From the IMG/VR virus record IMGVR_UViG_3300033233_000014, positions 32,001 to 96,000 of that record: 64,000 nt of DNA. One strand, written 5' to 3'. Positions 1-64,000 of this stretch are shown piece by piece; positions within the stretch are counted from its first letter, which is position 1; each line of letters begins with the position of its first letter. A model generated the notes under the pieces. That model had not been told where the DNA came from, ran no database searches, and saw only the letters and a program-made list of their open reading frames with translations. Made by a program: the position numbers and the translations under genes. The DNA is from a virus.

Positions 1-1088
1 GCCGGGAGCGCGTGCTTGTGGTCGCTCCGCGCCAAGGTGGCCGCCGCGCCTTCTGCCGCCGCGTCCCCAACCGCGATCGTGCCTGCCGCCGCGGTCGAAA
101 CGTCGTGCTTGTGGTCCGCCCGGGAGAACGAAGTCGACGCGCCCTCCGCGTTCGCCGCCTTGGTCACGTCCACCGGCACGTCGGCCGCAATGGCGTGCTT
201 GTGATCCGCCCGAGAGAACGCGGTAGACACGCCCTCAAGCGCCGTGTCGTCCGGAAGAATCGCGCCCGGCACATCCGCCGCGATGGCATGCTTGTGATCG
301 GAGCGGGCCAGCGTCGCCGCCGATCCCGCCGCCGCCGCATCGTCGGGCAGGATCGTCCCGGCCGCGGCCGTCGGGATCGAGTGCTTGTGGTCCGCCCGCG
401 GCACCATGTCCGACACGCCGGGGGCCTCCGCCCCCGCGTCGGCGTCCGCCAGTTCGGCCACGCCCCCGTAGTCGAGGTCGAGGTGCGCCTGGTTCGCGCC
501 TCCCGCCGAGGCGATGATACCCTTCCTGGCGTTGAGGAACGTCGTCGCTCCCTGGACGCTTGCGCCATCCTCCTGAGTAGCGAAACTGGCGGCGACAATC
601 GCCCCGGGCACGTCGATATTGGTTCGGTCGTTGCCGGGATCGTCCGTTGCCACGACGCCGACCCCAGTGAAGTTGATCCGCTTCCGCAGCGGCAGGGACA
701 CGCCCTCATCCTGCGGCTCGATCTTCTGCGCGTCGGCGAGCAAGCCGGACAGCCCCTCCACGTTGATCTCGTCAGCGCCGCCATCCTCGTGGGATCCGGC
801 GTGGGACAGCGGCACCGACGACGGATTCACCTTGAACCAGCGGCCTGGTCCTCCGTCATCCGGCGCGAGGATCAGGTCGCCGTCGTCTGCCCCAACGCCC
901 TGCGCGTCGAAGCGGTAAGTGGCGCCCACGTCCTCGACGAGCCTCCCCTGCTTGTCGGCCCGCGCCGAGGCGGGGACGGCCCGGAGATCCGCGATCGTCT
1001 GGAGCGCCGGGCCGTAGGAGAGCGTCGTCTCGGTGGCTGCCGCCGCCTCAAGCCCCGCCACGGTGACGAAGGCATTCTGGACAGCCAT
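1..1088 (-). CDS. Tail fibre/tailspike-like protein (runs off the left edge)
   Basis: ATG at 1088 gives MAVQNAF...TIADLRAVP...ADDGDLILAP...GRWFKV, resembling tailspike N-terminal domains; five ~30-aa repeats with R[AS]DHKH at 13-395; absent from the ORF track because no stop lies in the window. Confidence 0.6.
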   Translation of the reverse strand, partial: MAVQNAFVTVAGLEAAAATETTLSYGPALQTIADLRAVPASARADKQGRLVEDVGATYRFDAQGVGADDGDLILAPDDGGPGRWFKVNPSSVPLSHAGSHEDGGADEINVEGLSGLLADAQKIEPQDEGVSLPLRKRINFTGVGVVATDDPGNDRTNIDVPGAIVAASFATQEDGASVQGATTFLNARKGIIASAGGANQAHLDLDYGGVAELADADAGAEAPGVSDMVPRADHKHSIPTAAAGTILPDDAAAAGSAATLARSDHKHAIAADVPGAILPDDTALEGVSTAFSRADHKHAIAADVPVDVTKAANAEGASTSFSRADHKHDVSTAAAGTIAVGDAAAEGAAATLARSDHKHALP

Positions 1089-1091
1089 GCG

Positions 1092-1457
1092 CTACCCGAC
1101 CTGGTCCCGGCGCTCCTCCCAGACGAGGCTGAGCGAGTGCTTCTCAACACCCGCCGGAGCGGCTCCCGCGGACACCACCCGGATGCCCTCGTCGTTGCCC
1201 ATCGCGATGGCAAGGTCGAAGAAGGCGTCCGCCTGCGCCGGATTCAGGGTGACCGTCGCGATGACCGACTCGACGTCGCTGAACCGCTTCGTGATCGAGA
1301 GCGTCATCGCCCCCGCGAAGTCCCGGTGATAGGTGAAGTTGCGGAACCGCCAGGGGACGTAGGGATGCCGGACCTCGAGGTCGATCTCCGGTGCTGGCGA
1401 CGCGCCGGTGCGGCATTGGAAGGCCGGATTCGCGTGCCTGACCAGTTCCGTCGCCAT
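1092..1457 (-). CDS. Hypothetical protein
   Basis: 121-aa ORF with SD (GGAGG), tightly packed with neighbours. Confidence 0.7.
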   Translation of the reverse strand: MATELVRHANPAFQCRTGASPAPEIDLEVRHPYVPWRFRNFTYHRDFAGAMTLSITKRFSDVESVIATVTLNPAQADAFFDLAIAMGNDEGIRVVSAGAAPAGVEKHSLSLVWEERRDQVG

Positions 1458-1541
1458 GCGTTCTGCCCTCCACGCCAGCGGGACGGCGGGCGGCCCGGCA
1501 CGTCGCCTGGCCGTCCGGCCGCTCCGTTGTCGTCCGTCGCG

Positions 1542-1784
1542 CTAGACGCTCGCCCGAGAGTCGAGCAGCTCGAGCTTCGGCGTGAGCGCCGCCGCCGCCG
1601 TCTGGAACGCCGCGAAGTTGGCCGCCGCCGCGATGGCAGCGAACAACTCCTGGCGCTCCTCGATGAGCGCCACGACGATGTCGCGCACGTCCCAGATGTC
1701 CGAGCCGCCTCGGCTGAACTCGGGCCGGATCTTGATGGTCTGCCCGTCGCCGATCTGCTTGGGATCTCCGCCACCTGCAGGCAT
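1542..1784 (-). CDS. Hypothetical protein
   Basis: 80-aa ORF preceded by AAGGAGG. Confidence 0.7.
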   Translation of the reverse strand: MPAGGGDPKQIGDGQTIKIRPEFSRGGSDIWDVRDIVVALIEERQELFAAIAAAANFAAFQTAAAALTPKLELLDSRASV

Positions 1785-1794
1785 GGGTGCCTCC

Positions 1795-2379
1795 TTATGC
1801 CATCTCGGACCAGAAGTAGGTGCCCTGCACGTCCGCCAAGGCGCGCAGGAACGCTACTCCATCCCGAGGCCGCAGCATCATACCACTACCGGCTCCGGCA
1901 ATACCATCCTCCAGAATCGCGCGGACGATCTGCGTCTCGGCGCCCGTCCGCACCACCACCCGCTCGCCGTCGAGCGCGAAACTCGCGAACGCCCGGGGCT
2001 TCCCCTCGGCGTCGAGCCCCATGAGCCGGATCCCGGGGTGGTCGGGGAAGCCCCCGGCCCCCCATTGGGTGCGGCGGTGCTCCAACTCGGCGACCACCTC
2101 GGGCCAGTTCCCGCGGAACTGGATCGCCCGGTCGTCGACCGTCGCGTGGAAGTGAATCTTGCGGACCTTCTGATGCGCGTCGCTCTCGGGGTTCTCGTTG
2201 ATGTAGTCGAAGGGCACGCCGTGGCGCTGCAGCACCTGCCGCACCCGCTTGAGGTCGTGGTTGCCCGTCCAGATGATCACCCGCCAGCCGTTCTGCTGGA
2301 GATGCGCAAGCGCCGCCTTGGCGCCGGGCAGGACTTCCTCGTCCTCATCGATGAGGGTGAGGTCGTAGTCCACCGCCAC
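1795..2379 (-). CDS. HAD-superfamily hydrolase/phosphatase
   Basis: AVDYDLTL (motif I DxD), IIWTG (motif II), RK...VDDRA (motifs III/IV); GTG start at 2379 is inferred. Confidence 0.75.
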   Translation of the reverse strand: MAVDYDLTLIDEDEEVLPGAKAALAHLQQNGWRVIIWTGNHDLKRVRQVLQRHGVPFDYINENPESDAHQKVRKIHFHATVDDRAIQFRGNWPEVVAELEHRRTQWGAGGFPDHPGIRLMGLDAEGKPRAFASFALDGERVVVRTGAETQIVRAILEDGIAGAGSGMMLRPRDGVAFLRALADVQGTYFWSEMA

Positions 2380-2405
2380 GGTCGGCGGTTCGTCCCGCTG
2401 GACGG

Positions 2406-3311
2406 TTACCAGAGAGTGCCGAGTCGTCTCCACGCCTGGGTCCGTTGCAACTCGAGCAGCCTCTGCGTCACGCCCCCCGCCTCGTCGTGCTGGAAGTCGG
2501 CAGTCGCGAGCACCCGCCGGATCGTGTCGGGCGCGACCGCCTGGATCTCGGCCCGCACCTGCGGGTGGATCATCTGCCCCTTGAGGTGCTTTCCGACGCT
2601 CGAGCGCATCCAGCGGCGGTCGTCCCCCTGGGGGAAGGTGTAGCCGTTGTCGATCGCGTAGACACGCCGCCCCTCGTCCATGATGAAGTTGTTCGCGTGC
2701 CGGTCGATCTGGCCGGTGATGAAGTCGAACGCGGCGAGCCGGTGCAGCCACAGGTTCCCCGTGTCCGTCCGGTAGTCGTAGCCGCGGTTGAGCCACTCCC
2801 AGGCCGTCGGTGCGTTCACCCACGCCTGCACGCTCCCCGTCCCGACGCCCTCGATCTCCCGCAGGATGGTCGGCGGCACCAGCCCGAAGCCGCAGGCGCG
2901 GTCGATCTGGTAGGCCAGCACCTCGCGCTCGGCGCCCGTCACCCGGGGATCCATGCTCTCGCGGAAGCGCCGGTTCTCGCGGTGCAGCACCGTGGTCTTC
3001 AGGACCGCCTGGCGTGTCGTGACCAGCCCCGCGTCGATCCCTGAGCGGAAGACGAGGCGGTAGGGGCGGTGGAGGCCCTGCGGCTTCCATTCCCCCTTGG
3101 CGATGTGCCCGATCGGCGAGATCTCGATCTCTTCGGCATCCCGGAGCGCGAGGCAGAGGATCTCGTCTGATGGCGCGGGGCGCTGCCCCGACGGAATCGA
3201 TCCCTGCAGGTTCTTGAGGAACCCGATCCCCAACGCGGTCCCGGGCTCCGGCTCGCCGGCCAGCGGGCGGAGGAGAAACGCCCGCAGCCGGCTCGCTTCC
3301 GGCGTCCGCAT
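2406..3311 (-). CDS. PI3/PI4-kinase-like (HipA/CotH-like) kinase
   Basis: EREVLAYQID, LVPPT, GSVQAWV, FDFITGQIDRHANN (catalytic loop), AIDNGYTFP. Confidence 0.8.
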   Translation of the reverse strand: MRTPEASRLRAFLLRPLAGEPEPGTALGIGFLKNLQGSIPSGQRPAPSDEILCLALRDAEEIEISPIGHIAKGEWKPQGLHRPYRLVFRSGIDAGLVTTRQAVLKTTVLHRENRRFRESMDPRVTGAEREVLAYQIDRACGFGLVPPTILREIEGVGTGSVQAWVNAPTAWEWLNRGYDYRTDTGNLWLHRLAAFDFITGQIDRHANNFIMDEGRRVYAIDNGYTFPQGDDRRWMRSSVGKHLKGQMIHPQVRAEIQAVAPDTIRRVLATADFQHDEAGGVTQRLLELQRTQAWRRLGTLW

Positions 3312-3318
3312 GCGCCGC

Positions 3319-3702
3319 CTAGTCCGGGTCGCCGACGCAGAGGAACTGGATGCGCTGGCCGATGGAGCCGTTCGTCTCCACCTCGAGGTCCAGCACGCCC
3401 GACGGTCCCGGCGTGTTCGGCGTGATCGCGGCGAGCAGCATCTTGTACGCCTTCGCCGTGAAGGTCGCCACGCCGTCGAACTTCAGCTTCGCTCCGTCCC
3501 CGCCCGCGTTGAGCATGAACCACAGCGGGTTGGCGATGCTGGCGACAAGCGGCGCGAAGTCGATGGACACCGGGCCGCCGGCCCCGAACGTGTCATCGAG
3601 CAGCGCCTTGGCGTTCGCGCCAACGCCGGTGACGGTACGCGCGAGGGTCACGCCATCGCTGGTCGTGAGTCCCGCGTTCGCGTTGAAGGTGAAGTTCGCC
3701 AT
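3319..3702 (-). CDS. Hypothetical protein, likely virion structural
   Basis: 127-aa beta-rich ORF with SD GAGGAGGAG. Confidence 0.7.
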   Translation of the reverse strand: MANFTFNANAGLTTSDGVTLARTVTGVGANAKALLDDTFGAGGPVSIDFAPLVASIANPLWFMLNAGGDGAKLKFDGVATFTAKAYKMLLAAITPNTPGPSGVLDLEVETNGSIGQRIQFLCVGDPD

Positions 3703-3718
3703 CTGCGCTCCTCCTCAG

Positions 3719-4348
3719 TTACCCCTGTAGGGGCTCGAAAACGTGGGTGTGCCCGTCCGCTTCGTCCGTCAGTCCCATGACGGAAACGGCGTGGGCGTGT
3801 CCATTCACGAAGTCCGTCTTGCCTCGCACCACGCGCTGGTCGCGGTTCATGATGACCGTGATCCGGTGCTTGTGCGACGGCGCATGCAAGCCCGCCTCCT
3901 GGCTCGAGGTGGCCTGCACCTTCTTCTCGCCCGCCTCGCTCCGCGGCTGCCAATGCCGCGGATCCTCGACGTCACCCACCACCGTCGGCGCCGGGCTGGC
4001 GGCCAGCATGACGTTCGTCGCCGGCTGCACGATCGGCTCGCCGGAGTTCTGGAACGCCTTCACGACGAACTTCTCGCAGGAGCCGGTGGCCGTCATCGCC
4101 AACTTCCACTCCCGGCACACCCCGATCGGCAGTCCGTCGGCGTCCTTCTCGAGCCGCGCGTCGAAGCTGCTGCAGTTGCCGCACGCCTTGGCGATCCCCG
4201 CCGGCCGCCCATTCGCCACCGGCCGCTTGAGATACGCCACGTCGCCCTGGATCGTGACGAGATCCCACCCATCCTCCCCGAGCCCCTTGAGGCGATCGGT
4301 AAGAGGAGTGGTCCCCCGGCTCTCGATGGTGGTGTACTCGAGCTTCAT
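3719..4348 (-). CDS. Hypothetical protein with Cys cluster and HxH repeats
   Basis: CGNCSSF...C...C and HKH/GHAH/GHTH motifs. Confidence 0.7.
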   Translation of the reverse strand: MKLEYTTIESRGTTPLTDRLKGLGEDGWDLVTIQGDVAYLKRPVANGRPAGIAKACGNCSSFDARLEKDADGLPIGVCREWKLAMTATGSCEKFVVKAFQNSGEPIVQPATNVMLAASPAPTVVGDVEDPRHWQPRSEAGEKKVQATSSQEAGLHAPSHKHRITVIMNRDQRVVRGKTDFVNGHAHAVSVMGLTDEADGHTHVFEPLQG

Positions 4349-4357
4349 CGGTTCCGG

Positions 4358-5128
4358 TTAGTAGACCGGCGCGGCCGGCGGCGGGTTGCCAGTGCCGTAC
4401 TGCTTGGACTCGGTCCGCAGCGGCGCCGACGTCGGATCCTTCGGGTGCGCCCAGGCCCCGAACTGCCCGGGGGCGAGCCCGACCTGCCCGCCCATGCGGG
4501 CGAGCGACGAGCGGATCGCCGGCCCGTGCGTGGCGAGGCCCGTCTGCGCCGCGACGATCTTCGGCTTCATCTCCACGTTGCCCTGGCGCGCGAAGGAACC
4601 CAACTCGTCAGCCTCCGCGGGCGGCACGCCCTGCGAACCCGCGCCCGGGATGCCCTGGCTCGGGACGCTCGGCTGCTTGGCGGGCTCCACGACCTTGTCG
4701 ATCACCATGTCGCCGCCGCGGGCCCGCGCCACCGCCGGCGAGAGGCTCTTCTCGGGCGTCGAATCCGGCGTCGAGTCCGGCGTCGAGTCCGGCGTCGTGC
4801 CGTCCTTCTTCCCGCCGAAGAGCACGGGGCCGCCCGGCGTTCCGGCCGGCGGCGCCGCTCCGGGGAAGGGCTTCCCCTTCGCCTTCTCGACGTTGCCGGC
4901 GCGGGCGTGCTCTGCGAGCCCCGCCTTCGTCATCGGCGTCGTGCCCGGCGTCGTGCCCGGCGACGAGCCCTCGGGCGTCGTGCCCGGCGACGAGCCCGGC
5001 GTCGTCTCGTCTGGCGTCGTGCCCGGCGTGGTGCCGTGCCGCGCCTTCTCGACGCTGCCCTCGCGAGCCTTCTCCCCCTTGGAGACGTGCCCGCCCTGAC
5101 CACCCCGCGCGTATCCGGCGAGACCCAT
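4358..5128 (-). CDS. Low-complexity Pro/Thr/Gly-rich protein
   Basis: GTTP and STPD tandem repeats; SD GAGGGAGG. Confidence 0.7.
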   Translation of the reverse strand: MGLAGYARGGQGGHVSKGEKAREGSVEKARHGTTPGTTPDETTPGSSPGTTPEGSSPGTTPGTTPMTKAGLAEHARAGNVEKAKGKPFPGAAPPAGTPGGPVLFGGKKDGTTPDSTPDSTPDSTPEKSLSPAVARARGGDMVIDKVVEPAKQPSVPSQGIPGAGSQGVPPAEADELGSFARQGNVEMKPKIVAAQTGLATHGPAIRSSLARMGGQVGLAPGQFGAWAHPKDPTSAPLRTESKQYGTGNPPPAAPVY

Positions 5129-5157
5129 GCGCTACCTCCCTCTCTGGTTGGCGTCCA

Positions 5158-6015
5158 TCATACTTCCCCGGTCGGCAAAGCCAAGGGCTCGAGTCGGAGA
5201 ACCATCGTGGTGTCCCGAGCCGAGATCGGCATCCGCCCGTGGTCCTTGCTCTTCTCCGCTTCGTTCTCCGGCTCGAGTTCCATGCCCCAGAGACGCTCTT
5301 CCCGAACCGTCTCGAGGCCGTCGAGCGACATCGGCCCCAGGCCGGGCGGGAATGCTTCCTTCGTCACGACGGCCAGGCCCATGAAGATCTTCTTCACCCG
5401 CGCCGGCCCCGGCACGAAGGGCAGATCGAACTTCGCCCCGTGGAGGCCGGTGTCGAACCATTGGAGCGGGATCACCCGGTCCCCGACCCGCAGCGTCGGC
5501 GGCCCCGGCTTCTCTGGGCTGTCCTGTGTCGGCCGGTCAAGGACGCCGCCCGTCTCCTTCTGGAACGTGCCCACCAGCAACGCGGCCGGCGGCACCTCGA
5601 GGATGCCGCGCTCGAACATCAACCGGCCGGTGTACTGCGTCACCGGCACGGCGCCGTTGGAGAGCGCGCTCTCCAGCATCTCGCGCGCTCGATCCGTCAT
5701 CGGCAACTTGTCGAAGCCGCTCTGCTGGAGCGCCTTCTCGACCACGGACAGCCCCGCCGCATCCGCGTGCTCCGCGGACTTCTCGACGGCGACGGGGCTA
5801 GGCCGAGGGTTTGCGGACCCCCGGCGTCGCTGGATCTCGGTCCAGCACTTCTCGACCATCGCCTCGGCCTGTTCCTGCTCGCTCGGCCGCTGGATCTTCG
5901 GGAAGAGTTCCGCCGGCCGGTGGATGCCGTCCAGCGTCGTGCGCAGCGACTTGTGGATCAGGGCGGACCGCTCAGAGAGCGAGCCGCTGGAATAGACATC
6001 GCGTCCCTTGTTCAT
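5158..6015 (-). CDS. Hypothetical protein (possible head protein)
   Basis: ATG at 6015 (MNKG) overlapping the upstream stop; repeated xEK[AS] motifs. Confidence 0.65.
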   Translation of the reverse strand: MNKGRDVYSSGSLSERSALIHKSLRTTLDGIHRPAELFPKIQRPSEQEQAEAMVEKCWTEIQRRRGSANPRPSPVAVEKSAEHADAAGLSVVEKALQQSGFDKLPMTDRAREMLESALSNGAVPVTQYTGRLMFERGILEVPPAALLVGTFQKETGGVLDRPTQDSPEKPGPPTLRVGDRVIPLQWFDTGLHGAKFDLPFVPGPARVKKIFMGLAVVTKEAFPPGLGPMSLDGLETVREERLWGMELEPENEAEKSKDHGRMPISARDTTMVLRLEPLALPTGEV

Positions 6016-7250
6016 GCGGGCTGCGCCTCCTTTGCCTTGGCGAAGGCCGCGGCACCGTTCGCCTCGAACCACTCGAGCACGGCGTCGACGTCCTTTTCCT
6101 CGAATCCCAGATCCGCCATTTCCTCCCCGTCGGCCGCGTCCAGCGCCTTGATCTTGCCGGCCTTCCGCCCGATGAAGGCGCAGAGCGCCTCGGGATCCTT
6201 GACCCCACCCTTCTTCCGCATGGCCGCGACGCAGCCCTCGAAGCCCCCGACGAACTCGCCGGACGGCTGCACGCGACCAAGCCCCTTCGGCTTGGCCTTG
6301 GCGAGCACCGCCGGGGCAGCGGCCCCTTCCGCCCGCGTCTGCGCGAACATGGCCGAGATCTTCTCCCGGACCGCCGCACAGCTCTCCTCCACCGTCCGGG
6401 CGCAGACCGGCTGCTCCTTCAGCGACACCATGATCGTGCCCGGGGTCCAGAGGATGCGGTGCGAGTGGGCGTGCCCGCCGACCGGCGCCTGGTCCGGCGC
6501 CGTCCGGGCGTCGAGCGCGCCGTCTGTGCTGAGCGCCGCCTCGATCATGTGCGCGTGGCCGTCGTTGAAGGACGAGAAGCCCTTCACCCGGAAGCCGTTC
6601 GCGTCGGGGTACGGCGAGAGGTGGAACTCGTGCCGGTGCCCATCCTGCATCTCCGTGGTCCCGTGGAGCACCGACGGCATGTCGCCGATCCCCCGGACGG
6701 GCATGCCCTGGGACGGGTGCAGCGTCCCGCCGCTCATCATCCCGACGGTCGAGATGCCCGGCGAGTGCATGGACGCCTGTCCCCCCTGGGCCGGCATCCC
6801 GTCCTTCTCCGCGAGCCCGACCTCGCCAACCACGCCCGGCGCGACCCAGATCGCCCGCACCGTCACCGGCTGCAGGCGCTCGATCGGGACGTAGTGCGCG
6901 TGCTGGTCGAACACCTGCGCCTGGCCCGCCACGTCGCGGTCCTCGAGCCAGCGCTCGACCAGCGACAGATCAGGGAAGCGTGTGGCCTGGAAGTAGAGGC
7001 CGCCGAGCACCAGATTCGGCGCGGCCCGCTCGATCCGGCACTCGTTCAGGGCGCCGGTGAAGGTCTGCTCCCCCTCCATCTCCCCGGCCCGGATGGTCTT
7101 CATGGCGGAGTTGCAGTACGAGCACGTATGCCGCTGCCCGATGTACTGGGGCCGCCACTTGATGATCGTGCCGACGCAGCAGCCCAGCATCTTGCCGATG
7201 ACCTCGATGCCGAGGCGGCCTTCCCATTGCGACTTCGTGGCGACAGCCAT
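6012..7250 (-). CDS. Hypothetical protein (possible head protein)
   Basis: 412-aa ORF with SD; GHxH repeats; C-terminal FEGCV...DPEALCAFIGRK module. Confidence 0.7.
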   Translation of the reverse strand: MAVATKSQWEGRLGIEVIGKMLGCCVGTIIKWRPQYIGQRHTCSYCNSAMKTIRAGEMEGEQTFTGALNECRIERAAPNLVLGGLYFQATRFPDLSLVERWLEDRDVAGQAQVFDQHAHYVPIERLQPVTVRAIWVAPGVVGEVGLAEKDGMPAQGGQASMHSPGISTVGMMSGGTLHPSQGMPVRGIGDMPSVLHGTTEMQDGHRHEFHLSPYPDANGFRVKGFSSFNDGHAHMIEAALSTDGALDARTAPDQAPVGGHAHSHRILWTPGTIMVSLKEQPVCARTVEESCAAVREKISAMFAQTRAEGAAAPAVLAKAKPKGLGRVQPSGEFVGGFEGCVAAMRKKGGVKDPEALCAFIGRKAGKIKALDAADGEEMADLGFEEKDVDAVLEWFEANGAAAFAKAKEAQPA

Positions 7251-7277
7251 GTGTGCTCCTTCTCCTTGATCCTCTGC

Positions 7278-8225
7278 CTAGAACGCGCTCGCGTCGATCA
7301 CGCCGGTGGCATCGAAGCACCCGACCAGGCGCACCGGCACCGGCGCGAGAATCTGTCCGGCCGCCACCAACGTCTCGTTGAACCGGCAGTTCGTGATGAT
7401 GCCCTTGTTGGCCCCGCCCGCGGACAAGTCGACGTACACCCCCGCGCCATCCGTGAGGAAGTCGCAGTCCTCGACCACGCAGTTGAGGAAGGTCGTGTCG
7501 TTCGACCCGGCGGTGTCCGTGTCCCTGATGTCGACGCCGTTGTCGTAGAACCGGCACCCCCGCACCTCGACGTCCGTCGGGCCCACGCCGCCCTCGACGC
7601 CCAGCCCCGGGTTCACGAAGCGCAGCCCGACGCTCGTCGCGCCCCGGAAGAGGCAACCGAAGATCTGCCCTTCGGACGCCGTGAACGAGTCGTCGTCCTT
7701 GTCCGGACGCAACTCGAGGCCATCGGTCCCGTTCCCGTCGAACACGCAGTCCGCGTAGAGGAAGCCGTTACCCTGCTGCCGCACCGCCACGAACGCGCCC
7801 GGCGACGCGAACCGGATGTGCCGGCAGACGAAGCCCTGCGCGTGGACGGCGAGCGGGATGCCCGCGGCCCCCACCACGTCCGGCCGGTCGTAGCCGCCGG
7901 GGCAGAACCCGATGAGCGAGATTCCGTCCTTCGTGACGACGACATTCTCGGCGTAGGTGCCTGGCGCGCAGTAGATGGTGTCGCAGCGGCCGGAGACGGC
8001 GATGGCGAGCGCCCGGGTGATGGTCTTGACGGCGGTGTCCCAGGACTGCCCCGTGCTCAGGTCGTTTCCTGTGGCGGGATCGACGAAGATCGCCTGCCCC
8101 CGGAAGGTGTTGTCCCAGACGCGCTGGAAGCCGGCCGCGATCTGATCGCGCTCCAGCTCGAGTTCGTCGATGAAGTTTCCGACGACTGCCTTGTTGCCCC
8201 GAACATAGAAGCCTTGCGCGCCCAT
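7278..8225 (-). CDS. Right-handed parallel beta-helix (pectin lyase-like) protein
   Basis: FVDPATGND...WDTAVKTITRAL...DTIYCAPGTYAENVVV followed by repeated xxCxFxxN strands. Confidence 0.75.
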   Translation of the reverse strand: MGAQGFYVRGNKAVVGNFIDELELERDQIAAGFQRVWDNTFRGQAIFVDPATGNDLSTGQSWDTAVKTITRALAIAVSGRCDTIYCAPGTYAENVVVTKDGISLIGFCPGGYDRPDVVGAAGIPLAVHAQGFVCRHIRFASPGAFVAVRQQGNGFLYADCVFDGNGTDGLELRPDKDDDSFTASEGQIFGCLFRGATSVGLRFVNPGLGVEGGVGPTDVEVRGCRFYDNGVDIRDTDTAGSNDTTFLNCVVEDCDFLTDGAGVYVDLSAGGANKGIITNCRFNETLVAAGQILAPVPVRLVGCFDATGVIDASAF

Positions 8226-8228
8226 CGT

Positions 8229-9044
8229 CTACTCCTTCGTGGCCTCGGCCTCTGCGCCGATGTCGGCCTCTTCCCGGATCTCCTCGACGCCGATTCGGTC
8301 GAGGATCGCGTTGCCCGCATCCCGCGAGAGCAGCCCGATCTGGATGGCGTTGGCGACGATGTAGCCCTTGGCGCGCCGCGCCGTCTCGCCCCCCAACCCT
8401 TCCCGCACGGCATCGATGCTCTCGAACGCCTCCGAGATGAAGTCCGGGAGGGCCGTCTTGACCACCGCGTGCTCTTCGCCTGCCGGCACCAGCGCCGGCT
8501 CGGCCGGCGTGGGCTTCTCGATCTTGTCCCGCTTCTTCGCCAGGATCGTCGCCATGTCCCGGAGCGCCGCCGCGTTGGCGAGCCAGAACGCCTTCTGCTT
8601 CTCGCCCTCGGGCGACTGCGCCGCCCCCATCACCCGCACGCGCTCCATGTAGGTGTTGGCGACGCCCTCGGCCTTGCCGACGGCCTGGTTGAGGCTCTTC
8701 CACTCGTCCGGCTCGGTGCCCGTCTGCATCGCCTTCGGCGCGTAGTGGAGGAAGCCTTCCTTGAGGCCGGTCGCCCCCTGCTTCTCCGCCTGCCGGATCC
8801 GCACCCGGGACCGGCGCTCGTAGGTCTGCGCGCGGGCTTCCAACTCCTCGGCCGGCAGCGCCGCGTTGACGTTGAAGACCGCGTTCGCCTCTTCGGCGAA
8901 CCGTCCGAACTCGTCGCGCCAGGGATTGCCGGCCTTCTCGATCATCTCGACGGCGACTCCTGCCCCCGGCTGTGGATGCTTCTCGACCTGGCCGAGCGCA
9001 CCTACAAACCGGAGTCCGTAGCGGAGGCTATCCCGCGTGTGCAT
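8229..9044 (-). CDS. Hypothetical protein (possible head/ejected protein)
   Basis: ATG at 9044 after GGGAGG; contains EKAGNPWRDEFGRFA motif. Confidence 0.65.
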   Translation of the reverse strand: MHTRDSLRYGLRFVGALGQVEKHPQPGAGVAVEMIEKAGNPWRDEFGRFAEEANAVFNVNAALPAEELEARAQTYERRSRVRIRQAEKQGATGLKEGFLHYAPKAMQTGTEPDEWKSLNQAVGKAEGVANTYMERVRVMGAAQSPEGEKQKAFWLANAAALRDMATILAKKRDKIEKPTPAEPALVPAGEEHAVVKTALPDFISEAFESIDAVREGLGGETARRAKGYIVANAIQIGLLSRDAGNAILDRIGVEEIREEADIGAEAEATKE

Positions 9045-9129
9045 GCGGTCCTCCCGGCGAATCCAACTCGCCGGAGCCTCCAACGGTACGCTGGCGGCTC
9101 CGGCGCGTCAAGCAGATTGGCCCGTCCGA

Positions 9130-9435
9130 CTAGACCGGCGCCGGGGCGACGAGATCGGTGACGACGCCGGCGTTGTTGACCTCTTGGGCCCGGTAGCCCG
9201 TGGAGGGGCCGCCGGAGTCCTTCACGCCCTGCGCGAGCGCGTCCGCCGTGTTCTGCGAACTGTCGCCGTCGGCGACCGTCGCCTTCATGCCCCCGAGCGG
9301 CGAGCGCCACAGGCCGGTGACCGGCTTCGAGCCGACGGCGTCGAACACCTTCTTCGCCGCGCGCTCGAGGACACGGGCATCCGTCCCGAACTGCTGCCCG
9401 ATGGGCGGGAACGACACGAAGATCTGCTTCGACAT
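9130..9435 (-). CDS. Hypothetical protein
   Basis: 101-aa ORF with SD AGGAGG. Confidence 0.7.
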   Translation of the reverse strand: MSKQIFVSFPPIGQQFGTDARVLERAAKKVFDAVGSKPVTGLWRSPLGGMKATVADGDSSQNTADALAQGVKDSGGPSTGYRAQEVNNAGVVTDLVAPAPV

Positions 9436-9482
9436 GTGAGCCTCCTACGGGCCGGCGGCATGCCGCGCCCGCTGCCCGTCCA

Positions 9483-11363
9483 TCATACCACGATCACCTG
9501 TCCATCGCTTGTTTTCTTGCGTTGCGGACGTTCCACCTGGATCAACGAGGACCGAGGAACGTTCGGCAGTTCGGGCGTCGGCCGCGCCACCCCCTCGAAG
9601 CCCGGCAGCAACTTGGCGAAGTCCCGGAGCGTGGGCGCCGGGGGTTCCGCCGGCACGTCGAGGTCCGCCGCGAAGTGCTCCTCGAAGGAGTAGTGGAGCA
9701 TGGCACACATCAGGGCGTCCGGCCCGTGGTCCTCCACCTTGATCGGCTTCCCCGTCCGATCGAGCCGATACCGCTTCAACTGCTCGATGAGGCCGTTGAG
9801 ATCCTGACGGATGTGAAATCGCCCCGCCGTCGTGAAGAATTTCGTGACGTTGCCGATGCCGTAGTCCTTGAAACGGTTGAAGGGGACGGCGCGCAGGTCG
9901 AAGCCCGCCTGCTCGACCTCGAGGTTGTTGAACGGGTGGCTCGCGTCCCCGTAGACGTAGAACTTCTCCTGCCCGTATTCCTCGGCCCACGTCCAGAGCA
10001 CCTTGATGGCCTCGGGCGTGAGCTTGCCGGTCATGTAGTGCGCGTCGACGACGATGACGCAGCGGTCGAACGGTGGCCGGAGCGGCATGCCTGCATTCTG
10101 CGCCGATGGCGGGGGCGCGCCCGTCGGCACGTCGCAGAGCAGCGCCAGCACCAGCGCCGTCTGTCCCTCGAGCCCCCAGTCGATGCCGGCCGACTTCTGG
10201 ATCACCCGCGTGCCCTCGGGCGGGAACGTCTCCGGCACCAGCGCCCGCTCGATCCACTCGACGTCGTAGACCGGCCGCATCCAGTCCGGGCGCTCGTTCG
10301 CGTACTCGGTCTCGAAGATGTTGGTGCCGCGGTTCATCTTCTGCGCGGTGAGCACGGCGTGCCGCGTGAGGAAGCCGTGGCCGCTCCGCGCCCGGCCGTG
10401 GCAGCCTTTCACGGATATGCCGATCGGCTTCCCGTCCACGTCGAGTTGCGTCTTCTGCCAGGTGAGCGGGCATTGCTCCCGGCAGAACTTGAGCGCCGTG
10501 GGATCATCGGCCGTCGCCGTCTCGAGGCCCACATCGCAGCGTTCCATCGCCTCGAACACGTCCCAGTTGTAGCGCTTGAAGCCGCGCTCGGAGGCGTAGT
10601 CCCAGATCTCCTGAAAGAGGCCCACCGGGTGGTGGAACGTCGAGACGAGCACCACCATGTGATCCGGCTCCGACATCGCGTTCTGCATGGCGGCCATGAT
10701 GAGCCGGTCGACGCCCTCGGCATCCTGGCAGGACTCGTCGGAGACGAACCCCGGGTTGTGCTTGCCGCGCGCCTGCTTCTCCGACGCCGAGATCAGCTGA
10801 ATCATCGCGCCGGTCTTGAGGCGCGTCATGGTGAGCAGCGGCTCCCCGTCGAGGAAGGCCGCCGAGAGATCCGGGAAGTTGGCCCAGAAGTCCTTCGTGT
10901 AGCGGTAGATGATCTTCGCCTGCTCCTGCGCCCCGGCCATGTTGGTGAAGGACATCCGGTGGTAGATGACCGAGAGCCAGAGCAGGAGCGAGGTGCAGAA
11001 CGATCCGCCCGAGCCGCGGCCCTTCCACACGATCGCAAGCGAATGCCGCCGGAAGAACATGTCGCCGAGGAACTCGACCATCATGGGCGTCAACTTGACC
11101 TTCCGCTGCACGCCGTCCTTGAGGACGCTGAGCTTGGTCTCGATGAACGTCTTCATCTCGTGGTTCTCGCGGGCGATCCGCCGCTCCGGCGTCTCTCCGG
11201 GCGGCGGCGCCCGCAGCAGATCCGGCAACCCGTAGGACGTCGGGTTCTCGGCGACCATGCGCCGCTTGATCTCGGTGTCGATGGACTGCAGCGTAGCCAG
11301 CGAAGCGCGGACTTCCCGCATCTGCTCGCCGGTCGACCGATTCGCGCTAGTCTTCGTGGCCAT
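9483..11363 (-). CDS. terL: Terminase large subunit
   Basis: Walker A-like KGRGSGGS, Walker B FVSDES, motif III VST, RNase H-like nuclease motifs AGIDWG, YGDASH, EDHGPDAL. Confidence 0.85.
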   Translation of the reverse strand: MATKTSANRSTGEQMREVRASLATLQSIDTEIKRRMVAENPTSYGLPDLLRAPPPGETPERRIARENHEMKTFIETKLSVLKDGVQRKVKLTPMMVEFLGDMFFRRHSLAIVWKGRGSGGSFCTSLLLWLSVIYHRMSFTNMAGAQEQAKIIYRYTKDFWANFPDLSAAFLDGEPLLTMTRLKTGAMIQLISASEKQARGKHNPGFVSDESCQDAEGVDRLIMAAMQNAMSEPDHMVVLVSTFHHPVGLFQEIWDYASERGFKRYNWDVFEAMERCDVGLETATADDPTALKFCREQCPLTWQKTQLDVDGKPIGISVKGCHGRARSGHGFLTRHAVLTAQKMNRGTNIFETEYANERPDWMRPVYDVEWIERALVPETFPPEGTRVIQKSAGIDWGLEGQTALVLALLCDVPTGAPPPSAQNAGMPLRPPFDRCVIVVDAHYMTGKLTPEAIKVLWTWAEEYGQEKFYVYGDASHPFNNLEVEQAGFDLRAVPFNRFKDYGIGNVTKFFTTAGRFHIRQDLNGLIEQLKRYRLDRTGKPIKVEDHGPDALMCAMLHYSFEEHFAADLDVPAEPPAPTLRDFAKLLPGFEGVARPTPELPNVPRSSLIQVERPQRKKTSDGQVIVV

Positions 11364-11928
11364 TCGCCTGGGCGCCGTTCGTGCCGTGGCTGGTCAGCGG
11401 GGGCTGCGTCTCCTCTAGGAGCGTACTCTTCGGGGCGGCGACGAGCCCACCGAAGCCCATCCTCGCAATCTGCTCGAGCACCTGCTCCCGCCGCTTCATC
11501 AACTCGACCATCGAGAGCTTCGCCACGTCGATGTCGAGTTGCACCGTCGGCGCCCGCTCGATGATCCCGGCGTCCGTCATGAGCTTGAGCCGCTTCTCAA
11601 TCGCCTGCATGGCGATGAGCAGGTACTGGCTCTTGGCGTGGTGGTTCCCCGCCTGCGAGAAGTGGTACATCGCCTCCTGCTTGAGTTCCTGCATCTCAGC
11701 CGCCGCCACCCCGACCTCGGCGAAGGTGTCGGCGTTGGCCGCCAACTCCCGGAGGTTCTGCCGGATCCACTCCGCATCCGTAGCGACGCACTTGCGTCGG
11801 ACCCCGAGCGTCTTGGCGATGACCGTCTTGTTGATGCCCCGCATCAAGAGACGGAAGACCTCGAGGCGGCGGTTGCGCGTCTCTTCAGCGGACGGCTTGC
11901 GGTCGTAGCGCCGGAAAGTGGCCGGCAT
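11347..11928 (-). CDS. terS: Terminase small subunit (HTH)
   Basis: N-terminal HTH (NKTVIAKTLGVRRKCVATD), helical body, directly upstream of terL. Confidence 0.65.
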   Translation of the reverse strand: MPATFRRYDRKPSAEETRNRRLEVFRLLMRGINKTVIAKTLGVRRKCVATDAEWIRQNLRELAANADTFAEVGVAAAEMQELKQEAMYHFSQAGNHHAKSQYLLIAMQAIEKRLKLMTDAGIIERAPTVQLDIDVAKLSMVELMKRREQVLEQIARMGFGGLVAAPKSTLLEETQPPLTSHGTNGAQANGHED

Positions 11929-11972
11929 CGCAGCCCTACCCTACTGGACGTCCGCGTCCGACAGCAAGCACG

Positions 11973-12377
11973 CTACGCCTCCGCCTTGGGCTTCTTCCGC
12001 ACTCCCACACCCTTCGCCACCTCGGTCCGGATGAACTTGATCGCGTAGGAGTTGGCCGTGCCGTCCGGGTAGATGAGCCGGAAGGCGATCGCGCGCTGGA
12101 GCAGCGGATCGAGCCGGATGACCTCGATCTGGAGCACCGCCGCCAGATCCTCCCGCTTGAAGCGCGTGCCGCCCCAGAGCCACTCCCAGCGCAGGGCCTC
12201 CTCCGTCGGAGGCGCTTTCTCGGGCTCGGTGAACTCCACTGGCGTGAGGGACCAGGCCACGACCAGGTTCCGCAGGATCGGATCGGCGAGCAGCGGGTGG
12301 ATGACCTCCATCCGCGCATCCTCCTGCGTCCGGAAGATCCGGAGGATCTCGCTCGCGCGGGCGTTCACGCTGTCCAT
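11973..12377 (-). CDS. Hypothetical protein
   Basis: ATG at 12377 (MDSVNARASE), coupled to the upstream gene. Confidence 0.6.
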   Translation of the reverse strand: MDSVNARASEILRIFRTQEDARMEVIHPLLADPILRNLVVAWSLTPVEFTEPEKAPPTEEALRWEWLWGGTRFKREDLAAVLQIEVIRLDPLLQRAIAFRLIYPDGTANSYAIKFIRTEVAKGVGVRKKPKAEA

Positions 12378-13036
12378 CGCAACCGCAGTCCCATGTAGAG
12401 GTAGAGTTCGTTCCAGTCCCACCGCACCCCGATGCCCGGCTGATAGGTGAAGCGGATCCGGGCCGCCTCGATGACCTTGAAGCCGCGCTCGATGGCGTAG
12501 GCCAGCATTGCGTTCATCGTGAAGGGCGCGATGACGCGCGAGTGCCAGATCTTCCACCCCTCCGGAATCCCGATGCGCTGGCGCACAACCTGGGACATCC
12601 GGCCGACGGCGTTGTTCACCGGCACGTTGCAGTAGGTGAGGAAGACCGTGATCTCCTCACCCTTGAAGCTCTCGAGCAGCGCCTCCCAGATCACCCACGG
12701 CTCGCCGTAGGTGTCGATGTCGACGACGTCCGCCTCCCACGCCGTCTGCGCGAGCCAGCGCTCGGCCGTGATCTTCACGATGGCGCCCCCGACGCGCTTC
12801 TTGTCGAGCCCCAGGTACTGGACCGCGTACTCCTGGCGGAGTTGCGTCCAGATGGCCTGCTTCTCCCCGGCACAGCAGTCGATCACCCGGAAGGATTTGG
12901 CCCTCGGCATCGGGTACTTGGTGAGGAAGTAGCGCCGCAGCGCGAGCTTCTCCGGCAGGTACTGGTTGTCCTGCTGCCCGCCGATGCGCAGGGGCGCCGT
13001 GGTGACGTGGATCGACTTCCCGGCCGGCGCGCTCAT
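12365..13036 (-). CDS. Class I SAM-dependent methyltransferase-like protein
   Basis: VIDCCAGE (motif I-like), YLGLD, DVVDIDTYG. Confidence 0.55.
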   Translation of the reverse strand: MSAPAGKSIHVTTAPLRIGGQQDNQYLPEKLALRRYFLTKYPMPRAKSFRVIDCCAGEKQAIWTQLRQEYAVQYLGLDKKRVGGAIVKITAERWLAQTAWEADVVDIDTYGEPWVIWEALLESFKGEEITVFLTYCNVPVNNAVGRMSQVVRQRIGIPEGWKIWHSRVIAPFTMNAMLAYAIERGFKVIEAARIRFTYQPGIGVRWDWNELYLYMGLRLRWTA

Positions 13037-13611
13037 CGAATGATCTGGTCGTACATCACACCCTCGACCTTGCTGATGGCCTCGAGGTGCGGTGCGATCT
13101 CCGAGAGACGTCCTGCTGGGATGGCCACGAGCGCCCAGACCATCTGCGGGGGTGGCGCCACCAGCACCTGATCGATGGCGAACTGCCGCTGCGCCCGCTT
13201 CTCCTCAGCCTCGAGCTTCGCCTGCAGTTCCTCGACGAGATCGTCCGCGCGCAGCCCCTTCAACACGTCGTCGGCCACGCCATCGAGCACGGCCTGGAGA
13301 TCCGACGTCCACTCTCCCTGCAGTTTCGGGTTGTTCAGCGTGACGTTGAGTGCCTTCTCCTCGTCGTCGGTGAGTGCGATGAGCGCGACCGGCACCTCCG
13401 TCGCTCCCGTCTCCCGGAGCGCCACGAGCCGCTGGTGGCCGCCGACGACGTGCATGTTCCGCTGGTTGACCACGATCTCCTGCACCATCCCGAACCGCTC
13501 GATGGACGTCCGCAGGCCCGCCTTGGCCTCGTCGGACATCTTCCGCGGGTTGTAGGGCGAGGGGACGAGACGCTCGAGGGGCAGCGTCGTGCGCTCAACC
13601 GCGCGGGGCAT
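13033..13611 (-). CDS. ParB/Srx N-terminal domain protein
   Basis: LVPSPYNPRKM...SIERFGMVQEIVVN...VVGGHQRL. Confidence 0.85.
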   Translation of the reverse strand: MPRAVERTTLPLERLVPSPYNPRKMSDEAKAGLRTSIERFGMVQEIVVNQRNMHVVGGHQRLVALRETGATEVPVALIALTDDEEKALNVTLNNPKLQGEWTSDLQAVLDGVADDVLKGLRADDLVEELQAKLEAEEKRAQRQFAIDQVLVAPPPQMVWALVAIPAGRLSEIAPHLEAISKVEGVMYDQIIR

Positions 13612-13655
13612 GACAGAAGTGTACCCGTTGGGAGCAAAGATGGGAGCCCCTTGTC

Positions 13656-13676
13656 GACTGCAGACCGTCTGCAGTC
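13656..13676. repeat. 21-bp palindrome GACTGCAGAC-N-GTCTGCAGTC (copy 1)
   Basis: Perfect inverted repeat; recurs at 28569 and 57858. Confidence 0.8.
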
Positions 13677-13678
13677 GG

Positions 13679-13933
13679 CTACGGCATCCATCCGACCAGC
13701 CGCACGAACTCGTGCCAGCCGCACCCCTTGTAGGGACACACGCAACTCGGCGTCACGGTCCCGTCGGCCGCAATCTGGTGAATCGTGGGCGTCTGCAAGG
13801 TGCCCTCGTGCCCGTTCCCGCAGGACAGCAACACCAGGACGCTGTTGCCTGGCTGCAGGGGCCCGTCCCAGGTGAGCGGCGGACACCAGCCCGGATAGCC
13901 GCGGTTCGGCGGCGCCCGATGAAGGTCGACCAT
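13679..13933 (-). CDS. Small Cys/His zinc-binding protein (DUF6527-like), paralog 1
   Basis: CGNGH...HQIAADGTVTPSCVC...CGWHEFVRLVGW. Confidence 0.65.
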   Translation of the reverse strand: MVDLHRAPPNRGYPGWCPPLTWDGPLQPGNSVLVLLSCGNGHEGTLQTPTIHQIAADGTVTPSCVCPYKGCGWHEFVRLVGWMP

Positions 13934-13935
13934 CG

Positions 13936-14175
13936 TCAGGTATCCCACCCGATCAACCGGACGACCTCGTGCCAGCCACAACCTTGCGCCGGGCACACGA
14001 GGCTGGGCGAGACGGTGCCGTCGGCCGCGATGTTGTGATCCGAGAGGCTGGCGACATGCCCGTTGCCGCACGCCACGTTCGCGCTGCGGTGGCCGTCGGG
14101 GAAGCGTGCCCCGCGCCACGACGGGTGCTTCCGCGCCAGCCAGAAGTCGCCCGGGTCGGCCTGCGGGATGTCCAT
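13936..14175 (-). CDS. Small Cys/His zinc-binding protein (DUF6527-like), paralog 2
   Basis: CGNGH...HNIAADGTVSPSLVC...CGWHEVVRLIGW. Confidence 0.65.
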   Translation of the reverse strand: MDIPQADPGDFWLARKHPSWRGARFPDGHRSANVACGNGHVASLSDHNIAADGTVSPSLVCPAQGCGWHEVVRLIGWDT

Positions 14176-14268
14176 GCGGGCCAGTCTACGACTCGCCCGT
14201 CGCGCAGTACCACCTGGTACCTGCTGGTACCGTCGGAGACACGAGGCCTCTCCGCGGGCGTTGATCGT

Positions 14269-14345
14269 TGGTACCGAGGGCGGGAGTCGCACCCGCCTTA
14301 GCCTCCTTATGAGGGAGGTGCCTCATGCTGCTCGGCCACCTCGGC
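14269..14345 (-). tRNA. tRNA-Met/Ile2 (CAT)
   Basis: Cloverleaf, CCTCC-CTCATAA-GGAGG, encoded CCA. Confidence 0.85.
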
Positions 14346-14420
14346 TGGTGGAGTGGGCCGGTTTTGCGCCGACGTGCCCCGGTCTTCAGCCGGGTGCTCT
14401 ACTGATTGAGCTACCACTCC
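14346..14420 (-). tRNA. tRNA-Phe (GAA)
   Basis: CCCGG-CTGAAGA-CCGGG, CCA, atypical T loop. Confidence 0.8.
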
Positions 14421-14426
14421 AAAAAG

Positions 14427-14567
14427 ATCGGAACCGACAAGGGATGCCGAGAGAACGAAGCGCTCTGCCGTTGAGCTACGGCACCGGGTTGCCCCGGCAC
14501 CGGCGGGAATCGAACCCGCACCTCTCTTTTGTGAAAAGATGTACTCCCGACTGCATCCGGTTCCGAC
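14427..14567 (-). ncRNA. Y RNA copy 1 (YrlA-like, permuted tRNA-like domain)
   Basis: 5' CCGGATG-CA-GTCGGGAGTACA pairs with 3' CTCTCGGC-ATCC-CTTGTCGG; inside: T arm (GCGGG TTCGATT CCCGC), loop-closed acceptor stem, then D arm; near Ro60 gene. Confidence 0.8.
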
Positions 14568-14583
14568 CAGCGATGTCAAAAAA

Positions 14584-14677
14584 GTAGGGGCCGACAAGGG
14601 TTGCCGAGAGAACCCGGGGTTGCCCCCGGAGATTTACTACAGATGTAAATGTACTCCCGACTTCATCCGGCCCCTAC
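14584..14677 (-). ncRNA. Y RNA copy 2 (two small hairpins, no tRNA domain)
   Basis: Same closing stem motif; internal TTTAC/GTAAA hairpin and GCAA-tetraloop hairpin. Confidence 0.7.
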
Positions 14678-15115
14678 CGATGAACGCATCTCTTGAAGGA
14701 TTCGATAGCGGACGTGCCTGAGTTGCTTCGCCGTCTTGCGTCGATGGCAGTTGGCGCATCGCACGTCACACTTCTCGATCTCCTCGATCAACCTCTCCTT
14801 TCTTACCCGTGAGACTAGAAGGCTCACGGTCATGATCTTCTTCTCTGGATCTCGATGATCGAAGTCAAGGACAAGAGGATCCGGCTCTCCGCAGTCCACG
14901 CACGGATGCACGAGGAGGTACGCAACAACAAATCTCCGGTTCCTCTCAACAAGCTTCTGCTTCGACTTGTTGCCCTTCCAGACGTAGTACGCTCGGTTGC
15001 TTCGGTAGTGGGTCTTCTTGTATTCGAGCCGGCACCTCCGGCACTTCCCGTCCTTCGTCTTGTTCTTTCCGACGCGAGGCCGGCCACACTTCCGACACGG
15101 CCTCGTCTTCTGCAC
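14663..15115 (-). CDS. HNH endonuclease (homing-type, Zn-binding)
   Basis: CVDCG...LDFDHRDP...EIEKCDVRCANCHRRKT. Confidence 0.85.
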   Translation of the reverse strand: MQKTRPCRKCGRPRVGKNKTKDGKCRRCRLEYKKTHYRSNRAYYVWKGNKSKQKLVERNRRFVVAYLLVHPCVDCGEPDPLVLDFDHRDPEKKIMTVSLLVSRVRKERLIEEIEKCDVRCANCHRRKTAKQLRHVRYRILQEMRSSVGAG

Positions 15116-15189
15116 GAAGCCAGTCTACGCTACGGGAGAGAATGCCGCAAGGCAAGATTCTCCCCGAGCATCCGGCCCCTACCCGTTCG

Positions 15190-16902
15190 TTACTCCTCCT
15201 TCACCGGCTCCGCCGGCTCCACCGTCTCCTCGTGCTTCTCCTCCGCCTCGCCCGTGTCCGTGGCCGCGAGATCGAGCGCCTCGACCTTCGCCAGCCAATG
15301 CTCGGCCGCCAGCGTGCCGCGCGCGAACTCGGCCAGGATCTCGAACACCGCGTCCGAGAACCCGCCGATGTTGAGCGTGTCCGGCTGCTCCGGCGCCTGC
15401 ACCGTCGTGTACGCCTGCAGGTTGATGCAGACCAGCCGCGCCTTCGGGTTCCGGCTCTTGAAGGTCGCCCACTCGTCGGCCACACCGCTGCTCTGCCCGT
15501 AGAGTCCGGTGCCCGCGTAGGCGTGCGTGTCCACCCACGACTCCATGTCGGAGACGATGATGACGAGGTCGCCCTTGCCCTTCTTGCCGTTGATCATCCG
15601 GAGCACCGAGGCGCAGTCCGTCCCGCCCCCGCCGTACTTGGCGAGCTTCTGGGCGTTCGTGAGCACCGTGTCCCGCGGGTTGAGCGTCGCCGTGTGCGGC
15701 ACGGTGTCGAACGGGATGACCTCGGCCTCGTGGTTCTTCCGCAGGATGGCCGACGCGATGAGCGCCGCCACGTCCACGCACCGCGCCACCGTCGTCGCCC
15801 CCACGCCCCGCGCGCCCGTGATCGGCGAGGACATCGAGCCCGACACGTCGACGCAGACGTAGACCTTCCCCTCAAGCGCCGGCACGTTCTCCGTGGCGAC
15901 CTCGAGCGCATCCTGCAGCGCCTCCGTGACCGCCTTCGGGATCCGCCCCTCGATGAACTGGCCCTTCGCGTCCCGCACCTGCCCCGTGGTCGCGAGATAG
16001 GAGACGAGCAACTGGTACGGGAACACCTTGGCCTTCCGAATCGTCTCCGGGTCGCGGAGCTTCCCCGCGATCTCCGCGGTGAGCCCCTCGACCTCGAAGA
16101 CGCCCTTGCGGGCGTAGTTGTTGAGGTTGATCCGGGTCTGGTGGAACCAGCCGCGCCGGGCCACCGCCACCCAATGCTCCCGGGTGAGCGGCAGGCTGGT
16201 CAGCATCTGCATCGGCACGTCCGGCGCGTCCTTGCCCGCCGGATCCTTCTTGAACGCCTCGTACTCCCGGATGGCCGCTGGCAGCCGCGGATCGTCGCCC
16301 GCGACCTTCCCGATGAGCCAGCCGTAGAGCGCCGTCGCCGCCTCGCCCATCGGCTTCGGCCGGGCCAACTTGATGATGTCCCCGAGCGACGGGTTGGTGC
16401 CCACGCTGTCCCGCAGGAGGACGTGGGGCCGCCGGACTGCGAACCAGGCGTGGATGAGCCGCCGGACGACGCCCTTGAGCGCCCGGTGCTTGCCCATCTT
16501 GCCGCTTCGCAGGATCTGGACGACGTTGCGGAGCATCTTCCCGTTCGTGACAACGTGCGGCCACGCCCGCTCGAACCACTTCGCGCCCTCCGCCCCCTGG
16601 TTGCGGAGCCACGCGAGCAGGACGGCCGGCATGTCCTTCATGAAGCCGCGCTGCCGGGCGTAGACCGCCACCTTGGCGACGAACTCGGGCGTCACGTCGA
16701 CGTGCTTGAGCAGGATGAGGACGGTGTCGAGTTGCGCCTCGCCGCTGGCGTAGAACGCCTCGCCGAGGCAGCCCGTGGCCGCCAACTGGGCGAGCGCGTG
16801 CCGCGGGGTGAGCGTGTACGCCAGCCCGCCGGCCTCGTTGCGATCGGTCGTCTCGGGCGGGGTGGCCCCCCGCCGGGACTGGAACAGGGACTTGTTTGCC
16901 AT
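15190..16902 (-). CDS. rsr: Ro60/TROVE domain RNA-binding protein (Rsr) with vWA domain
   Basis: NEAGGLAY...LAQLAATGC N-terminus, KVFPYQLL, vWA MIDAS VDVSGSM, GGGTDC, IIVSDMESW, IGGFSDAVF. Confidence 0.92.
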   Translation of the reverse strand: MANKSLFQSRRGATPPETTDRNEAGGLAYTLTPRHALAQLAATGCLGEAFYASGEAQLDTVLILLKHVDVTPEFVAKVAVYARQRGFMKDMPAVLLAWLRNQGAEGAKWFERAWPHVVTNGKMLRNVVQILRSGKMGKHRALKGVVRRLIHAWFAVRRPHVLLRDSVGTNPSLGDIIKLARPKPMGEAATALYGWLIGKVAGDDPRLPAAIREYEAFKKDPAGKDAPDVPMQMLTSLPLTREHWVAVARRGWFHQTRINLNNYARKGVFEVEGLTAEIAGKLRDPETIRKAKVFPYQLLVSYLATTGQVRDAKGQFIEGRIPKAVTEALQDALEVATENVPALEGKVYVCVDVSGSMSSPITGARGVGATTVARCVDVAALIASAILRKNHEAEVIPFDTVPHTATLNPRDTVLTNAQKLAKYGGGGTDCASVLRMINGKKGKGDLVIIVSDMESWVDTHAYAGTGLYGQSSGVADEWATFKSRNPKARLVCINLQAYTTVQAPEQPDTLNIGGFSDAVFEILAEFARGTLAAEHWLAKVEALDLAATDTGEAEEKHEETVEPAEPVKEE

Positions 16903-16983
16903 CGGTCTATCCTCCTTCTCTGGGATTTACAGAAGTGTACACGAAGGGAAACACTCAATCCACTCGAAAGGTTCATCCGAATC

Positions 16984-17058
16984 TGGGGTGACCGGCGAGA
17001 GTCGCACTCGCGCGGCGAGAGTCACAGTCTCGTGCCCTACTGTTAGGCGACGGTCACC
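16984..17058 (-). tRNA. tRNA-His (GTG)
   Basis: CGAGA-CTGTGAC-TCTCG, G-1 present, CCA. Confidence 0.88.
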
Positions 17059-17080
17059 ATCGTCGCGTCGATCCGCGGGC

Positions 17081-17155
17081 TGGAGCTGAAGGTGGGATTT
17101 GCACCCACATAGCCCGCCTTACGAGAGCGGTGCATCGCTGTTCTGCCACTTCAGC
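17081..17155 (-). tRNA. tRNA-Thr (CGT)
   Basis: CCGCT-CTCGTAA-GGCGG, CCA. Confidence 0.88.
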
Positions 17156-17158
17156 ATC

Positions 17159-17232
17159 TGGGGCCCAAGGGCGGGATCGCACCGCCGCTGGCGAGGTACA
17201 GGCTCGCCGTGCTGCTGCTACACCACTCGGGC
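17159..17232 (-). tRNA. tRNA-Thr (TGT), C33 variant
   Basis: GCGAG-CCTGTAC-CTCGC, CCA, flanked by the other Thr tRNAs. Confidence 0.8.
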
Positions 17233-17308
17233 TGGAGCCACCGGCGGGAATCGGACCCGCGACCTCCTCCTTACCAAGGAGGCGCTCTTCCATCTGAGCT
17301 ACAGCGGC
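17233..17308 (-). tRNA. tRNA-Thr (GGT)
   Basis: CCTCC-TTGGTAA-GGAGG, CCA. Confidence 0.9.
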
Positions 17309-17382
17309 TGGCTGCCCCGGTACGATTCGAACGTACACGGCGAGGGTCAAAGCCTCGCGGCCTACCATTAGCCGACAGGGCA
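17309..17382 (-). tRNA. tRNA-Gln (TTG)
   Basis: CGAGG-CTTTGAC-CCTCG, U1-A72, CCA. Confidence 0.9.
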
Positions 17383-17478
17383 GAAGTCGCCGAAGACAGT
17401 CGGGCGCGCTGGACTGCGGGGTATCCCTCCCTCGACTCCCGCTTCTCGGCGGAAGCCGAGGTAGGGATCCCGCAGATC

Positions 17479-17553
17479 TGGAGCGGCCAGCGGGTTTCGC
17501 ACCCGCGACTTCCAGGTTGGGAACCTGGCGCTCTACTACTGAGCTACGGCCGC
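17479..17553 (-). tRNA. tRNA-Gly (CCC)
   Basis: CCAGG-TTCCCAA-CCTGG, CCA. Confidence 0.9.
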
Positions 17554-17735
17554 ATGCATGCGCCAGAGACAGCTGGCGCCCCCTGGCCCGCGTATCGCCG
17601 CAGCGCCAACGAGAGCCCCTCGTGAGCACCGCTACGCATCACCGTCGTGCGTTGGCCCCGTGTGAATCTTGGATCGTGAAGTCGACGGCCGTCAGCGAAC
17701 ACTTGGGGGTTCCAAGGTTGCTGACCCCACAGAAC

Positions 17736-17809
17736 TGGAGCGGGCCGCGAGAATCGAACTCGCGTCCTCGGGTTGGAGGCCCGACGCCTTGCCACTAGAC
17801 GAGGCCCGC
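17736..17809 (-). tRNA. tRNA-Gly (TCC), C33 variant
   Basis: TCGGG-CCTCCAA-CCCGA, CCA. Confidence 0.85.
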
Positions 17810-17869
17810 ATCGTGCGCCGGCCTGCCTCAGCATGCCAGCGCCTCTCGAGACAGCGAGAGCCTGAAGAG

Positions 17870-17960
17870 CCGCCTCTCCCCCGACTGTTCTGCCGTTAAA
17901 CTACTCGCGCGTCTACTGCACAGGGGAGGATTCGAACCTCCATCTTTCTAAGGGGGACGG
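17870..17960 (-). ncRNA. Stand-alone circularly permuted tRNA-like RNA
   Basis: T arm GGAGG-TTCGAAT-CCTCC, then loop-closed acceptor stem, then D arm TAGTTTAACGGCAGAAC; closed by CCGTCCCCCT/GGGGG-AGA-GGCGG. Confidence 0.65.
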
Positions 17961-17964
17961 GATC

Positions 17965-18039
17965 TGGAGCGGGTAGTGGGTTTCGCACCCACGGCCTCCA
18001 CCTTGGCAAAGTGGCGCTCTACTACTGAGCTACACCCGC
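17965..18039 (-). tRNA. tRNA-Gly (GCC)
   Basis: CCACT-TTGCCAA-GGTGG, CCA. Confidence 0.9.
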
Positions 18040-18046
18040 GATCTTC

Positions 18047-18132
18047 TGGCGGAGGGGCGGGGACTCGAACCCCGGACGGCGTGAGCCGCGCTCGCCTTCC
18101 AAGCGAGTTCCTCGTCCGGCCGGACCCCCTCC
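18047..18132 (-). tRNA. tRNA-Ser (GGA)
   Basis: CTCGC-TTGGAAG-GCGAG, long variable arm, CCA. Confidence 0.9.
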
Positions 18133-18274
18133 ACTCGACCAGGGACCGGAGTTCCGATGAAAGGAAGCCTGCCTCGGCTGGTCGAACCCGAGGCTTGCCC
18201 AGGCGTCGCGCCTGATCGGATTGTCGGGCACTTCCGGCGCACCCGACGGCGGGCCGAAGGGAATGCCCGGCCGC

Positions 18275-18360
18275 TGGCGGAAGAGGAGGGAATCGAACCC
18301 CCACGGGAGTTACCCGGACGGTTTTCGGGACCGTTGCGCTAGCCGTTACGCCACTCTTCC
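18275..18360 (-). tRNA. tRNA-Ser (CGA), C33 variant
   Basis: ACGGT-CCCGAAA-ACCGT, long variable arm, CCA. Confidence 0.85.
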
Positions 18361-18364
18361 GAGG

Positions 18365-18440
18365 TGGTGGACCCGGCGGGAGTTGAACCCGCGATCTCCG
18401 GAATGCCATTCCGGCGTTCTTCCATCTGAACTACGAGCCC
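18365..18440 (-). tRNA. tRNA-Ala (GGC)
   Basis: CCGGA-ATGGCAT-TCCGG, G3.U70, CCA. Confidence 0.92.
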
Positions 18441-18516
18441 TGGTGGACCTGGCCGGACTCGAACCGGCGATCTCCGCGTTGCGAACGCGGCGCTCTTCCA
18501 ACTGAGCTACAAGCCC
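18441..18516 (-). tRNA. tRNA-Ala (CGC)
   Basis: CCGCG-TTCGCAA-CGCGG, G3.U70, CCA. Confidence 0.92.
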
Positions 18517-18519
18517 ATC

Positions 18520-18594
18520 TGGTGGACGCACCCGGCTTTGCTCCGGGCACCCGACCGTGCAAGGGTCGTGTGATGCTGACTTCACCATGCGCCC
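18520..18594 (-). tRNA. tRNA-Ala (TGC)
   Basis: CGACC-CTTGCAC-GGTCG, G3.U70, atypical T loop AGCAAAG. Confidence 0.82.
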
Positions 18595-18684
18595 AGCGGA
18601 TGCGTGCTACCGTTACACCACAAGACCCGTGCTCCCGAAGGAGTCGAACTTCTTGGCGGGAGTCGAACCCGCACTTCATCCTTG
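18595..18684 (-). ncRNA. Stand-alone circularly permuted tRNA-like RNA
   Basis: GGATG, T arm GCGGG-TTCGACT-CCCGC, acceptor CAAGA/TCTTG capped by a UUCG hairpin, D arm GTGT-AACGGTA-GCAC, CATCC. Confidence 0.7.
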
Positions 18685-18759
18685 TGGAGATCCCGGCAGG
18701 ACTTTCACCTGCGTCGTTCACCCTTTGCAGGGGTGCGCCTGATTCTCGGCCACGGGATC
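18685..18759 (-). tRNA. tRNA-Cys (GCA)
   Basis: CACCC-CTGCAAA-GGGTG, U73, CCA. Confidence 0.85.
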
Positions 18760-18763
18760 GTGC

Positions 18764-18837
18764 TGGCAGGAGCGCAGGGAGTTGAACCCTGGACCTCAGA
18801 TTTGGAGGCTGAGATGTTTCCGTTACACCACACTCCT
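18764..18837 (-). tRNA. tRNA-Trp (CCA)
   Basis: Anticodon loop CTCCAAA, G73, CCA. Confidence 0.88.
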
Positions 18838-18842
18838 TCTGC

Positions 18843-18918
18843 TGGCGACCTCGGCAGGACTCGAACCTGCAGCCTCCGGGGTAGAAACCCGGCGCCGTTC
18901 CTGTTCGGCTACGAGGCC
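18843..18918 (-). tRNA. tRNA-Arg (TCT)
   Basis: CCGGG-TTTCTAC-CCCGG, A20, CCA. Confidence 0.85.
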
Positions 18919-18921
18919 ATC

Positions 18922-19006
18922 TGGTCTTCGGGGGGAGAGTCGAACTCCCACGGGTTTCCCCACTAGGTTCTGAGCCTAGCGCGACTGCCAGTTCCGCCAC
19001 CCGAAG
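18922..19006 (-). tRNA. tRNA-Leu (CAG)
   Basis: CTAGG-CTCAGAA-CCTAG, long variable arm. Confidence 0.9.
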
Positions 19007-19010
19007 ATGC

Positions 19011-19085
19011 TGGTACGGGCACGGGGTATCGATCCCCGTTTCTCGCGCTGAAAACGCGATGTCTTAGCCAGTAGACGATGCCCGC
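19011..19085 (-). tRNA. tRNA-Glu (TTC)
   Basis: TCGCG-TTTTCAG-CGCGA, CCA. Confidence 0.88.
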
Positions 19086-19088
19086 ATC

Positions 19089-19171
19089 TGGTCCGCGCGG
19101 CAGGAGTCGAACCTGCACGCCGAAGCACCTGTTCTTGAGACAGGCGGGTCTGCCATTTCCCCCACGCGCGG
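19089..19171 (-). tRNA. tRNA-Leu (CAA)
   Basis: CCTGT-CTCAAGA-ACAGG, long variable arm. Confidence 0.9.
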
Positions 19172-19175
19172 ATGC

Positions 19176-19269
19176 TGGCGGAGAGGATGGGTGTCGAACC
19201 CACCGTCGCCGTTGAGGCGACCCTGGTTTAGCAAACCAGTCCAGCTAACCAACGATCTGGCTCCTCTCC
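19176..19269 (-). tRNA. tRNA-Ser (GCT)
   Basis: CTGGT-TTGCTAA-ACCAG, long variable arm. Confidence 0.88.
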
Positions 19270-19272
19270 ATC

Positions 19273-19358
19273 TGGTGCGCGAGAGAGGACTCGAACCTCC
19301 ATGCCTTTCGGCACAAGACCCTCAATCTTGCGTGTCTACCAAATTTCACCACTCGCGC
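19273..19358 (-). tRNA. tRNA-Leu (GAG)
   Basis: CAAGA-TTGAGGG-TCTTG, long variable arm. Confidence 0.92.
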
Positions 19359-19434
19359 TGGTCGGCCGAGGAGGGTTCGAACCTCCGACCTTCTGCGTGT
19401 AAGGCAGACGCGCTTCCGACTGTGCCACCGGCCG
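19359..19434 (-). tRNA. tRNA-Val (TAC)
   Basis: TCTGC-CTTACAC-GCAGA, CCA. Confidence 0.9.
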
Positions 19435-19442
19435 ATCTTCTC

Positions 19443-19516
19443 TGGCGGTGCGTACGGGAGTTGAACCCGTACTAGCAGATCGACAATCTGCCGTGCTGCC
19501 GCTACACCAACGCACC
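19443..19516 (-). tRNA. tRNA-Asp (GTC)
   Basis: GCAGA-TTGTCGA-TCTGC, G73, CCA. Confidence 0.9.
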
Positions 19517-19519
19517 CGC

Positions 19520-19594
19520 TGGTTGCCCCGCGAGGATTCGAACCTCAGATTTCCTGGTTCAGAGCCAGGCGTCCTACCGTTGGACGACAGGGCA
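19520..19594 (-). tRNA. tRNA-Gln (CTG)
   Basis: CCTGG-CTCTGAA-CCAGG, CCA. Confidence 0.9.
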
Positions 19595-19595
19595 G

Positions 19596-19668
19596 TTGGA
19601 GCGGCGGGAGTTGCACCCGCGTCTCGACTGTATAGGAGTCGCGCCTGAGACTACTCGGCCACGCTCCG
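19596..19668 (-). tRNA. tRNA-Ile (TAT), atypical: C33, C1.A72 mismatch, no encoded CCA
   Basis: CGACT-CCTATAC-AGTCG; adjacent to Ile(GAT). Confidence 0.7.
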
Positions 19669-19744
19669 TGGTCGTTCGGGAAGGAATCGAACCTTCCTGA
19701 CCTACCTTATCAGGGTAGTGCCTGAACCACTAGGCTACCGAACG
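19669..19744 (-). tRNA. tRNA-Ile (GAT)
   Basis: CTACC-CTGATAA-GGTAG, CCA. Confidence 0.9.
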
Positions 19745-19917
19745 AGAGCGACTCGGGCCGGCTTTGGCAGGCACTTGGGTAGCGCCGCACAGACCGGCGG
19801 GGTGAAACCCGGATCAGCGCCAGCAGAGCCGTACGGACGTGCCGCCGTTGATGCTGGACCACCACTCTACGATGAGGCTTCGGTCTGATGACCGCGCCTT
19901 CCCCTTCTCCGCGTCGC

Positions 19918-19994
19918 TGGTAGATCCGATAGGACTTGAACCTATGGCCTCCTGCGTGTGAAGCAGGCGCTCTGCGCAACTGAGCTACGGATCT
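19918..19994 (-). tRNA. tRNA-Val (CAC)
   Basis: CCTGC-TTCACAC-GCAGG, CCA. Confidence 0.88.
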
Positions 19995-20131
19995 ATCGGT
20001 GACGACGCAAAGGATGTCGTTGCCGTCCGCACCGGATCGATGAAGCCGGCGTGTCGCTAGGCACCGGAGCAGGCGCACTGTCCATCTCCGGCCGAGTCTC
20101 TGCCGAGGCATCGTCCTCGTTCGTCGTCACC

Positions 20132-20209
20132 TGGTCGGACTGGCCGGATTCGAACCGGCGGCCTCCTGAACCCCATTCAGGCGCGCTAGCCAGCCTGCGC
20201 TACAGCCCG
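20132..20209 (-). tRNA. tRNA-Pro (GGG)
   Basis: CCTGA-ATGGGGT-TCAGG, C1-G72, CCA. Confidence 0.92.
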
Positions 20210-20212
20210 AGC

Positions 20213-20282
20213 GAGAACGGCCCGACAAGGGACGCCGAGAGTTCAGTTTAGATGTACTCCCAGCAGCATCCGGATCGTTCCC
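20213..20282 (-). ncRNA. Y RNA copy 3 (minimal, stem only)
   Basis: CCGGATG-CT-GCTGGGAGTACA-short loop-CTCTCGGC-GTCC-CTTGTCGG. Confidence 0.7.
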
Positions 20283-20358
20283 TGGTCGCGCGGGTCGGGT
20301 TCGAACCGACACCCTTCGGCTCCCAAAGCCGACGCTCCACCGCTTGAGCTTCCGCACG
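20283..20358 (-). tRNA. tRNA-Pro (TGG)
   Basis: TCGGC-TTTGGGA-GCCGA, CCA. Confidence 0.9.
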
Positions 20359-20362
20359 CACA

Positions 20363-20480
20363 CGAGGCCCCGGACAAGAGAGTCGAGAGGAATGCCTTCC
20401 AGAGGTTGCCCTCTCAGGCGAGCCCTTGCGGGCTTCAAGATTTGAACTTGGTGTACTCCCAACAGCATCCCGATGCCTCG
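20363..20480 (-). ncRNA. Y RNA copy 4 (T-loop hairpin plus two GCAA hairpins)
   Basis: CGGGATG-CT-GTTGGGAGTACA...CTCTCGAC-TCT-CTTGTCCG with compensatory changes; CAAG-TTCAAAT-CTTG inside. Confidence 0.7.
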
Positions 20481-20481
20481 C

Positions 20482-20559
20482 TGGTCGGGCTAGCAGGATT
20501 TGAACCTGCGGTCTCTTGCTCCCGAAGCAAGCGCGTTGACCAGGCTACGCTACAGCCCG
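20482..20559 (-). tRNA. tRNA-Pro (CGG)
   Basis: CTTGC-TTCGGGA-GCAAG, CCA. Confidence 0.92.
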
Positions 20560-20562
20560 AAT

Positions 20563-20714
20563 GAAGACGACCGACAAGAGAGCCGAGAGAACCGGGTTGC
20601 CCCGGAATCCTGGCGCTCTACCGTTGAGCTACCGCACGATCTATTCGCGCGAGTGAGGAGTCGAACCTCACGACCTCCAGGGCCATGTACTCCCAGCGGC
20701 ATCCGGCCGCCTTC
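20563..20714 (-). ncRNA. Y RNA copy 5 (YrlA-like, full permuted tRNA domain plus GCAA hairpin)
   Basis: Shared stem; CCTGG...T arm...acceptor TCGCGCG-AATAGAT-CGTGCGG...D arm GCTC-AACGGTA-GAGC...CCAGG. Confidence 0.82.
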
Positions 20715-20789
20715 TGGTGTTCCGGGCAGGAGTCGCACCTGCAGCCGTCTCGTTAGGACCGAGTCGCGCTTCTGTTGCGCCACCGGAAC
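20715..20789 (-). tRNA. tRNA-Arg (CCT)
   Basis: CTCG-GTCCTAA-CGAG, CCA. Confidence 0.82.
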
Positions 20790-20794
20790 ATTGC

Positions 20795-20872
20795 TGGTTG
20801 CGCGGGCGAGACTTGAACTCGCAGCCTTCGGCTTCGGAGGCCGACGCTCTATCCAAGTTGAGCTACCGCACA
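20795..20872 (-). tRNA. tRNA-Arg (CCG)
   Basis: TCGGC-CTCCGAA-GCCGA, CCA. Confidence 0.9.
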
Positions 20873-20876
20873 GCAG

Positions 20877-21491
20877 TTACAGACCCGCGAGCATCGCGGG
20901 GGAAAAGACCGACTCAGACTTGACCTTCCGACGAACCACTCGGAAGCCCGCCTTGCGGGCCGCCCGATCCTTGCGGCAGTCGACTTCCCGCTGCCTCGGA
21001 TCCTTGTGGTACGACCCGTCGAACTCCACGATCACCTTCACGTCGAGAAGCGCGAGGTCGAAGACGAACGCCCCAATCTCGAACTCGAACTCGAACCGCC
21101 TTCCGGCCGCAACGAGCGTCTCCCGAAGCGCCGCGTACTTCCACTCCTCCCGGCGCTTGAGCGTCTCGGCCGGCGAGAAGAGGTTGTGTGCGTTCTCAAG
21201 CCCGGAGCGACGCGCAGCCTCGCGCCGCTCCTCGCTCACGCTCCCCTTGCTGGCACAAGCACGAGAGCAGAACCGCTTAGACCGACGGCGGGTGGACGTG
21301 CTGAACACGATTCCGCAGACCGGGCACGTCATCTCGAATGTCTTCGCCTTCTTCGGCGCGTTGCCCGCGACCGCTGTGCATGAGAGTCCGCAGAAGAACC
21401 GGCGGCCAAGCCTTCGGGCACGGTTGACTTCCCCGATCCGCTTCTCGACTTCCTTCCCACAGCGGGCGCACCGAACAATGGTAGTCGCCAC
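20877..21491 (-). CDS. DUF559/Vsr-like PD-(D/E)XK endonuclease with Zn-finger repeats (homing-type)
   Basis: Two CxxC...FCSxxC-type modules, then FDLALLDVKVIVEFDGSYH...KDRAARKAGFRVVR; GTG start at 21491. Confidence 0.78.
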   Translation of the reverse strand: MATTIVRCARCGKEVEKRIGEVNRARRLGRRFFCGLSCTAVAGNAPKKAKTFEMTCPVCGIVFSTSTRRRSKRFCSRACASKGSVSEERREAARRSGLENAHNLFSPAETLKRREEWKYAALRETLVAAGRRFEFEFEIGAFVFDLALLDVKVIVEFDGSYHKDPRQREVDCRKDRAARKAGFRVVRRKVKSESVFSPAMLAGL

Positions 21492-21543
21492 GCCCCCATC
21501 GTAGCCGCGATGTAGGCGTGGCGCAATACCCGATGTAGGCGAT

Positions 21544-21916
21544 TGGAGGCGGCGAGATTTGCACTCGCGTCTCAAAGACCTTCGCCCGAAGCCTCTACGC
21601 GCGTGTCCCTGCTTCTCGTCTTTCCTCGGGCGCAGGACAGCCCATCGTCAGGCGTCTCTTGCCAAGCACCCAGTCTTTCCTGGGTGTCAGACCCTGGTGC
21701 CTTCCCTGCGCCGGGCCGTGCGCAAGGCGGGGTTGCTCGAGGTCGGCTAGGCCGCGAGCCGCAGGCCCCGAGCCGCGTGAGCGGCCCGGAAGTCCACGGT
21801 GGTCACCTTGAGGTGACTGGCTGATGAATTGTGGTCCGCTTGTTGACGGGGCCTGCTGACCAACCCCGGCGCGCATCCCCGGACTCCGATCTCCGATCGA
21901 AAACTAGTTCGCCCCC
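21544..21916 (-). ncRNA. ssrA: tmRNA; tag peptide (A)ASHLKVTTVDFRAAHAARGLRLAA*
   Basis: 5' GGGGGCGAAC...TTCGA, pk1-like segment, tag ORF ending LAA-TAG at 21747, 3' T arm and CGCCTCCA with G3.U70. Confidence 0.9.
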
Positions 21917-21920
21917 ATGC

Positions 21921-21996
21921 TGGTACTCCCGAGGGGATTCGAACCCCACGTTTCCACCGTGAGAGGGTGGCGTCCTGCCGGCTAGACGACGGGAGC
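21921..21996 (-). tRNA. tRNA-Glu (CTC)
   Basis: CCACC-CTCTCAC-GGTGG, CCA. Confidence 0.92.
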
Positions 21997-22095
21997 ATTG
22001 CGGCGAGGCGGCGCCGCGCCGGAGAGGGCCACGAGAGTTGCACCCGCGCGCCAGCAAGCATGGCATGCCTGCTGGCGTCATCTCTGATCCTTCCC

Positions 22096-22137
22096 TGGTG
22101 GATCCGGTGGGACTCGAACCCACGCGAACCCGTGTTA
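22096..22137 (-). pseudogene. Orphan tRNA 3' half
   Basis: GTGGG-TTCGAGT-CCCAC-CGGATCC-ACCA with no matching 5' half (GGATCCG) seen in the array. Confidence 0.6.
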
Positions 22138-22213
22138 TGGTTGCCCGGGAGGGATTCGCACCCTCAGCCTCGTCCTTAAGAGGGACTTGCTCCGCTAGTT
22201 GAGCTACCGAGCA
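22138..22213 (-). tRNA. tRNA-Lys (CTT)
   Basis: GTCC-CTCTTAA-GGAC, CCA. Confidence 0.85.
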
Positions 22214-22225
22214 TCTGAAAGTCTC

Positions 22226-22301
22226 TGGCTCCACGGGTAGGGCTCGAACCTACATCATCCTGGGTAACAGCCAGGCGCTCAGCCAGTTGAGCTACCGTGG
22301 A
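22226..22301 (-). tRNA. tRNA-Asn (GTT)
   Basis: CCTGG-CTGTTAC-CCAGG, CCA. Confidence 0.9.
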
Positions 22302-22306
22302 CCGGA

Positions 22307-22381
22307 TGGTCACGCCGAGAGGAGTCGAACCTCTTTGGCAGGATCCGTAGTCCTGTGCCTGATCCGATCGGCCACGGCGTG
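22307..22381 (-). tRNA. tRNA-Arg (ACG)
   Basis: CAGGA-CTACGGA-TCCTG, CCA. Confidence 0.88.
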
Positions 22382-22488
22382 AATGCAGACGCGGTGTTCG
22401 CGCACCGCGCCCACTCGAACGTCTCGTCGAACTGTCAGAGAACCTCGGTCAAGTCGCGCCTCGGCGCTCGACCACGCACGAAACCTGG

Positions 22489-22517
22489 ATTCTACCACAT
22501 CAGCGAATCTTTGTCAA
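22489..22517 (-). promoter_or_regulatory. Sigma70-type promoter for the tRNA array
   Basis: TTGACA-17 bp-TAGAAT with extended TG. Confidence 0.75.
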
Positions 22518-22522
22518 GACGC

Positions 22523-22610
22523 TGGTGGGCCGTGGTGGAGTTGAACCACTTGCTCGCCGCTCCCCATATCAGAGCGACCGCTTTACAGGCGGCCGGGGAG
22601 AACACGTCCC
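22523..22610 (-). tRNA. tRNA-Tyr (GTA), D-arm-less with expanded variable arm
   Basis: GCCGC-CTGTAAA-GCGGT; only ~10 nt between acceptor and anticodon stems; CCA. Confidence 0.7.
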
Positions 22611-22683
22611 GGTGGGCCCGGAGGGAGTCGGACCCTCGCCTTCCGGTTAAAAGCCGGCTGCTCGGCCGCTGAGCTACGGACCC
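22611..22683 (-). tRNA. tRNA-Lys (TTT)
   Basis: CCGG-CTTTTAA-CCGG. Confidence 0.88.
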
Positions 22684-22753
22684 GCGTGGACTACGCGGCC
22701 CGTTTCGCCAGCGCGGCGCCGGCCCCGGTATAGCCCACCGCCGCGGCGCGCCC

Positions 22754-22828
22754 TGGTTGCCGCGGCTGGGGTCGAACCAGCAGCCCCCCGCATGTCAAAC
22801 GGGTGCTCTTCCGCTGAGCTACGCGACA
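22754..22828 (-). tRNA. tRNA-Val (GAC)
   Basis: CCCGT-TTGACAT-GCGGG, CCA. Confidence 0.88.
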
Positions 22829-22836
22829 CCCGATGC

Positions 22837-22911
22837 TGGTAGCGGGGGCGAGGATCGAACTCGCGAACTCCAGCTTATGAGGCTGGCATGATACCGCTTC
22901 ACCACCCCGCG
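22837..22911 (-). tRNA. tRNA-fMet-like (CAT)
   Basis: CCAGC-CTCATAA-GCTGG, CGCGGGG acceptor with C1.U72 mismatch. Confidence 0.85.
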
Positions 22912-23120
22912 ATAGGGACGTGCTCACGGCGCCGTGCAGGGGGTCGCCTTGCACGGGCGCCGTGGTCACGCCCACGGATCGACACGAACTGTCAAGGAAC
23001 GCCGAGAGACTACCCGGGCTCTCGTCGCCAGGTTGCTGCGCGGAATCTTCGTCTGGCATCGCAGGGAGTGTAACACCTGCGCCGGCCGGAAGGTTCACGA
23101 AACTGGACGAAAGTGCCCGC

Positions 23121-23594
23121 TCACCCACACCGGCTGTTCCGCGACTCCCCCAGCATCTCGAGCGCCAGATCCACCTGGGCCTCCGACCAGCGCCCCTCGC
23201 GTTCCCAGTTATCAAGCATGTTCCAAGCGATCTGGCGGCGCCGGCCCCGCAGCCCCATCGCGGCGACCGTCAGGAGTTCGTAGATCATCACGGTGAAGTC
23301 GTCCACGAGCATGCGCTCGACGAGCACGCCGTCCGTGATCCGCCTCCGGAGTTGGATCTCGACCATCGGCGGCAGCACGAAGCCCCGCGCGATGTGCTCC
23401 CGGCAGAGGCGCACGAAGCCATCATCGTCGCCGATCGGCTCGCCCTGGAGCACCAGCGCACACTCGAGGCCCTGCAGGTGCTCCAGCAGCCCCGCGTGGC
23501 GCTCCCGCGCTTGGGCCACCCGCCCTTCGACGCGCGCCTCGGCGTGGGCTTCGCGCCGGCGCCGCCGCATCCGAGGATCGGTGCGCGGATCCAT
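23121..23594 (-). CDS. Hypothetical protein
   Basis: ATG overlapping the upstream stop (TGATG). Confidence 0.6.
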   Translation of the reverse strand: MDPRTDPRMRRRRREAHAEARVEGRVAQARERHAGLLEHLQGLECALVLQGEPIGDDDGFVRLCREHIARGFVLPPMVEIQLRRRITDGVLVERMLVDDFTVMIYELLTVAAMGLRGRRRQIAWNMLDNWEREGRWSEAQVDLALEMLGESRNSRCG

Positions 23595-23803
23595 CAGGCC
23601 GCCACCGCGATCTCGGCGATGATCTTGTGGCACTTGACGCAGGCCACCCGCACGACGCCCTGCCCCACCACGTAGGACGCCTCGACGGCGGCCCGTGGAT
23701 GGCAGCGCCCGTGGAAGAACATCTCGGGGTGGGCGTGTCCATCCGCACAGTCCAGGCACCCGCCGCCCATCGCCTTGTCGAGTTGCTTCTTGTTCAGCGC
23801 CAT
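23594..23803 (-). CDS. Small Cys/His-rich protein
   Basis: CLDC...RCHP...CVKC; coupled start. Confidence 0.65.
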   Translation of the reverse strand: MALNKKQLDKAMGGGCLDCADGHAHPEMFFHGRCHPRAAVEASYVVGQGVVRVACVKCHKIIAEIAVAA

Positions 23804-24462
23804 CAGCGTCCTCCTCGCGCCAGCCTGTTCGGCACGATGGGCTGGTGCAGCCAATGTTCATCCGTCTGGACATGCTCCGCGCGCACGAACTTCGCCACCG
23901 ATCGCTCGAAGTCCGCATCGGCGAACTCGTCGGACACGCGCACGACCACGCCCTCGATCTCGTCGCCGAAGGTCGGCCCCGCGCTCCGGATGAGGCCCGC
24001 GGTGAAGCGATCGACGGCTGCGCCGTCCGGCAGTTTGAACTGCGCCAGCGTCGGGACGACCTGCAAGTCGAGGCCGAGCGCGAGGCCGATGGTATCGGCC
24101 ACACTCAGCCAGACGTGCCGCACCTCGTCCCGCGCCCCGAAGATGAGGAAGTAGGACGGGAGATCCCAGTACGCGATCGAGTGCCGCGCGTAGAGCCACT
24201 CCCCGAAGAGGGACACGCCGGCCGGGATCCGATGCCGAACTTCCGCCCACAGCGCCTTCGCCCGATTGAAGGAGGCATGCGTCGGCGGCCCCTCGTGCGA
24301 CCGCGCGAAGATGCCCTCGCGCGTGAAGCAGCAGTTCGACCCGTCCATCTTCTCGGAGAAGTGGAGCAGCCGCCCCGCGAGGGCGCCCGCCGACTCGAGC
24401 CGGAGATCGTCCCGCGCCTCGGCGGGGCTCGACGGCAGATGCGCGATCCGCGGATACTTCAC
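23803..24462 (-). CDS. ATP-dependent RNA ligase family protein (Rnl2-like adenylation domain)
   Basis: KYPRIAHLPSS, EKMDGSN (motif I), FGEWLYARHSIAY, EGVVVR, VAKFVRAEHVQTDEHW. Confidence 0.85.
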   Translation of the reverse strand: MKYPRIAHLPSSPAEARDDLRLESAGALAGRLLHFSEKMDGSNCCFTREGIFARSHEGPPTHASFNRAKALWAEVRHRIPAGVSLFGEWLYARHSIAYWDLPSYFLIFGARDEVRHVWLSVADTIGLALGLDLQVVPTLAQFKLPDGAAVDRFTAGLIRSAGPTFGDEIEGVVVRVSDEFADADFERSVAKFVRAEHVQTDEHWLHQPIVPNRLARGGR

Positions 24463-24644
24463 GCCGGCCCCGTCGGTTCCCAGACATCGGTGCGCGTCCC
24501 GTCCTGCTCGAGGTAGACCTCCTTCGTCGCCCCGCACCGGCAGGTGAAGAAGTAGTCACACGCCTGCGCGGCACCCTTCCCGTCCTCGTGCCACGCATGC
24601 GCGTGCGCCGGCTTCGGCAGGGGCTTCTTGGCCTTCGAGTTCAT
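24459..24644 (-). CDS. Hypothetical protein
   Basis: Coupled small ORF MNSKAKK...CRCG. Confidence 0.5.
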   Translation of the reverse strand: MNSKAKKPLPKPAHAHAWHEDGKGAAQACDYFFTCRCGATKEVYLEQDGTRTDVWEPTGPA

Positions 24645-25060
24645 GCGCCCTCCTTGGCGAGCCGCACCAAGAGGCCGAAGACCGGCGTCTCGATGGGTAG
24701 CGGCTCGCCGGATATGTCGAGCCAGATCGTCGTCATCCCCGCGAACGGCGGCAACTTCGGCAGGCCGCTGCACAGATCCGACGCCACGATAACCAACCCC
24801 GGGCCCGGCGGCGCCCATCGCTGCAGGCGCTTGAACACGCAGCAGATGTCCGTGCCTCCGCCCCCGATGTTCTCCTTGAAGGGCCACCGGCCGGTGAACT
24901 CGGCCTCGATCTCGGCCCGCACCTCGGTATCGAAGGCGTAGTAGTGCGCGCGGGTGAACCCGAGCGCCCGCGCGATCTCCTCGGCCTTGCGGATGCCCCG
25001 CTCCGCCAAGTCCGGCGGGATCGACCCCGACACATCGAACGCGATCACGCACTTGCTCAT
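24641..25060 (-). CDS. Stand-alone vWA-like domain protein
   Basis: IAFDVSGSI, AFDTEV, GGGGTD, VASDL. Confidence 0.7.
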   Translation of the reverse strand: MSKCVIAFDVSGSIPPDLAERGIRKAEEIARALGFTRAHYYAFDTEVRAEIEAEFTGRWPFKENIGGGGTDICCVFKRLQRWAPPGPGLVIVASDLCSGLPKLPPFAGMTTIWLDISGEPLPIETPVFGLLVRLAKEGA

Positions 25061-25470
25061 GCCGTCCTCCGTGCCTTGCGCTCGCGTGACACCTTCCGCT
25101 CGAGGCTCTCCCGCAGCGCCCGCACCACCGCCCGCTTCTTCGCCGGCTCCTGCCACGTCCCGAACCACGCGGCATCCCGCTCGATCTTCTTGAGCGCCCG
25201 GACGGCCCGCGAGTAGAGCCGCTGCTCCTCGGCCTCGTAGTGCAGGCCGATGACGCCGCGCGTCTCCTGCCGCAGCCGCCTGGTGCCCTCGTACCCCGTC
25301 GCCGCATCGAGCACCTCGGCCGCCGCGATGACCTCGACGTACTCGTAGTGGTTCAGCCCGGTGCCTGTCCGCAGCGCCTGCCGCACCTTCCTGGCGATCT
25401 CGCTCTGGACTCCGCCGAGCCAGTCGAGCGCCGTGTCGTCTTGGAACGGTTGATCTCCCCATGCACCCAT
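25057..25470 (-). CDS. DUF4259-like protein
   Basis: MGAWG..PFQDDTALDWL...IAAAEVL. Confidence 0.7.
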   Translation of the reverse strand: MGAWGDQPFQDDTALDWLGGVQSEIARKVRQALRTGTGLNHYEYVEVIAAAEVLDAATGYEGTRRLRQETRGVIGLHYEAEEQRLYSRAVRALKKIERDAAWFGTWQEPAKKRAVVRALRESLERKVSRERKARRTA

Positions 25471-25480
25471 CGTCGTCCTC

Positions 25481-25723
25481 CTACTTCCGCCGCCCGCGGC
25501 AGCCCTCGCACGCCTCCGTGATGCCGAGATCCGCGACCTCGGCCAGGAACGCCGCCACGTCCGCTGCGCTCAACCGCCGCACCTTCCGGCCCGAGATGTC
25601 GCGCCCTGTGTAGGTCGCCGACACCCCGGAGCACCGCCCGTGCAGGATGCGCCCATTGTCGCCCTCGTACAACGCCTCCGGCGCGAGCACCACCTTGTCC
25701 TCGGGCAGCACGCGAGGCTTCAC
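25481..25723 (-). CDS. Hypothetical protein
   Basis: Coupled GTG start; H.RC...CEGC. Confidence 0.55.
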   Translation of the reverse strand: MKPRVLPEDKVVLAPEALYEGDNGRILHGRCSGVSATYTGRDISGRKVRRLSAADVAAFLAEVADLGITEACEGCRGRRK

Positions 25724-25944
25724 GCCGCCCTCCGCGCCGCGCCCTGGATCTCGGCGACGTACACATCCCCGTACTCGCCATCCGGGCAGATCGGGGTGAT
25801 GACGATGCAGAACCACCGGGCGTAGGGCTTGGCGTCGTCCACTTGGTACTTCTTGAGCACCCGCCACTCCCACGTCCCGTCCGCCGAACGCCAGACCTCG
25901 TAGGGCTGGTCCTTCGGCCGCGTCTTCCCGCACAGGTTCTTCAT
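25720..25944 (-). CDS. Hypothetical protein
   Basis: SD AAGGAGG downstream of a strong promoter. Confidence 0.75.
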   Translation of the reverse strand: MKNLCGKTRPKDQPYEVWRSADGTWEWRVLKKYQVDDAKPYARWFCIVITPICPDGEYGDVYVAEIQGAARRAA

Positions 25945-25968
25945 TGGCTGTCCTCCTTGACTGCTGAG

Positions 25969-25997
25969 ATTGTACCCGATACACGATTCTTTGTCAA
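25969..25997 (-). promoter_or_regulatory. Early-type sigma70 promoter (ATCGGG class)
   Basis: TTGACA-17-TACAAT with ATCGGG immediately before -10. Confidence 0.8.
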
Positions 25998-26022
25998 GTC
26001 TGATTCTGGATTTCCGCCGGCC

Positions 26023-26526
26023 CTACGCCACCGCCCGGACGAGTTCCGACCCGCGCTCGTTCCGCACGATCTCCCACCCGACGGGGACGCCGGCCTCCAT
26101 CGCCAGGGCGAACCCCGGCTGCCACTCGGCATCGCCCCCGTCTGTCACCACGCAGAGCGCCTCCCCGAGGTGGTACTTGAGCGCCACGAGGCACGCCTGC
26201 ACCACCACGTCGTAGGGCGCCCGCTCCGTCTTGCAGAAGGCGAAGCACCGACCGTCGCCGTGTCCCTGTTCCTGGCGGTACAGCGCCCGCGTCCGCAGGA
26301 TTGCGTCGGCCTCCCGCTCGATCTCGAAGGGCTCACACCCCTGCTCCCCGTTGAACGCCACCCGCGTACCGTTGGCAACAGGCTTCCGCTGGTGGTCGTA
26401 CTTCCCCACCAGCCGGATCCCGCGCGCTCGCGCTGCCGCGAAGACCTTGGCGCAGTCCGCCGCCGCCGCTCGGAACGCCCCCGCGTCGAGATCGGGCGTC
26501 CGGTACCAGTAGTTCGTGTAGCCCAT
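26023..26526 (-). CDS. Hypothetical protein
   Basis: MGYTNYW...FNG...E.F...FCKTERAPYD..V...SDG-like motif. Confidence 0.7.
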   Translation of the reverse strand: MGYTNYWYRTPDLDAGAFRAAAADCAKVFAAARARGIRLVGKYDHQRKPVANGTRVAFNGEQGCEPFEIEREADAILRTRALYRQEQGHGDGRCFAFCKTERAPYDVVVQACLVALKYHLGEALCVVTDGGDAEWQPGFALAMEAGVPVGWEIVRNERGSELVRAVA

Positions 26527-27143
26527 TAGGCCACCTCCCGCGCGATCACGAACGGCCCCTTCGGGCCGACGCCCTGCGCCCCGGCGAACGTCGCCTGCAG
26601 CACACGCCAGAGCGCCGGGCGCTGCGCGCCCGGGATCAGGTTGACCTTCGCCTCGCCGTCCCACCGGCGCCCGGGGACGTTCCGCACCGCCGCCACGAAC
26701 GCGGGGTTCCACGCCGTCCGCACCGCGAGCATCCCGTCGGGCCGCTCCTCGATCCGCACCGTGCAGAGCCGCTCCTGCACCACGTCGGCGAGCGCCGTGT
26801 ACCCGAGGAGGCGAAGCCCGTGCGTCGCCGCAATCGCAAGCGGCAGCGCTTCCGTGCTGGCGAAGTGAACCAGCAGGTTCGCCGCCTTGCGCGAGTCGTT
26901 CGCCAGGATCGCGCACTCGACGCGCGAGGCGAACTCGACGACCTCGAGCGTGTTCTCGGCATTGATCAGCGCCTCGACCACCGGCCGCATCTGCGCCTCA
27001 CTACAGGGGTAGGCGTCCTCGTACTGGTACTTGCGGCGGCACACGGGGCCGATCCCGAACTCGATGCTCGTCGCATCGACCAGCGGACGCCCGCAGGCGC
27101 AGCAGGTTGAGGCCACCTTCGGCTGCCACTTCGTCGTGTTCAT
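26526..27143 (-). CDS. DUF6011-like Zn-ribbon plus HARP-like domain protein
   Basis: CACGRPLVDATSIEFGIGPVC; C-terminal FVAAVRNVPGRRWDGEAK.NLIP. Confidence 0.65.
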   Translation of the reverse strand: MNTTKWQPKVASTCCACGRPLVDATSIEFGIGPVCRRKYQYEDAYPCSEAQMRPVVEALINAENTLEVVEFASRVECAILANDSRKAANLLVHFASTEALPLAIAATHGLRLLGYTALADVVQERLCTVRIEERPDGMLAVRTAWNPAFVAAVRNVPGRRWDGEAKVNLIPGAQRPALWRVLQATFAGAQGVGPKGPFVIAREVA

Positions 27144-27162
27144 GTTGTCCTCCATGTCCCAA

Positions 27163-27191
27163 ATCATACCCGATGCCTGTACTTTTGTCAA
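27163..27191 (-). promoter_or_regulatory. Early-type sigma70 promoter (ATCGGG class)
   Basis: TTGACA-17-TATGAT. Confidence 0.8.
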
Positions 27192-27277
27192 GGTGGAATC
27201 CAGAAGAAAAGCCGCTGGCGAGCCGGAACGTAAGTCCCGGCCCGTCAACGGCTTCTGTGGACGCTCTGGACGCTGCT

Positions 27278-27844
27278 CTACTCGCGCTTCGCGGGACGCT
27301 TCTTGCCGATGCCGTTCTTGCCGAAGCGCTCGCGGCGCTTGGCCCACGCCCGCTTCGCCGCATCGGCACGCTCCGCCTTCGTCCGCTTCGGCTCGGCCGG
27401 GCGCGCCTTCGGCCGCTCGGCCTTGGGCTTCTCGGCCTTCGCCTTCGCGGGCTTGGCGGGCGTCTTCGTCTTCATCGCCTTCACCTTCGCCTCCTTCACC
27501 GCGGCCTCCGCAGGGGCCGGGCTCTCGGGCGCGGCCGGCGCCGGTGTCTCCACCACCGTCTCGCCCGCCTTCGCCCCACCGTTCGCCTTCGCCACGCTCT
27601 CCTCCTTCGGCGCGATTCTCGCGTCGCGCCACGTCTTGCCGTTGAGTTCACGCACCCAACCCGCGCCGAGCCCGCACGCACAGGCGGGCCCGGTGTTCTT
27701 CTCGACCGCCTCCTTGACCGACATCTTCCACCGCCGGAAGCCGTCCAGGTCGTAGACGCGATGCTGCCCGAGCGCGAAGCCGTGCATGTCCTGCACATGG
27801 AAGGTGCCGTCGGCCCCGCGTCGAACCTCGTGTGTCACGTTCAT
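27278..27844 (-). CDS. Histone H1-like Lys/Ala/Pro-rich putative DNA-binding protein
   Basis: KPAKAKAEKPK tract and AAKRAWAKRR C-terminus. Confidence 0.65.
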   Translation of the reverse strand: MNVTHEVRRGADGTFHVQDMHGFALGQHRVYDLDGFRRWKMSVKEAVEKNTGPACACGLGAGWVRELNGKTWRDARIAPKEESVAKANGGAKAGETVVETPAPAAPESPAPAEAAVKEAKVKAMKTKTPAKPAKAKAEKPKAERPKARPAEPKRTKAERADAAKRAWAKRRERFGKNGIGKKRPAKRE

Positions 27845-28086
27845 CGCGGCGCTCCTTCCGGCACAATCACCTCGGTGTCATGACGCAGATGGAACCGCGC
27901 GAGGGTGACATGCCGTCCCGTCGCGTTCGCGGCCTCCTGGGCGAAGCGCCGCAGGAGATCGAGGCGCGCCTTGTCCGCCGCCACGAGCGGCATCCAGCCC
28001 ATGCTGGTGTGCCACGCGACGACGCCCTCCTCGCCATCGGCCTCGGTCGCCAGGAAGGCGAAGATCTCCTCGATGTGGAACGGCAC
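27841..28086 (-). CDS. Hypothetical protein
   Basis: IEEIFAFLA...EEGV...MPLVAAD. Confidence 0.55.
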   Translation of the reverse strand: MPFHIEEIFAFLATEADGEEGVVAWHTSMGWMPLVAADKARLDLLRRFAQEAANATGRHVTLARFHLRHDTEVIVPEGAPR

Positions 28087-28088
28087 CG

Positions 28089-28487
28089 CTACGACATCCT
28101 CGCTTCCGCCCGTGCCTCGGCCAGCGCCTCCCGACGCGCATCGGCATCGGTGAAGTCCGGCCGTCCCTTCGGACCGTCCCCACTCTTCGTGATCCAGCCT
28201 GCCGGCACACGCCAGATGCGGTAGGCGCCGAAGTCGACGGTGACGCGCTTCTGCCCCAGGTTGGTCACGCGCCCCGGCGTGCCCTTCGGCAGCCGCCGCT
28301 GGTCCGCCTGCGCCATCACCACGTTGTCGCCCTTCTTGAACGCCACCAGCGCGAGCCGGTCCCGCTGCGCGTGCCGCGCCTTCATCTCGTCCCACAGCGC
28401 CCGCGCCGCCTGCTCGATCTCCGCCTCGTCCGGACACTCCTGCGCCAGCCGCAGCACCTTCTCCGCCAACGTCAGTCTCGATCCCAT
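28089..28487 (-). CDS. Hypothetical protein (SH3/KOW-like C-terminus)
   Basis: SD AAGGAGG; FKKGDNV...GRVTNLGQKRVTVDF. Confidence 0.65.
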   Translation of the reverse strand: MGSRLTLAEKVLRLAQECPDEAEIEQAARALWDEMKARHAQRDRLALVAFKKGDNVVMAQADQRRLPKGTPGRVTNLGQKRVTVDFGAYRIWRVPAGWITKSGDGPKGRPDFTDADARREALAEARAEARMS

Positions 28488-28527
28488 CGCCGTCCTCCTT
28501 CCGTCGTCCCTATTGACGTTGACCCCT

Positions 28528-28556
28528 ATATTACTACTTTCGTCAAGAGAAGTCAA
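28528..28556 (-). promoter_or_regulatory. Sigma70-type promoter
   Basis: TTGACT-17-TAATAT. Confidence 0.55.
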
Positions 28557-28568
28557 GTCCACAAGCCC

Positions 28569-28589
28569 GACTGCAGACAGTCTGCAGTC
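28569..28589. repeat. 21-bp palindrome (copy 2)
   Basis: GACTGCAGAC-A-GTCTGCAGTC. Confidence 0.8.
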
Positions 28590-31221
28590 ACGCCTCGTGG
28601 GCGAAGAGGGGGACGTTGCCGGCCAGACGGCGCCGCGCGATCTGGGCGTACTCGGGGTTCAACTCGGTGCCGATCGCGTTCCGGCCGAAGCAGTTGGCGA
28701 CGAGCAACGTGGTGCCGCTGCCCGCGAAGGGATCGAGGACGGTGCAAGGCACCGGCTCATGCGGCCTCCACGTCGCGATCGGCTGTCCTTCCGGCGTGAA
28801 CCCGCCGGTGTCGATCTCCTGCCCGCACTTGCACGTCGGTTCCCATCCCGCGTCCTGTCGACGGTAGGTGCCATCGTGCGACTTCGTAGCGATCGACGCC
28901 CCATACTTGAGATTGGCTTCCCGAGTGTTGGGATGCCGGCTCCAGTCCTTGCCGATCGTTCCGCCCGCCGCCACCACGACACGCCGCCACGGCGCCCCGC
29001 ACTCCGGGCAGCAGCCATGCTCGCTCGAGCCCGCCTTCACGCACGGAATGACGAGCGCCTTGGGGAACGTGGCGAAATGGGCCTCGGGACAGGGCTCGGT
29101 GGCGATCTCCCAGACGGAGCGGATGTTGCGCCCTTGGAGCATGCGCTCGAGCGCCTCGGGATCGCCCCACATGCGATTCGGATTGGCGATCGCCTCTCGC
29201 CCGACCCGCACGGCGCCCTCGTGTCGGTACTGCTTCCGCGGCGCGTCGCTCGAATCGCTGCGCTCGACCGGCGCCGTCTCCGTCACGCCCGGGAACATCT
29301 CGACTGTCGGGTTCTTGGGCTGCATCTCCGCCAGCCGAGCCGCCGCTGCCTCTGCGTCGCCCACCGACCGCTTCTGGCCGATGTGCGTCGCACCGCTCGA
29401 CTTGAGCAGCGGATCCTCCGTCTCCTTGTGCTTCCCCCCGATCCGGTTCTTCTTCTCGATTACCTTCCGCAAGTCGCTCATGTTGGAGCGCAGCGGCTCC
29501 AACACGGCATGCCGATCGAAGAAGTACCGCTCGCTCTTGGCGAGTAGGAAGAGGAACTCGTGGCTCCGCGTCGGCCGATCCTCCACGCTCTCCGGCATGG
29601 GATTCGGCTTGGAGTTGTGCGTCAGCACGCCGGACGCAAGCGCGAAGACATGCGGCTCGTCTGCGACACCAAGATCCCACACCTCACGGCACCGCGCCTT
29701 CCGAATCTCGATGATCTCCCCCATGTCGCGATCGTTGTGGTGCCCGCTGCGCTCCGTGCGGATCTCGCCCTTGAAAGTCGAGCGGCGGCCGTTCTGGAAC
29801 CGTGCCCACCCGGGGTTGAGCGTGAGTGTGTACCCGAGGCGGGCGCACGCAACACGAAGATCGCGCTCGAGGCTATAGTTCCGGCAGAAGCCAAGACGCC
29901 ATCGCCGGTTCTTCGCGTCCCAATGCCCATCGCCCTCAAGGTAGCCCAGGACGAACGCGGCGAGGAACCGATTCGAGTAGCGCCATACGACCGGCGCGAA
30001 CGCCTTGTCGTGAGCGGTTCGGCCGGACACGAGTTCATCAAGGATCGCGAACAACACGCGGCCGTAGACCCGGATGTTCATACAGTTCCCCGACACCGTC
30101 CGAGTAGCCGATCCGCCGTACTTTCGCGAAACACGCTGCACGCGCTCCCATCTCGCTTCTTCTTTCGCGTGGCCGGCAATCTGAATCGTGCTTCCGGCAC
30201 GCGATCCCTCGGCGAGATAGAGGCCAGCGAACCATGCAGCGTCCTCGTCGAGCGCGCAGTCCCTTGGGTTCTCCGGTTCGGGCAGGGCAACACGGGAAAG
30301 CACGTCTCCGGGCCGCATTTCCGACGCCGCGAGAAGCCCACGCGCCGTAGGGAAACGGTGTGTCGTGGTGCAGGAGATCCTCTCGCCGCTCCGGAGGACG
30401 ATTTCAACTTCGTTACCCGAGCGCGGTGACATCGACATGCCGAGCAGCCGAGTCCACCGACTCCCGTTCCAGAGCTGCACCGACTCCGGCGCGAGACGGG
30501 CGAGATCCCTGACCATCGTGACCGTCTCGCCTTTCGCGGTTTTCGCGTAGACCCATGTCCCGCCGGAGAGGCACCACACGATGTCGGAACGCAGCCACCA
30601 GCCATCCTCCTGCAGCGCGAAGGCCACGCGCCAGGGCATGCCAATCAAGTCCTTCGTCTTGATCCCACCCCAGTCCCTCCGCCAGCGCGCATGCTTCTCC
30701 GGCGCCACCTGTTCCGGCCGCGGCGGCTCGTCCCCGCGCTCGGCCCGCAGCCCGGTGTACGTCCGCGCCCCGCCGTTCGAACAGAACGAGTCCCCGAGGT
30801 TGAGCCAGCAGGTGCCCTCGGGCCGCAGCACGCGCCGGACGGCCCGGAAGACCTCGACGAGATGCTGGACGTAAAGAAATGGCGAAGGCTCGAGGCCGAG
30901 ATTCCCCAGCCATGCCTCGCACTTCCGGCAGACGGCATCCTCGCGCCAGCGCGCCTTGCGGATGCGCTCGGCGTTCTCCGGCCCCGGCTCGTGGAACGCC
31001 TCGCCCGACGATCCCGCCCCGCCCCCACCCTCGACGTAGTACCGACTCTCCTGCCACTCATGCGCGCAGGCCGGATCGGAACCACCCCACACCTGGGGCT
31101 CCGTGTCGTAGCTTCTCAACCCAAAATATGGAGGCGACGTCATCACGGTGTGGATCGAGTCGGCCGGCAACGTAGCGAGTTGCACCCGCACGTCGCCCTC
31201 AAGGATGCGCCACGTCGACAT
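28588..31221 (-). CDS. DNA N4-cytosine/N6-adenine methyltransferase (beta class), intein-containing
   Basis: TSPPY catalytic motif, KDLIGMPWRVAFALQ, HFATFP, VLDPFAGSGTT. Confidence 0.9.
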   Translation of the reverse strand: MSTWRILEGDVRVQLATLPADSIHTVMTSPPYFGLRSYDTEPQVWGGSDPACAHEWQESRYYVEGGGGAGSSGEAFHEPGPENAERIRKARWREDAVCRKCEAWLGNLGLEPSPFLYVQHLVEVFRAVRRVLRPEGTCWLNLGDSFCSNGGARTYTGLRAERGDEPPRPEQVAPEKHARWRRDWGGIKTKDLIGMPWRVAFALQEDGWWLRSDIVWCLSGGTWVYAKTAKGETVTMVRDLARLAPESVQLWNGSRWTRLLGMSMSPRSGNEVEIVLRSGERISCTTTHRFPTARGLLAASEMRPGDVLSRVALPEPENPRDCALDEDAAWFAGLYLAEGSRAGSTIQIAGHAKEEARWERVQRVSRKYGGSATRTVSGNCMNIRVYGRVLFAILDELVSGRTAHDKAFAPVVWRYSNRFLAAFVLGYLEGDGHWDAKNRRWRLGFCRNYSLERDLRVACARLGYTLTLNPGWARFQNGRRSTFKGEIRTERSGHHNDRDMGEIIEIRKARCREVWDLGVADEPHVFALASGVLTHNSKPNPMPESVEDRPTRSHEFLFLLAKSERYFFDRHAVLEPLRSNMSDLRKVIEKKNRIGGKHKETEDPLLKSSGATHIGQKRSVGDAEAAAARLAEMQPKNPTVEMFPGVTETAPVERSDSSDAPRKQYRHEGAVRVGREAIANPNRMWGDPEALERMLQGRNIRSVWEIATEPCPEAHFATFPKALVIPCVKAGSSEHGCCPECGAPWRRVVVAAGGTIGKDWSRHPNTREANLKYGASIATKSHDGTYRRQDAGWEPTCKCGQEIDTGGFTPEGQPIATWRPHEPVPCTVLDPFAGSGTTLLVANCFGRNAIGTELNPEYAQIARRRLAGNVPLFAHEA
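29614..30573 (-). mobile_element. Intein with LAGLIDADG homing endonuclease (320 aa)
   Basis: W/CLSGGT...THRF...AWFAGLYLAEG...FVLGYLEGDG...VWDLGV...GVLTHN/SKPNPMP; removal restores IVW-SKPNPMPES. Confidence 0.9.
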
Positions 31222-31425
31222 CGCCGGCAGTCTAACTCGACTCGGCCGGCATTGCCGGCGGCGTCGTCTGCTTCGGTGCCTGCCACCGCTCGGGATCGAC
31301 CGTCGCGCTGATCTCCCGGAACGCCCCGCAGTCCGGGCACCAGGCCGCCTCGGACGGCAGCAGCCGCTCGTCGGGACGGAGCACGCCGCCCCGGAGCATC
31401 ACGGCCCGGCGATGGCGGCAGAGGC

Positions 31426-31836
31426 TCAGATCGGCTCCCACCGGCGCGAGGCGAAGTCGTACTCGTAGCGTCGGGCCACCCACAGGGCCTTCGCCCATCG
31501 GCCGAGGAGCCGCTGCCACCACGGCATCCCTTCACGGAAGATCTTGACAGCCACGGCGTGGCCCCGCTCCGCCTGCTCGAGCGTCGGCCAACGCTTGCAC
31601 CACCGTTCGCGGCCATCGGGGCCGAACACCATCGTCTCGAAGAGGAGTGGCGGGCCACCGAAGAAGTTGTGATCCATCCCGAGGAACACCGTCGAGATGG
31701 TCACCCGCCAGAGGTGATCGAAGGCGATCCGGCGCCGCTCGCCGGCGTACTCGAACCACCGCGCCCACTCGAGCGTGTCCTTGACAGGCTGCGGGCGCCC
31801 CAGCGCGTCGAGGACGTAGAGATCGTCACGCTCCAT
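31426..31836 (-). CDS. Hypothetical protein
   Basis: ISTVFLGMDHNF...PLLFETMVF...A.RGH motif. Confidence 0.7.
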   Translation of the reverse strand: MERDDLYVLDALGRPQPVKDTLEWARWFEYAGERRRIAFDHLWRVTISTVFLGMDHNFFGGPPLLFETMVFGPDGRERWCKRWPTLEQAERGHAVAVKIFREGMPWWQRLLGRWAKALWVARRYEYDFASRRWEPI

Positions 31837-32146
31837 CGCGCTTCGCCTTCCGTCCCGCCGCCACGCCCGCCAAGAACGCCTCGCGCGGCGTCGGGTTGTT
31901 CCCGCGGCCGAAGCCCGCCCCGAAGACGGGATGGTTGCAGCCATCGAAGAGCGCAGCGAGGCGATCCCGCTCGGCCGCGCTGCAGTAGCCGAGGCCGTAG
32001 CCGATGTTCGCCTTCGCGTGCGGCGTGATCTCCTCGTAGGCCATGAGGAACGCCCGCGCCTCTTCAGGAGTGCGGACATCTTGGATGGCCTGCATGGTCT
32101 CTCCCATCGTCTTGAGGATCCTCCCCTTCCAGATGAAGTCGCTCAT
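31826..32146 (-). CDS. Hypothetical protein
   Basis: Coupled ORF MSDFIWKG. Confidence 0.6.
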   Translation of the reverse strand: MSDFIWKGRILKTMGETMQAIQDVRTPEEARAFLMAYEEITPHAKANIGYGLGYCSAAERDRLAALFDGCNHPVFGAGFGRGNNPTPREAFLAGVAAGRKAKRDGA

Positions 32147-32409
32147 CGTCGTTCCTCTCCAATCGCCTGGAGGATTCCCTCCGCGATGGCCCTGAAGACC
32201 TGTCGGATGACCGTCGGCGTGTCCAACGTCGGCCCCACCGGCTCCGCCTTCACCCGCGGCCCGGTGCCCTTGCCCTTCCGGCCCGCGCTCAGCCTGGCCT
32301 TCCAGCACTCCCGGCAGACGCGCATGAGGCCCCACTTGTTCCGTGAGAAGTCCCCTGCCACCAGCGAGCGCTGGCAGCGCTTACAGCGGAACTTCTTGAT
32401 GCGCCCCAC
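32143..32409 (-). CDS. Small Zn-finger protein
   Basis: CKRC...F.RNK.GL..VCREC. Confidence 0.6.
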   Translation of the reverse strand: MGRIKKFRCKRCQRSLVAGDFSRNKWGLMRVCRECWKARLSAGRKGKGTGPRVKAEPVGPTLDTPTVIRQVFRAIAEGILQAIGEERR

Positions 32410-33308
32410 TACGCGCTCTCCCTCCGGAGCATCTTCCGCAGATCCTTCTGGTCATTCGGGTAGTTGTCGAGGTAGGGGAACGGCTCCGCCGGGTGCTCCT
32501 CCGTCCCCTGCCGACGCCAGGAGAGCCGCCGGGCCTCGACGCCCGCCTCGACGTAGAGCCACGTTCGGAAGAAGAGGAAGGCGACGTGGTCCATCGACCG
32601 CCGCTCGCCGCTCGTCCGGTAGGCGATGAGCTTCTCCCGCAGCGCGAGCGCCGGATCCCCGACGGACAGATCGGCGCCCGACGAGAGCCGGGCGAAGAGG
32701 CTGTCCGCGAGTTCGCGGTTCCGCTGCACGAAGATGTAGTGGCAGAAGGACGCGAGGCTGATCGACGGCACGAGCCCCTTGAGGCTCTCCCCCATCGTGA
32801 TGCTGTCGACGAGCCCCGGATTCTTACCGAGCAACTCGAGCAGGGTGCGCGCCGACGTCTTCGGGTTTCCCATGAAGAGTTGCTGGTTCCGGTACCTGTG
32901 GAACCACCGGATCGCCGCCTGCGCCGCCTTCGGATTCGAGATCGGCTGGCCGGTAGGCGACTTGATCTCGATTGCGTCGGCGACGCTCCGCGACAGCCGG
33001 TCCAGGTCGATGACCGGCAGCGCCTGATCGCGATTGGCGCCCTCGATCACGACCATCTGGATGGTCTTCTTGCACTCGATGACCGCCCACAGCCGGTGCT
33101 GGCCGTCGATCAGGAAGCCGTCCTCGTCGAGGATGATGGCGCACGCGGCCGTCACCCACTTCCCCTCGGCCATGCTCTTGGCGAGGAGGTGGACGTGCGC
33201 GTCCGACGTGTGTCGGTTCAGCACCTCCGGCTTCGCCTCGTTGAGCTTCTTCTCCGCCCAATGCGGACTGACTTCCTGAATCCACATCTTCAACCCGCTC
33301 TTGCCCAC
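32409..33308 (-). CDS. ParB-like N-terminal domain protein
   Basis: VSPHWAEKKL...NRH...LAKSMAEGKW...GFLIDGQHRLWAV. Confidence 0.75.
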   Translation of the reverse strand: MGKSGLKMWIQEVSPHWAEKKLNEAKPEVLNRHTSDAHVHLLAKSMAEGKWVTAACAIILDEDGFLIDGQHRLWAVIECKKTIQMVVIEGANRDQALPVIDLDRLSRSVADAIEIKSPTGQPISNPKAAQAAIRWFHRYRNQQLFMGNPKTSARTLLELLGKNPGLVDSITMGESLKGLVPSISLASFCHYIFVQRNRELADSLFARLSSGADLSVGDPALALREKLIAYRTSGERRSMDHVAFLFFRTWLYVEAGVEARRLSWRRQGTEEHPAEPFPYLDNYPNDQKDLRKMLRRESA

Positions 33309-33309
33309 G

Positions 33310-34023
33310 CTAGCCCTCCTTCTTGGGCGGCAACAGGGCCGCCCCTTCTGCCGACAGTTCCCACACCTTGATCGTCATGCGCCCGCCCTTATCCAAAGCG
33401 CGAGCCGTCTCGATCTCCTGAACCAGCCCGGCCTTGCTCAAGTCCGTCACGAACGTGTCGATGGTGGTCAGCCGGTGATACGCCCCGCGCCGCTTCGTCT
33501 CCTCCACCAGTTCGTTCGTGCTCATGCGGCCCCCGCGCAGCGCGTCGAGCATGGCGCGATGCCAGACCGTCAACTTGAGCGGCCTTCCGCCCCGCCCCGT
33601 TCGATCCTTCTCCAAAGGCTTCCTGGCGGGCTTCTCCGCCGACGTCTTCTCCAGCACCGCCTTGATCGCCGCCTCGGCCTTGCGCTGCACCGTGAGCGCC
33701 CGCGCGATGGCCTCGTCCGCTCGGCGATGGATCTCGAGGATCGCCTGCGCGCAGGCTTCCATCCGCTCGCCGCCGAACGTGCCCGCGTGCTTGCCCGTGC
33801 GCGCGATCTCGAGGAGTTGCTCGGCTGCGACATCCGCCCCGACGTTGATCGCGTCGTCCTCCGTCTTCATCTCGTGCGCCACGAGCCGCATGCGGAGTGC
33901 CTCGATGAGCCGCCAGCGCGCCTCGGCGTCGGCGTACTTCTGGGCCACCTCCGACGCGTGGTCGAAGATCAGCCGGTCGATGTCCTGCTCGATTTCCGAC
34001 TTCGGGGATGCTTCGTCGGTCAC
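33310..34023 (-). CDS. Hypothetical protein with C-terminal winged HTH
   Basis: MLDAL...MSTNELVE...TDLSKAGLVQE. Confidence 0.6.
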   Translation of the reverse strand: MTDEASPKSEIEQDIDRLIFDHASEVAQKYADAEARWRLIEALRMRLVAHEMKTEDDAINVGADVAAEQLLEIARTGKHAGTFGGERMEACAQAILEIHRRADEAIARALTVQRKAEAAIKAVLEKTSAEKPARKPLEKDRTGRGGRPLKLTVWHRAMLDALRGGRMSTNELVEETKRRGAYHRLTTIDTFVTDLSKAGLVQEIETARALDKGGRMTIKVWELSAEGAALLPPKKEG

Positions 34024-34625
34024 TTGCCTGCCTCCCCGACCGCCATCGCCGGCTCCCGCCACGGCAGCGTTCGGCTCTTGAGCAGCGGCCAGCCACCCTC
34101 GGGATCCTCGATCACCGGGCAGTACCGCCTGTTGCGCGCGAGGTGCGCCCACCGCGCCCCGTGCGGCACCGTGTAGCCCCAATAGGCGCGCTCCTGCAGG
34201 TTGCGCTCGACGCGCGCCAGCATCCGCTTCGCGCTGCGCGCATTGCCTTCCTCGATCGGGCGCAGCGTGACGTCGATGGGCTTGCCGTGGAGCGACGCCC
34301 AGGCGTGGTCAATCGGGATGAACGCCAGGCACTTGCCCTCGGCGTACTCGATCGGCAGCCCGCGCCCCTGCGCCACGTCGACCAGCCGGGTCGCGTTGAA
34401 GAAGCACTGCTTCACCTTGGGCATGAAGGGCAGCCGCCAGAACAGGGCGCACAGGATCTCCCGCTCTTCGTCCGTGAACGGATCAGCGGGGCACGGCGCA
34501 CCGTGATGGAAGATCGCCTCGTCGTGGGTCGGAAAGATGAAGCCCTCGGGCCGGTGCAGGCGCTGGCCGAGCGTGACCATGCCCTCGAAGTACTGCCGCA
34601 GGAAGGCGAACCCGTCGGTGCTCAC
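34020..34625 (-). CDS. Hypothetical protein (transglutaminase-like C/H/D pattern)
   Basis: KQCFFNA...YAEG...IDHAW...IDVT. Confidence 0.6.
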   Translation of the reverse strand: MSTDGFAFLRQYFEGMVTLGQRLHRPEGFIFPTHDEAIFHHGAPCPADPFTDEEREILCALFWRLPFMPKVKQCFFNATRLVDVAQGRGLPIEYAEGKCLAFIPIDHAWASLHGKPIDVTLRPIEEGNARSAKRMLARVERNLQERAYWGYTVPHGARWAHLARNRRYCPVIEDPEGGWPLLKSRTLPWREPAMAVGEAGK

Positions 34626-35035
34626 TTGCTCTCTCCGATGCACTTCCGGCAGGGGATCACTTCCATGTTGAAGACCTCGAAGCCCGTGTCCTGGCAGCGC
34701 TCGCACTTCGGCCGCTCGGCCTCCTTCTTCGCGCCCGGCTTCAGCGCCCCCGAGAGCCGCTGCGCCCGCTCCCGTTCGCTCCGGAGTTCCGTCTCGAGTT
34801 CCCCCACGCGCTGCCGAAGCCCGTGGATCTCCTCCTGCAGCGCGCTGCGAACGGTGCCCGTGGCCTCGTCGTGCTGCTGCGCCGCGCTGGTGAGGGCGCC
34901 CTCGATCATCTCGACCAGTTCCGCCGCCGTCGCACCGGAGACGGCGTCGGCCACCGTCTTCGGACGGTTGCGTCGCCACCGCGCGAGGATCTCGCGCGCC
35001 GTGCGCTGGTGCGGGGGAATCGGGGTCTCGTTCAC
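34622..35035 (-). CDS. Hypothetical coiled-coil protein with C-terminal Zn ribbon
   Basis: SD GAAGGAAGG; CERCQDTG...PCRKC. Confidence 0.65.
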   Translation of the reverse strand: MNETPIPPHQRTAREILARWRRNRPKTVADAVSGATAAELVEMIEGALTSAAQQHDEATGTVRSALQEEIHGLRQRVGELETELRSERERAQRLSGALKPGAKKEAERPKCERCQDTGFEVFNMEVIPCRKCIGESK

Positions 35036-35064
35036 CGGCCTCTACCTTCCTTCAGTCGCGCCGG

Positions 35065-35092
35065 AGTATACCGTAATGCTTATCTTTGTCAA
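35065..35092 (-). promoter_or_regulatory. Early-type sigma70 promoter
   Basis: TTGACA-16-TATACT. Confidence 0.7.
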
Positions 35093-35400
35093 GTCTCAAA
35101 TCGTCGGCACGAGATCGATCTCGACCTCGCGGCCGTCGATCTGAACGACCACCACCGTGCGTGCCACGTCGCCATCCCACCGCACGCGGAGCAGCCCGCG
35201 CACCCGGAGGGCCACGCCCTTCTGCACCGGCAAGTCCATCACCACCGCGTAACGCAGCGGCGGCACCCGCTGATCCTCCGGCTGCCGCCCCGGGATGTGC
35301 CGCCCGGACGGCGCCTCGGCGACGAGCGTGCCGTCCCGGCGCCGGCTCACCGAGAGCCGGAGCTGGATTGGCCCTCCGCGCTGACGCCCGTCGACCACCG

Positions 35401-35655
35401 CTATGCCTCCGCCGGAGTCATCCCCGGCTGTTCCATCTCCCGCACTTGCCGCTCGATTTCCTCGATCTGCTGCCGCGTCCCGTTCACCGCCGCCACGCCC
35501 GTGTTCACCGCCTGCTCGGCCGCCTCGGGCGTGGCGTACCCGCCGATGGCCCGCAGGCGCAGCACCGTGGCGAGGCACTCCCGATGCGCCGGGAGGTACT
35601 CGGCCACGCGCCGGGCCTGTTGCCGCAGTTCGATGATGAGTTCGTTCTGTGTCAT
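35401..35655 (-). CDS. Hypothetical protein
   Basis: MTQNELII, helical. Confidence 0.6.
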   Translation of the reverse strand: MTQNELIIELRQQARRVAEYLPAHRECLATVLRLRAIGGYATPEAAEQAVNTGVAAVNGTRQQIEEIERQVREMEQPGMTPAEA

Positions 35656-36041
35656 GGTTGCCTCTGGTAAACCGCCACGTCCCGTCGTGGTTCGCTTTCT
35701 CTGCACCAACCCCATACTCTCCGCCCTCGCGGGCTTGTCGGCGTGGTTGGATTTGCGGCTCCTGCCGCTCTGACGCCGCGTTCTTCGGCCTTGCGGCCTA
35801 CGGTATGTGCTGATCGGTCCCCGAGTCGAACGGGTGTCCCCCATGCGGTGTTCCACGCGCCGCGTGCCTTCGGGTTGTCATCCCTCCGGCCCGCTGCGGG
35901 CGTTCGCCCGGCGTGACTGCGCCGGTGCCCGGCGGCTCCTGGCGGAACCGTTCTCCCCGGGCGTCCTCATGGTCGGGCTCAGCGGTGACGAACCGCCTGC
36001 CCCAGGGCGGGGTGCCAGCCCCCGACCGACCCTGGTGGCCG

Positions 36042-36260
36042 CTACTCCTCGTTCGAGTCGAAGCAGCCGTAGTCCTCATCGGTGCCGAAGCCCGCGCTGG
36101 CGAGCGCCGAGGCCGCATCCCCGTCGAGGCTGTCGTCCATCTCGACCTCGACCTCGGCCGCCTCACGCGGATCGACATCCGCCTCGGCCAGCCGCTCGGC
36201 GTCCTCCAGCCAGGCCTGCCGCCGCACGTTCATCTCGCTCGGGCTCTTCGGGTCGTTCAT
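36042..36260 (-). CDS. Small acidic protein
   Basis: SD AGGAGG; DGDAASALASAGFGTDEDYG. Confidence 0.7.
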   Translation of the reverse strand: MNDPKSPSEMNVRRQAWLEDAERLAEADVDPREAAEVEVEMDDSLDGDAASALASAGFGTDEDYGCFDSNEE

Positions 36261-36298
36261 CGCCGTCCTCCTGCTTTCCGGTCTTCTTGACCTACCAA

Positions 36299-36327
36299 AT
36301 GATACCCGATGCACGTATCTTTGTCAA
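36299..36327 (-). promoter_or_regulatory. Early-type sigma70 promoter (ATCGGG class)
   Basis: TTGACA-17-TATCAT. Confidence 0.75.
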
Positions 36328-36376
36328 GAGTGATTCCGCGGAAATCCTCGGATTCTCGAAACCCGGTTTCTGCGCG

Positions 36377-36739
36377 CTAGACGCGCTTCCTGGGCGGAAT
36401 CGGGAACTTGGCGTTGACGTCCTTCTCGACGTAGTCGCCCATCCGGTTCCGCACGAACTCGCGGGCGCCGTACCGCTCGGCCACCCAGGCGGTGACCTGA
36501 ACCAGCACCAGCGGCTTGTTCTTCGGCACCGGGTAGGTGACCGGGAACCACTTCATGAAGTTGTGGTGGTAGTGCGCGTCGGGATCGGTCTTGTATTCCA
36601 CGCCGTCCTTGAAGCGCCCGACGAGGAAGCCCGCGCCGTGTCCGCCCCGCCCGCGATCCACACCGCGGTAGTAGATCGCGATGCGCTCGCCGCTTGCGGC
36701 CTTGCATTGATCGTAGGTGTTGATGATGTCCCGAGGCAC
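36377..36739 (-). CDS. Hypothetical protein
   Basis: 120-aa ORF with SD. Confidence 0.65.
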   Translation of the reverse strand: MPRDIINTYDQCKAASGERIAIYYRGVDRGRGGHGAGFLVGRFKDGVEYKTDPDAHYHHNFMKWFPVTYPVPKNKPLVLVQVTAWVAERYGAREFVRNRMGDYVEKDVNAKFPIPPRKRV

Positions 36740-36741
36740 GA

Positions 36742-37002
36742 CTACGTCCTCCCCTCAATCCGGGCGAGCACGGCGCGAGCCTCGGCGATCGCCATGTCAG
36801 CCGAGTTGCAGTTCGTGGCGTCCGCCATCGCGTCGGTAGTGGACACCAGCCCCCGCAGCGCCGCGAGCAACTCCGGCGCCGCCGCGAACAGCCGTCCCGT
36901 CTCCGGCGCGAACCGCTCCTTGAAGGCGAGCGGGGGCGCACCCTCCATGTGCTGCACGATCTGCAGCGTGATCTCGTCGTAGGTGTAGGTGATCTCGGGC
37001 AT
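36742..37002 (-). CDS. Hypothetical protein
   Basis: RLFAAAPELLAAL motif common in small phage proteins. Confidence 0.65.
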   Translation of the reverse strand: MPEITYTYDEITLQIVQHMEGAPPLAFKERFAPETGRLFAAAPELLAALRGLVSTTDAMADATNCNSADMAIAEARAVLARIEGRT

Positions 37003-37004
37003 GG

Positions 37005-38192
37005 CTACTTCCCCTCCTCGAACACGCACTCCCGAGCCCGCTTGTCGTCGCGCACGTCGTCGAGCATCGCCGGGTGCCGCAGGCTCCCGCCCGCCATCCG
37101 CCCGAAGTGGGCGATCTTCATCACCTTGCCCTTGTAGGTGGCGAAGTCCTGCGCGAACCGGCGGCTCCACTCGGCCGTCATCGCGCCGACCTGCACCAGC
37201 GGCTTCAGCACCCCGCCGACGTACTGCCCGCAGAGCACCGACTTCGCCATCGGCTCGGCGACCTTGTTCACGGCCCGGGAGATCGTGACCTCGAGGATCA
37301 CCATGTCCTCCTCGAACCACTTCTTCGCCTTCATCCAATGGCCCGGCTTCGCACCGCCGCCGCCGTAGGCCCCGCCGTCCCGCCGCTTGAGCACCAGCCC
37401 CTCGTGCTCCGCCTTGAACCGGCGGACGAACCCGTCCTCCCACCGCGGCACGAGGCGGAAGCGCGCCTGCGTCTTCGTGTCGAGCCCCGCGTGCCACCGC
37501 TCGAGTCGCGCCCGCCGCTCCGCATCGGCGAGGTGCGCGATGGGCTCGTGGTCGACTACCAGGAGGTCGAACACGTCGACCCACCCGTGCCCGAGTGCCG
37601 CCCGGCGCGCGATGGCGTGCTGCGTGCCGATGCCCAGTTCCCCGACGATCAGGCAGCCCGCTGGCATCGGCCACGCCGCCAGTTCGTACTCCTTCTCCAT
37701 CTGCGAGCGCGACCAGAAGCGGTTCTGCGGGCCGGTGAACACGGCGACCCACCAGCCGTCGAGTTTCGGCTCGGCGACGTGCTCGCCCTTCGCGTCGATC
37801 TCCGCGAGCGCCTCGAGGGCGCGCCCCGGCTCCTCGGCCGCCGCCTTGCCCCCGCAGCCCTGGTACCAGGCCTGCGCCTGGAAGGTGTCGGCCTGGAACC
37901 GCGTGGCCGCCACCCGGGCCGTCCCGAGGGCCGGCTTCCCGCCCGCCGGTTCGGGCTCGGGCGCCGGAGCCGGGGACGCCTTCGGCCGCTTGTTCGCGCC
38001 GTTCGTGGACGCAACCGGCGCCGGGGCCCCGTTGGCCCCGCGCCACTCCTTCAGGTGCTTGCACGTCTTCGGCGTCTCGTGGCTGTTCCGCCAGCCGGGG
38101 CAGGTGCAGTAGACCACCCCGTCGCCGCCCTGCACGATGTTGTAGGTCACGTCCGGATTCGACTTCGACCGCATTGTCGCGAGCACCGTCAT
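37005..38192 (-). CDS. ATP-dependent DNA ligase with N-terminal SWIM Zn finger
   Basis: YCTCPGW...TCKHL; EPKLDG, IVGEL, VFDLL, EGLVLK, WMKAKK, SLRHP. Confidence 0.85.
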
Positions 38193-38722
38193 GCCACACC
38201 GACCTTTCCTGGTCCGTAGGACCACTCGACGCCGCAGTCAAGGCAATAGTCGCCCCACCCGGGCTCGGCCGGATCGCCGCACTCGCGGCACGTCTCGATC
38301 AGCAGCGCCTCGACCTTGGCCTGTTTGTTCTTCTTGGCCTTCCGCTTCTCCCGCTTCTCCCACCGCTTCGCCGTCCGTGCCTGCTTCGCCTCGGCCGCGA
38401 GCCAGGCCTGGATCTCGGCATCGAGCGCCTGCAGATCGGCCTTCGTCGGCCCGCGCACCTTCCGCTCCCGCGCCGGCATCAGCGTCTTCTGATCCGACGG
38501 GCTGAGTTTGAGGCACCGGAAGCACATGACCCGATTCTTGTCGACGATCAGGCGACACCGCTCGCAGCACGCCTTCTCGCACTCCCGGCAGCGCCGGAGC
38601 GTCTGGAACTCGAGGCTCGTCTTGCAAAGCCGGCAGCGATCCGGGCACTCCATTGCGCAGATCTCGGCCGCGTTCTGCTGCGCTTGGTAGAGCCGCGACG
38701 GCTGCTTGAGGCCGAAGGACAT
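38189..38722 (-). CDS. Cys-rich Zn-finger protein
   Basis: Multiple CxxC pairs. Confidence 0.6.
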
Positions 38723-38982
38723 TACCGCACTCCCATCTCAGCGAGGCAGCAGTCGCAGCCCCCGCACCCGACCGGCCCCGCGCACATCTCCCGCTCCTCG
38801 GCGAGCAGCGCCTGCGCCTCGGCCTCCGCCTCACGCTCGGCCGCCCGCGCCTCATCGGCCGCGATCTCGGCCGCGAGACGCTCCGCTCGATCCGCGTCGA
38901 TGGCGGCCTGCGCCGCCCGCGCCCCGAGCATCTGCTCCCGCAGCATCCGCGTGATGAACTCGTCCACCACGCTCATCCCCAT
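38722..38982 (-). CDS. Hypothetical protein
   Basis: SD GGGAGG; first gene after a promoter. Confidence 0.65.
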   Translation of the reverse strand: MGMSVVDEFITRMLREQMLGARAAQAAIDADRAERLAAEIAADEARAAEREAEAEAQALLAEEREMCAGPVGCGGCDCCLAEMGVR

Positions 38983-39012
38983 CGCCGTCCTCCCTTCATT
39001 CCTCATGCCCAG

Positions 39013-39041
39013 ATTGTACCCGATGCTTGTACTTTTGTCAA
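39013..39041 (-). promoter_or_regulatory. Early-type sigma70 promoter (ATCGGG class)
   Basis: TTGACA-17-TACAAT. Confidence 0.8.
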
Positions 39042-39160
39042 GGGCCGCAACGAGATTCCATGCGCCACGGAATCCGTAGGGTGTCAATGGGTTACGAAAA
39101 GAGAGCGGCCCAGGGCCAGGCGGGAGGAGGACGGCCTGCCCGCGCTGGCCCCGGAACCGC

Positions 39161-42100
39161 TCAAAGTCCGCCCAGTCCCTCCTCGTCGGGGTTGAGCCCC
39201 AAATCGATCATCAACCGCCGCAGCGCCGTGCGCAGACTTGCCACTCCTGCGCCGAGTCCGTCGAGTCGCTGCTCCGTCTTCTCGCGGAACTCGCGCGCCG
39301 TTCGCTCCGCACCAGTCTCGCGCTCGCTCGCCGTCGCCGTCCGATCGCCACCCGACGGTGGTGCCGCGTGCGCTTCGGTGGCGTCCGGCCCGCATGCCAC
39401 ATGCGTCGCCGGCCGCCCCGGCGCCCAGAGAATCGGATCCCCCACTTCGATCGGATCGCTGCAGACGTCGCAGCGCCCCTCGAACTGCGCCGGGATCTCG
39501 CGGTACTCGCGGTCGCTCACGCGCGTGCCTCCTCGTCATCCCAGATACCCCGCACCCAGTCCAACGCCTCTTCGAAGGCGTGGCCGGGTTGTGTCTCCGA
39601 CGCCTGCATCGCCTCGGCGCTCGCCCACACGACTCGCCGGCCGCGGCAACGCGCACATTCGAAGTACGTCCGGCCCCAGCCTTCGCGCACAACACGCCAG
39701 CGGTGCCAGAGCCGGCACAGGAACGGCAGGGGGCCGCGGCAGATGGTGATTGTCGGGTTCTTCATCGTGTTCCTCCGATCCATCGCGGCAGGCTGGACCT
39801 GAACCAGGCCCACCCCCCGGCCAGCGCCGTCGACCCGCCGATCGCCCAGAGGATCAGCACGTCGAACAGCCCGCCATCGAGCATTCAGCCCATCGGCAAC
39901 GTCATCGTGTCCTCCTACCGCACCCGGAACCCGCCGTACTCGGCCGCCTTGGCGAGCCAGTCGAGCCACTCGCCCCAGAATACGTTCGCCTCGGCCTCGG
40001 GCCAGTCCTGCTCCTTGACGATCCGCTCACGCTTCGCCTTCGCCAGCGCCGCCCGGATCTCCTCGGGATGGACGAGCCAGTCGTCGTTGCTGCAGAACTT
40101 CCGAATCGGCATCCCCGTCACGGGCTCCGCCGCCCGGAAGTCGATCGGCGGGATGCCCTTCCCTGGCGTCGGCTCGACCTCGCGCAGATCGAGCATGCCC
40201 TGCACCTCCATCTCGGCCCGGAGTGACCGCATGCCCCAGACGTTCGCGCGGAAGTAGGCGCCGCACTTCTCGGCGCCCTTGATGTAGCGCCCGTAGAGTT
40301 CGCCCCCCCGCCCCACGAGTGCCTTCGCCTGTTCCGGCTCCGTCTTGTGCAGCCGATCCGCCTCCTCCCACAGCCGATCCGCCTCGGTGCTCAACTCCGC
40401 GAGGTTGCCCGGCGGCTGCTCCCAGTACATGTCGTAGCCCATCTACGCGATCTCCCTCTCCGAGAGCCGCTCCGACACCTTCGGCTGCGCCGTCTCCCCA
40501 AGGATGTGCTCGACGTCGATCACGGCGCCGCTCGGCAGCGCGTCCCAGTTGTCGTGGATGAAGCGATGCGCCGTCGGCATCGTGCGCCCGCCCCAGACCG
40601 CCGGATCGTGCTGCGCCTCGCACGTCACCAGCCGCATCAGGACGACGTACTCCCGCTGCTCGTCCCCGGAGAGCCCAAATCCGGCCCGCGCCAGGAGGTA
40701 GCGGTCGAGATCGCGCCCCGGGTCGAGATCGTGCCCCGGCTCGAGCCGGACAGCGAGTGCCGGGATGAACGTCGCACGGTCGCGGATCTCGAAGGTCTTT
40801 GTCTCCATGCCTACTGCCCCGGGAGCCCGGACTCCCCGCGCTCGTCCTTGTCCTCGATCACCTTCGGCCCCTCGGGCGTCAGCCCGAGCACCATGACGCC
40901 GCTGCGCCGCCCGAACGTCACGCGCTTCTGGGCCTTCATGTTCGGGAAGACGACTTCCTTGCCCTCGTCCGAGTACTCATCGCGCCGCACCTCGTCCCAC
41001 GCGAGGTACTCGGCGACCGGCACCCACTTCCGGCCGAAATTCGACAGCCACGCCTTCCCCTCGTCGAAGGTGTAGGCGAAGTCCGTCGTCCGCGAGTCAT
41101 CCCACGGCCACGGCCACCCGTGCTCGGGGAGCGTGGCATCCTCGCGCTTCGCCAGCATCTCGCCGACCGCGGTGCGGAACGCCCGCTCGTCGGTAGCCTG
41201 CATCACCGCCGGATGACTCTTGGTGAGTCCCCCGCCATCCGGGTAGCCGTCCCACGCCGTCGAGCCGAGCCACTCGATCTTCTTGCCCTTCCCGATGTAG
41301 TAGTCCGACCGCGTCCCCATGCCGTCCTCCTTCTACGCGCCTCGAAGCGCGTGGGTTGCCCACTTCACGATCTTCTCCCCGAACCGCTGGCAGATCTCCC
41401 GATAGCACGGATGGTTCAGCAGCCGCTGCGTCACCGTCCAGCGATCCGCAATCGGCATCCCCGACACTCGCTCGAGGTGCTGGCGCAGCGGGCGCAGCGC
41501 TAGCCGCATCGCCTTGTCGTCGCCCTTCGCCCGCTCCAGCGCCGTGACGGCCGTGCGGAGCATCGCGTCGAGCCCGCCCTTGGGTTCCGCCGGGCTAGTC
41601 ATAGACGATGCGCCCCGCCTTCGTCGTGACGACGTTCTTCTTCACGACGATCTTCCCGACATCGCCCTGCTCCTCCCCCTCCCACGTCACCTCGCCGCTC
41701 AGGACGTAGTCCCACGGCTTGAGGAAGTGCGTGATCAGGTACTGGAGCCATTCGACGTAGGCGTAGAACTTCTCGCCCTCGTCCCAGACGATCGCGGTGC
41801 CCTCGGCGTTCGGCACCCATTGGCACCAGAGGCCGGGCTGCCCCTTCGGGGGCTCGTTGTGATCGCGGACAGAGGGATCCTCTCCCTGCCCGAAGTCCGG
41901 CGCCTCGACACGGCCCGTCTTCCGGTCGAGTCGCGCGCTCCCGACGTAGTAGCCGCCCTCGGTTCCGATCAGGAGTCCAGCATCCAGCCGGATCGGATCT
42001 TCAATGCGTGCCGCCTTCGCCGCGTCACGCTTCATGCGGCGCGTCTCGGCGAACGCCTGGAGGTAGCGCCGGTGCTTGGCTGCCAGCGGCTTGTTCAGCG

Positions 42101-42835
42101 CGAACTCGCCCGTGAAGTTGGTGGTGTAGCCCATCGCTTCTCCTCCGCGCGCTCCGCGCGAGTTAGACCTCGAACTCGCGATCCGAGAGCATGATGATCG
42201 GGCCCGCGCCACGCGGCTCGGCGTCCGTCTGCCCCTGGACCGCCACGAGCGGACGATCCGTCACCTCGTCCCCATCGATCTCGGCCGTGAGCATGATCTG
42301 GGCCTGCTCGGGATCCGTGCAGCCCATCTCGCGCAGGTCGAGTTCGGCCCCCGCCAGCAGCACCCTGAGTCGTGCAAGAGTCATTAGTTCGTTCCTCCCT
42401 TGAGGGCGCGGCGCATCACGCGCGCCCGCGCCTGGGCCTCGTGTCCCACCGAAAGCAGCGTGAGCAGGAGGCGCTTGAGCGCCCCACGCACCCGCTGCGG
42501 CTCCCCGCCATCGAGCGACAGGAACGTGAGCCCCTCGGGCGTCTCGGGGAAGTGGAGCACCGCCCCGTAGGGCGTCTCGATCCCGATCATCGGCCCCGCC
42601 GTCCGCGCCTGAGATTCGCTCGCCGTCTTCATCGTCCGCCCTCCCATCCGATGTTCTTGCTGGCGCGAACATGCCCGCCCGGCCCGACCTCTTCGCGCTT
42701 CTTCATGACTTCGGCGTAGTAGGCACCAACATCTCCCTGGAACCACGGCGAACCCGACGGCTCGTTGCGCCACCTCTCCAGCAGCGATTCGTAGTCGGCC
42801 TCGTCGATCCACGCCTTCATTTCAATCGGGATCAT
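39161..42835 (-). other. Operon of ~10 small hypothetical proteins (39161-39520, 39517-39765, 39915-40442, 40443-40808, 40811-41320, 41333-41602, 41595-42134, 42163-42384, 42384-42632, 42629-42835)
   Basis: Consecutive minus-strand ORFs with overlapping start/stop codons and SD sites. Confidence 0.65.
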
Positions 42836-42857
42836 GCCGTCCTCCTTCACGCCCAAG

Positions 42858-42886
42858 ATTGTACCCGATGCGTTGGCTTTTGTCAA
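42858..42886 (-). promoter_or_regulatory. Early-type sigma70 promoter (ATCGGG class)
   Basis: TTGACA-17-TACAAT. Confidence 0.8.
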
Positions 42887-43281
42887 GCCGTCTTCTGCTC
42901 CTCGCGCTCCCGATCTGCCTGGGCGGCGACGCACGCGCGCAGCCGCTGCGCGATGTACTTGGCCGCCTGTTGGGGCGTGCGGAAGAACTTCCGCGCGGCG
43001 TAGACCTCTTCCGAGGGCGCCCCGCCGTTCCCCCGGCACGAAGACCACCGCGGATCCTCGTAGACCACGATGTCGTCCGAGTTGCGATTCTCGGCGAAGG
43101 TGAAGGCCGGCACGCCGTCCCCGAAGACCGACAGCGTCAGCCCCTGCTCCCGCCCGTTCAAGTACGGGTAGATGTACCCATTGTTCATGCAGCCCGGCGA
43201 TTGCCAGTCGCGCAGTTCGCGCCGCAGCGCCGTCGCCACCTGATCCGCCCGCCGCATTGACGTCGTCCGTTGGATTTGCAT
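42883..43281 (-). CDS. Hypothetical protein
   Basis: SD AGGAGG directly after a promoter. Confidence 0.7.
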   Translation of the reverse strand: MQIQRTTSMRRADQVATALRRELRDWQSPGCMNNGYIYPYLNGREQGLTLSVFGDGVPAFTFAENRNSDDIVVYEDPRWSSCRGNGGAPSEEVYAARKFFRTPQQAAKYIAQRLRACVAAQADREREEQKTA

Positions 43282-43300
43282 GTCCGTCCTCCTACTTCAT

Positions 43301-43329
43301 ATCATACCCGATGTGGCTACTTTTGTCAA
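43301..43329 (-). promoter_or_regulatory. Early-type sigma70 promoter (ATCGGG class)
   Basis: TTGACA-17-TATGAT. Confidence 0.8.
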
Positions 43330-43443
43330 GAATGAATCCGGAATGAATCTGGAGGCCAAGAATGGCGACAGGTGGGGGTGCGTGCATGGCCGCTTATGGC
43401 CCAGGCGTACCAAAGCGCCCCGGATCAGCGTCCCGGCGTCTCC

Positions 43444-45808
43444 CTACGCGCCCGGCTTCTTGTCCTGGGGATGCACCGCCCCAGGCTCCGGCACGTTGGT
43501 CTTGTCGAGCACCGGCGCTGCCTGCGCGTCCTTGAGCATGTTCTGCAGGCACTCCACCACCTCGTCCCGCGTGTCGCCCACCGCGCCGACGGGATCCTCG
43601 GTGATAGCCCACACCCGCCCCTGCGCGTCGAAGAACGCCTCGTGGATGCCGAACGCCTCGGTACCGTCCTGCTCCACCTGCCGCACGATTCGGTAGTTCC
43701 AGCCCATGCGAGCCTCCTAGACGAAGTCGATCTCGATGCCTTCGGGAATCGGAAACTCGTGACCGCAGAAGCGGCCCGTCTGGTCGTTGTTGCGGCACTC
43801 GAGCCGCGGGTTCGTCCCGTCGTCGTAGCCCTCGCCCGTCTCGTAGCGGCCCGAGACGCGCAGCACGCCGTGCTCGTTGAAGCCCTCGACGTTCCGGTGG
43901 TTCACGATGTCCTCGATGTACCGGAACGCCTCGATGCCCCCGCACTCCGGGCACCGGATCTCGATCTTCGTGCCGCTCTGGGTGGTTCCCGTCATGGCGT
44001 CCCCTTCCGGCGCAGATGCGACACGCGCGGCCAGTAGAGCGTCGGCCGCCCGCGCGGGCTCTTCGGCGGCACCGCCACGAGGTAGCTCTCGTGCCTGCGG
44101 CTCATCCCGAACGCGGTCGTCCGAAGCGCGAAGTCCTCAAGATTCTTCCCCACGACGAGGAGCGCCCCCTCGACCGTCTGCTCGGGCGGCACCACCGCGA
44201 GCACCTGCCCCGTCTTTCGCGTGGAGTGGCTCGCCGACTGGCTCTCCCAGGCCACCCGCGCCCCGATCTCGAACGTCTCGCTCATCTACGGTCCCCTTTT
44301 TCAGCGACGATCACGTTCTTGTCGGCCAAGAACTCCGCGCCGCACGAACATACCCACTTGACGTCGACCCGCACTTTTCCGATTTGCTTCACCTCGATGC
44401 CCCCGCTCACATACTCGATTGCCACAACGCGCTCTTCCATGACCTGGAACGGCCCCGAGGTGTTCCCGCACTTGGGGCAGCACACCATCTCCTCAAACGC
44501 GGCGACGACGGGCGCCGGCGCCTTCTCCCTCACCTTCAGCGGCATCTGCGTCTCCGCGGTGAGGGCCTCAATCACCTCGTCCGACACCAGCCCCTTCTTC
44601 GAACTCCGATCGAGTTCGTCGAGGACGCTTCCGATGCTGTGCTGGGCCGCATCAAGACGCTGGAGCAGAACTGAAAACTCATCCCGAACTTCGGCCCCAT
44701 ACCTGGCGAGGAAATCCGGGAGGCCCACCAACCTCTTGTTGAGCGCGCCCGACGACTGCACCAGCGTGAACCCGTCCGTCGCCGCCGTCCAGGCCACCTT
44801 GAACAGCCGGAGCATGGTCCGGGCCTTCGCGCGCTCCAGATCCCCCGCCTCCCGGAGTTGCGTGATCTGCCGCCCCGCCTCCATCTTCTCCTTCTCCCAG
44901 ACGGCTTCCCCGTTCTCGGCGCGTCGCCCGAGCCGCTCGATCTCCTGCCGCTGCGTCCGGATCTCCTGCACCAGGCCGAGAATGCCCGGCTTTGCCTCCT
45001 GCGCGAACTGCAGCACCGCGGGCGTGATGTCCGCGCGGGTCTTCACGGGCTCGGTGCGCCGCGCCAGTTCCGCGAGTTTGGCGATCTCCTTCTCGGTCAC
45101 GCGCCGCCCTCCGCCTCCGAGAAGTGATCCCCACACACCCGTTCGTAGCCGCCGTTCGCCGTCGGCCGCCCGCACGTCTCCATCCCATCACAGCCCTCGC
45201 GCTGGCACTTCCGCTCTGGAACCGGCTTCGGATCCGGCCATCCGAGTACGTCGAACGCGTGCTCGAGCGCCGAGAGGCCGCCGGTGAAGATGCGCGGCAC
45301 GCCGTCGGCGGGCCCGGCCTCGTAGGCGAACTGGTTCGTCATGTCCTCGAGGGCGTCCCGCATGTCGGCCAGCGCCGGGCCCACCGGCCCGAGGCTTCGG
45401 ACGTAGGCCGCCAGTGACTCCAGTTCCAGCGCCGCGAACGCCTGCTCGCCCCCCGTCAGCTTCCCGGGCACCACCGGCGCGCGGCGCCATCCCTCGGCCC
45501 TCCGGTCGCACTCGGCCGCAATCTGCGCCCGCGCCGCCTCGATCACGGCCGTGATCTGGTCAGACACCGGCGGCTCCCTGCTGGCGCCGCGCGCTGCACT
45601 CGGCCATGTACGTGCCGATCCGCTTGCCCGCCCGCATCGTCTTCCGCAGCAGGTTGTCGTACTCGCGCCGCTCCGGCGTCCGCAGGCACGCCCGCGTGTA
45701 GGCGCGGAAGGCGCGCTGCGATTCCCGTCCGAGCGCCGCGAAACGCGCCTGCAGGCGCCGGATCGTGGCCCGCTCCCGCTTCGTGGACCCCAGGTTATCG
45801 GCCTCCAT
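43444..45808 (-). other. Cluster of hypothetical proteins (43444-43707, 43717-43995, 43992-44285, 44282-45100, 45097-45567, 45560-45808)
   Basis: Translationally coupled minus-strand ORFs. Confidence 0.6.
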
Positions 45809-46334
45809 GCGCCTCCCCCTCAACATGCGGGTACGACGCCGCCACCTTCCCGAACAGCGCGAGCGCGTCGATCACCGAGATCGTGTTCCGCAGCAGGCGC
45901 ACGATGGCCGGCGGCATGGCGAAGCGCGTCTCGTTGATCCGCAGGCTCGCCTCGAGGCTCCCGTCCCGGTGGCGCAGCGTCGCCGCCTTCCAGTCGCAGA
46001 GCATCTCGAGGAGATCGAACAGGTTCATCCCCGCGATGCCGTCGGGGTGGTATTCAGGATGGTGGGAGTTGTGCGCGTAGTGGTGCGCGAGGGCCGGGCC
46101 CATCTCGCGCAGGCAGGCCCGGTACTCCTCGGAGCCGTAGGTGAGGGTCGCGAGCCGGGCGGTGAAGACCGCGTACATGGCGTCCTCGGGCGCCTCCAAC
46201 TTCGACCGATCGTGCCCGTCCGCCCGCGCCGCGAGTTCGAGGATGCACCCGAGCAGGAGCGACCGGACGGTGAGGATGTGGCGCATCGTCTCGGCCGCGA
46301 CGGTAGCGATCTCGGCCTGCGTCGGTTCAGACAT
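45795..46334 (-). CDS. DUF5662-like HD-type protein
   Basis: HDRSK...HHYAHNSHHPEYH...DLLEMLCDWKAA. Confidence 0.7.
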   Translation of the reverse strand: MSEPTQAEIATVAAETMRHILTVRSLLLGCILELAARADGHDRSKLEAPEDAMYAVFTARLATLTYGSEEYRACLREMGPALAHHYAHNSHHPEYHPDGIAGMNLFDLLEMLCDWKAATLRHRDGSLEASLRINETRFAMPPAIVRLLRNTISVIDALALFGKVAASYPHVEGEAHGGR

Positions 46335-46358
46335 GGACGTTCTCCCGATGCGCGGGCA

Positions 46359-46691
46359 TCAGTTGGCCGAGGGCTTGGGCACCGGCTTCGGCGCCGGCCC
46401 GATCGGCTCCCACCAGCATTGACACCCGTAGATGATCGTCCGCCCGTTCTTCATCGGCGTGTCGAGCACGATCTTCGGATTCCCTCGGGACTCCTCGATC
46501 TCGGCACCCGGCGGGAACTTGCTGTGATCGGTGAGATCGGGCCAGTCTTCGGCGTCGTGTTCCGAGAGGAGCGTCCCCTCGGCGTCCACGACGTAGTAGA
46601 CCGTGGCCTCACCGACGTAGGTGCCTTCGCCGAGCGGCGTCTTGCCGTCCCCCGCAAAGACCCGAACCCGCGTGCCTGATGCTCTCCGCAT
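46359..46691 (-). CDS. Hypothetical protein
   Basis: NPKIVLD...IIYGCQCWW; ATG just after the -10 box (possibly leaderless). Confidence 0.6.
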   Translation of the reverse strand: MRRASGTRVRVFAGDGKTPLGEGTYVGEATVYYVVDAEGTLLSEHDAEDWPDLTDHSKFPPGAEIEESRGNPKIVLDTPMKNGRTIIYGCQCWWEPIGPAPKPVPKPSAN

Positions 46692-46699
46692 ATGCCCGT

Positions 46700-46727
46700 A
46701 TTGTACCTGAACGGCTACTTTTGTCAA
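46700..46727 (-). promoter_or_regulatory. Early-type sigma70 promoter
   Basis: TTGACA-16-TACAAT. Confidence 0.7.
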
Positions 46728-46732
46728 CCGCT

Positions 46733-49700
46733 TTATCCCTGCAGCAGCCGATCCGGCAGCGCCAGGATCACGCCAGCGATGCGCCGGCCGATGACCGCCG
46801 AATCCATGTGACTCTGCGCCGCCGCCGGGGCATCCGGCTCCTTCTCGAGCGCGATCCGATCCTGGCTGTCGGCCCACGTCTCGGCGACCTTCGCGCACGC
46901 CTCACGCTCGTCGCGCACCGCCTGCTGCCTCTCCCGGGCCGCCACGCCTTTCGCCTTGGACAACTTCTCCTGGTGCTTCAGGAAGTCCTGCCGCAGCGTC
47001 TCGGTGTCCGCCCGGTACCGTTCCAACTCAGCCCGCGCGTCGGCCGACTCGACAGCGTGGTGCTTCGCCATCATGCCGCGCTCCTCGGCGATCCGCAGCG
47101 TGCTGTCCCGCGCGGACTCGGCTGCCAGGGCACGGGCGCGCCAGTCCACCGCCAACATGCAGCAGATCGACCCGGCCGTGGACCAGCAGATCCCGTCGTA
47201 CCACTTCTGGACGCCCTGCCATTGATGGAGTTGCCCTGCCCCAGGTTCGGGGACGCCGTTCGGACACTCGGCGGCGAACCGCTCGCTGTCCCGCGCCGTG
47301 CTCTTCGGCCGATCGCAGATCGGGCACCGCTCTACCAGCTCCAGTTCACCCACGCGCACCTCGTCGAGGAGTCAGCAGCGGCCCGAACAAGTCGAGCACC
47401 CGATCCGTCGCCGCCTGAAGGAGTGCCTCGTCCACCGTCTCCCCAAACAGCCCCGTCGCCACCAACGCCTGCAGATATTTCCACAGGGCGGGCGGGACGT
47501 ACACGATCATCTTGCGCGCGAGTCCCGCGCCGCGCGCTTGGTGCGCCCAACAAGTCGTGGAACCCGGATGCGGCGCGTGCCGGCACCGCCGGCCGTCGAA
47601 CTGCCGATGCGCGGTGCAGTAGACGCGATTCATGGCTTCGCGGCGAGCGCCAAACGCAAGACTTCGATACGATTCGTCTCGATCATGGTGAAGTTGCCGC
47701 GGCTCCGGCTGTCCGCGTTGCCTTCGAGGTCGGCGAGGACGCACTCGATGGCCGTTCGGAAGCAGTCCCGCTCGCCGAGCATCGGCGCCACGTCGCGGTG
47801 CAGCAGGCGCGCGTACCGCTCGGGCAGCCCGAAGTAGTCCGGGTTCGCGAGCATCTCCTCAAGCGCCTTCGCGCCCCGCAGGTACTCCAACTCGTCAGAG
47901 TCGTCCGCGATCTTCCAGAGTGCTTGATCCTTGGCAACCTGCGTGGCGAGTCGGTCCCGCTCCGCCTCCGCGGTGGCGAGGCGGTCGAGGACAGCACAGA
48001 TCGCCAACCGAGTGCGAACCAACAGTTCTTCTGGCGCCATGAACGCATTGGCTTTCACGTTGAGCACGATGCTGATGTCAACCGTGAAGTTTGTGAGGCG
48101 CGTCAGTTCCTTCTCGGCCTGCCGCGCCCGTGCCTGCCAGTCCACGGCGCGCTTGTCGCACTCGGCCGCCCAACGAGGCACGAACTCGCCAGTCCCTTCA
48201 TGGGCGCTGTACCGATGGCACTCCGCCGCGATGTGCTCGTCGCTGATGTGCCACGGCGGGCGCGAGCAGATCAGCCGATCACAGATCTGACAGCGGGCGG
48301 GCTCACTCACGCTGGGCCTCCTTCGGCGGCGCCGCCAGGAAGCCCGTCCCGCCGCAGACGTCGCATCGCACGGGCCTCTGGTTCTCGTAGCGGACGACGC
48401 CATCGCCGCACGCCTCGCAGTTCCACAGGCGCTTGCCGTTCCACCCGATCGGCACGCCGGGGATGTCGTTCAGCGGGCGCTGCTGGACGTAGTAGGGCAC
48501 CTTGACGGAACCCGTCGCCACCTCGAGGCCGCCCGCGAACCCGCCGCACGCCTGCGCCGGCTTCCGCAGCGCCGGATCGAGCCCCTCCTTCACCCGGAGG
48601 CGCTCGTTGCCGTCCCCATCGAAGCACATGCCGAACATCGCGGAGTGGCCCGCGTTGAAGTGCATGAGGGCGAGGAAGCCCTCGAGGCGCCGCATGATCC
48701 CCGCCGGCGCGGTGATGGTGAATGTCTTGATCTCGTCGGCCATGTGCTACTCCTCTTCCTTCTCGAGTTCAGGCAGGCTTGCAAGGGTCGGGCGCGTCTT
48801 CCCTGCCTCCCACGACTTCGGCGCGTGCTTCTCGATCCAGTCGTTCACGATCTTCTCGATCTCCTGCGGGGGCGCATCGAAATCGCTGACATCGGCATCC
48901 TCGTACAAGCAACCCGCCAGGAAGTCCCACACGTCGAACGCCGGCAGGCCAACCCGCTGGCAGATCACGAGGCGCAGATCCGCGACCGCGACTTCCTCGT
49001 CGGCGCAGTAGTCGAGCAACTCGTCCTCGTCCATGAAGTAGCGGTCGTCGTCGAACAGGACGAGCGGTGTCTCGCCGTCCCACTCGGCCTCGGGGATCGC
49101 CGCGTACCTGGTGGCTTCCTTCTTCTCGAGGCAGGGCGCGCAACAGGTGTAGGGCTTCAGGCGGCGTCCGGTGCAGCCCTCCTCCCCACACGGAAGATCC
49201 GTCGCGCAGCAGTAGCGCGCCACCTCCTCGTCGGTCACGCTGCCGACGAACACGCGGTTGCACGCCAGGCACGCCCAGCCCTGCATGGTGCCCTTCGGCG
49301 TGATGAGCGTCGCGGGCCCCGCGTTGTCCTCGTAGCGCACCACGGGCGGACTCGTGTTCATGCTCGCTCCTTCACGTCGCCCCACCCGAACAGCCCCGAC
49401 GGCAACACGCCCTCGGGGACGACGAACAGGTGGCGCGTGTTCTCCTCGTTCACCAGTTCCGCGGACGGCGGGAAGACCTCGACCATGCGGACATCTGGCC
49501 CCACCACCAGGTTCTTGATCGCGTAGAGCAGATCCCACCCGCACTCGATGGGCCGCCGATCGCGAGCCCGGATCTTCAAGTGGACGCCGTCGAACTCGGT
49601 GTCGTACTGCCGGATCATCCCGCATTTCCGGCAGCGCTCTTCGGGGAAACTCCCCACAAGATGCGGCGGGGACATCGCCACCACGAACTCATGCGCGCAC

Positions 49701-52425
49701 GGGGGATCCTGGTCCAGTTGGGACAGGAGCCACGAGATGACGTGCTGCTGTTCCTGATCCATCACCGCCCACGGCAGATCCAACCTCAACCGAACTGCCT
49801 TCGCTTCCAGCGAGTTCTCGTGCAGTAGCCGCCCGCTCGTTCGGAGCTTTCGATAGTCCCGGAGGAAGTCCAGGAACGCCTCGGCCTCGATCATGCCTGC
49901 TCCGAATCCTGGCAGTCGTGCGCCGTCGCCTTCCAGCACCCGTGCCGGCAGAACTTCGGGAGATCGTGCTCCGCGCACACGTCCCCGGTGAGGCGGCAGC
50001 CGACGCGGTTCAAGCCGCGCTTGCGCTTTCCGTCCGTTGGGGCGAGCGCGACATTGACGATGCCGACGATGATCCGCTGCGCCTCGGTGACCGTGAGCAC
50101 ACCAACCTCGCCGAGCACGCCGCGCACCTTGCGCAGCGCCTTCCGCAGCGTCCGCGCCTCCGCCACCGACCCAGCGCCCTCGGCCTCGAGCAACTGGACG
50201 TAGGCGGCCACGCAGTTCTGGCCGTCTCCGCAGGCCAGGCTGTGCTGCCGGCTGCCGTGTAGGCACGGCACGTCGCCCTTCCGCGCCCACGCGCGGTCTT
50301 TGTCCGTCAGCGGCCCGAACTTCGGATCACTCACGCCCCGCCCCCGTCACCCTTGGGATCTTTCGATCCGAGAATATCTAGAACGCGATCCGCCGCCAGG
50401 CGAATCTTCTCTTGATCGGCAAACGCCGCCTGCTGAAGGCGTATTTCCGCTGACTCCATCTCCTCCCGTGCCCCATCGCCGTGAAGGAATCGCAGGGCCG
50501 CCACCGCTAGCCCATTAGTCGCGTCCCATGTCCGCTCGGAGACGGACACCATTCCGCCGTTGATCCACGCCAACAGCGCACGTCGGTCGCAGATCAACTT
50601 TCCGCACACCTCGCGGTGGGGCAACTCCCTCATGATCCGCTCCGCCTCGATCAAGTTGACTTTGATCGCTACGGCCACGTCTTCCGAGTCGCAGATGTCC
50701 GGAATCACGATTCCCCGCATCGAATGACCCGCGCTGGGCCCTTGAAGTCCCTTCGGCAGTTCGGACTCGATGTCCTTCAACGCCATTCGCACATCGTTCA
50801 GAACTATCATCGTCGGGGCGAGAGACAGACGAAGCCGAACCGCCCGCAAGAGGTACCGTACAATCCGGTCAGGCTGGAGGTTCTCTTTCACATGCTCCAG
50901 CACAGCCAAAATGTCTCGCGGAACCGGCCCAGGAATGCGGTACTGATCACGCTGCTCAAACTCCTCCACGGCCACCCGCAGTTCGTTCTCGTAGTGCTCC
51001 TTCGCCGATTCCTCACTCTGCTCGTTGTCGCTCTCGGAAGCGAAGCCAGGTTCCCCATCCAGGAAGGCAAGAAAGTCGGTTGCCGCCTGCGCGATCTGCG
51101 CGAGAGCAGGGATCTCCGAGATCAGCGCCGCCACCATGTCGGGAGGCACCGAATCGCCAGCCGCGTACCGCGCTGCATCCTTACGGATGTCTTCAACGTC
51201 GCTCACGCGCCCTCCTGATTCCGCCGAAGGCGGACGAAGTAGGCAACACTTATTTCGTGCGCTGCCGCCGCCAGACGGGACGGGTGGGCGGAAGCCAGCG
51301 CCGCCTCGGCCTCGACTCGCGCGGCCTCCTCGGCACCCGGCGACACCGGGCCATACTTCGCCACCACGGCGCGGAGAGAGTCCATGCCATCTCGAAGCCG
51401 ATCCTCGGCCGCCTCCCGCCGTTCGGCCATCTTCTCATGATTGTGGATGCTGCACCGGCCACCAGGGATTGCCGGCCGGAGACACCGGCGCTCAGGCCCG
51501 GCCGGGGTGAGTATCTTCTCTACGCATCTCCCAGGGATCTGCCACCGCTCGCTCATCGCACCACGCCCCGACGCTCCTGGCGTCGCGGCTTCGGCGGCCG
51601 TCCCTTCGGCTTGTGCGCCGGGATCTTGTGCCCCAGTACCTGCGTCGGCCCGCCGCAGCACTCGGTGATGGTTCGGCCCGTGAGCCGCCGCCCGCACACC
51701 GGGCAGCGCACCTTCCGGGCGCGGCCATCGACATGATCGGCCCACGTGCCGCCGCCCGCACAGTAGCCGGCCTGCAGGCTCACGGCGTCTCTCCGACGCA
51801 CCCGTGGGGCTTCGCCTCGTCGCACCCGTGGCGGCACACCAGGGGGGAGTCGTGCTCCATGCACACGTCGCCCGTCGGGCGGCACCCCTTGAGATTCGGC
51901 CCGCGCCGACGCTTCGGCTTCTCTACGCACCGCGCGTGTGCCTCGATGAACCCGCCGAGAATCTTCACCAGCCCCCGCCCGTCGACGGGCACCTCGACGC
52001 GCAGCTTCTTCCCGCAGCGCCGGCACACCGCGCCGACGTTCGGCTCGGCCGCGGGATCCACCATCACCCAGTCAACGTGCGCGGTGTTCATGCGATCCTA
52101 CTGGCCGCCGCAGGAATGCCTGAAGCCGCCGTCGCACGTCTGGCGGCAAGACATACTTCGGCCGCTGCGCGATCAGGATCAGCGTCCCGAGGAGGAAGTT
52201 CCAGTCCTGCTCGCGGAACGTGATCGTGACGACGGTCTGTCGCTTCGCCCGAGACGTGGGGGCGGGCCGGGAGTCGACCCACAGGCGCAGGCTCAGGAGT
52301 GCGTTCACCTGGGCTGCGACCCGGAGCGCGGACTTCCCCTCATCGCGCGCCGCGTAGGCGTCCCGGTCCGCCCCGAAGGCGGCGATCCGCCGGTCGATCT
52401 CGGCGAGCAGGGTGGCGAGGGTCAT
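46733..52425 (-). other. Cluster of hypothetical, often Cys-rich proteins (46733-47359, 47346-47633, 47630-48310, 48303-48743, 48747-49361, 49358-49894, 49891-50334, 50331-51206, 51203-51556, 51780-52091, 52072-52425)
   Basis: Coupled minus-strand ORFs. Confidence 0.6.
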
Positions 52426-52751
52426 GGCTTGGTCCCCCCGAAGAAGTACCGCCGGAGGCGCATCGTCCACGGCAGCGGCAGCCGACGGATCGAGAGCATG
52501 ACGAAGCCCTCGGGGACGCCGTGCTTCGGCGCCCGAAGGATATGCGTCACGCGGACTGACAGGTGGCGGCCGGTGAAGCGTCCGTCGGGCGGGCCGCCCT
52601 TCGGGCCCAGTTCCGGCGGGATGAACTCGTCCAGACACAGTTCGTCCCCGACCTCGAAACCGCGGTCGTCCCGCCGCCACTCGGCGGTCTTCGTCCCGGC
52701 GCACACCGCCTCGAAGGCGTCGGGCCAGCACTTCAGCAGATGGAGGCTCAC
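52422..52751 (-). CDS. ASCH/DUF3850 domain protein
   Basis: HLLKCWPDAFEAVCAGTKTAEWRRDDRGFEVGDELCL. Confidence 0.8.
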   Translation of the reverse strand: MSLHLLKCWPDAFEAVCAGTKTAEWRRDDRGFEVGDELCLDEFIPPELGPKGGPPDGRFTGRHLSVRVTHILRAPKHGVPEGFVMLSIRRLPLPWTMRLRRYFFGGTKP

Positions 52752-53086
52752 GCGCCACCCCCGAGGTGACCGCCGCGCTGCACCGTCAGCAACTCTGGAG
52801 TCCGCACCGTCCACATGCGGATCGCCTTCCCCGCCCGCACCAGCGCCCGCAGCCGGTGCTGCCCGTCGAGCACGTATCCCTCCGGCGTCAACTGGATGGT
52901 GCCGACGCCCGCCACCCAGCGCCCGGCCCGCATCGCGGCGGCGAAGTGCGACACGAGGTGCGGCGCTGGATTCCGCATCATCCCTCGCGGCGTGCGCTCC
53001 AGCGCCTTCCGGGCATTCGTCGGCGTCCAGCGCACGATCCTGCGCTGGATCGGGGACTTCCGCGGCACCGCGCGCGACCCCGTCAT
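52748..53086 (-). CDS. Short ParB-like N-terminal domain protein (paralog of 32409-33308)
   Basis: WTPTNARKAL...AAAMRAGRW...GYVLDGQHRLRAL. Confidence 0.65.
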   Translation of the reverse strand: MTGSRAVPRKSPIQRRIVRWTPTNARKALERTPRGMMRNPAPHLVSHFAAAMRAGRWVAGVGTIQLTPEGYVLDGQHRLRALVRAGKAIRMWTVRTPELLTVQRGGHLGGGA

Positions 53087-53663
53087 CGGCCCACTCCCGT
53101 CTCTTCGCGCCGCGGCGTCTTCCCCTCCTTCGCGCAGAGCCGCAGGAGTTCCACCCGCACGTCCGCCCCCGCCCGATCGAGATCCACCAGGACGATCTCG
53201 TCGGCCGCCGCGATCAGGCTCGCGAAGCGCGAAGGGCACGGCCTGCCAATGACGTTCGTCGGAGGGCAGACGGCCCGCGGATCGAGGAACTCGGCGTACA
53301 GAATGGCCTTCATGCCGACCCGCCCGTCAGCGCCGCGATGTCCTCGTCGGTGAGCCCTGCCGCCGTCGCCTTCCGAAGCGCCGCCCGGCGCTGGCCGATC
53401 CGGAGTTCCGCCGCCTCGTCCTCCCGCGTCGGCTCGATGATGACCACCGGCCCGACCCAGCCCCCATCCTTCGCCCTGATCACCCACTCCAGCGTCACCC
53501 GCGCGTCGGTGCCCTGCACCCCGGCGCCACGCGCCAACCGGCGTGCCGTCCCTTCGCTGCGGCAGACGAACCGCGGCTGCTCCGTGCCCCGGCCCTCGGT
53601 CAGGTCGGTGTTGACCCACACGACCCAGGCTTCCTGCTGCACTCCCGTCCGCGGCGTCTCCAT
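53083..53663 (-). other. Two small hypothetical proteins (53083-53313, 53310-53663)
   Basis: Coupled ORFs downstream of a promoter; NTDLTEGRG motif. Confidence 0.6.
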
Positions 53664-53684
53664 TGTCCGTCCTCCTGCGCGCCA

Positions 53685-53713
53685 ATCATACCCCGGCCGA
53701 TGATATTTGTCAA
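53685..53713 (-). promoter_or_regulatory. Early-type sigma70 promoter
   Basis: TTGACA-17-TATGAT. Confidence 0.75.
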
Positions 53714-53756
53714 GTCGTCTTCGGCCGGATTCCGTCACCCGCAGACGGTCTGCGGA

Positions 53757-54807
53757 TCACGCCTTCGGAGGTTTTTCCTGCTTCGCCTCAATCTCACGCC
53801 ACCCCAGCGAGATCGACACCCGATGACGCGGCGTCGTGAGGCCGTGGCTCACATTCACCAGGAACTCCTCGAGCATCTTCCGCGCCGCCTCCGGCCCGCC
53901 GACCTCCAAGAGTCCGTGGAGCACAGCCCCCAGCATGTGGAACGCGACCCGACTGAATGCCCCCGCCCGCTTCTCTCCAGTCGGCAATACCTGCTCGATG
54001 ATATCGATCGCCTGCGCTGACGCCTTCCGCGCCACCCCATCTACCGACAGTCGCGCCCGCGGACTCCGCTCTCGTCCCTTCGGTGAAATCTTCGCCGGCT
54101 TCTCTTGCTGCTTCTTCCACATTCGGTGCCCCGCGATCACCGCGCGAAGCAGCATGCTCTTTGGGTACTGCGGCACGATTCCGTTCTCATGAAGAGAATC
54201 CCATTCGCACAGCAGCCGCCCAACGCCGCGCCGCGCTTCCGCATGCTCCATCTGCGCCGCGAGCGACACCGCCACCGCCGCCAATACCGCCTTCGGAATC
54301 TCATGGTAGAGCGGCCCGAGTTCCTCGACATAGTCGTTGTGGTAGAGCGTGCTCATTCAGTCCTCCTACGCTTTACGATTTCGTCTCGTTTTTCTCAAGA
54401 TCTGACTTCAGCGCTTGCACGACCGCCGCCCGGAACTCGTTTCCGAAGTGCTCCACCAATGGCAGCGCCAGCGGATTTTTCTCGGTCCCCAGCGCCCGCT
54501 CCATGTTCGCGGCGAGCGCCTTGGCATACTGCATAGCGCTGTTGAAGTAGCCCATCCAGAACAGGATGCGCTGCTGCTTCGTCATGCGCTCCCACAGCCC
54601 CGCAGCCTGCCGCCGGAGTTGTCCGAGAGGCGCCTGCATCCGGACTTCATTTCGCTCACGCAGCGCCACAAGATCGAGGCCGAAGTCGTCGCCGTCCCGC
54701 GGCTGAAAGAATCTCGGATCATCGAGCAACGCCGTCCGGTACATCTGCTCGATCTGGTACTTCCCGGGGTTCGGTTCCGTGGGGTACACCTGTGACCAGA
54801 TCGGCAT
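53757..54807 (-). other. Two hypothetical proteins (53757-54356, 54373-54807)
   Basis: ORFs with SD sites. Confidence 0.65.
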
Positions 54808-54828
54808 CGTTCTCCTCGTTCGCGAGAA

Positions 54829-54857
54829 ATCTTACCCGATTTGAGATTTTCTGTCAA
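54829..54857 (-). promoter_or_regulatory. Early-type sigma70 promoter (ATCGGG class)
   Basis: TTGACA-17-TAAGAT. Confidence 0.75.
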
Positions 54858-55351
54858 GCCACCGGAGGATCGTTCACAAGCAGTTCCCGCTCGATCGCCA
54901 CCCGCACATGCTCGACGTGCGCCCCGATGAGATGGCCCTGCGTGATGCCGCGCAGGATGTTTCGACCCAACCGCTGCCAGCGCTGCAGTTGCTCGACTGG
55001 GCTCCGCCGCGTCCGCATGTGCGCCGGCCCCGATCCCATCACATGGATCCACGCCCACCGCCCCGCCCGCGTCCGCCGCCGCTGCTCCTTCGGCAGCCGA
55101 TGGATGCGGTCATCCCGCAGCAGTTCCGTGACGCGCGCCCCGATGCTCTGGTGTTTCCCCTCAAGCGCATCCTCGATCTCCTCGACGGTCACCCCGCGCG
55201 ATCCCGCCGCCAGGATCTCCCCGAACACCGCCTCTTTCTGCGCCTGCCGGATCTCTGGAGATAGGCTCTGAAACGCCTCCCGGCTGTTCAGATCTCCGCC
55301 GTGGTAGCGCCGCGTCGGATCCCGCGCATCCTCTTCCGGCGGCCGGCTCAT
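54854..55351 (-). CDS. Winged-HTH DNA-binding protein
   Basis: GVTVEEIEDALEGKHQSIGARVTEL...RRTRAGR. Confidence 0.65.
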   Translation of the reverse strand: MSRPPEEDARDPTRRYHGGDLNSREAFQSLSPEIRQAQKEAVFGEILAAGSRGVTVEEIEDALEGKHQSIGARVTELLRDDRIHRLPKEQRRRTRAGRWAWIHVMGSGPAHMRTRRSPVEQLQRWQRLGRNILRGITQGHLIGAHVEHVRVAIERELLVNDPPVA

Positions 55352-57779
55352 GCCCCACTCCCGTTTTCCGCCACAGCGAAGCCGGCATCGAGCAGCACCT
55401 GCCGCACCTCGGCGACGCACCGCTGGCCCGCGTCCCCGTGACAGGCATACACGCTCAGGGCCACGCCCCGCACCTCAAAGTCGTACGGCGCGGGCACGCT
55501 GCTCCCCTTCGGGAGTCCGACGACGTACAGCCACCCCGGCCCTGCCTGGGGCCGCACGATCAGGATATCGACCTCGTCGTCGAGATCCCCGGCCGCGTCG
55601 TCCTCGTCGACCGGGCCGACCCGGCGAACTGTCCGCACCGCCGCGCAGCGCTTCAGCAGCGCCTTCACGTCGGCCGTGCGCCAGCGCGCCGTCATCGCCG
55701 TTCCTTTCCCCGCCGCAGGACGCACTCGCCGTGCTCCTCAAGATCCCGGTGGATCACCGAGAGCAGGTTCGCCGCACCCTCGAGCCGCGCCGCCGTCTCC
55801 CGCGCCGACGCCACCGAGTGCCGGAAGTCCGCACTCACCTTCGGCCGCCGTCCGGGCCGCAGGCTACGCCGCAGCGACCGCCACAACTCCCGGTACCCGT
55901 CCTCCACCGCGTCGATCAGCGTGATCTGCTGGAGCAACACCGCCGGGTCGACCGGATGCGCCTTAGCCTTCCCCATAGATCCTCCGCACGACCGTCTCGG
56001 TCGGTTCGTTGAGTCGCGCGAGCAGCACCTCAAGGACCGCCGCGCCTCCTGACGTCATCCGCCCCGCCGCCACGTCCGCAGCCATCGCCGCCCGCTGCGC
56101 CGCCACGAAGGCCCGCGCTTGGCTGTCGATGCGCCGCGCGGCAGCGATGGCGCGCTCTCGCAGGCGGCGCTCGACCCACCGGAGCGTCCCCCACATGGCG
56201 AGGCAGGCGACGGCGAAGCCGGCCCACCACATCAGGCGCGCCTCATAGGAGTCCATCGTCCGCCAGATAGATCACGGGCATGCCTGCAATCCCCGCACTC
56301 ACACGGCGGGATCCCGAACCCGAACCGCTCGTAGAGGCCGCCGGTTTCCAGCCACGCCGTATGGACCGCGTCTCTCTCCACCCGCCGCGCCCACCGTTGG
56401 GTTCCCGGGCCGATGGCCCAGCACATCCCGATCACCCCCACGACGATCAGCACGTAGATCACTTGCCGCCCTCCTTTGGCTCAGCCGGCGCGAGGGCGGC
56501 ATCCAGGTCCGTCAGCGTGACTGCGAGCATCGGCCACTTCGGGCTCTTGGCGCCGCGGAGACGAGTCGTCACCCGCCGCACCTTCTCCACAAGCCGCTCG
56601 ACGGTCCCGGCGAGGCGGCCGACCTCGGCCTCGGCCTGCTGCAGGCGCGGCACGATCTGCCGCACGCAGTCCACGGTGCCCTTATGCACCATCGGGTCGA
56701 ACACGGGGCGCAGCGCCTTGTCGATATCGCACAGCGAAAGTCCGTAGCCGGCGGACAGCGTCCCCGTGAACTCCGCGCGGGTCTGCGCCGCGTCCCGCGC
56801 ACCCTCGGCCGTGATGAGGACGCGCTCGCTATCGCGCATCAGGCGGTAGACGCACTCCGGGCACATCCACGCCGGGGACGCGCTCGTCCGGCTGCTCCAG
56901 ACCATCCGCCGCCCGCAGTCCGTGCAGCAGGCGTAGGGGCCGGCGTGCTCGGGTGTGGCGCCGATCAGGCCGTCCCGCTCGGCCGTCACCGCCGCCAGCG
57001 CCTCTCGCGCCGCCGCGAGTTCGTGGGCGAGCCGGCGCTCGACGGATCTCCCTCCTGGGGCCGGCGGCTTCATCGCGGCCCCGCGTCCAGCGGCGGATGC
57101 GCCTGCACATCCTCGGCGTGGGCGGCCACGACATGCTGCCGCAGCGCGGCCTGCAGCGGCGCGAAGAGGGCGTGCTCGATGGCCGCGCACTCCGTGCTGC
57201 TCACGTCGATGCTGACCGCCTCGTCCTCGGCCGCGTTCTGGAGCGCCTCGTCGAGGTGCAGCCAGTTGAGCACGGCCTGCGTCAGGTCCACCGGCACCAG
57301 CCGGCAGGTGACGACGGTGCGCTCGGGGTACGCGCGGCGCGCCACGGCCAACGCCGCCTCGCGGCTGGGGTAGCCGCCGTCGAACAGCCCGCCGTCGTAG
57401 CCGTCCTCTTCCCCGGCCGCCCGGCTCTCCGCCCAGCCGTAGGTGTCGCTCATCGCGTTCTCCGCCCGATCTGCGTCGCCACGATGAACCGCTGGATCCG
57501 CCCCGTCCGATCGTCGATGACGGCGACGACCGGGCCCCCGCCGCGCACATCGATCCCGAAGATCCCGTTCAGGAGGCCCAGCCACGAAAGCCGATAAGGG
57601 CCGTCCGGCCCGCGCCCCCACACTTGGATCGTCGGGTGCCGCGCCAGCGTCTTGTTGCAGGCCACGCGGCGCGCCCAGAGCCGCTGGATCGCCGCGCGAT
57701 CAGCCCGGAGCGCCTGGTTCAACACCCACACCGCGTCCCGCGGCGTCACCGTCCAGCCCTTCGCCTCGCGCTGGGTCAT
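55348..57779 (-). other. Cluster of hypothetical proteins (55348-55695, 55692-55976, 55963-56256 with TM, 56232-56462 with TM, 56459-57073, 57070-57453, 57450-57779)
   Basis: Coupled minus-strand ORFs. Confidence 0.6.
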
Positions 57780-57787
57780 CGGGCCGC

Positions 57788-57816
57788 ATTGTCCCCTGCG
57801 CATTTACTTTTGTCAA
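57788..57816 (-). promoter_or_regulatory. Sigma70-type promoter
   Basis: TTGACA-17-GACAAT. Confidence 0.65.
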
Positions 57817-57857
57817 GTCGGATTCCCGAGGGATAACAATGCCATTGATATGCCCCT

Positions 57858-57878
57858 GACTGCAGACCGTCTGCAGTC
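57858..57878. repeat. 21-bp palindrome (copy 3)
   Basis: GACTGCAGAC-C-GTCTGCAGTC. Confidence 0.8.
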
Positions 57879-57882
57879 CGCC

Positions 57883-58149
57883 CTACGCCCCATCCCGCGC
57901 CTCGGCACAGAACGCCAAGAACTCCCGCGTCGGCAGCGCCGCGATCTCGGGGAAGCCCCGCGCCGCGATCCCCCGCCGCAGGATCCCAAGGCCCCGGAGA
58001 AACTCCGCCTGCACCGCCGCCGGCGTCTCCTCGATCCCGTGCGCCCGCAGCCATCCTGCCGTCCGCTGCGCCCATGCCTCGGTGACGAACGCCTGATCGT
58101 CGTCCCGGTCCATCTCGTGGTCCATCCCGCGGTCCATCTCACGGCCCAT
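57883..58149 (-). CDS. Hypothetical protein
   Basis: SD GGGGAGG; MD-repeat N-terminus. Confidence 0.55.
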   Translation of the reverse strand: MGREMDRGMDHEMDRDDDQAFVTEAWAQRTAGWLRAHGIEETPAAVQAEFLRGLGILRRGIAARGFPEIAALPTREFLAFCAEARDGA

Positions 58150-58169
58150 CAGGCACCTCCCCTACCCTA

Positions 58170-58720
58170 AGACGTCCCAGCCGTGACACCCGAGACACCA
58201 TGACCGACCCATCCCCTCGGCGGCGCTGGGTATTTTTTCCGGCGTCGTGAACCCATGCCCTGCCCATGTGCCCGGGCACGCGCCGGGTGTATTTTTTTCC
58301 GGCGCCACGAGCCCATGACGGTCGTGTTCCCCCCAGGAATTCCTTCGGTGGATTCCCTCGGGATTGTTCGTGGAAAACTGCCCACTCGTGCGACCCTCTC
58401 GCGCCTGGCACCTCTGCACGCACCCCCCACAGAAGGGTTATTCATCTCCGGCACGGGCCGTCCCAGACTCGGCGTCTCTCTCCCAACCAAGCCCACCCCC
58501 AGGCTAGACATCCACATCCAGGGACTAGACATCCCCCATCCGAGAACGCTTCCAGACTAGACCCACCCCCCCCTCGACCAAGCGCACTCCCAGACTAGGC
58601 ACCCCCCATCCGAGAACGCCCTTCCAAGAGAGTAGGGCTTTTGGGCTCGGCCAGGCTCGACCCCGGGGTTCTTTTGCGGTCCCCCCCACTCCCCCCTACC
58701 CCCTACCCCGCCTCGGCAGG
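58170..58720. repeat. Non-coding direct-repeat cluster (possible origin or packaging site)
   Basis: GTATTTTTT(T)CCGGCG x2, CCCCATCCGAGAACGC x2, several (G)ACTAG/CTAGAC, CCCATG repeats, C-rich strand. Confidence 0.55.
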
Positions 58721-59394
58721 CACGGCTTGTTGCAGGCGAGGCCGGCGCTGGGATGCCCCAGGCGCCGGCTACCCGGGCCGTGGTGCCGCGCCAGGCCGTG
58801 GCCGGGGCCGGAAGTGCCTGCGCCTGTCCGATGGCCCGTAGCGAGGCGCTAGCGCGTCACGATAACCCTCCCAGGCCCGTCCCTCACCCGCGCACCCGTG
58901 TCGCGCACCCATCACGAGCCCATGACCCATGCGGGCCCATCACGGCGCTCGAGCCGTGCTCGCGGCGCCCATGCCGACCCACGATCGCCGTGCTGAACTT
59001 CTTCCGCCGCGGCGCGCCCGGGGGCTGAAGTTGTTCAGCGGCGGGTGCCGCAGGCCACCATCGCCTGGGCCATACGCCAGGCGCACGCACCCCGGCCTGT
59101 ACGGCAACTGCCGTATTGGGCCAGGCAAGTGCCAGGCGCTAGCGCCGTCGGCACTCGTCGAACTCTCGCACGCACCCCGGGCTGTGTCGGCGAAGAGTGT
59201 CTCGCCGAGTTGCAGGACTCTCGACGAGTGCTGCCGCCGTAACTCTCGGAACTCTCGGCCCCCGCTGATCCCGCCGAGTTCGGCCTGGTGCGCCTCTCGG
59301 CATCCACACTGGGCGCATGCACCCCGTAGTGTGCGAGTATTCGGCTGGGTTCCCGCCTGGCCTGTGCTCCACGACGCCAGGCGCGTCACCCGCC

Positions 59395-62345
59395 CTATGC
59401 ATCCGGCGGCGCGCCGATGAAATCGGCCTGGCCGAACGTGTCGCTCGCGCGCTTGCGTGCCCGCTGCACCGCCTCCATCACCGCGCGGCGCAACTCCGCC
59501 GTCTGCCCCTTCGCCACCGCGTCCCGCACCGCCTCCTGCGTCACCGAGAGATCAAGCGCCCGGTGCTCGTAGCGATCCCGCGCCCCGCACCACACGAACC
59601 CGCCCTCGCCCGTAAGCCAGGCGTGCCACTCGAGCCGCCGATCCGCGTCGGTCATGCGCGCCGCCTCTCCATCGCCTCAGCCATCACGCCGTGCTCGCGA
59701 TTGTTCCCCGTGAAACGTTTTCCGTAACTGGGCATGGCCCTTGGTGATACCTCGCATAAGAGAGACGGCCCGAGGATGGGAGGGTGACTGCAGACACTTG
59801 CAGTCGATCGCGTAGGGCTCGGTGGCGCGCCGAAGGCGTGTGGCTGCTGGGCCTTGCGTCGAAGCATGCGTGCCTAGCCTTCGTCGACTCCCGTGTGCGG
59901 CGTGTCGGTGCGGAGGCGTGCGGGCCTCTCGCCGACCCCCATTCCATGTCGCCCCGGTGCGCCCGAGGCCGGGAACGACCCCGTTCTGAACCCTGCTGGG
60001 CCTCTGCTGCGTCTCTACACAGGCCGGAAGGGGGACGTTTTTCACGCGCCTGAGTCCGAACGGAACGAGAACACTTGCGCCGATCATGCGCCACGCCTCG
60101 GGGGGTGTGGGCCGTAGTGCTCGCCGTGGATCCGCACGGAGACGACGTGCGTCTCGCCCGGCGTGCCGCGCCAATGCACCGCCCAGTAGGGTGTCCCGCC
60201 TGCCTCGATGCGCTCGACGTGGCGGCGCACGGCCAGGGCTGCCGCGCCGGGCGTCTCATGCCACTCGGCGGGCGTGCCATCGGGAAGCCTGTCGCCCGGG
60301 GCACAGGTGCAGGGGACGCAGATGAGATCGGCGGCGGACAAGCGCCGGGACACCTCATGCCCGCAGGAACGAGAGATCGACGGTGTCGTGCCCCGCCGGC
60401 TCCCGCGCCGGCGACGCCATGAGCCGCTCGGCCATATGGAGGTTGGCCGGGCAGATGCGCAGTTCGGCGAAGTGGACGGTGGCGGGGAATGTCTCCGTGA
60501 GGAACTCGCCCAGCGGTTCGCCGAAGCGATTCGTCCACGAGAGGTTGTGCTTGAACACGCAGGGCGAGCAGACTTGGTGCCACCCGCTGCAGCAGGTGCA
60601 GCGCCGCAGGCCGTAGGGCCAGCGCTGGCCGTAGGGCCAGCGCTCGCCCCGGTGGTAGCGGAGATCGGCCTGGCAGCACTCGCAGCGGCGCACCACGTCG
60701 GCGGCGTAGGCGTAGCCTGGCGGCCGGGCGGGTGGAGGAGGCAGCGGCCGGGTGTTCCAGACCCGGCGCGCCACGATCAGCGCCTCCCGTTGCAGATCGT
60801 CGAGGGACGGCATCGACGTCAGTTCGCCTCGGCCTCGTCGGCCCAGGCCCCGGCCAGGGCGGCGGCAAGCGTCTCCTGCGCCGCCGCCCGGATCTCGTCT
60901 GGCGGCGCGTCGAGGATCTGGAGGCTGATCGTGGCGTCCCAATCCCGGGGCTCCCAGCCGGGGAAGTGCAGGCGGGCGCTCACCAGGAGGTTGCCGTCCC
61001 GCGCTGCGAAGCCGACGGCCTGGACGGCGCCCCGCGCCTCTGTCATCGCCGCCTCGAGGCCCGCGCAGGCGCCCGCCACGAAGGCGTCGAGCCGCGCCTT
61101 GTCCTGCGGGAGCATGATCCAGGAGTCGAGAATCGTGACGATCATCGGCCGCGTCACGCCCCCGCCTTCGCCTTCGCCTTCGCCTCCCACTCCGCGACCT
61201 CCTCCCGAGTCTTCTCCATGACGCCGACGAGCCCCTCCTCCTCGATGATGTAGTCGTCCCCGAAGATCATGGCCCATTGCGCCCTGCGGTGCACCGACGG
61301 CAGGTCGAGTGTGACCATGAACTTCCGCCGCCCCGCCTTGCCGATATCGTCGACGCCGTTGTCGTAGAACCGGATGACTGGGAGATCCAGCCCGCCGCGC
61401 TGCCGTTCAACGGCCGCCGCCACCTTGGCGAGCATGCCCGCCTGCTCAGGCGTCAGCGAGGCAAACCACGCCGCGTCCATGTCTACTCGCATCGTGCCAC
61501 TCCTGCCCTGATGGGCGATCATTCGTCCCGAAAGTCCTCGAGCGTCTCGGCGGCGAAGTCGTCCATCGCCTGCTCGCAGCCCCCGCAGCGCCCGCCTTTC
61601 GACAGCGGGCCGTTCACCAGGCTGCAGTTCACGCACACGCCGTCCCGATCCGCTCGCTGCCACGCCGTGAGGAACTCCTCGATGTCGGCGAGGACCATCC
61701 GCCCCTCCTCGGCCGCCTGCGCGTTGACGCTGAACTGGAACGTCTTGCCCTGCCAGCACCACGACCGCCCGCCGAACGCGTCGGGGGCGACGAGGGTGAA
61801 GCCGTGCGCGAGGAACCAGGCGGCGTCGAGGGCGCTCACTCGGCCCCCATCAGGACGCTGGCGACGCGCTCCTCGTCCGACTTGGTCATCGGTGGCTGGG
61901 GGCGACGGGGGAACACCGGATCGACCGAGACGGCGGTGTCGGAGCGGCACGGGCCGGCGTATGGCGGGGCGTCGACGGCCTCCACACGGACGTGCAGTCG
62001 CACGGTTCGCCCGCACAAGATCCGCAGCCGGTCGCGCCAGGCGAAGTGGATCTCGACCTTGGTGAAGAACGTCTCCATTAGGAACTTCCTCCTACACGAC
62101 GAGGTCGAGGGCGCTCATGTTCTCTTCGCGCGCCGATCTGCGAGTTTCTTCTTGGCGAGAGCGATGCGCTGGCATCTCGCGCAGGAGATCTTTCCTGCTT
62201 CCACAAGCAATCGGTGGGTCGCGTTGTGTGGGTCAAGGAGCCAGAAAAACGTCCTCTCGAACGCCGTAAGTTTGGCGCCCTTCCTCGCCGGCCTGACCGT
62301 CGTTCCCCAGTCCCTGACGATCTCCTCACGCCGCGCCTTCGGCAT
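59395..62345 (-). other. Cluster of hypothetical proteins (59395-59655, 60084-60353, 60355-60813, 60819-61157, 61154-61492, 61519-61839, 61836-62078, 62115-62345)
   Basis: Minus-strand ORFs with SD sites or coupling. Confidence 0.55.
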
Positions 62346-62538
62346 GCCAGGTATGTTACCGCATGCTCACTTCTTTGTCATGCCTCATCCGCGCGGCCAC
62401 CCCAGACAGGCGAGCGCGACCGCGGCGATCCCGAGGCCGATGACGATCAGGCACCGCAGTCCCCGGCGCCTGGCCCGCCGGCGCTCTCCGGCCCGGATCT
62501 CGGCGATCCACGTGGGATCCCAGATCGCACACCCCCAC

Positions 62539-62892
62539 TCAGGCGAGTGCCCACCAGGCGATCTTGCACGCCCCGTGCAGCGCCTGGTCGACGTGGATGC
62601 CGAACCAGCCCTCACACTTCGAGAAGTCAATCACCCAGTGCGCCGCCGTCTCGGCGAGCCCCAGCCAGACGTTGCCGGTGATGGCAGCAACGGCCGCGCC
62701 GTGGATCACCGCGTGGGCGGTGAGGAAGTACGGCCACACGCGCTGCAGCGTCTGGCCGGGCGGGAGCGAGGCCGGATCGATCACCCGGTGCCGGTTCTTG
62801 CCCTTCGCCATGTCGGGCGACTGCGCCCAGAAGTCGGCGATGCAGTGGCCGACGATCAACCACCAGAGCCGCTCGAGGCTGGTCAGGATCAT
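62539..62892 (-). CDS. DUF3307-like membrane protein
   Basis: GHCIADFWAQS..MAKGK...LTAHAVIHG...HWVIDFSK...DQALH. Confidence 0.75.
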   Translation of the reverse strand: MILTSLERLWWLIVGHCIADFWAQSPDMAKGKNRHRVIDPASLPPGQTLQRVWPYFLTAHAVIHGAAVAAITGNVWLGLAETAAHWVIDFSKCEGWFGIHVDQALHGACKIAWWALA

Positions 62893-63966
62893 GCGGGCGG
62901 TGCCTCCGGCGCCGGAACGATCGGCGTCTCCTCCGGCATCTTGGGCACGAAGCCCTTCGGCCGCAAGAACGACACCGAGATCGGCGCACCGTCCTCGGCC
63001 AACGTCACGTAGATGAACTCGTGCGGGTGCGGCTTCACGACCTTGTTCGCCACCAGCCCTCGCCGCAGATGCACCCAGACTTGCTCCACGCCGTCGACGC
63101 TGTCCGTGACCTCGACCGTGGGCGGCGAGAACTCGACGTAGACGGGCGCGACGTTCGGCCCGCCGTTCGTCCCGTTGGGCGTCATCCCGGGAGAGGCTGG
63201 GGAGATGCCCGAGGGAGGCTCGGGAGATGCGCCCGGGATGTCGGGAGACTCGCTCACGGGAAGTCGATCTCCTGCCCGTCGGCCGTGTGGACGCGGATGA
63301 AGTACATGGCCGCGTCCTCGCGCAGCAGGATCTCGACGTGCGCCTCGATGCCGATGCCCCGCAGCCTGGCGCGGATCGCCGGGACCAGGTCCGGCCCCGG
63401 CGATTCGCACACGAACACCTGCAGCGCCGCGGCCACCCGCTCTTCCGTGTCCTGCCAGTCGGGCTCCTCGCCGATGGGACTACCCGCCTCCGGCCGGCGG
63501 GCGCGTCCACACGACGCCGAACGGGTTCTGGTCGAAGTCGATGGACTGACGGAACCCGACCGCCGACGCCGTGGCCGCGAGGTCCACTGGGCACAGGCAG
63601 TCGCCATCGCCGAGCGCCGGCATCCCGGTGGCGAACACGAGGCGCTCGCGCCCGCCGACGAGCGCGGCCAGTTCGCCGACCGTCTCGGCGATCTCGCCCG
63701 TCGGGTTCACGAGTACCTCGACGCACACGTCAGGCTTCCCCCACGACGCCCATCTCGCCGAGCGCCCAAGTGATCTGGTGCGTCAGGAGATGGTCAAGGC
63801 CGAGCGCGTTCGCGATCTCCTCGCCGTCCACGCCGGGGTGATCGTGGATGCGGCGGAACACCTGCGCTGCGTCCTCGAGCGTGCCCGCCCGCAGCGTGGT
63901 CGCGCGCTCCCACGCTGGAGCAGACGGCGCCAGGTTTGTCGTCTCGGTCACTTGCTCTCCTTGCAC
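62889..63966 (-). other. Small hypothetical proteins (62889-63257, 63254-~63480, 63480-63728, 63730-63966)
   Basis: Coupled minus-strand ORFs. Confidence 0.5.
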
Positions 63967-64000
63967 TCGGCGACCCGCAGGGCTTCCGCGACGAAGTTCC

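What the first reader, a model, noticed from the sequence alone, without database searches (positions are those of the whole stretch)
14427..20714. Phage-encoded Ro60 with a family of five modular Y RNAs interleaved in a tRNA array
Seen in sequence: five ncRNAs (14427-14567, 14584-14677, 20213-20282, 20363-20480, 20563-20714) share the same two-part closing stem, 5' C[CG]GGATG-NN-GYYGGGAGTACA ... CTCTCG[GA]C-N3-4-CTTGTC[GC]G 3'. The stem shows compensatory changes (GTCGGGAG, GCTGGGAG, GTTGGGAG vs CTCTCGGC, CTCTCGAC) and each copy has its own fully paired outer stem. The enclosed domain differs in every copy: a permuted tRNA (copies 1 and 5), two hairpins (copy 2), essentially nothing (copy 3), and a T-loop plus two GCAA hairpins (copy 4). 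A full-length Ro60/TROVE gene lies in the same transcription unit. Established: bacterial Ro60 (Rsr) binds Y RNAs through their terminal stem, YrlA RNAs carry a permuted tRNA-like module, and Y RNA can tether Rsr to effectors such as PNPase. Inference: this phage builds a set of Ro60 RNPs with interchangeable RNA effector modules, released by tRNA processing, perhaps as decoys or adaptors for tRNA protection and repair. Five diversified paralogs in one phage locus looks unusual to me.
Basis: partly seen in the sequence, partly recalled or inferred. Interest (0 to 1): 0.92.

Follow-up and report, generated by a model that had tools for sequence, protein, structure and literature searches.

The report
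Five phage Y RNAs beside Ro60
An uncultured 112-kb phage encodes a Ro60 ring protein and five small Y RNAs that share one Ro60-docking stem but carry different inner domains, threaded between tRNA genes; this is a known kind of RNA-protein system in a more expanded form than the papers I could search describe.

Summary
Five minus-strand elements share a two-part closing stem with the motifs CCGGAUGC, GGGAGUACA and CUUGUCGG. A covariance model built from two copies finds exactly the other three in 64 kb and nothing else. The stem matches the closing stem of the Rfam YrlA consensus, so these are bacterial-type Y RNAs. Copies 1 and 5 carry YrlA-type tRNA-like domains, copy 4 has a T arm plus GCAA hairpins, and copies 2 and 3 are hairpin types. 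The 570-aa gene is a full-length Ro60. Copies 3-5 exactly fill tRNA spacers, starting right after an encoded CCA and ending 3 nt before the next tRNA.

Five copies is not unusual among relatives. In 25 of 26 Ro60-encoding phage records the stem model finds 1-11 copies (105 hits), all on the Ro60 strand and often abutting tRNAs; cultured Myxococcus phage Mx1 has two. Phage Ro60 with Y RNAs is published (Chen 2014; phiLo 2025), but I found no paper on families this large. Binding, expression and effector roles remain untested.

First readers noted this same stretch in overlapping windows of this genome, not on other DNA.

The parts
14426..14568 (-). Y RNA copy 1. YrlA type with T arm, a 10-bp GCAA-capped acceptor-like hairpin and D arm. 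A U5 run and then a tRNA follow.
   Evidence: R1 at 61.6 bits, E 8e-18, although not used to build the model. RF02553 at 45.1 bits, aligned in register over the whole stem. Fold z-score -5.4.
14583..14678 (-). Y RNA copy 2. Two hairpins, the second GCAA-capped, followed by a U run.
   Evidence: Folds (z-score -5.6). Seed of model R1.
20210..20282 (-). Y RNA copy 3, minimal hairpin type. It fills the whole spacer between tRNA-Pro(UGG)-CCA and tRNA-Pro(GGG).
   Evidence: Fold pairs nt 1-70 of the 73-nt spacer, z-score -3.2. tRNA coordinates.
20359..20481 (-). Y RNA copy 4: T-loop hairpin plus two GCAA hairpins. It fills the spacer between tRNA-Pro(CGG)-CCA and tRNA-Pro(UGG).
   Evidence: R1 at 37.2 bits, E 8e-10, not in the model. 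Fold z-score -2.7. GNRA hairpins counted.
20560..20714 (-). Y RNA copy 5. YrlA type with T arm, 7-bp acceptor-like hairpin and D arm, plus an extra GCAA hairpin. It fills the spacer between tRNA-Arg(CCU)-CCA and tRNA-Pro(CGG).
   Evidence: R1 at 32.8 bits, E 2e-8. RF02553 at 31.2 bits. Fold.
15190..16902 (-). Ro60 (Rsr) gene, 570 aa, with a strong AAGGAGGA ribosome-binding site upstream.
   Evidence: Pfam vWA_Ro60 4e-14. phrog_850 1e-40. 5929 homologues at E<=1e-20, at 50-66% identity among the 120 best listed, many named 60 kDa SS-A/Ro. PDB 2NVO (Rsr) E 4e-21 over residues 17-530, and phiLo Ro60 9KOP 1e-7. The MIDAS motif D352-x-S-x-S356 is invariant.
14663..15115 (-). HNH homing-endonuclease ORF lying between Ro60 and Y RNA copy 2. 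It looks like a later insertion.
   Evidence: phrog_2255 7e-30. Contigs of a roughly 90-93% identical relative in run X3 join 14564 to 15189 and 14661 to 15222, skipping it.
14269..22911 (-). Array of about 42 tRNA genes in which the Y RNAs, Ro60 and tmRNA are embedded.
   Evidence: ARAGORN and Rfam.
21543..21916 (-). tmRNA gene.
   Evidence: RF00023 at 66.1 bits, above the gathering score of 47.
22489..22517 (-). Sigma-70-like promoter candidate, the nearest one upstream of the unit. It is one of 11 near-identical sites on the contig, all on the minus strand.
   Evidence: 11 of 12 consensus matches with an extended -10. Family of 11 found.
23803..24537 (-). RNA ligase gene just upstream of the array.
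   Evidence: Pfam RNA_ligase 3e-25. phrog_24030 6e-39.

Best explanation
The five elements are phage Y RNAs of the bacterial Yrl class. They are probably transcribed with Ro60, about 42 tRNAs and tmRNA as one long minus-strand unit from the sigma-70-like promoter at 22517-22489.

Processing (inferred). RNase P cutting at the 5' end of each downstream tRNA would free the Y RNA 3' end with a 3-nt tail. Maturation of the upstream tRNA-CCA end would free the Y RNA 5' end. The fully paired termini would protect the RNA from exonucleases.

Docking (inferred from homology). The phage Ro60 ring binds the conserved internal loop and helix (CCGGAUGC opposite CUUGUCGG, plus the GYYGGGAG-UACA stem), as Rsr binds YrlA and phiLo Ro60 binds Yrl1 and Yrl2.

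Payload (inferred). The variable inner domain projects from the ring and sets what each particle does:
- two tRNA mimics (copies 1 and 5);
- a T-arm plus GNRA-hairpin module (copy 4);
- two simple hairpin forms that may only gate the Ro60 cavity (copies 2 and 3).

The most likely output is recruitment of host enzymes, since the contig shows no PNPase, RtcB or CCA-adding enzyme. One candidate is a Ro60-Y RNA-PNPase type decay or quality-control machine for structured RNA during infection.

Shown here: sequence family, structure, covariation, Ro60 identity, linkage and geometry. Inferred: transcription unit, processing, binding and effector role.
For: - Family and structure.
- Same stem as Rfam YrlA, aligned in register for copy 1.
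- Published motifs GNCGAAN0-1G and YUAY.
- Cross-phage conservation with covariation: 34 sequences, 96.6% of cells paired against 68% in shuffles and about 40% in slid controls, and all 20 pairs with double changes. That alignment is fitted to the model.
- Linkage: 105 R2 hits in 25 of 26 Ro60 phage records, all on the Ro60 strand. 85 hits in Ro60 loci and none in 134 kb of 14 unrelated viral loci.
- Motif-first test: 23 of 44 records with a model-supported Y RNA encode Ro60, against 2 of 30 records with chance motif hits.
- Ro60 identity.
- Geometry: copies 3-5 fill their spacers exactly. In relatives, 18 of 85 Y RNAs start within 15 nt of a tRNA end and 17 end within 15 nt of a tRNA start.
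- Only one promoter of the phage's own promoter family lies upstream, and none lies inside the unit.
- Precedents: phiLo Ro60 binds two phage Yrl RNAs and host PNPase (PMC12135203). D. radiodurans Yrn2, tRNA-Asp and Yrn1 come from one precursor, and M. smegmatis YrlA is cut by RNase P (PMC4201824).
Against: - There are no expression or binding data: no RNA run holds the stretch.
- Neither tRNA-like copy reaches the Rfam YrlA gathering score (45 and 31 bits against 69).
- The Rsr motif differs from the published one by an A-to-G change.
- The inner stem hardly varies within the window, so its covariation support comes from other phages, in an alignment fitted to the model.
- A 5' end lying directly after CCA needs an endonuclease cut exactly there, which is not the usual E. 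coli pathway.
- Eight near-complete phage genomes have such Y RNAs but no Ro60, so the RNA does not strictly need a phage Ro60.
- No effector enzyme is on the contig, and the contig is only 73% complete.
Confidence: 0.78

Rival explanations
1. The elements are structured spacers of the tRNA operon, acting as processing, stability or termination signals. On this reading they have no role with Ro60, and the resemblance to the Y RNA stem is incidental.
For: Copies 3-5 exactly fill tRNA spacers. Copies 1 and 2 are long stems followed by U runs, which look like terminators.
Against: The conserved unpaired motifs equal the YrlA and Rsr motifs. The stem model hits only Ro60-linked loci, always on the Ro60 strand, and none of 14 control loci. 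Other spacers in the same array lack the motif. Two copies lie directly after Ro60 rather than between tRNAs.
Confidence: 0.04
2. The RNAs work mainly with the host's own Rsr, or without any Ro60. They would act as tRNA mimics that soak up or redirect host tRNA-handling enzymes or defence nucleases, with the phage Ro60 dispensable for them.
For: Eight phage genomes rated 91-100% complete carry strong matches to the same stem (39-60 bits) but no Ro60 by protein search or by two Pfam models. YrlA RNAs are substrates of TruB, DusA, RNase P and CCA addition (PMC4201824).
Against: This phage does keep a full-length Ro60 on the same strand, 0.5 kb from two copies. Three of the five copies have no full tRNA-like domain. 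The tRNA-like domains lack an anticodon loop, so they cannot mimic targets of anticodon nucleases.
Confidence: 0.12
3. Only some copies are functional. The others are decaying duplicates left by tandem duplication of tRNA-Pro plus Y RNA units.
For: Three copies alternate with three tRNA-Pro genes. The inner domains share no alignable sequence. No module has a detectable orthologue in other phages beyond generic T and D arms.
Against: Every copy keeps a fully paired outer stem through double changes and invariant loop motifs. All three module classes, including the short one, recur across phages; the short class is the commonest, 52 of 85. Copies 3-5 are covered by contigs of a relative in run X3 at about 90% identity.
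Confidence: 0.06

Closest known systems
Bacterial YrlA Y RNAs (Rfam RF02553; Chen et al. 2014, PMC4201824)
   Same: Two-part closing stem with CG(A/G)AUGC, (G/C)UACA and CUUGUCG. T arm, closed acceptor-like hairpin and D arm in copies 1 and 5. Encoded within 4 kb of Ro60 on the same strand.
   Different: Scores of 45 and 31 bits are below the gathering score of 69. The motif is CGGAUG instead of CGAAUG. There are extra GCAA hairpins. The copies sit inside a roughly 42-gene tRNA array rather than at an rsr/rtcBA locus.
YrlB / Yrn2 hairpin-type Y RNAs (S. Typhimurium, M. smegmatis, D. radiodurans; PMC4201824)
   Same: A second class of Y RNA in the same genome that shares the Rsr motif but lacks a full tRNA-like domain. 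M. smegmatis YrlB has a T arm, like copy 4. Yrn2 is made from one precursor together with a tRNA.
   Different: Three such RNAs occur here with three different interiors. I made no sequence comparison with the published YrlB or Yrn2 sequences.
Thermus phage phiLo Ro60 with Yrl1 and Yrl2 (PMC12135203; PDB 9KOP, 9L5Y)
   Same: Phage-encoded Ro60 with phage-encoded Y RNA-like genes nearby that carry the CGAA-type motif. Binding and a complex with host PNPase were shown there.
   Different: phiLo has two RNAs, this phage has five. The Ro60 proteins are only distantly alike (E 1e-7). No link to a tRNA array is stated in the passages I read.
Mycobacteriophage (cluster C type) Ro-like protein with YrlA (Pedulla 2003; Chen 2014)
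   Same: A large phage with many tRNAs, tmRNA, Ro60 and YrlA.
   Different: Protein identity is about 23%. The paper reports YrlA-type RNAs only and discarded hits overlapping tandem tRNAs.
Myxococcus phage Mx1 (OR576727.2)
   Same: The closest cultured relative by Ro60 (43% identity). Its Ro60 lies in a tRNA region. It has two model-supported Y RNAs at 45163-45301 and 45512-45634, the second starting right after tRNA-Ile.
   Different: It has two copies, 11 kb from Ro60, and they are not annotated. One is overlapped by a 40-aa hypothetical CDS.

Membership tests
Bacterial Y RNA, YrlA class (RF02553) | 5' Rsr-contact motif GNCGAAN0-1G in a stem formed by the 5' and 3' ends | tested here: inconclusive
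   All five copies have the stem and the motif position, but read (N)CCGGAUG or UCGGGAUG, with one A-to-G change. Relatives mostly read CGAAUGC.
Bacterial Y RNA, YrlA class (RF02553) | Conserved YUAY at the start of the inner domain | tested here: inconclusive
   GUACA is invariant in the five copies: the UAC is kept but the first base is G rather than a pyrimidine. Relatives mostly have CUACAU.
Bacterial Y RNA, YrlA class (RF02553) | tRNA-like domain in the order T arm, acceptor-like hairpin, D arm | tested here: met
   Met for copies 1 and 5 only. Copy 4 has a T arm only. Copies 2 and 3 have none.
Bacterial Y RNA, YrlA class (RF02553) | Score at or above the Rfam gathering threshold (69 bits) | tested here: not met
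   45.1 bits (copy 1) and 31.2 bits (copy 5); copies 2-4 have no hit. None of the 26 Ro60 phage records searched reaches the cut-off either.
Bacterial Y RNA, YrlA class (RF02553) | Encoded within about 4 kb of Ro60 on the same strand | tested here: met
   Copies 1 and 2 lie 0.5-0.6 kb downstream of Ro60 and copies 3-5 lie 3.3-3.8 kb upstream, all on the minus strand.
Y RNA (functional definition) | Bound by Ro60/Rsr in vivo or in vitro | not testable with these tools
   This needs EMSA or immunoprecipitation. No RNA data set holds the stretch.
Ro60 / Rsr protein | Full-length TROVE (HEAT-repeat ring) plus vWA domain with a MIDAS motif | tested here: met
   vWA_Ro60 is above its cut-off. The Pfam TROVE model scores only 18.8 bits against a cut-off of 23, but the whole length aligns to Rsr 2NVO (residues 17-530, E 4e-21) and to thousands of proteins named Ro60. 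DVSGS is invariant.
tRNA gene (including permuted tRNA genes) | Anticodon arm with a 7-nt loop, and an acceptor end with CCA or a site for it | tested here: not met
   The anticodon-stem position runs on into the Ro60-binding stem and the acceptor is closed by a loop. The ARAGORN 'tRNA-???' call at 14494-14578 is an artefact of copy 1.

The most novel reading that the evidence does not exclude
Large phages, and some small phages with no Ro60 of their own, carry expandable cassette families of Y RNAs: one constant Ro60-docking stem with swappable payload domains, up to 11 per genome. These would be cut out of tRNA polycistrons by the host's tRNA-processing enzymes. The family would serve as a set of adaptors that point phage or host Ro60 at several different host enzymes or RNA targets during infection.
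Probability: 0.3. Interest if true: 0.8.

Novelty: new variant of a known kind. Interest (0 to 1): 0.55.

Why it matters
What the inner domains of bacterial Y RNAs do, and why they mimic tRNA, is still open. This phage and its relatives offer a natural library: one docking stem carrying many different payloads (tRNA mimic, T arm with GNRA hairpins, bare hairpin), from 2 up to 11 per genome.

The cultured relative Mx1 carries two and could be tested in Myxococcus. That would make payload-specific partners testable by pull-down.

The exact fit between tRNA genes also suggests a simple production route, cutting by tRNA-processing enzymes, that could be checked in vitro.

The side observation of Y RNAs in complete phage genomes without Ro60 hints that phages may also exploit the host's Rsr.

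Tried and rejected
- The window-specific pattern GGATGNNGNNGGGAGTACA gave 22 single hits in IMG/VR. None has the 3' half, so all are chance.
- The search for related loci with the single Ro60 protein found nothing. An alignment was needed.
- Megablast of 14200-23000 against phage records gave no match.
- No RNA holder was listed for the stretch.
- Laying DNA contigs of four runs gave fragmentary cover and a truncated difference list. I could not score compensatory changes between strains from it.
- The reviews PMC10870794 and PMC6047535 and the supplementary tables of Chen 2014 are not held. I could therefore not see how many YrlA copies per phage were listed there.
- I tested 18595-18684 and 17810-17964 as possible sixth and seventh copies. 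Both have T-arm and D-arm pieces, but neither R1 nor R2 matches them and they lack the docking stem. Rejected as family members.
- The ARAGORN permuted 'tmRNA*' at 17737-18457 and 'tRNA-???' at 14494-14578 are artefacts.
- blastn of each copy against all fetched loci returned only generic T-arm and D-arm matches, so no orthologous payloads were detected.
- RtcB, CCA-adding enzyme and PNPase/RNase PH families are absent from the contig, which is 73% complete.

Full report
**Setting.** The window is bases 32001-96000 of a 111.6-kb IMG/VR virus contig that CheckV rates 73% complete. It has 68% G+C, and nearly all genes lie on the minus strand. It carries a terminase large subunit. Its Ro60 is closest, among cultured phages, to that of Myxococcus phage Mx1 at 43% identity. 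DNA runs that hold the stretch come from sediment metagenomes.

Between 14269 and 22911 the minus strand carries about 42 tRNA genes and a tmRNA. It also carries two homing-endonuclease ORFs and the 570-aa Ro60 gene. An RNA ligase gene lies just upstream.

**The observation.** The 9-mer GGGAGTACA and the longer motif GGATGNNGNNGGGAGTACA each occur exactly five times in the window. All five are on the minus strand at the stated places (chance about 0.1), and there are five in the whole contig.

Each element folds into three parts: a fully paired outer stem of unrelated sequence, a conserved internal loop, and an inner stem GYYGGGAG/CUCUCGRC. A variable interior follows (z-scores -2.7 to -5.6).

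A covariance model built from copies 2 and 3 alone finds copies 1, 4 and 5 at E 8e-18 to 2e-8. It finds nothing else on either strand of the 64 kb.

Over the five copies, 98% of pair cells are standard pairs, against 82% in shuffles and 41-56% in slid controls. Nine of the 12 outer-stem pairs change on both sides, but only one of the 8 inner-stem pairs does.

**What the elements are.** The Rfam YrlA consensus has the same closing architecture: ggCgaAUGC, then a second stem, then CUAc, and on the 3' side cUuGucGcc. Copy 1 aligns to it in register along the whole stem.

The piece CCGGAUG is the published Rsr-contact motif GNCGAAN0-1G with one A-to-G change, and UACA is the published YUAY.

Copies 1 and 5 also match the YrlA tRNA-like domain (T arm, closed acceptor-like hairpin, D arm). 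They score 45 and 31 bits, below the gathering score of 69. The other interiors are:
- Copy 4: a T-loop hairpin and two GCAA-capped hairpins.
- Copy 2: two hairpins.
- Copy 3: almost nothing.

A GCAA-capped G+C hairpin recurs in four of the five copies.

**The protein.** The gene product is a full-length Ro60:
- vWA_Ro60 scores above its Pfam cut-off.
- There are thousands of homologues; the 120 best listed are 50-66% identical and many are named 60 kDa SS-A/Ro.
- It aligns over its whole length to D. radiodurans Rsr 2NVO, and more weakly to phiLo, human and Xenopus Ro60.
- The MIDAS motif is invariant.

**Relatives.** An alignment of Ro60 homologues retrieved 25 IMG/VR loci. The stem model from this window hit 33 elements in 19 of the 26 loci searched (those 25 plus the Mx1 locus), all on the Ro60 strand.

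A model rebuilt from 34 sequences gave the following:
- 105 hits in 25 of 26 whole records (24 of those contigs, this contig and Mx1), again all on the Ro60 strand. Copy numbers were 11, 10, 9, 7, 6 and several fives; Mx1 has two.
- 85 hits in the Ro60 loci, and none in 134 kb of 14 unrelated viral loci.

Across the 34 sequences, 96.6% of pair cells are paired, against 68% in shuffles and about 40% in slid controls. All 20 pairs show double changes, with the caveat that this alignment is fitted to the model.

The consensus is CGAAUGC, a short stem, (G/C)UACAU, then the variable interior, the stem's 3' strand, 3-4 nt, and CUUGUCG.

The same payload classes recur: 52 short forms (median 85 nt), 16 with a T arm only, 15 with T and D arms (median 151 nt), and 2 with a D-arm-like motif only.

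**Motif-first test.** Searching IMG/VR for the consensus 5' motif gave 98 stretches, against 22 chance hits for the window-specific pattern of equal information content. Among the 80 loci listed, 46 contain model-supported Y RNAs.
- Of the 44 records behind those 46 loci, 23 encode a Ro60 homologue.
- Of 30 records with unsupported motif hits, 2 encode one.

It is not absolute, however. Eight records rated 91-100% complete, four with terminal repeats, carry strong Y RNA matches but no Ro60 by protein search or by two Pfam models.

**Geometry and likely production.** The three upstream tRNAs encode CCA. Copies 3, 4 and 5 begin at the very next base. Each ends 3 nt before position +1 of the next tRNA and so fills its spacer exactly. 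Copies 1 and 2 follow Ro60 and end in U runs, and copy 1 is followed directly by a tRNA.

In relatives, 18 of 85 Y RNAs start within 15 nt of a tRNA end, 17 end within 15 nt of a tRNA start, and 20 abut another Y RNA. In Mx1 one candidate starts right after tRNA-Ile and is annotated as a 40-aa hypothetical protein.

The contig has 11 near-identical sigma-70-like promoters, all on the minus strand. The lowest lies at 22517-22489 and none lies between it and 14269. A single transcription unit covering Ro60 and all five Y RNAs is therefore plausible but not shown.

The HNH ORF between Ro60 and copy 2 is skipped in contigs of a close relative. The ancestral order was therefore probably Ro60 directly followed by Y RNAs, as in several relatives.

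**Mechanism.** I take these to be Ro60-binding Y RNAs released from a tRNA polycistron by tRNA-processing enzymes, with the variable domain setting the partner or the gating behaviour of each particle.

The contig shows no PNPase, RtcB or CCA-adding enzyme. Partners would then be host enzymes, as shown for phiLo Ro60, its Yrl RNAs and host PNPase.

The neighbouring RNA ligase, tmRNA and tRNA set fit an RNA-maintenance island. A jumbo-phage review lists Ro60 (TROVE) proteins beside RNA ligases among phage RNA-repair genes. A decoy role against anticodon nucleases is unlikely, because the tRNA-like domains have no anticodon loop.

**Novelty.** The following are already published:
- phage Ro60 with YrlA, reported in 22 phages (Chen 2014);
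- two Yrl RNAs bound by a phage Ro60 (phiLo 2025);
- two or more Y RNAs per bacterium, with different domains;
- co-transcription of Y RNAs with a tRNA.

I found no paper describing the size of these families, the payload diversity on a constant stem, the exact tRNA punctuation, or Ro60-less carriers. Two key reviews and the 2014 supplementary tables were not available to me.

First readers noted this same stretch in overlapping windows of this genome.

Noticed in passing
L105, L112, L126, L131, L055, L088, L098, L128 (IMG/VR records G048, G052, G057, G062, G025, G042, G045, G059): Eight phage genomes of 48-77 kb, rated 91-100% complete (four with terminal repeats), carry clear Y RNAs with the same docking stem (39-60 bits). 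They have no Ro60 by protein search or by the TROVE and vWA_Ro60 Pfam models. These may be 'orphan' Y RNAs that use the host's Rsr. In L088 two of them flank a tRNA-Tyr, and in L098 one starts right after tRNA-Tyr.
   Followed up: partly
window 18595-18684 (-): A stand-alone permuted tRNA-like element: T arm, a hairpin with a UUCG loop, then a D arm, closed by GGAUG/CAUCC. It has no Ro60-docking stem, and its fold is no more stable than shuffles (z-score -0.3). Contigs of a close relative in run X3 skip it (joint 18510 to 18685).
   Followed up: partly
window 17810-17964 (-): A spacer with a perfect T arm and a D-arm-like piece, closed by a C-rich/G-rich stem. The Y RNA models do not match it. 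The X3 relative skips 17868-17962.
   Followed up: no
window 21997-22137 (-): An acceptor-stem plus T-arm minihelix ending in ACCA, just after tRNA-Lys. A long GC-rich hairpin follows it.
   Followed up: no
window 22489-54857 (-): Eleven near-identical promoter-like sites of the form TTGACAAA(A/G)..., about 10 nt, (C/T)GGGTA(Y)(R)AT. All are on the minus strand and none on the plus strand. They look like the phage's own sigma-70-type promoter family with an extended -10.
   Followed up: partly
L152:1664-1802 and L152:2013-2135 (Myxococcus phage Mx1, OR576727.2:45163-45301 and 45512-45634): Two unannotated Y RNA candidates in a cultured phage. One is YrlA-like. The other starts right after tRNA-Ile and is overlapped by the annotated 40-aa hypothetical CDS WNM70101.1, which is probably a miscall.
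   Followed up: partly
window 20132-20714; L030:6612-6832 and 9296-9533; L045:3915-4210: Y RNAs follow tRNA-Pro genes in three different phages: three times in this window, twice in L030 and once in L045. I cannot tell whether this is shared ancestry of the array or a functional link.
   Followed up: no
window 28588-31221 (-): An 877-aa DNA methylase ORF with intein-splicing and LAGLIDADG matches inside it, probably an intein-bearing methyltransferase. Together with the HNH (14663-15115) and DUF559 (20877-21575) ORFs, this shows many selfish elements in the region.
   Followed up: no
G003:129205-130878, G013:33762-35504, G033:126481-128148, G080:127091-128782: In four related phage records the Ro60 match comes in two pieces, residues about 1-108, 1-185 or 1-199 and then the rest, separated by roughly 45-110 bases. 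This may be a frameshift, a small insertion or an intervening element at a shared place.
   Followed up: no
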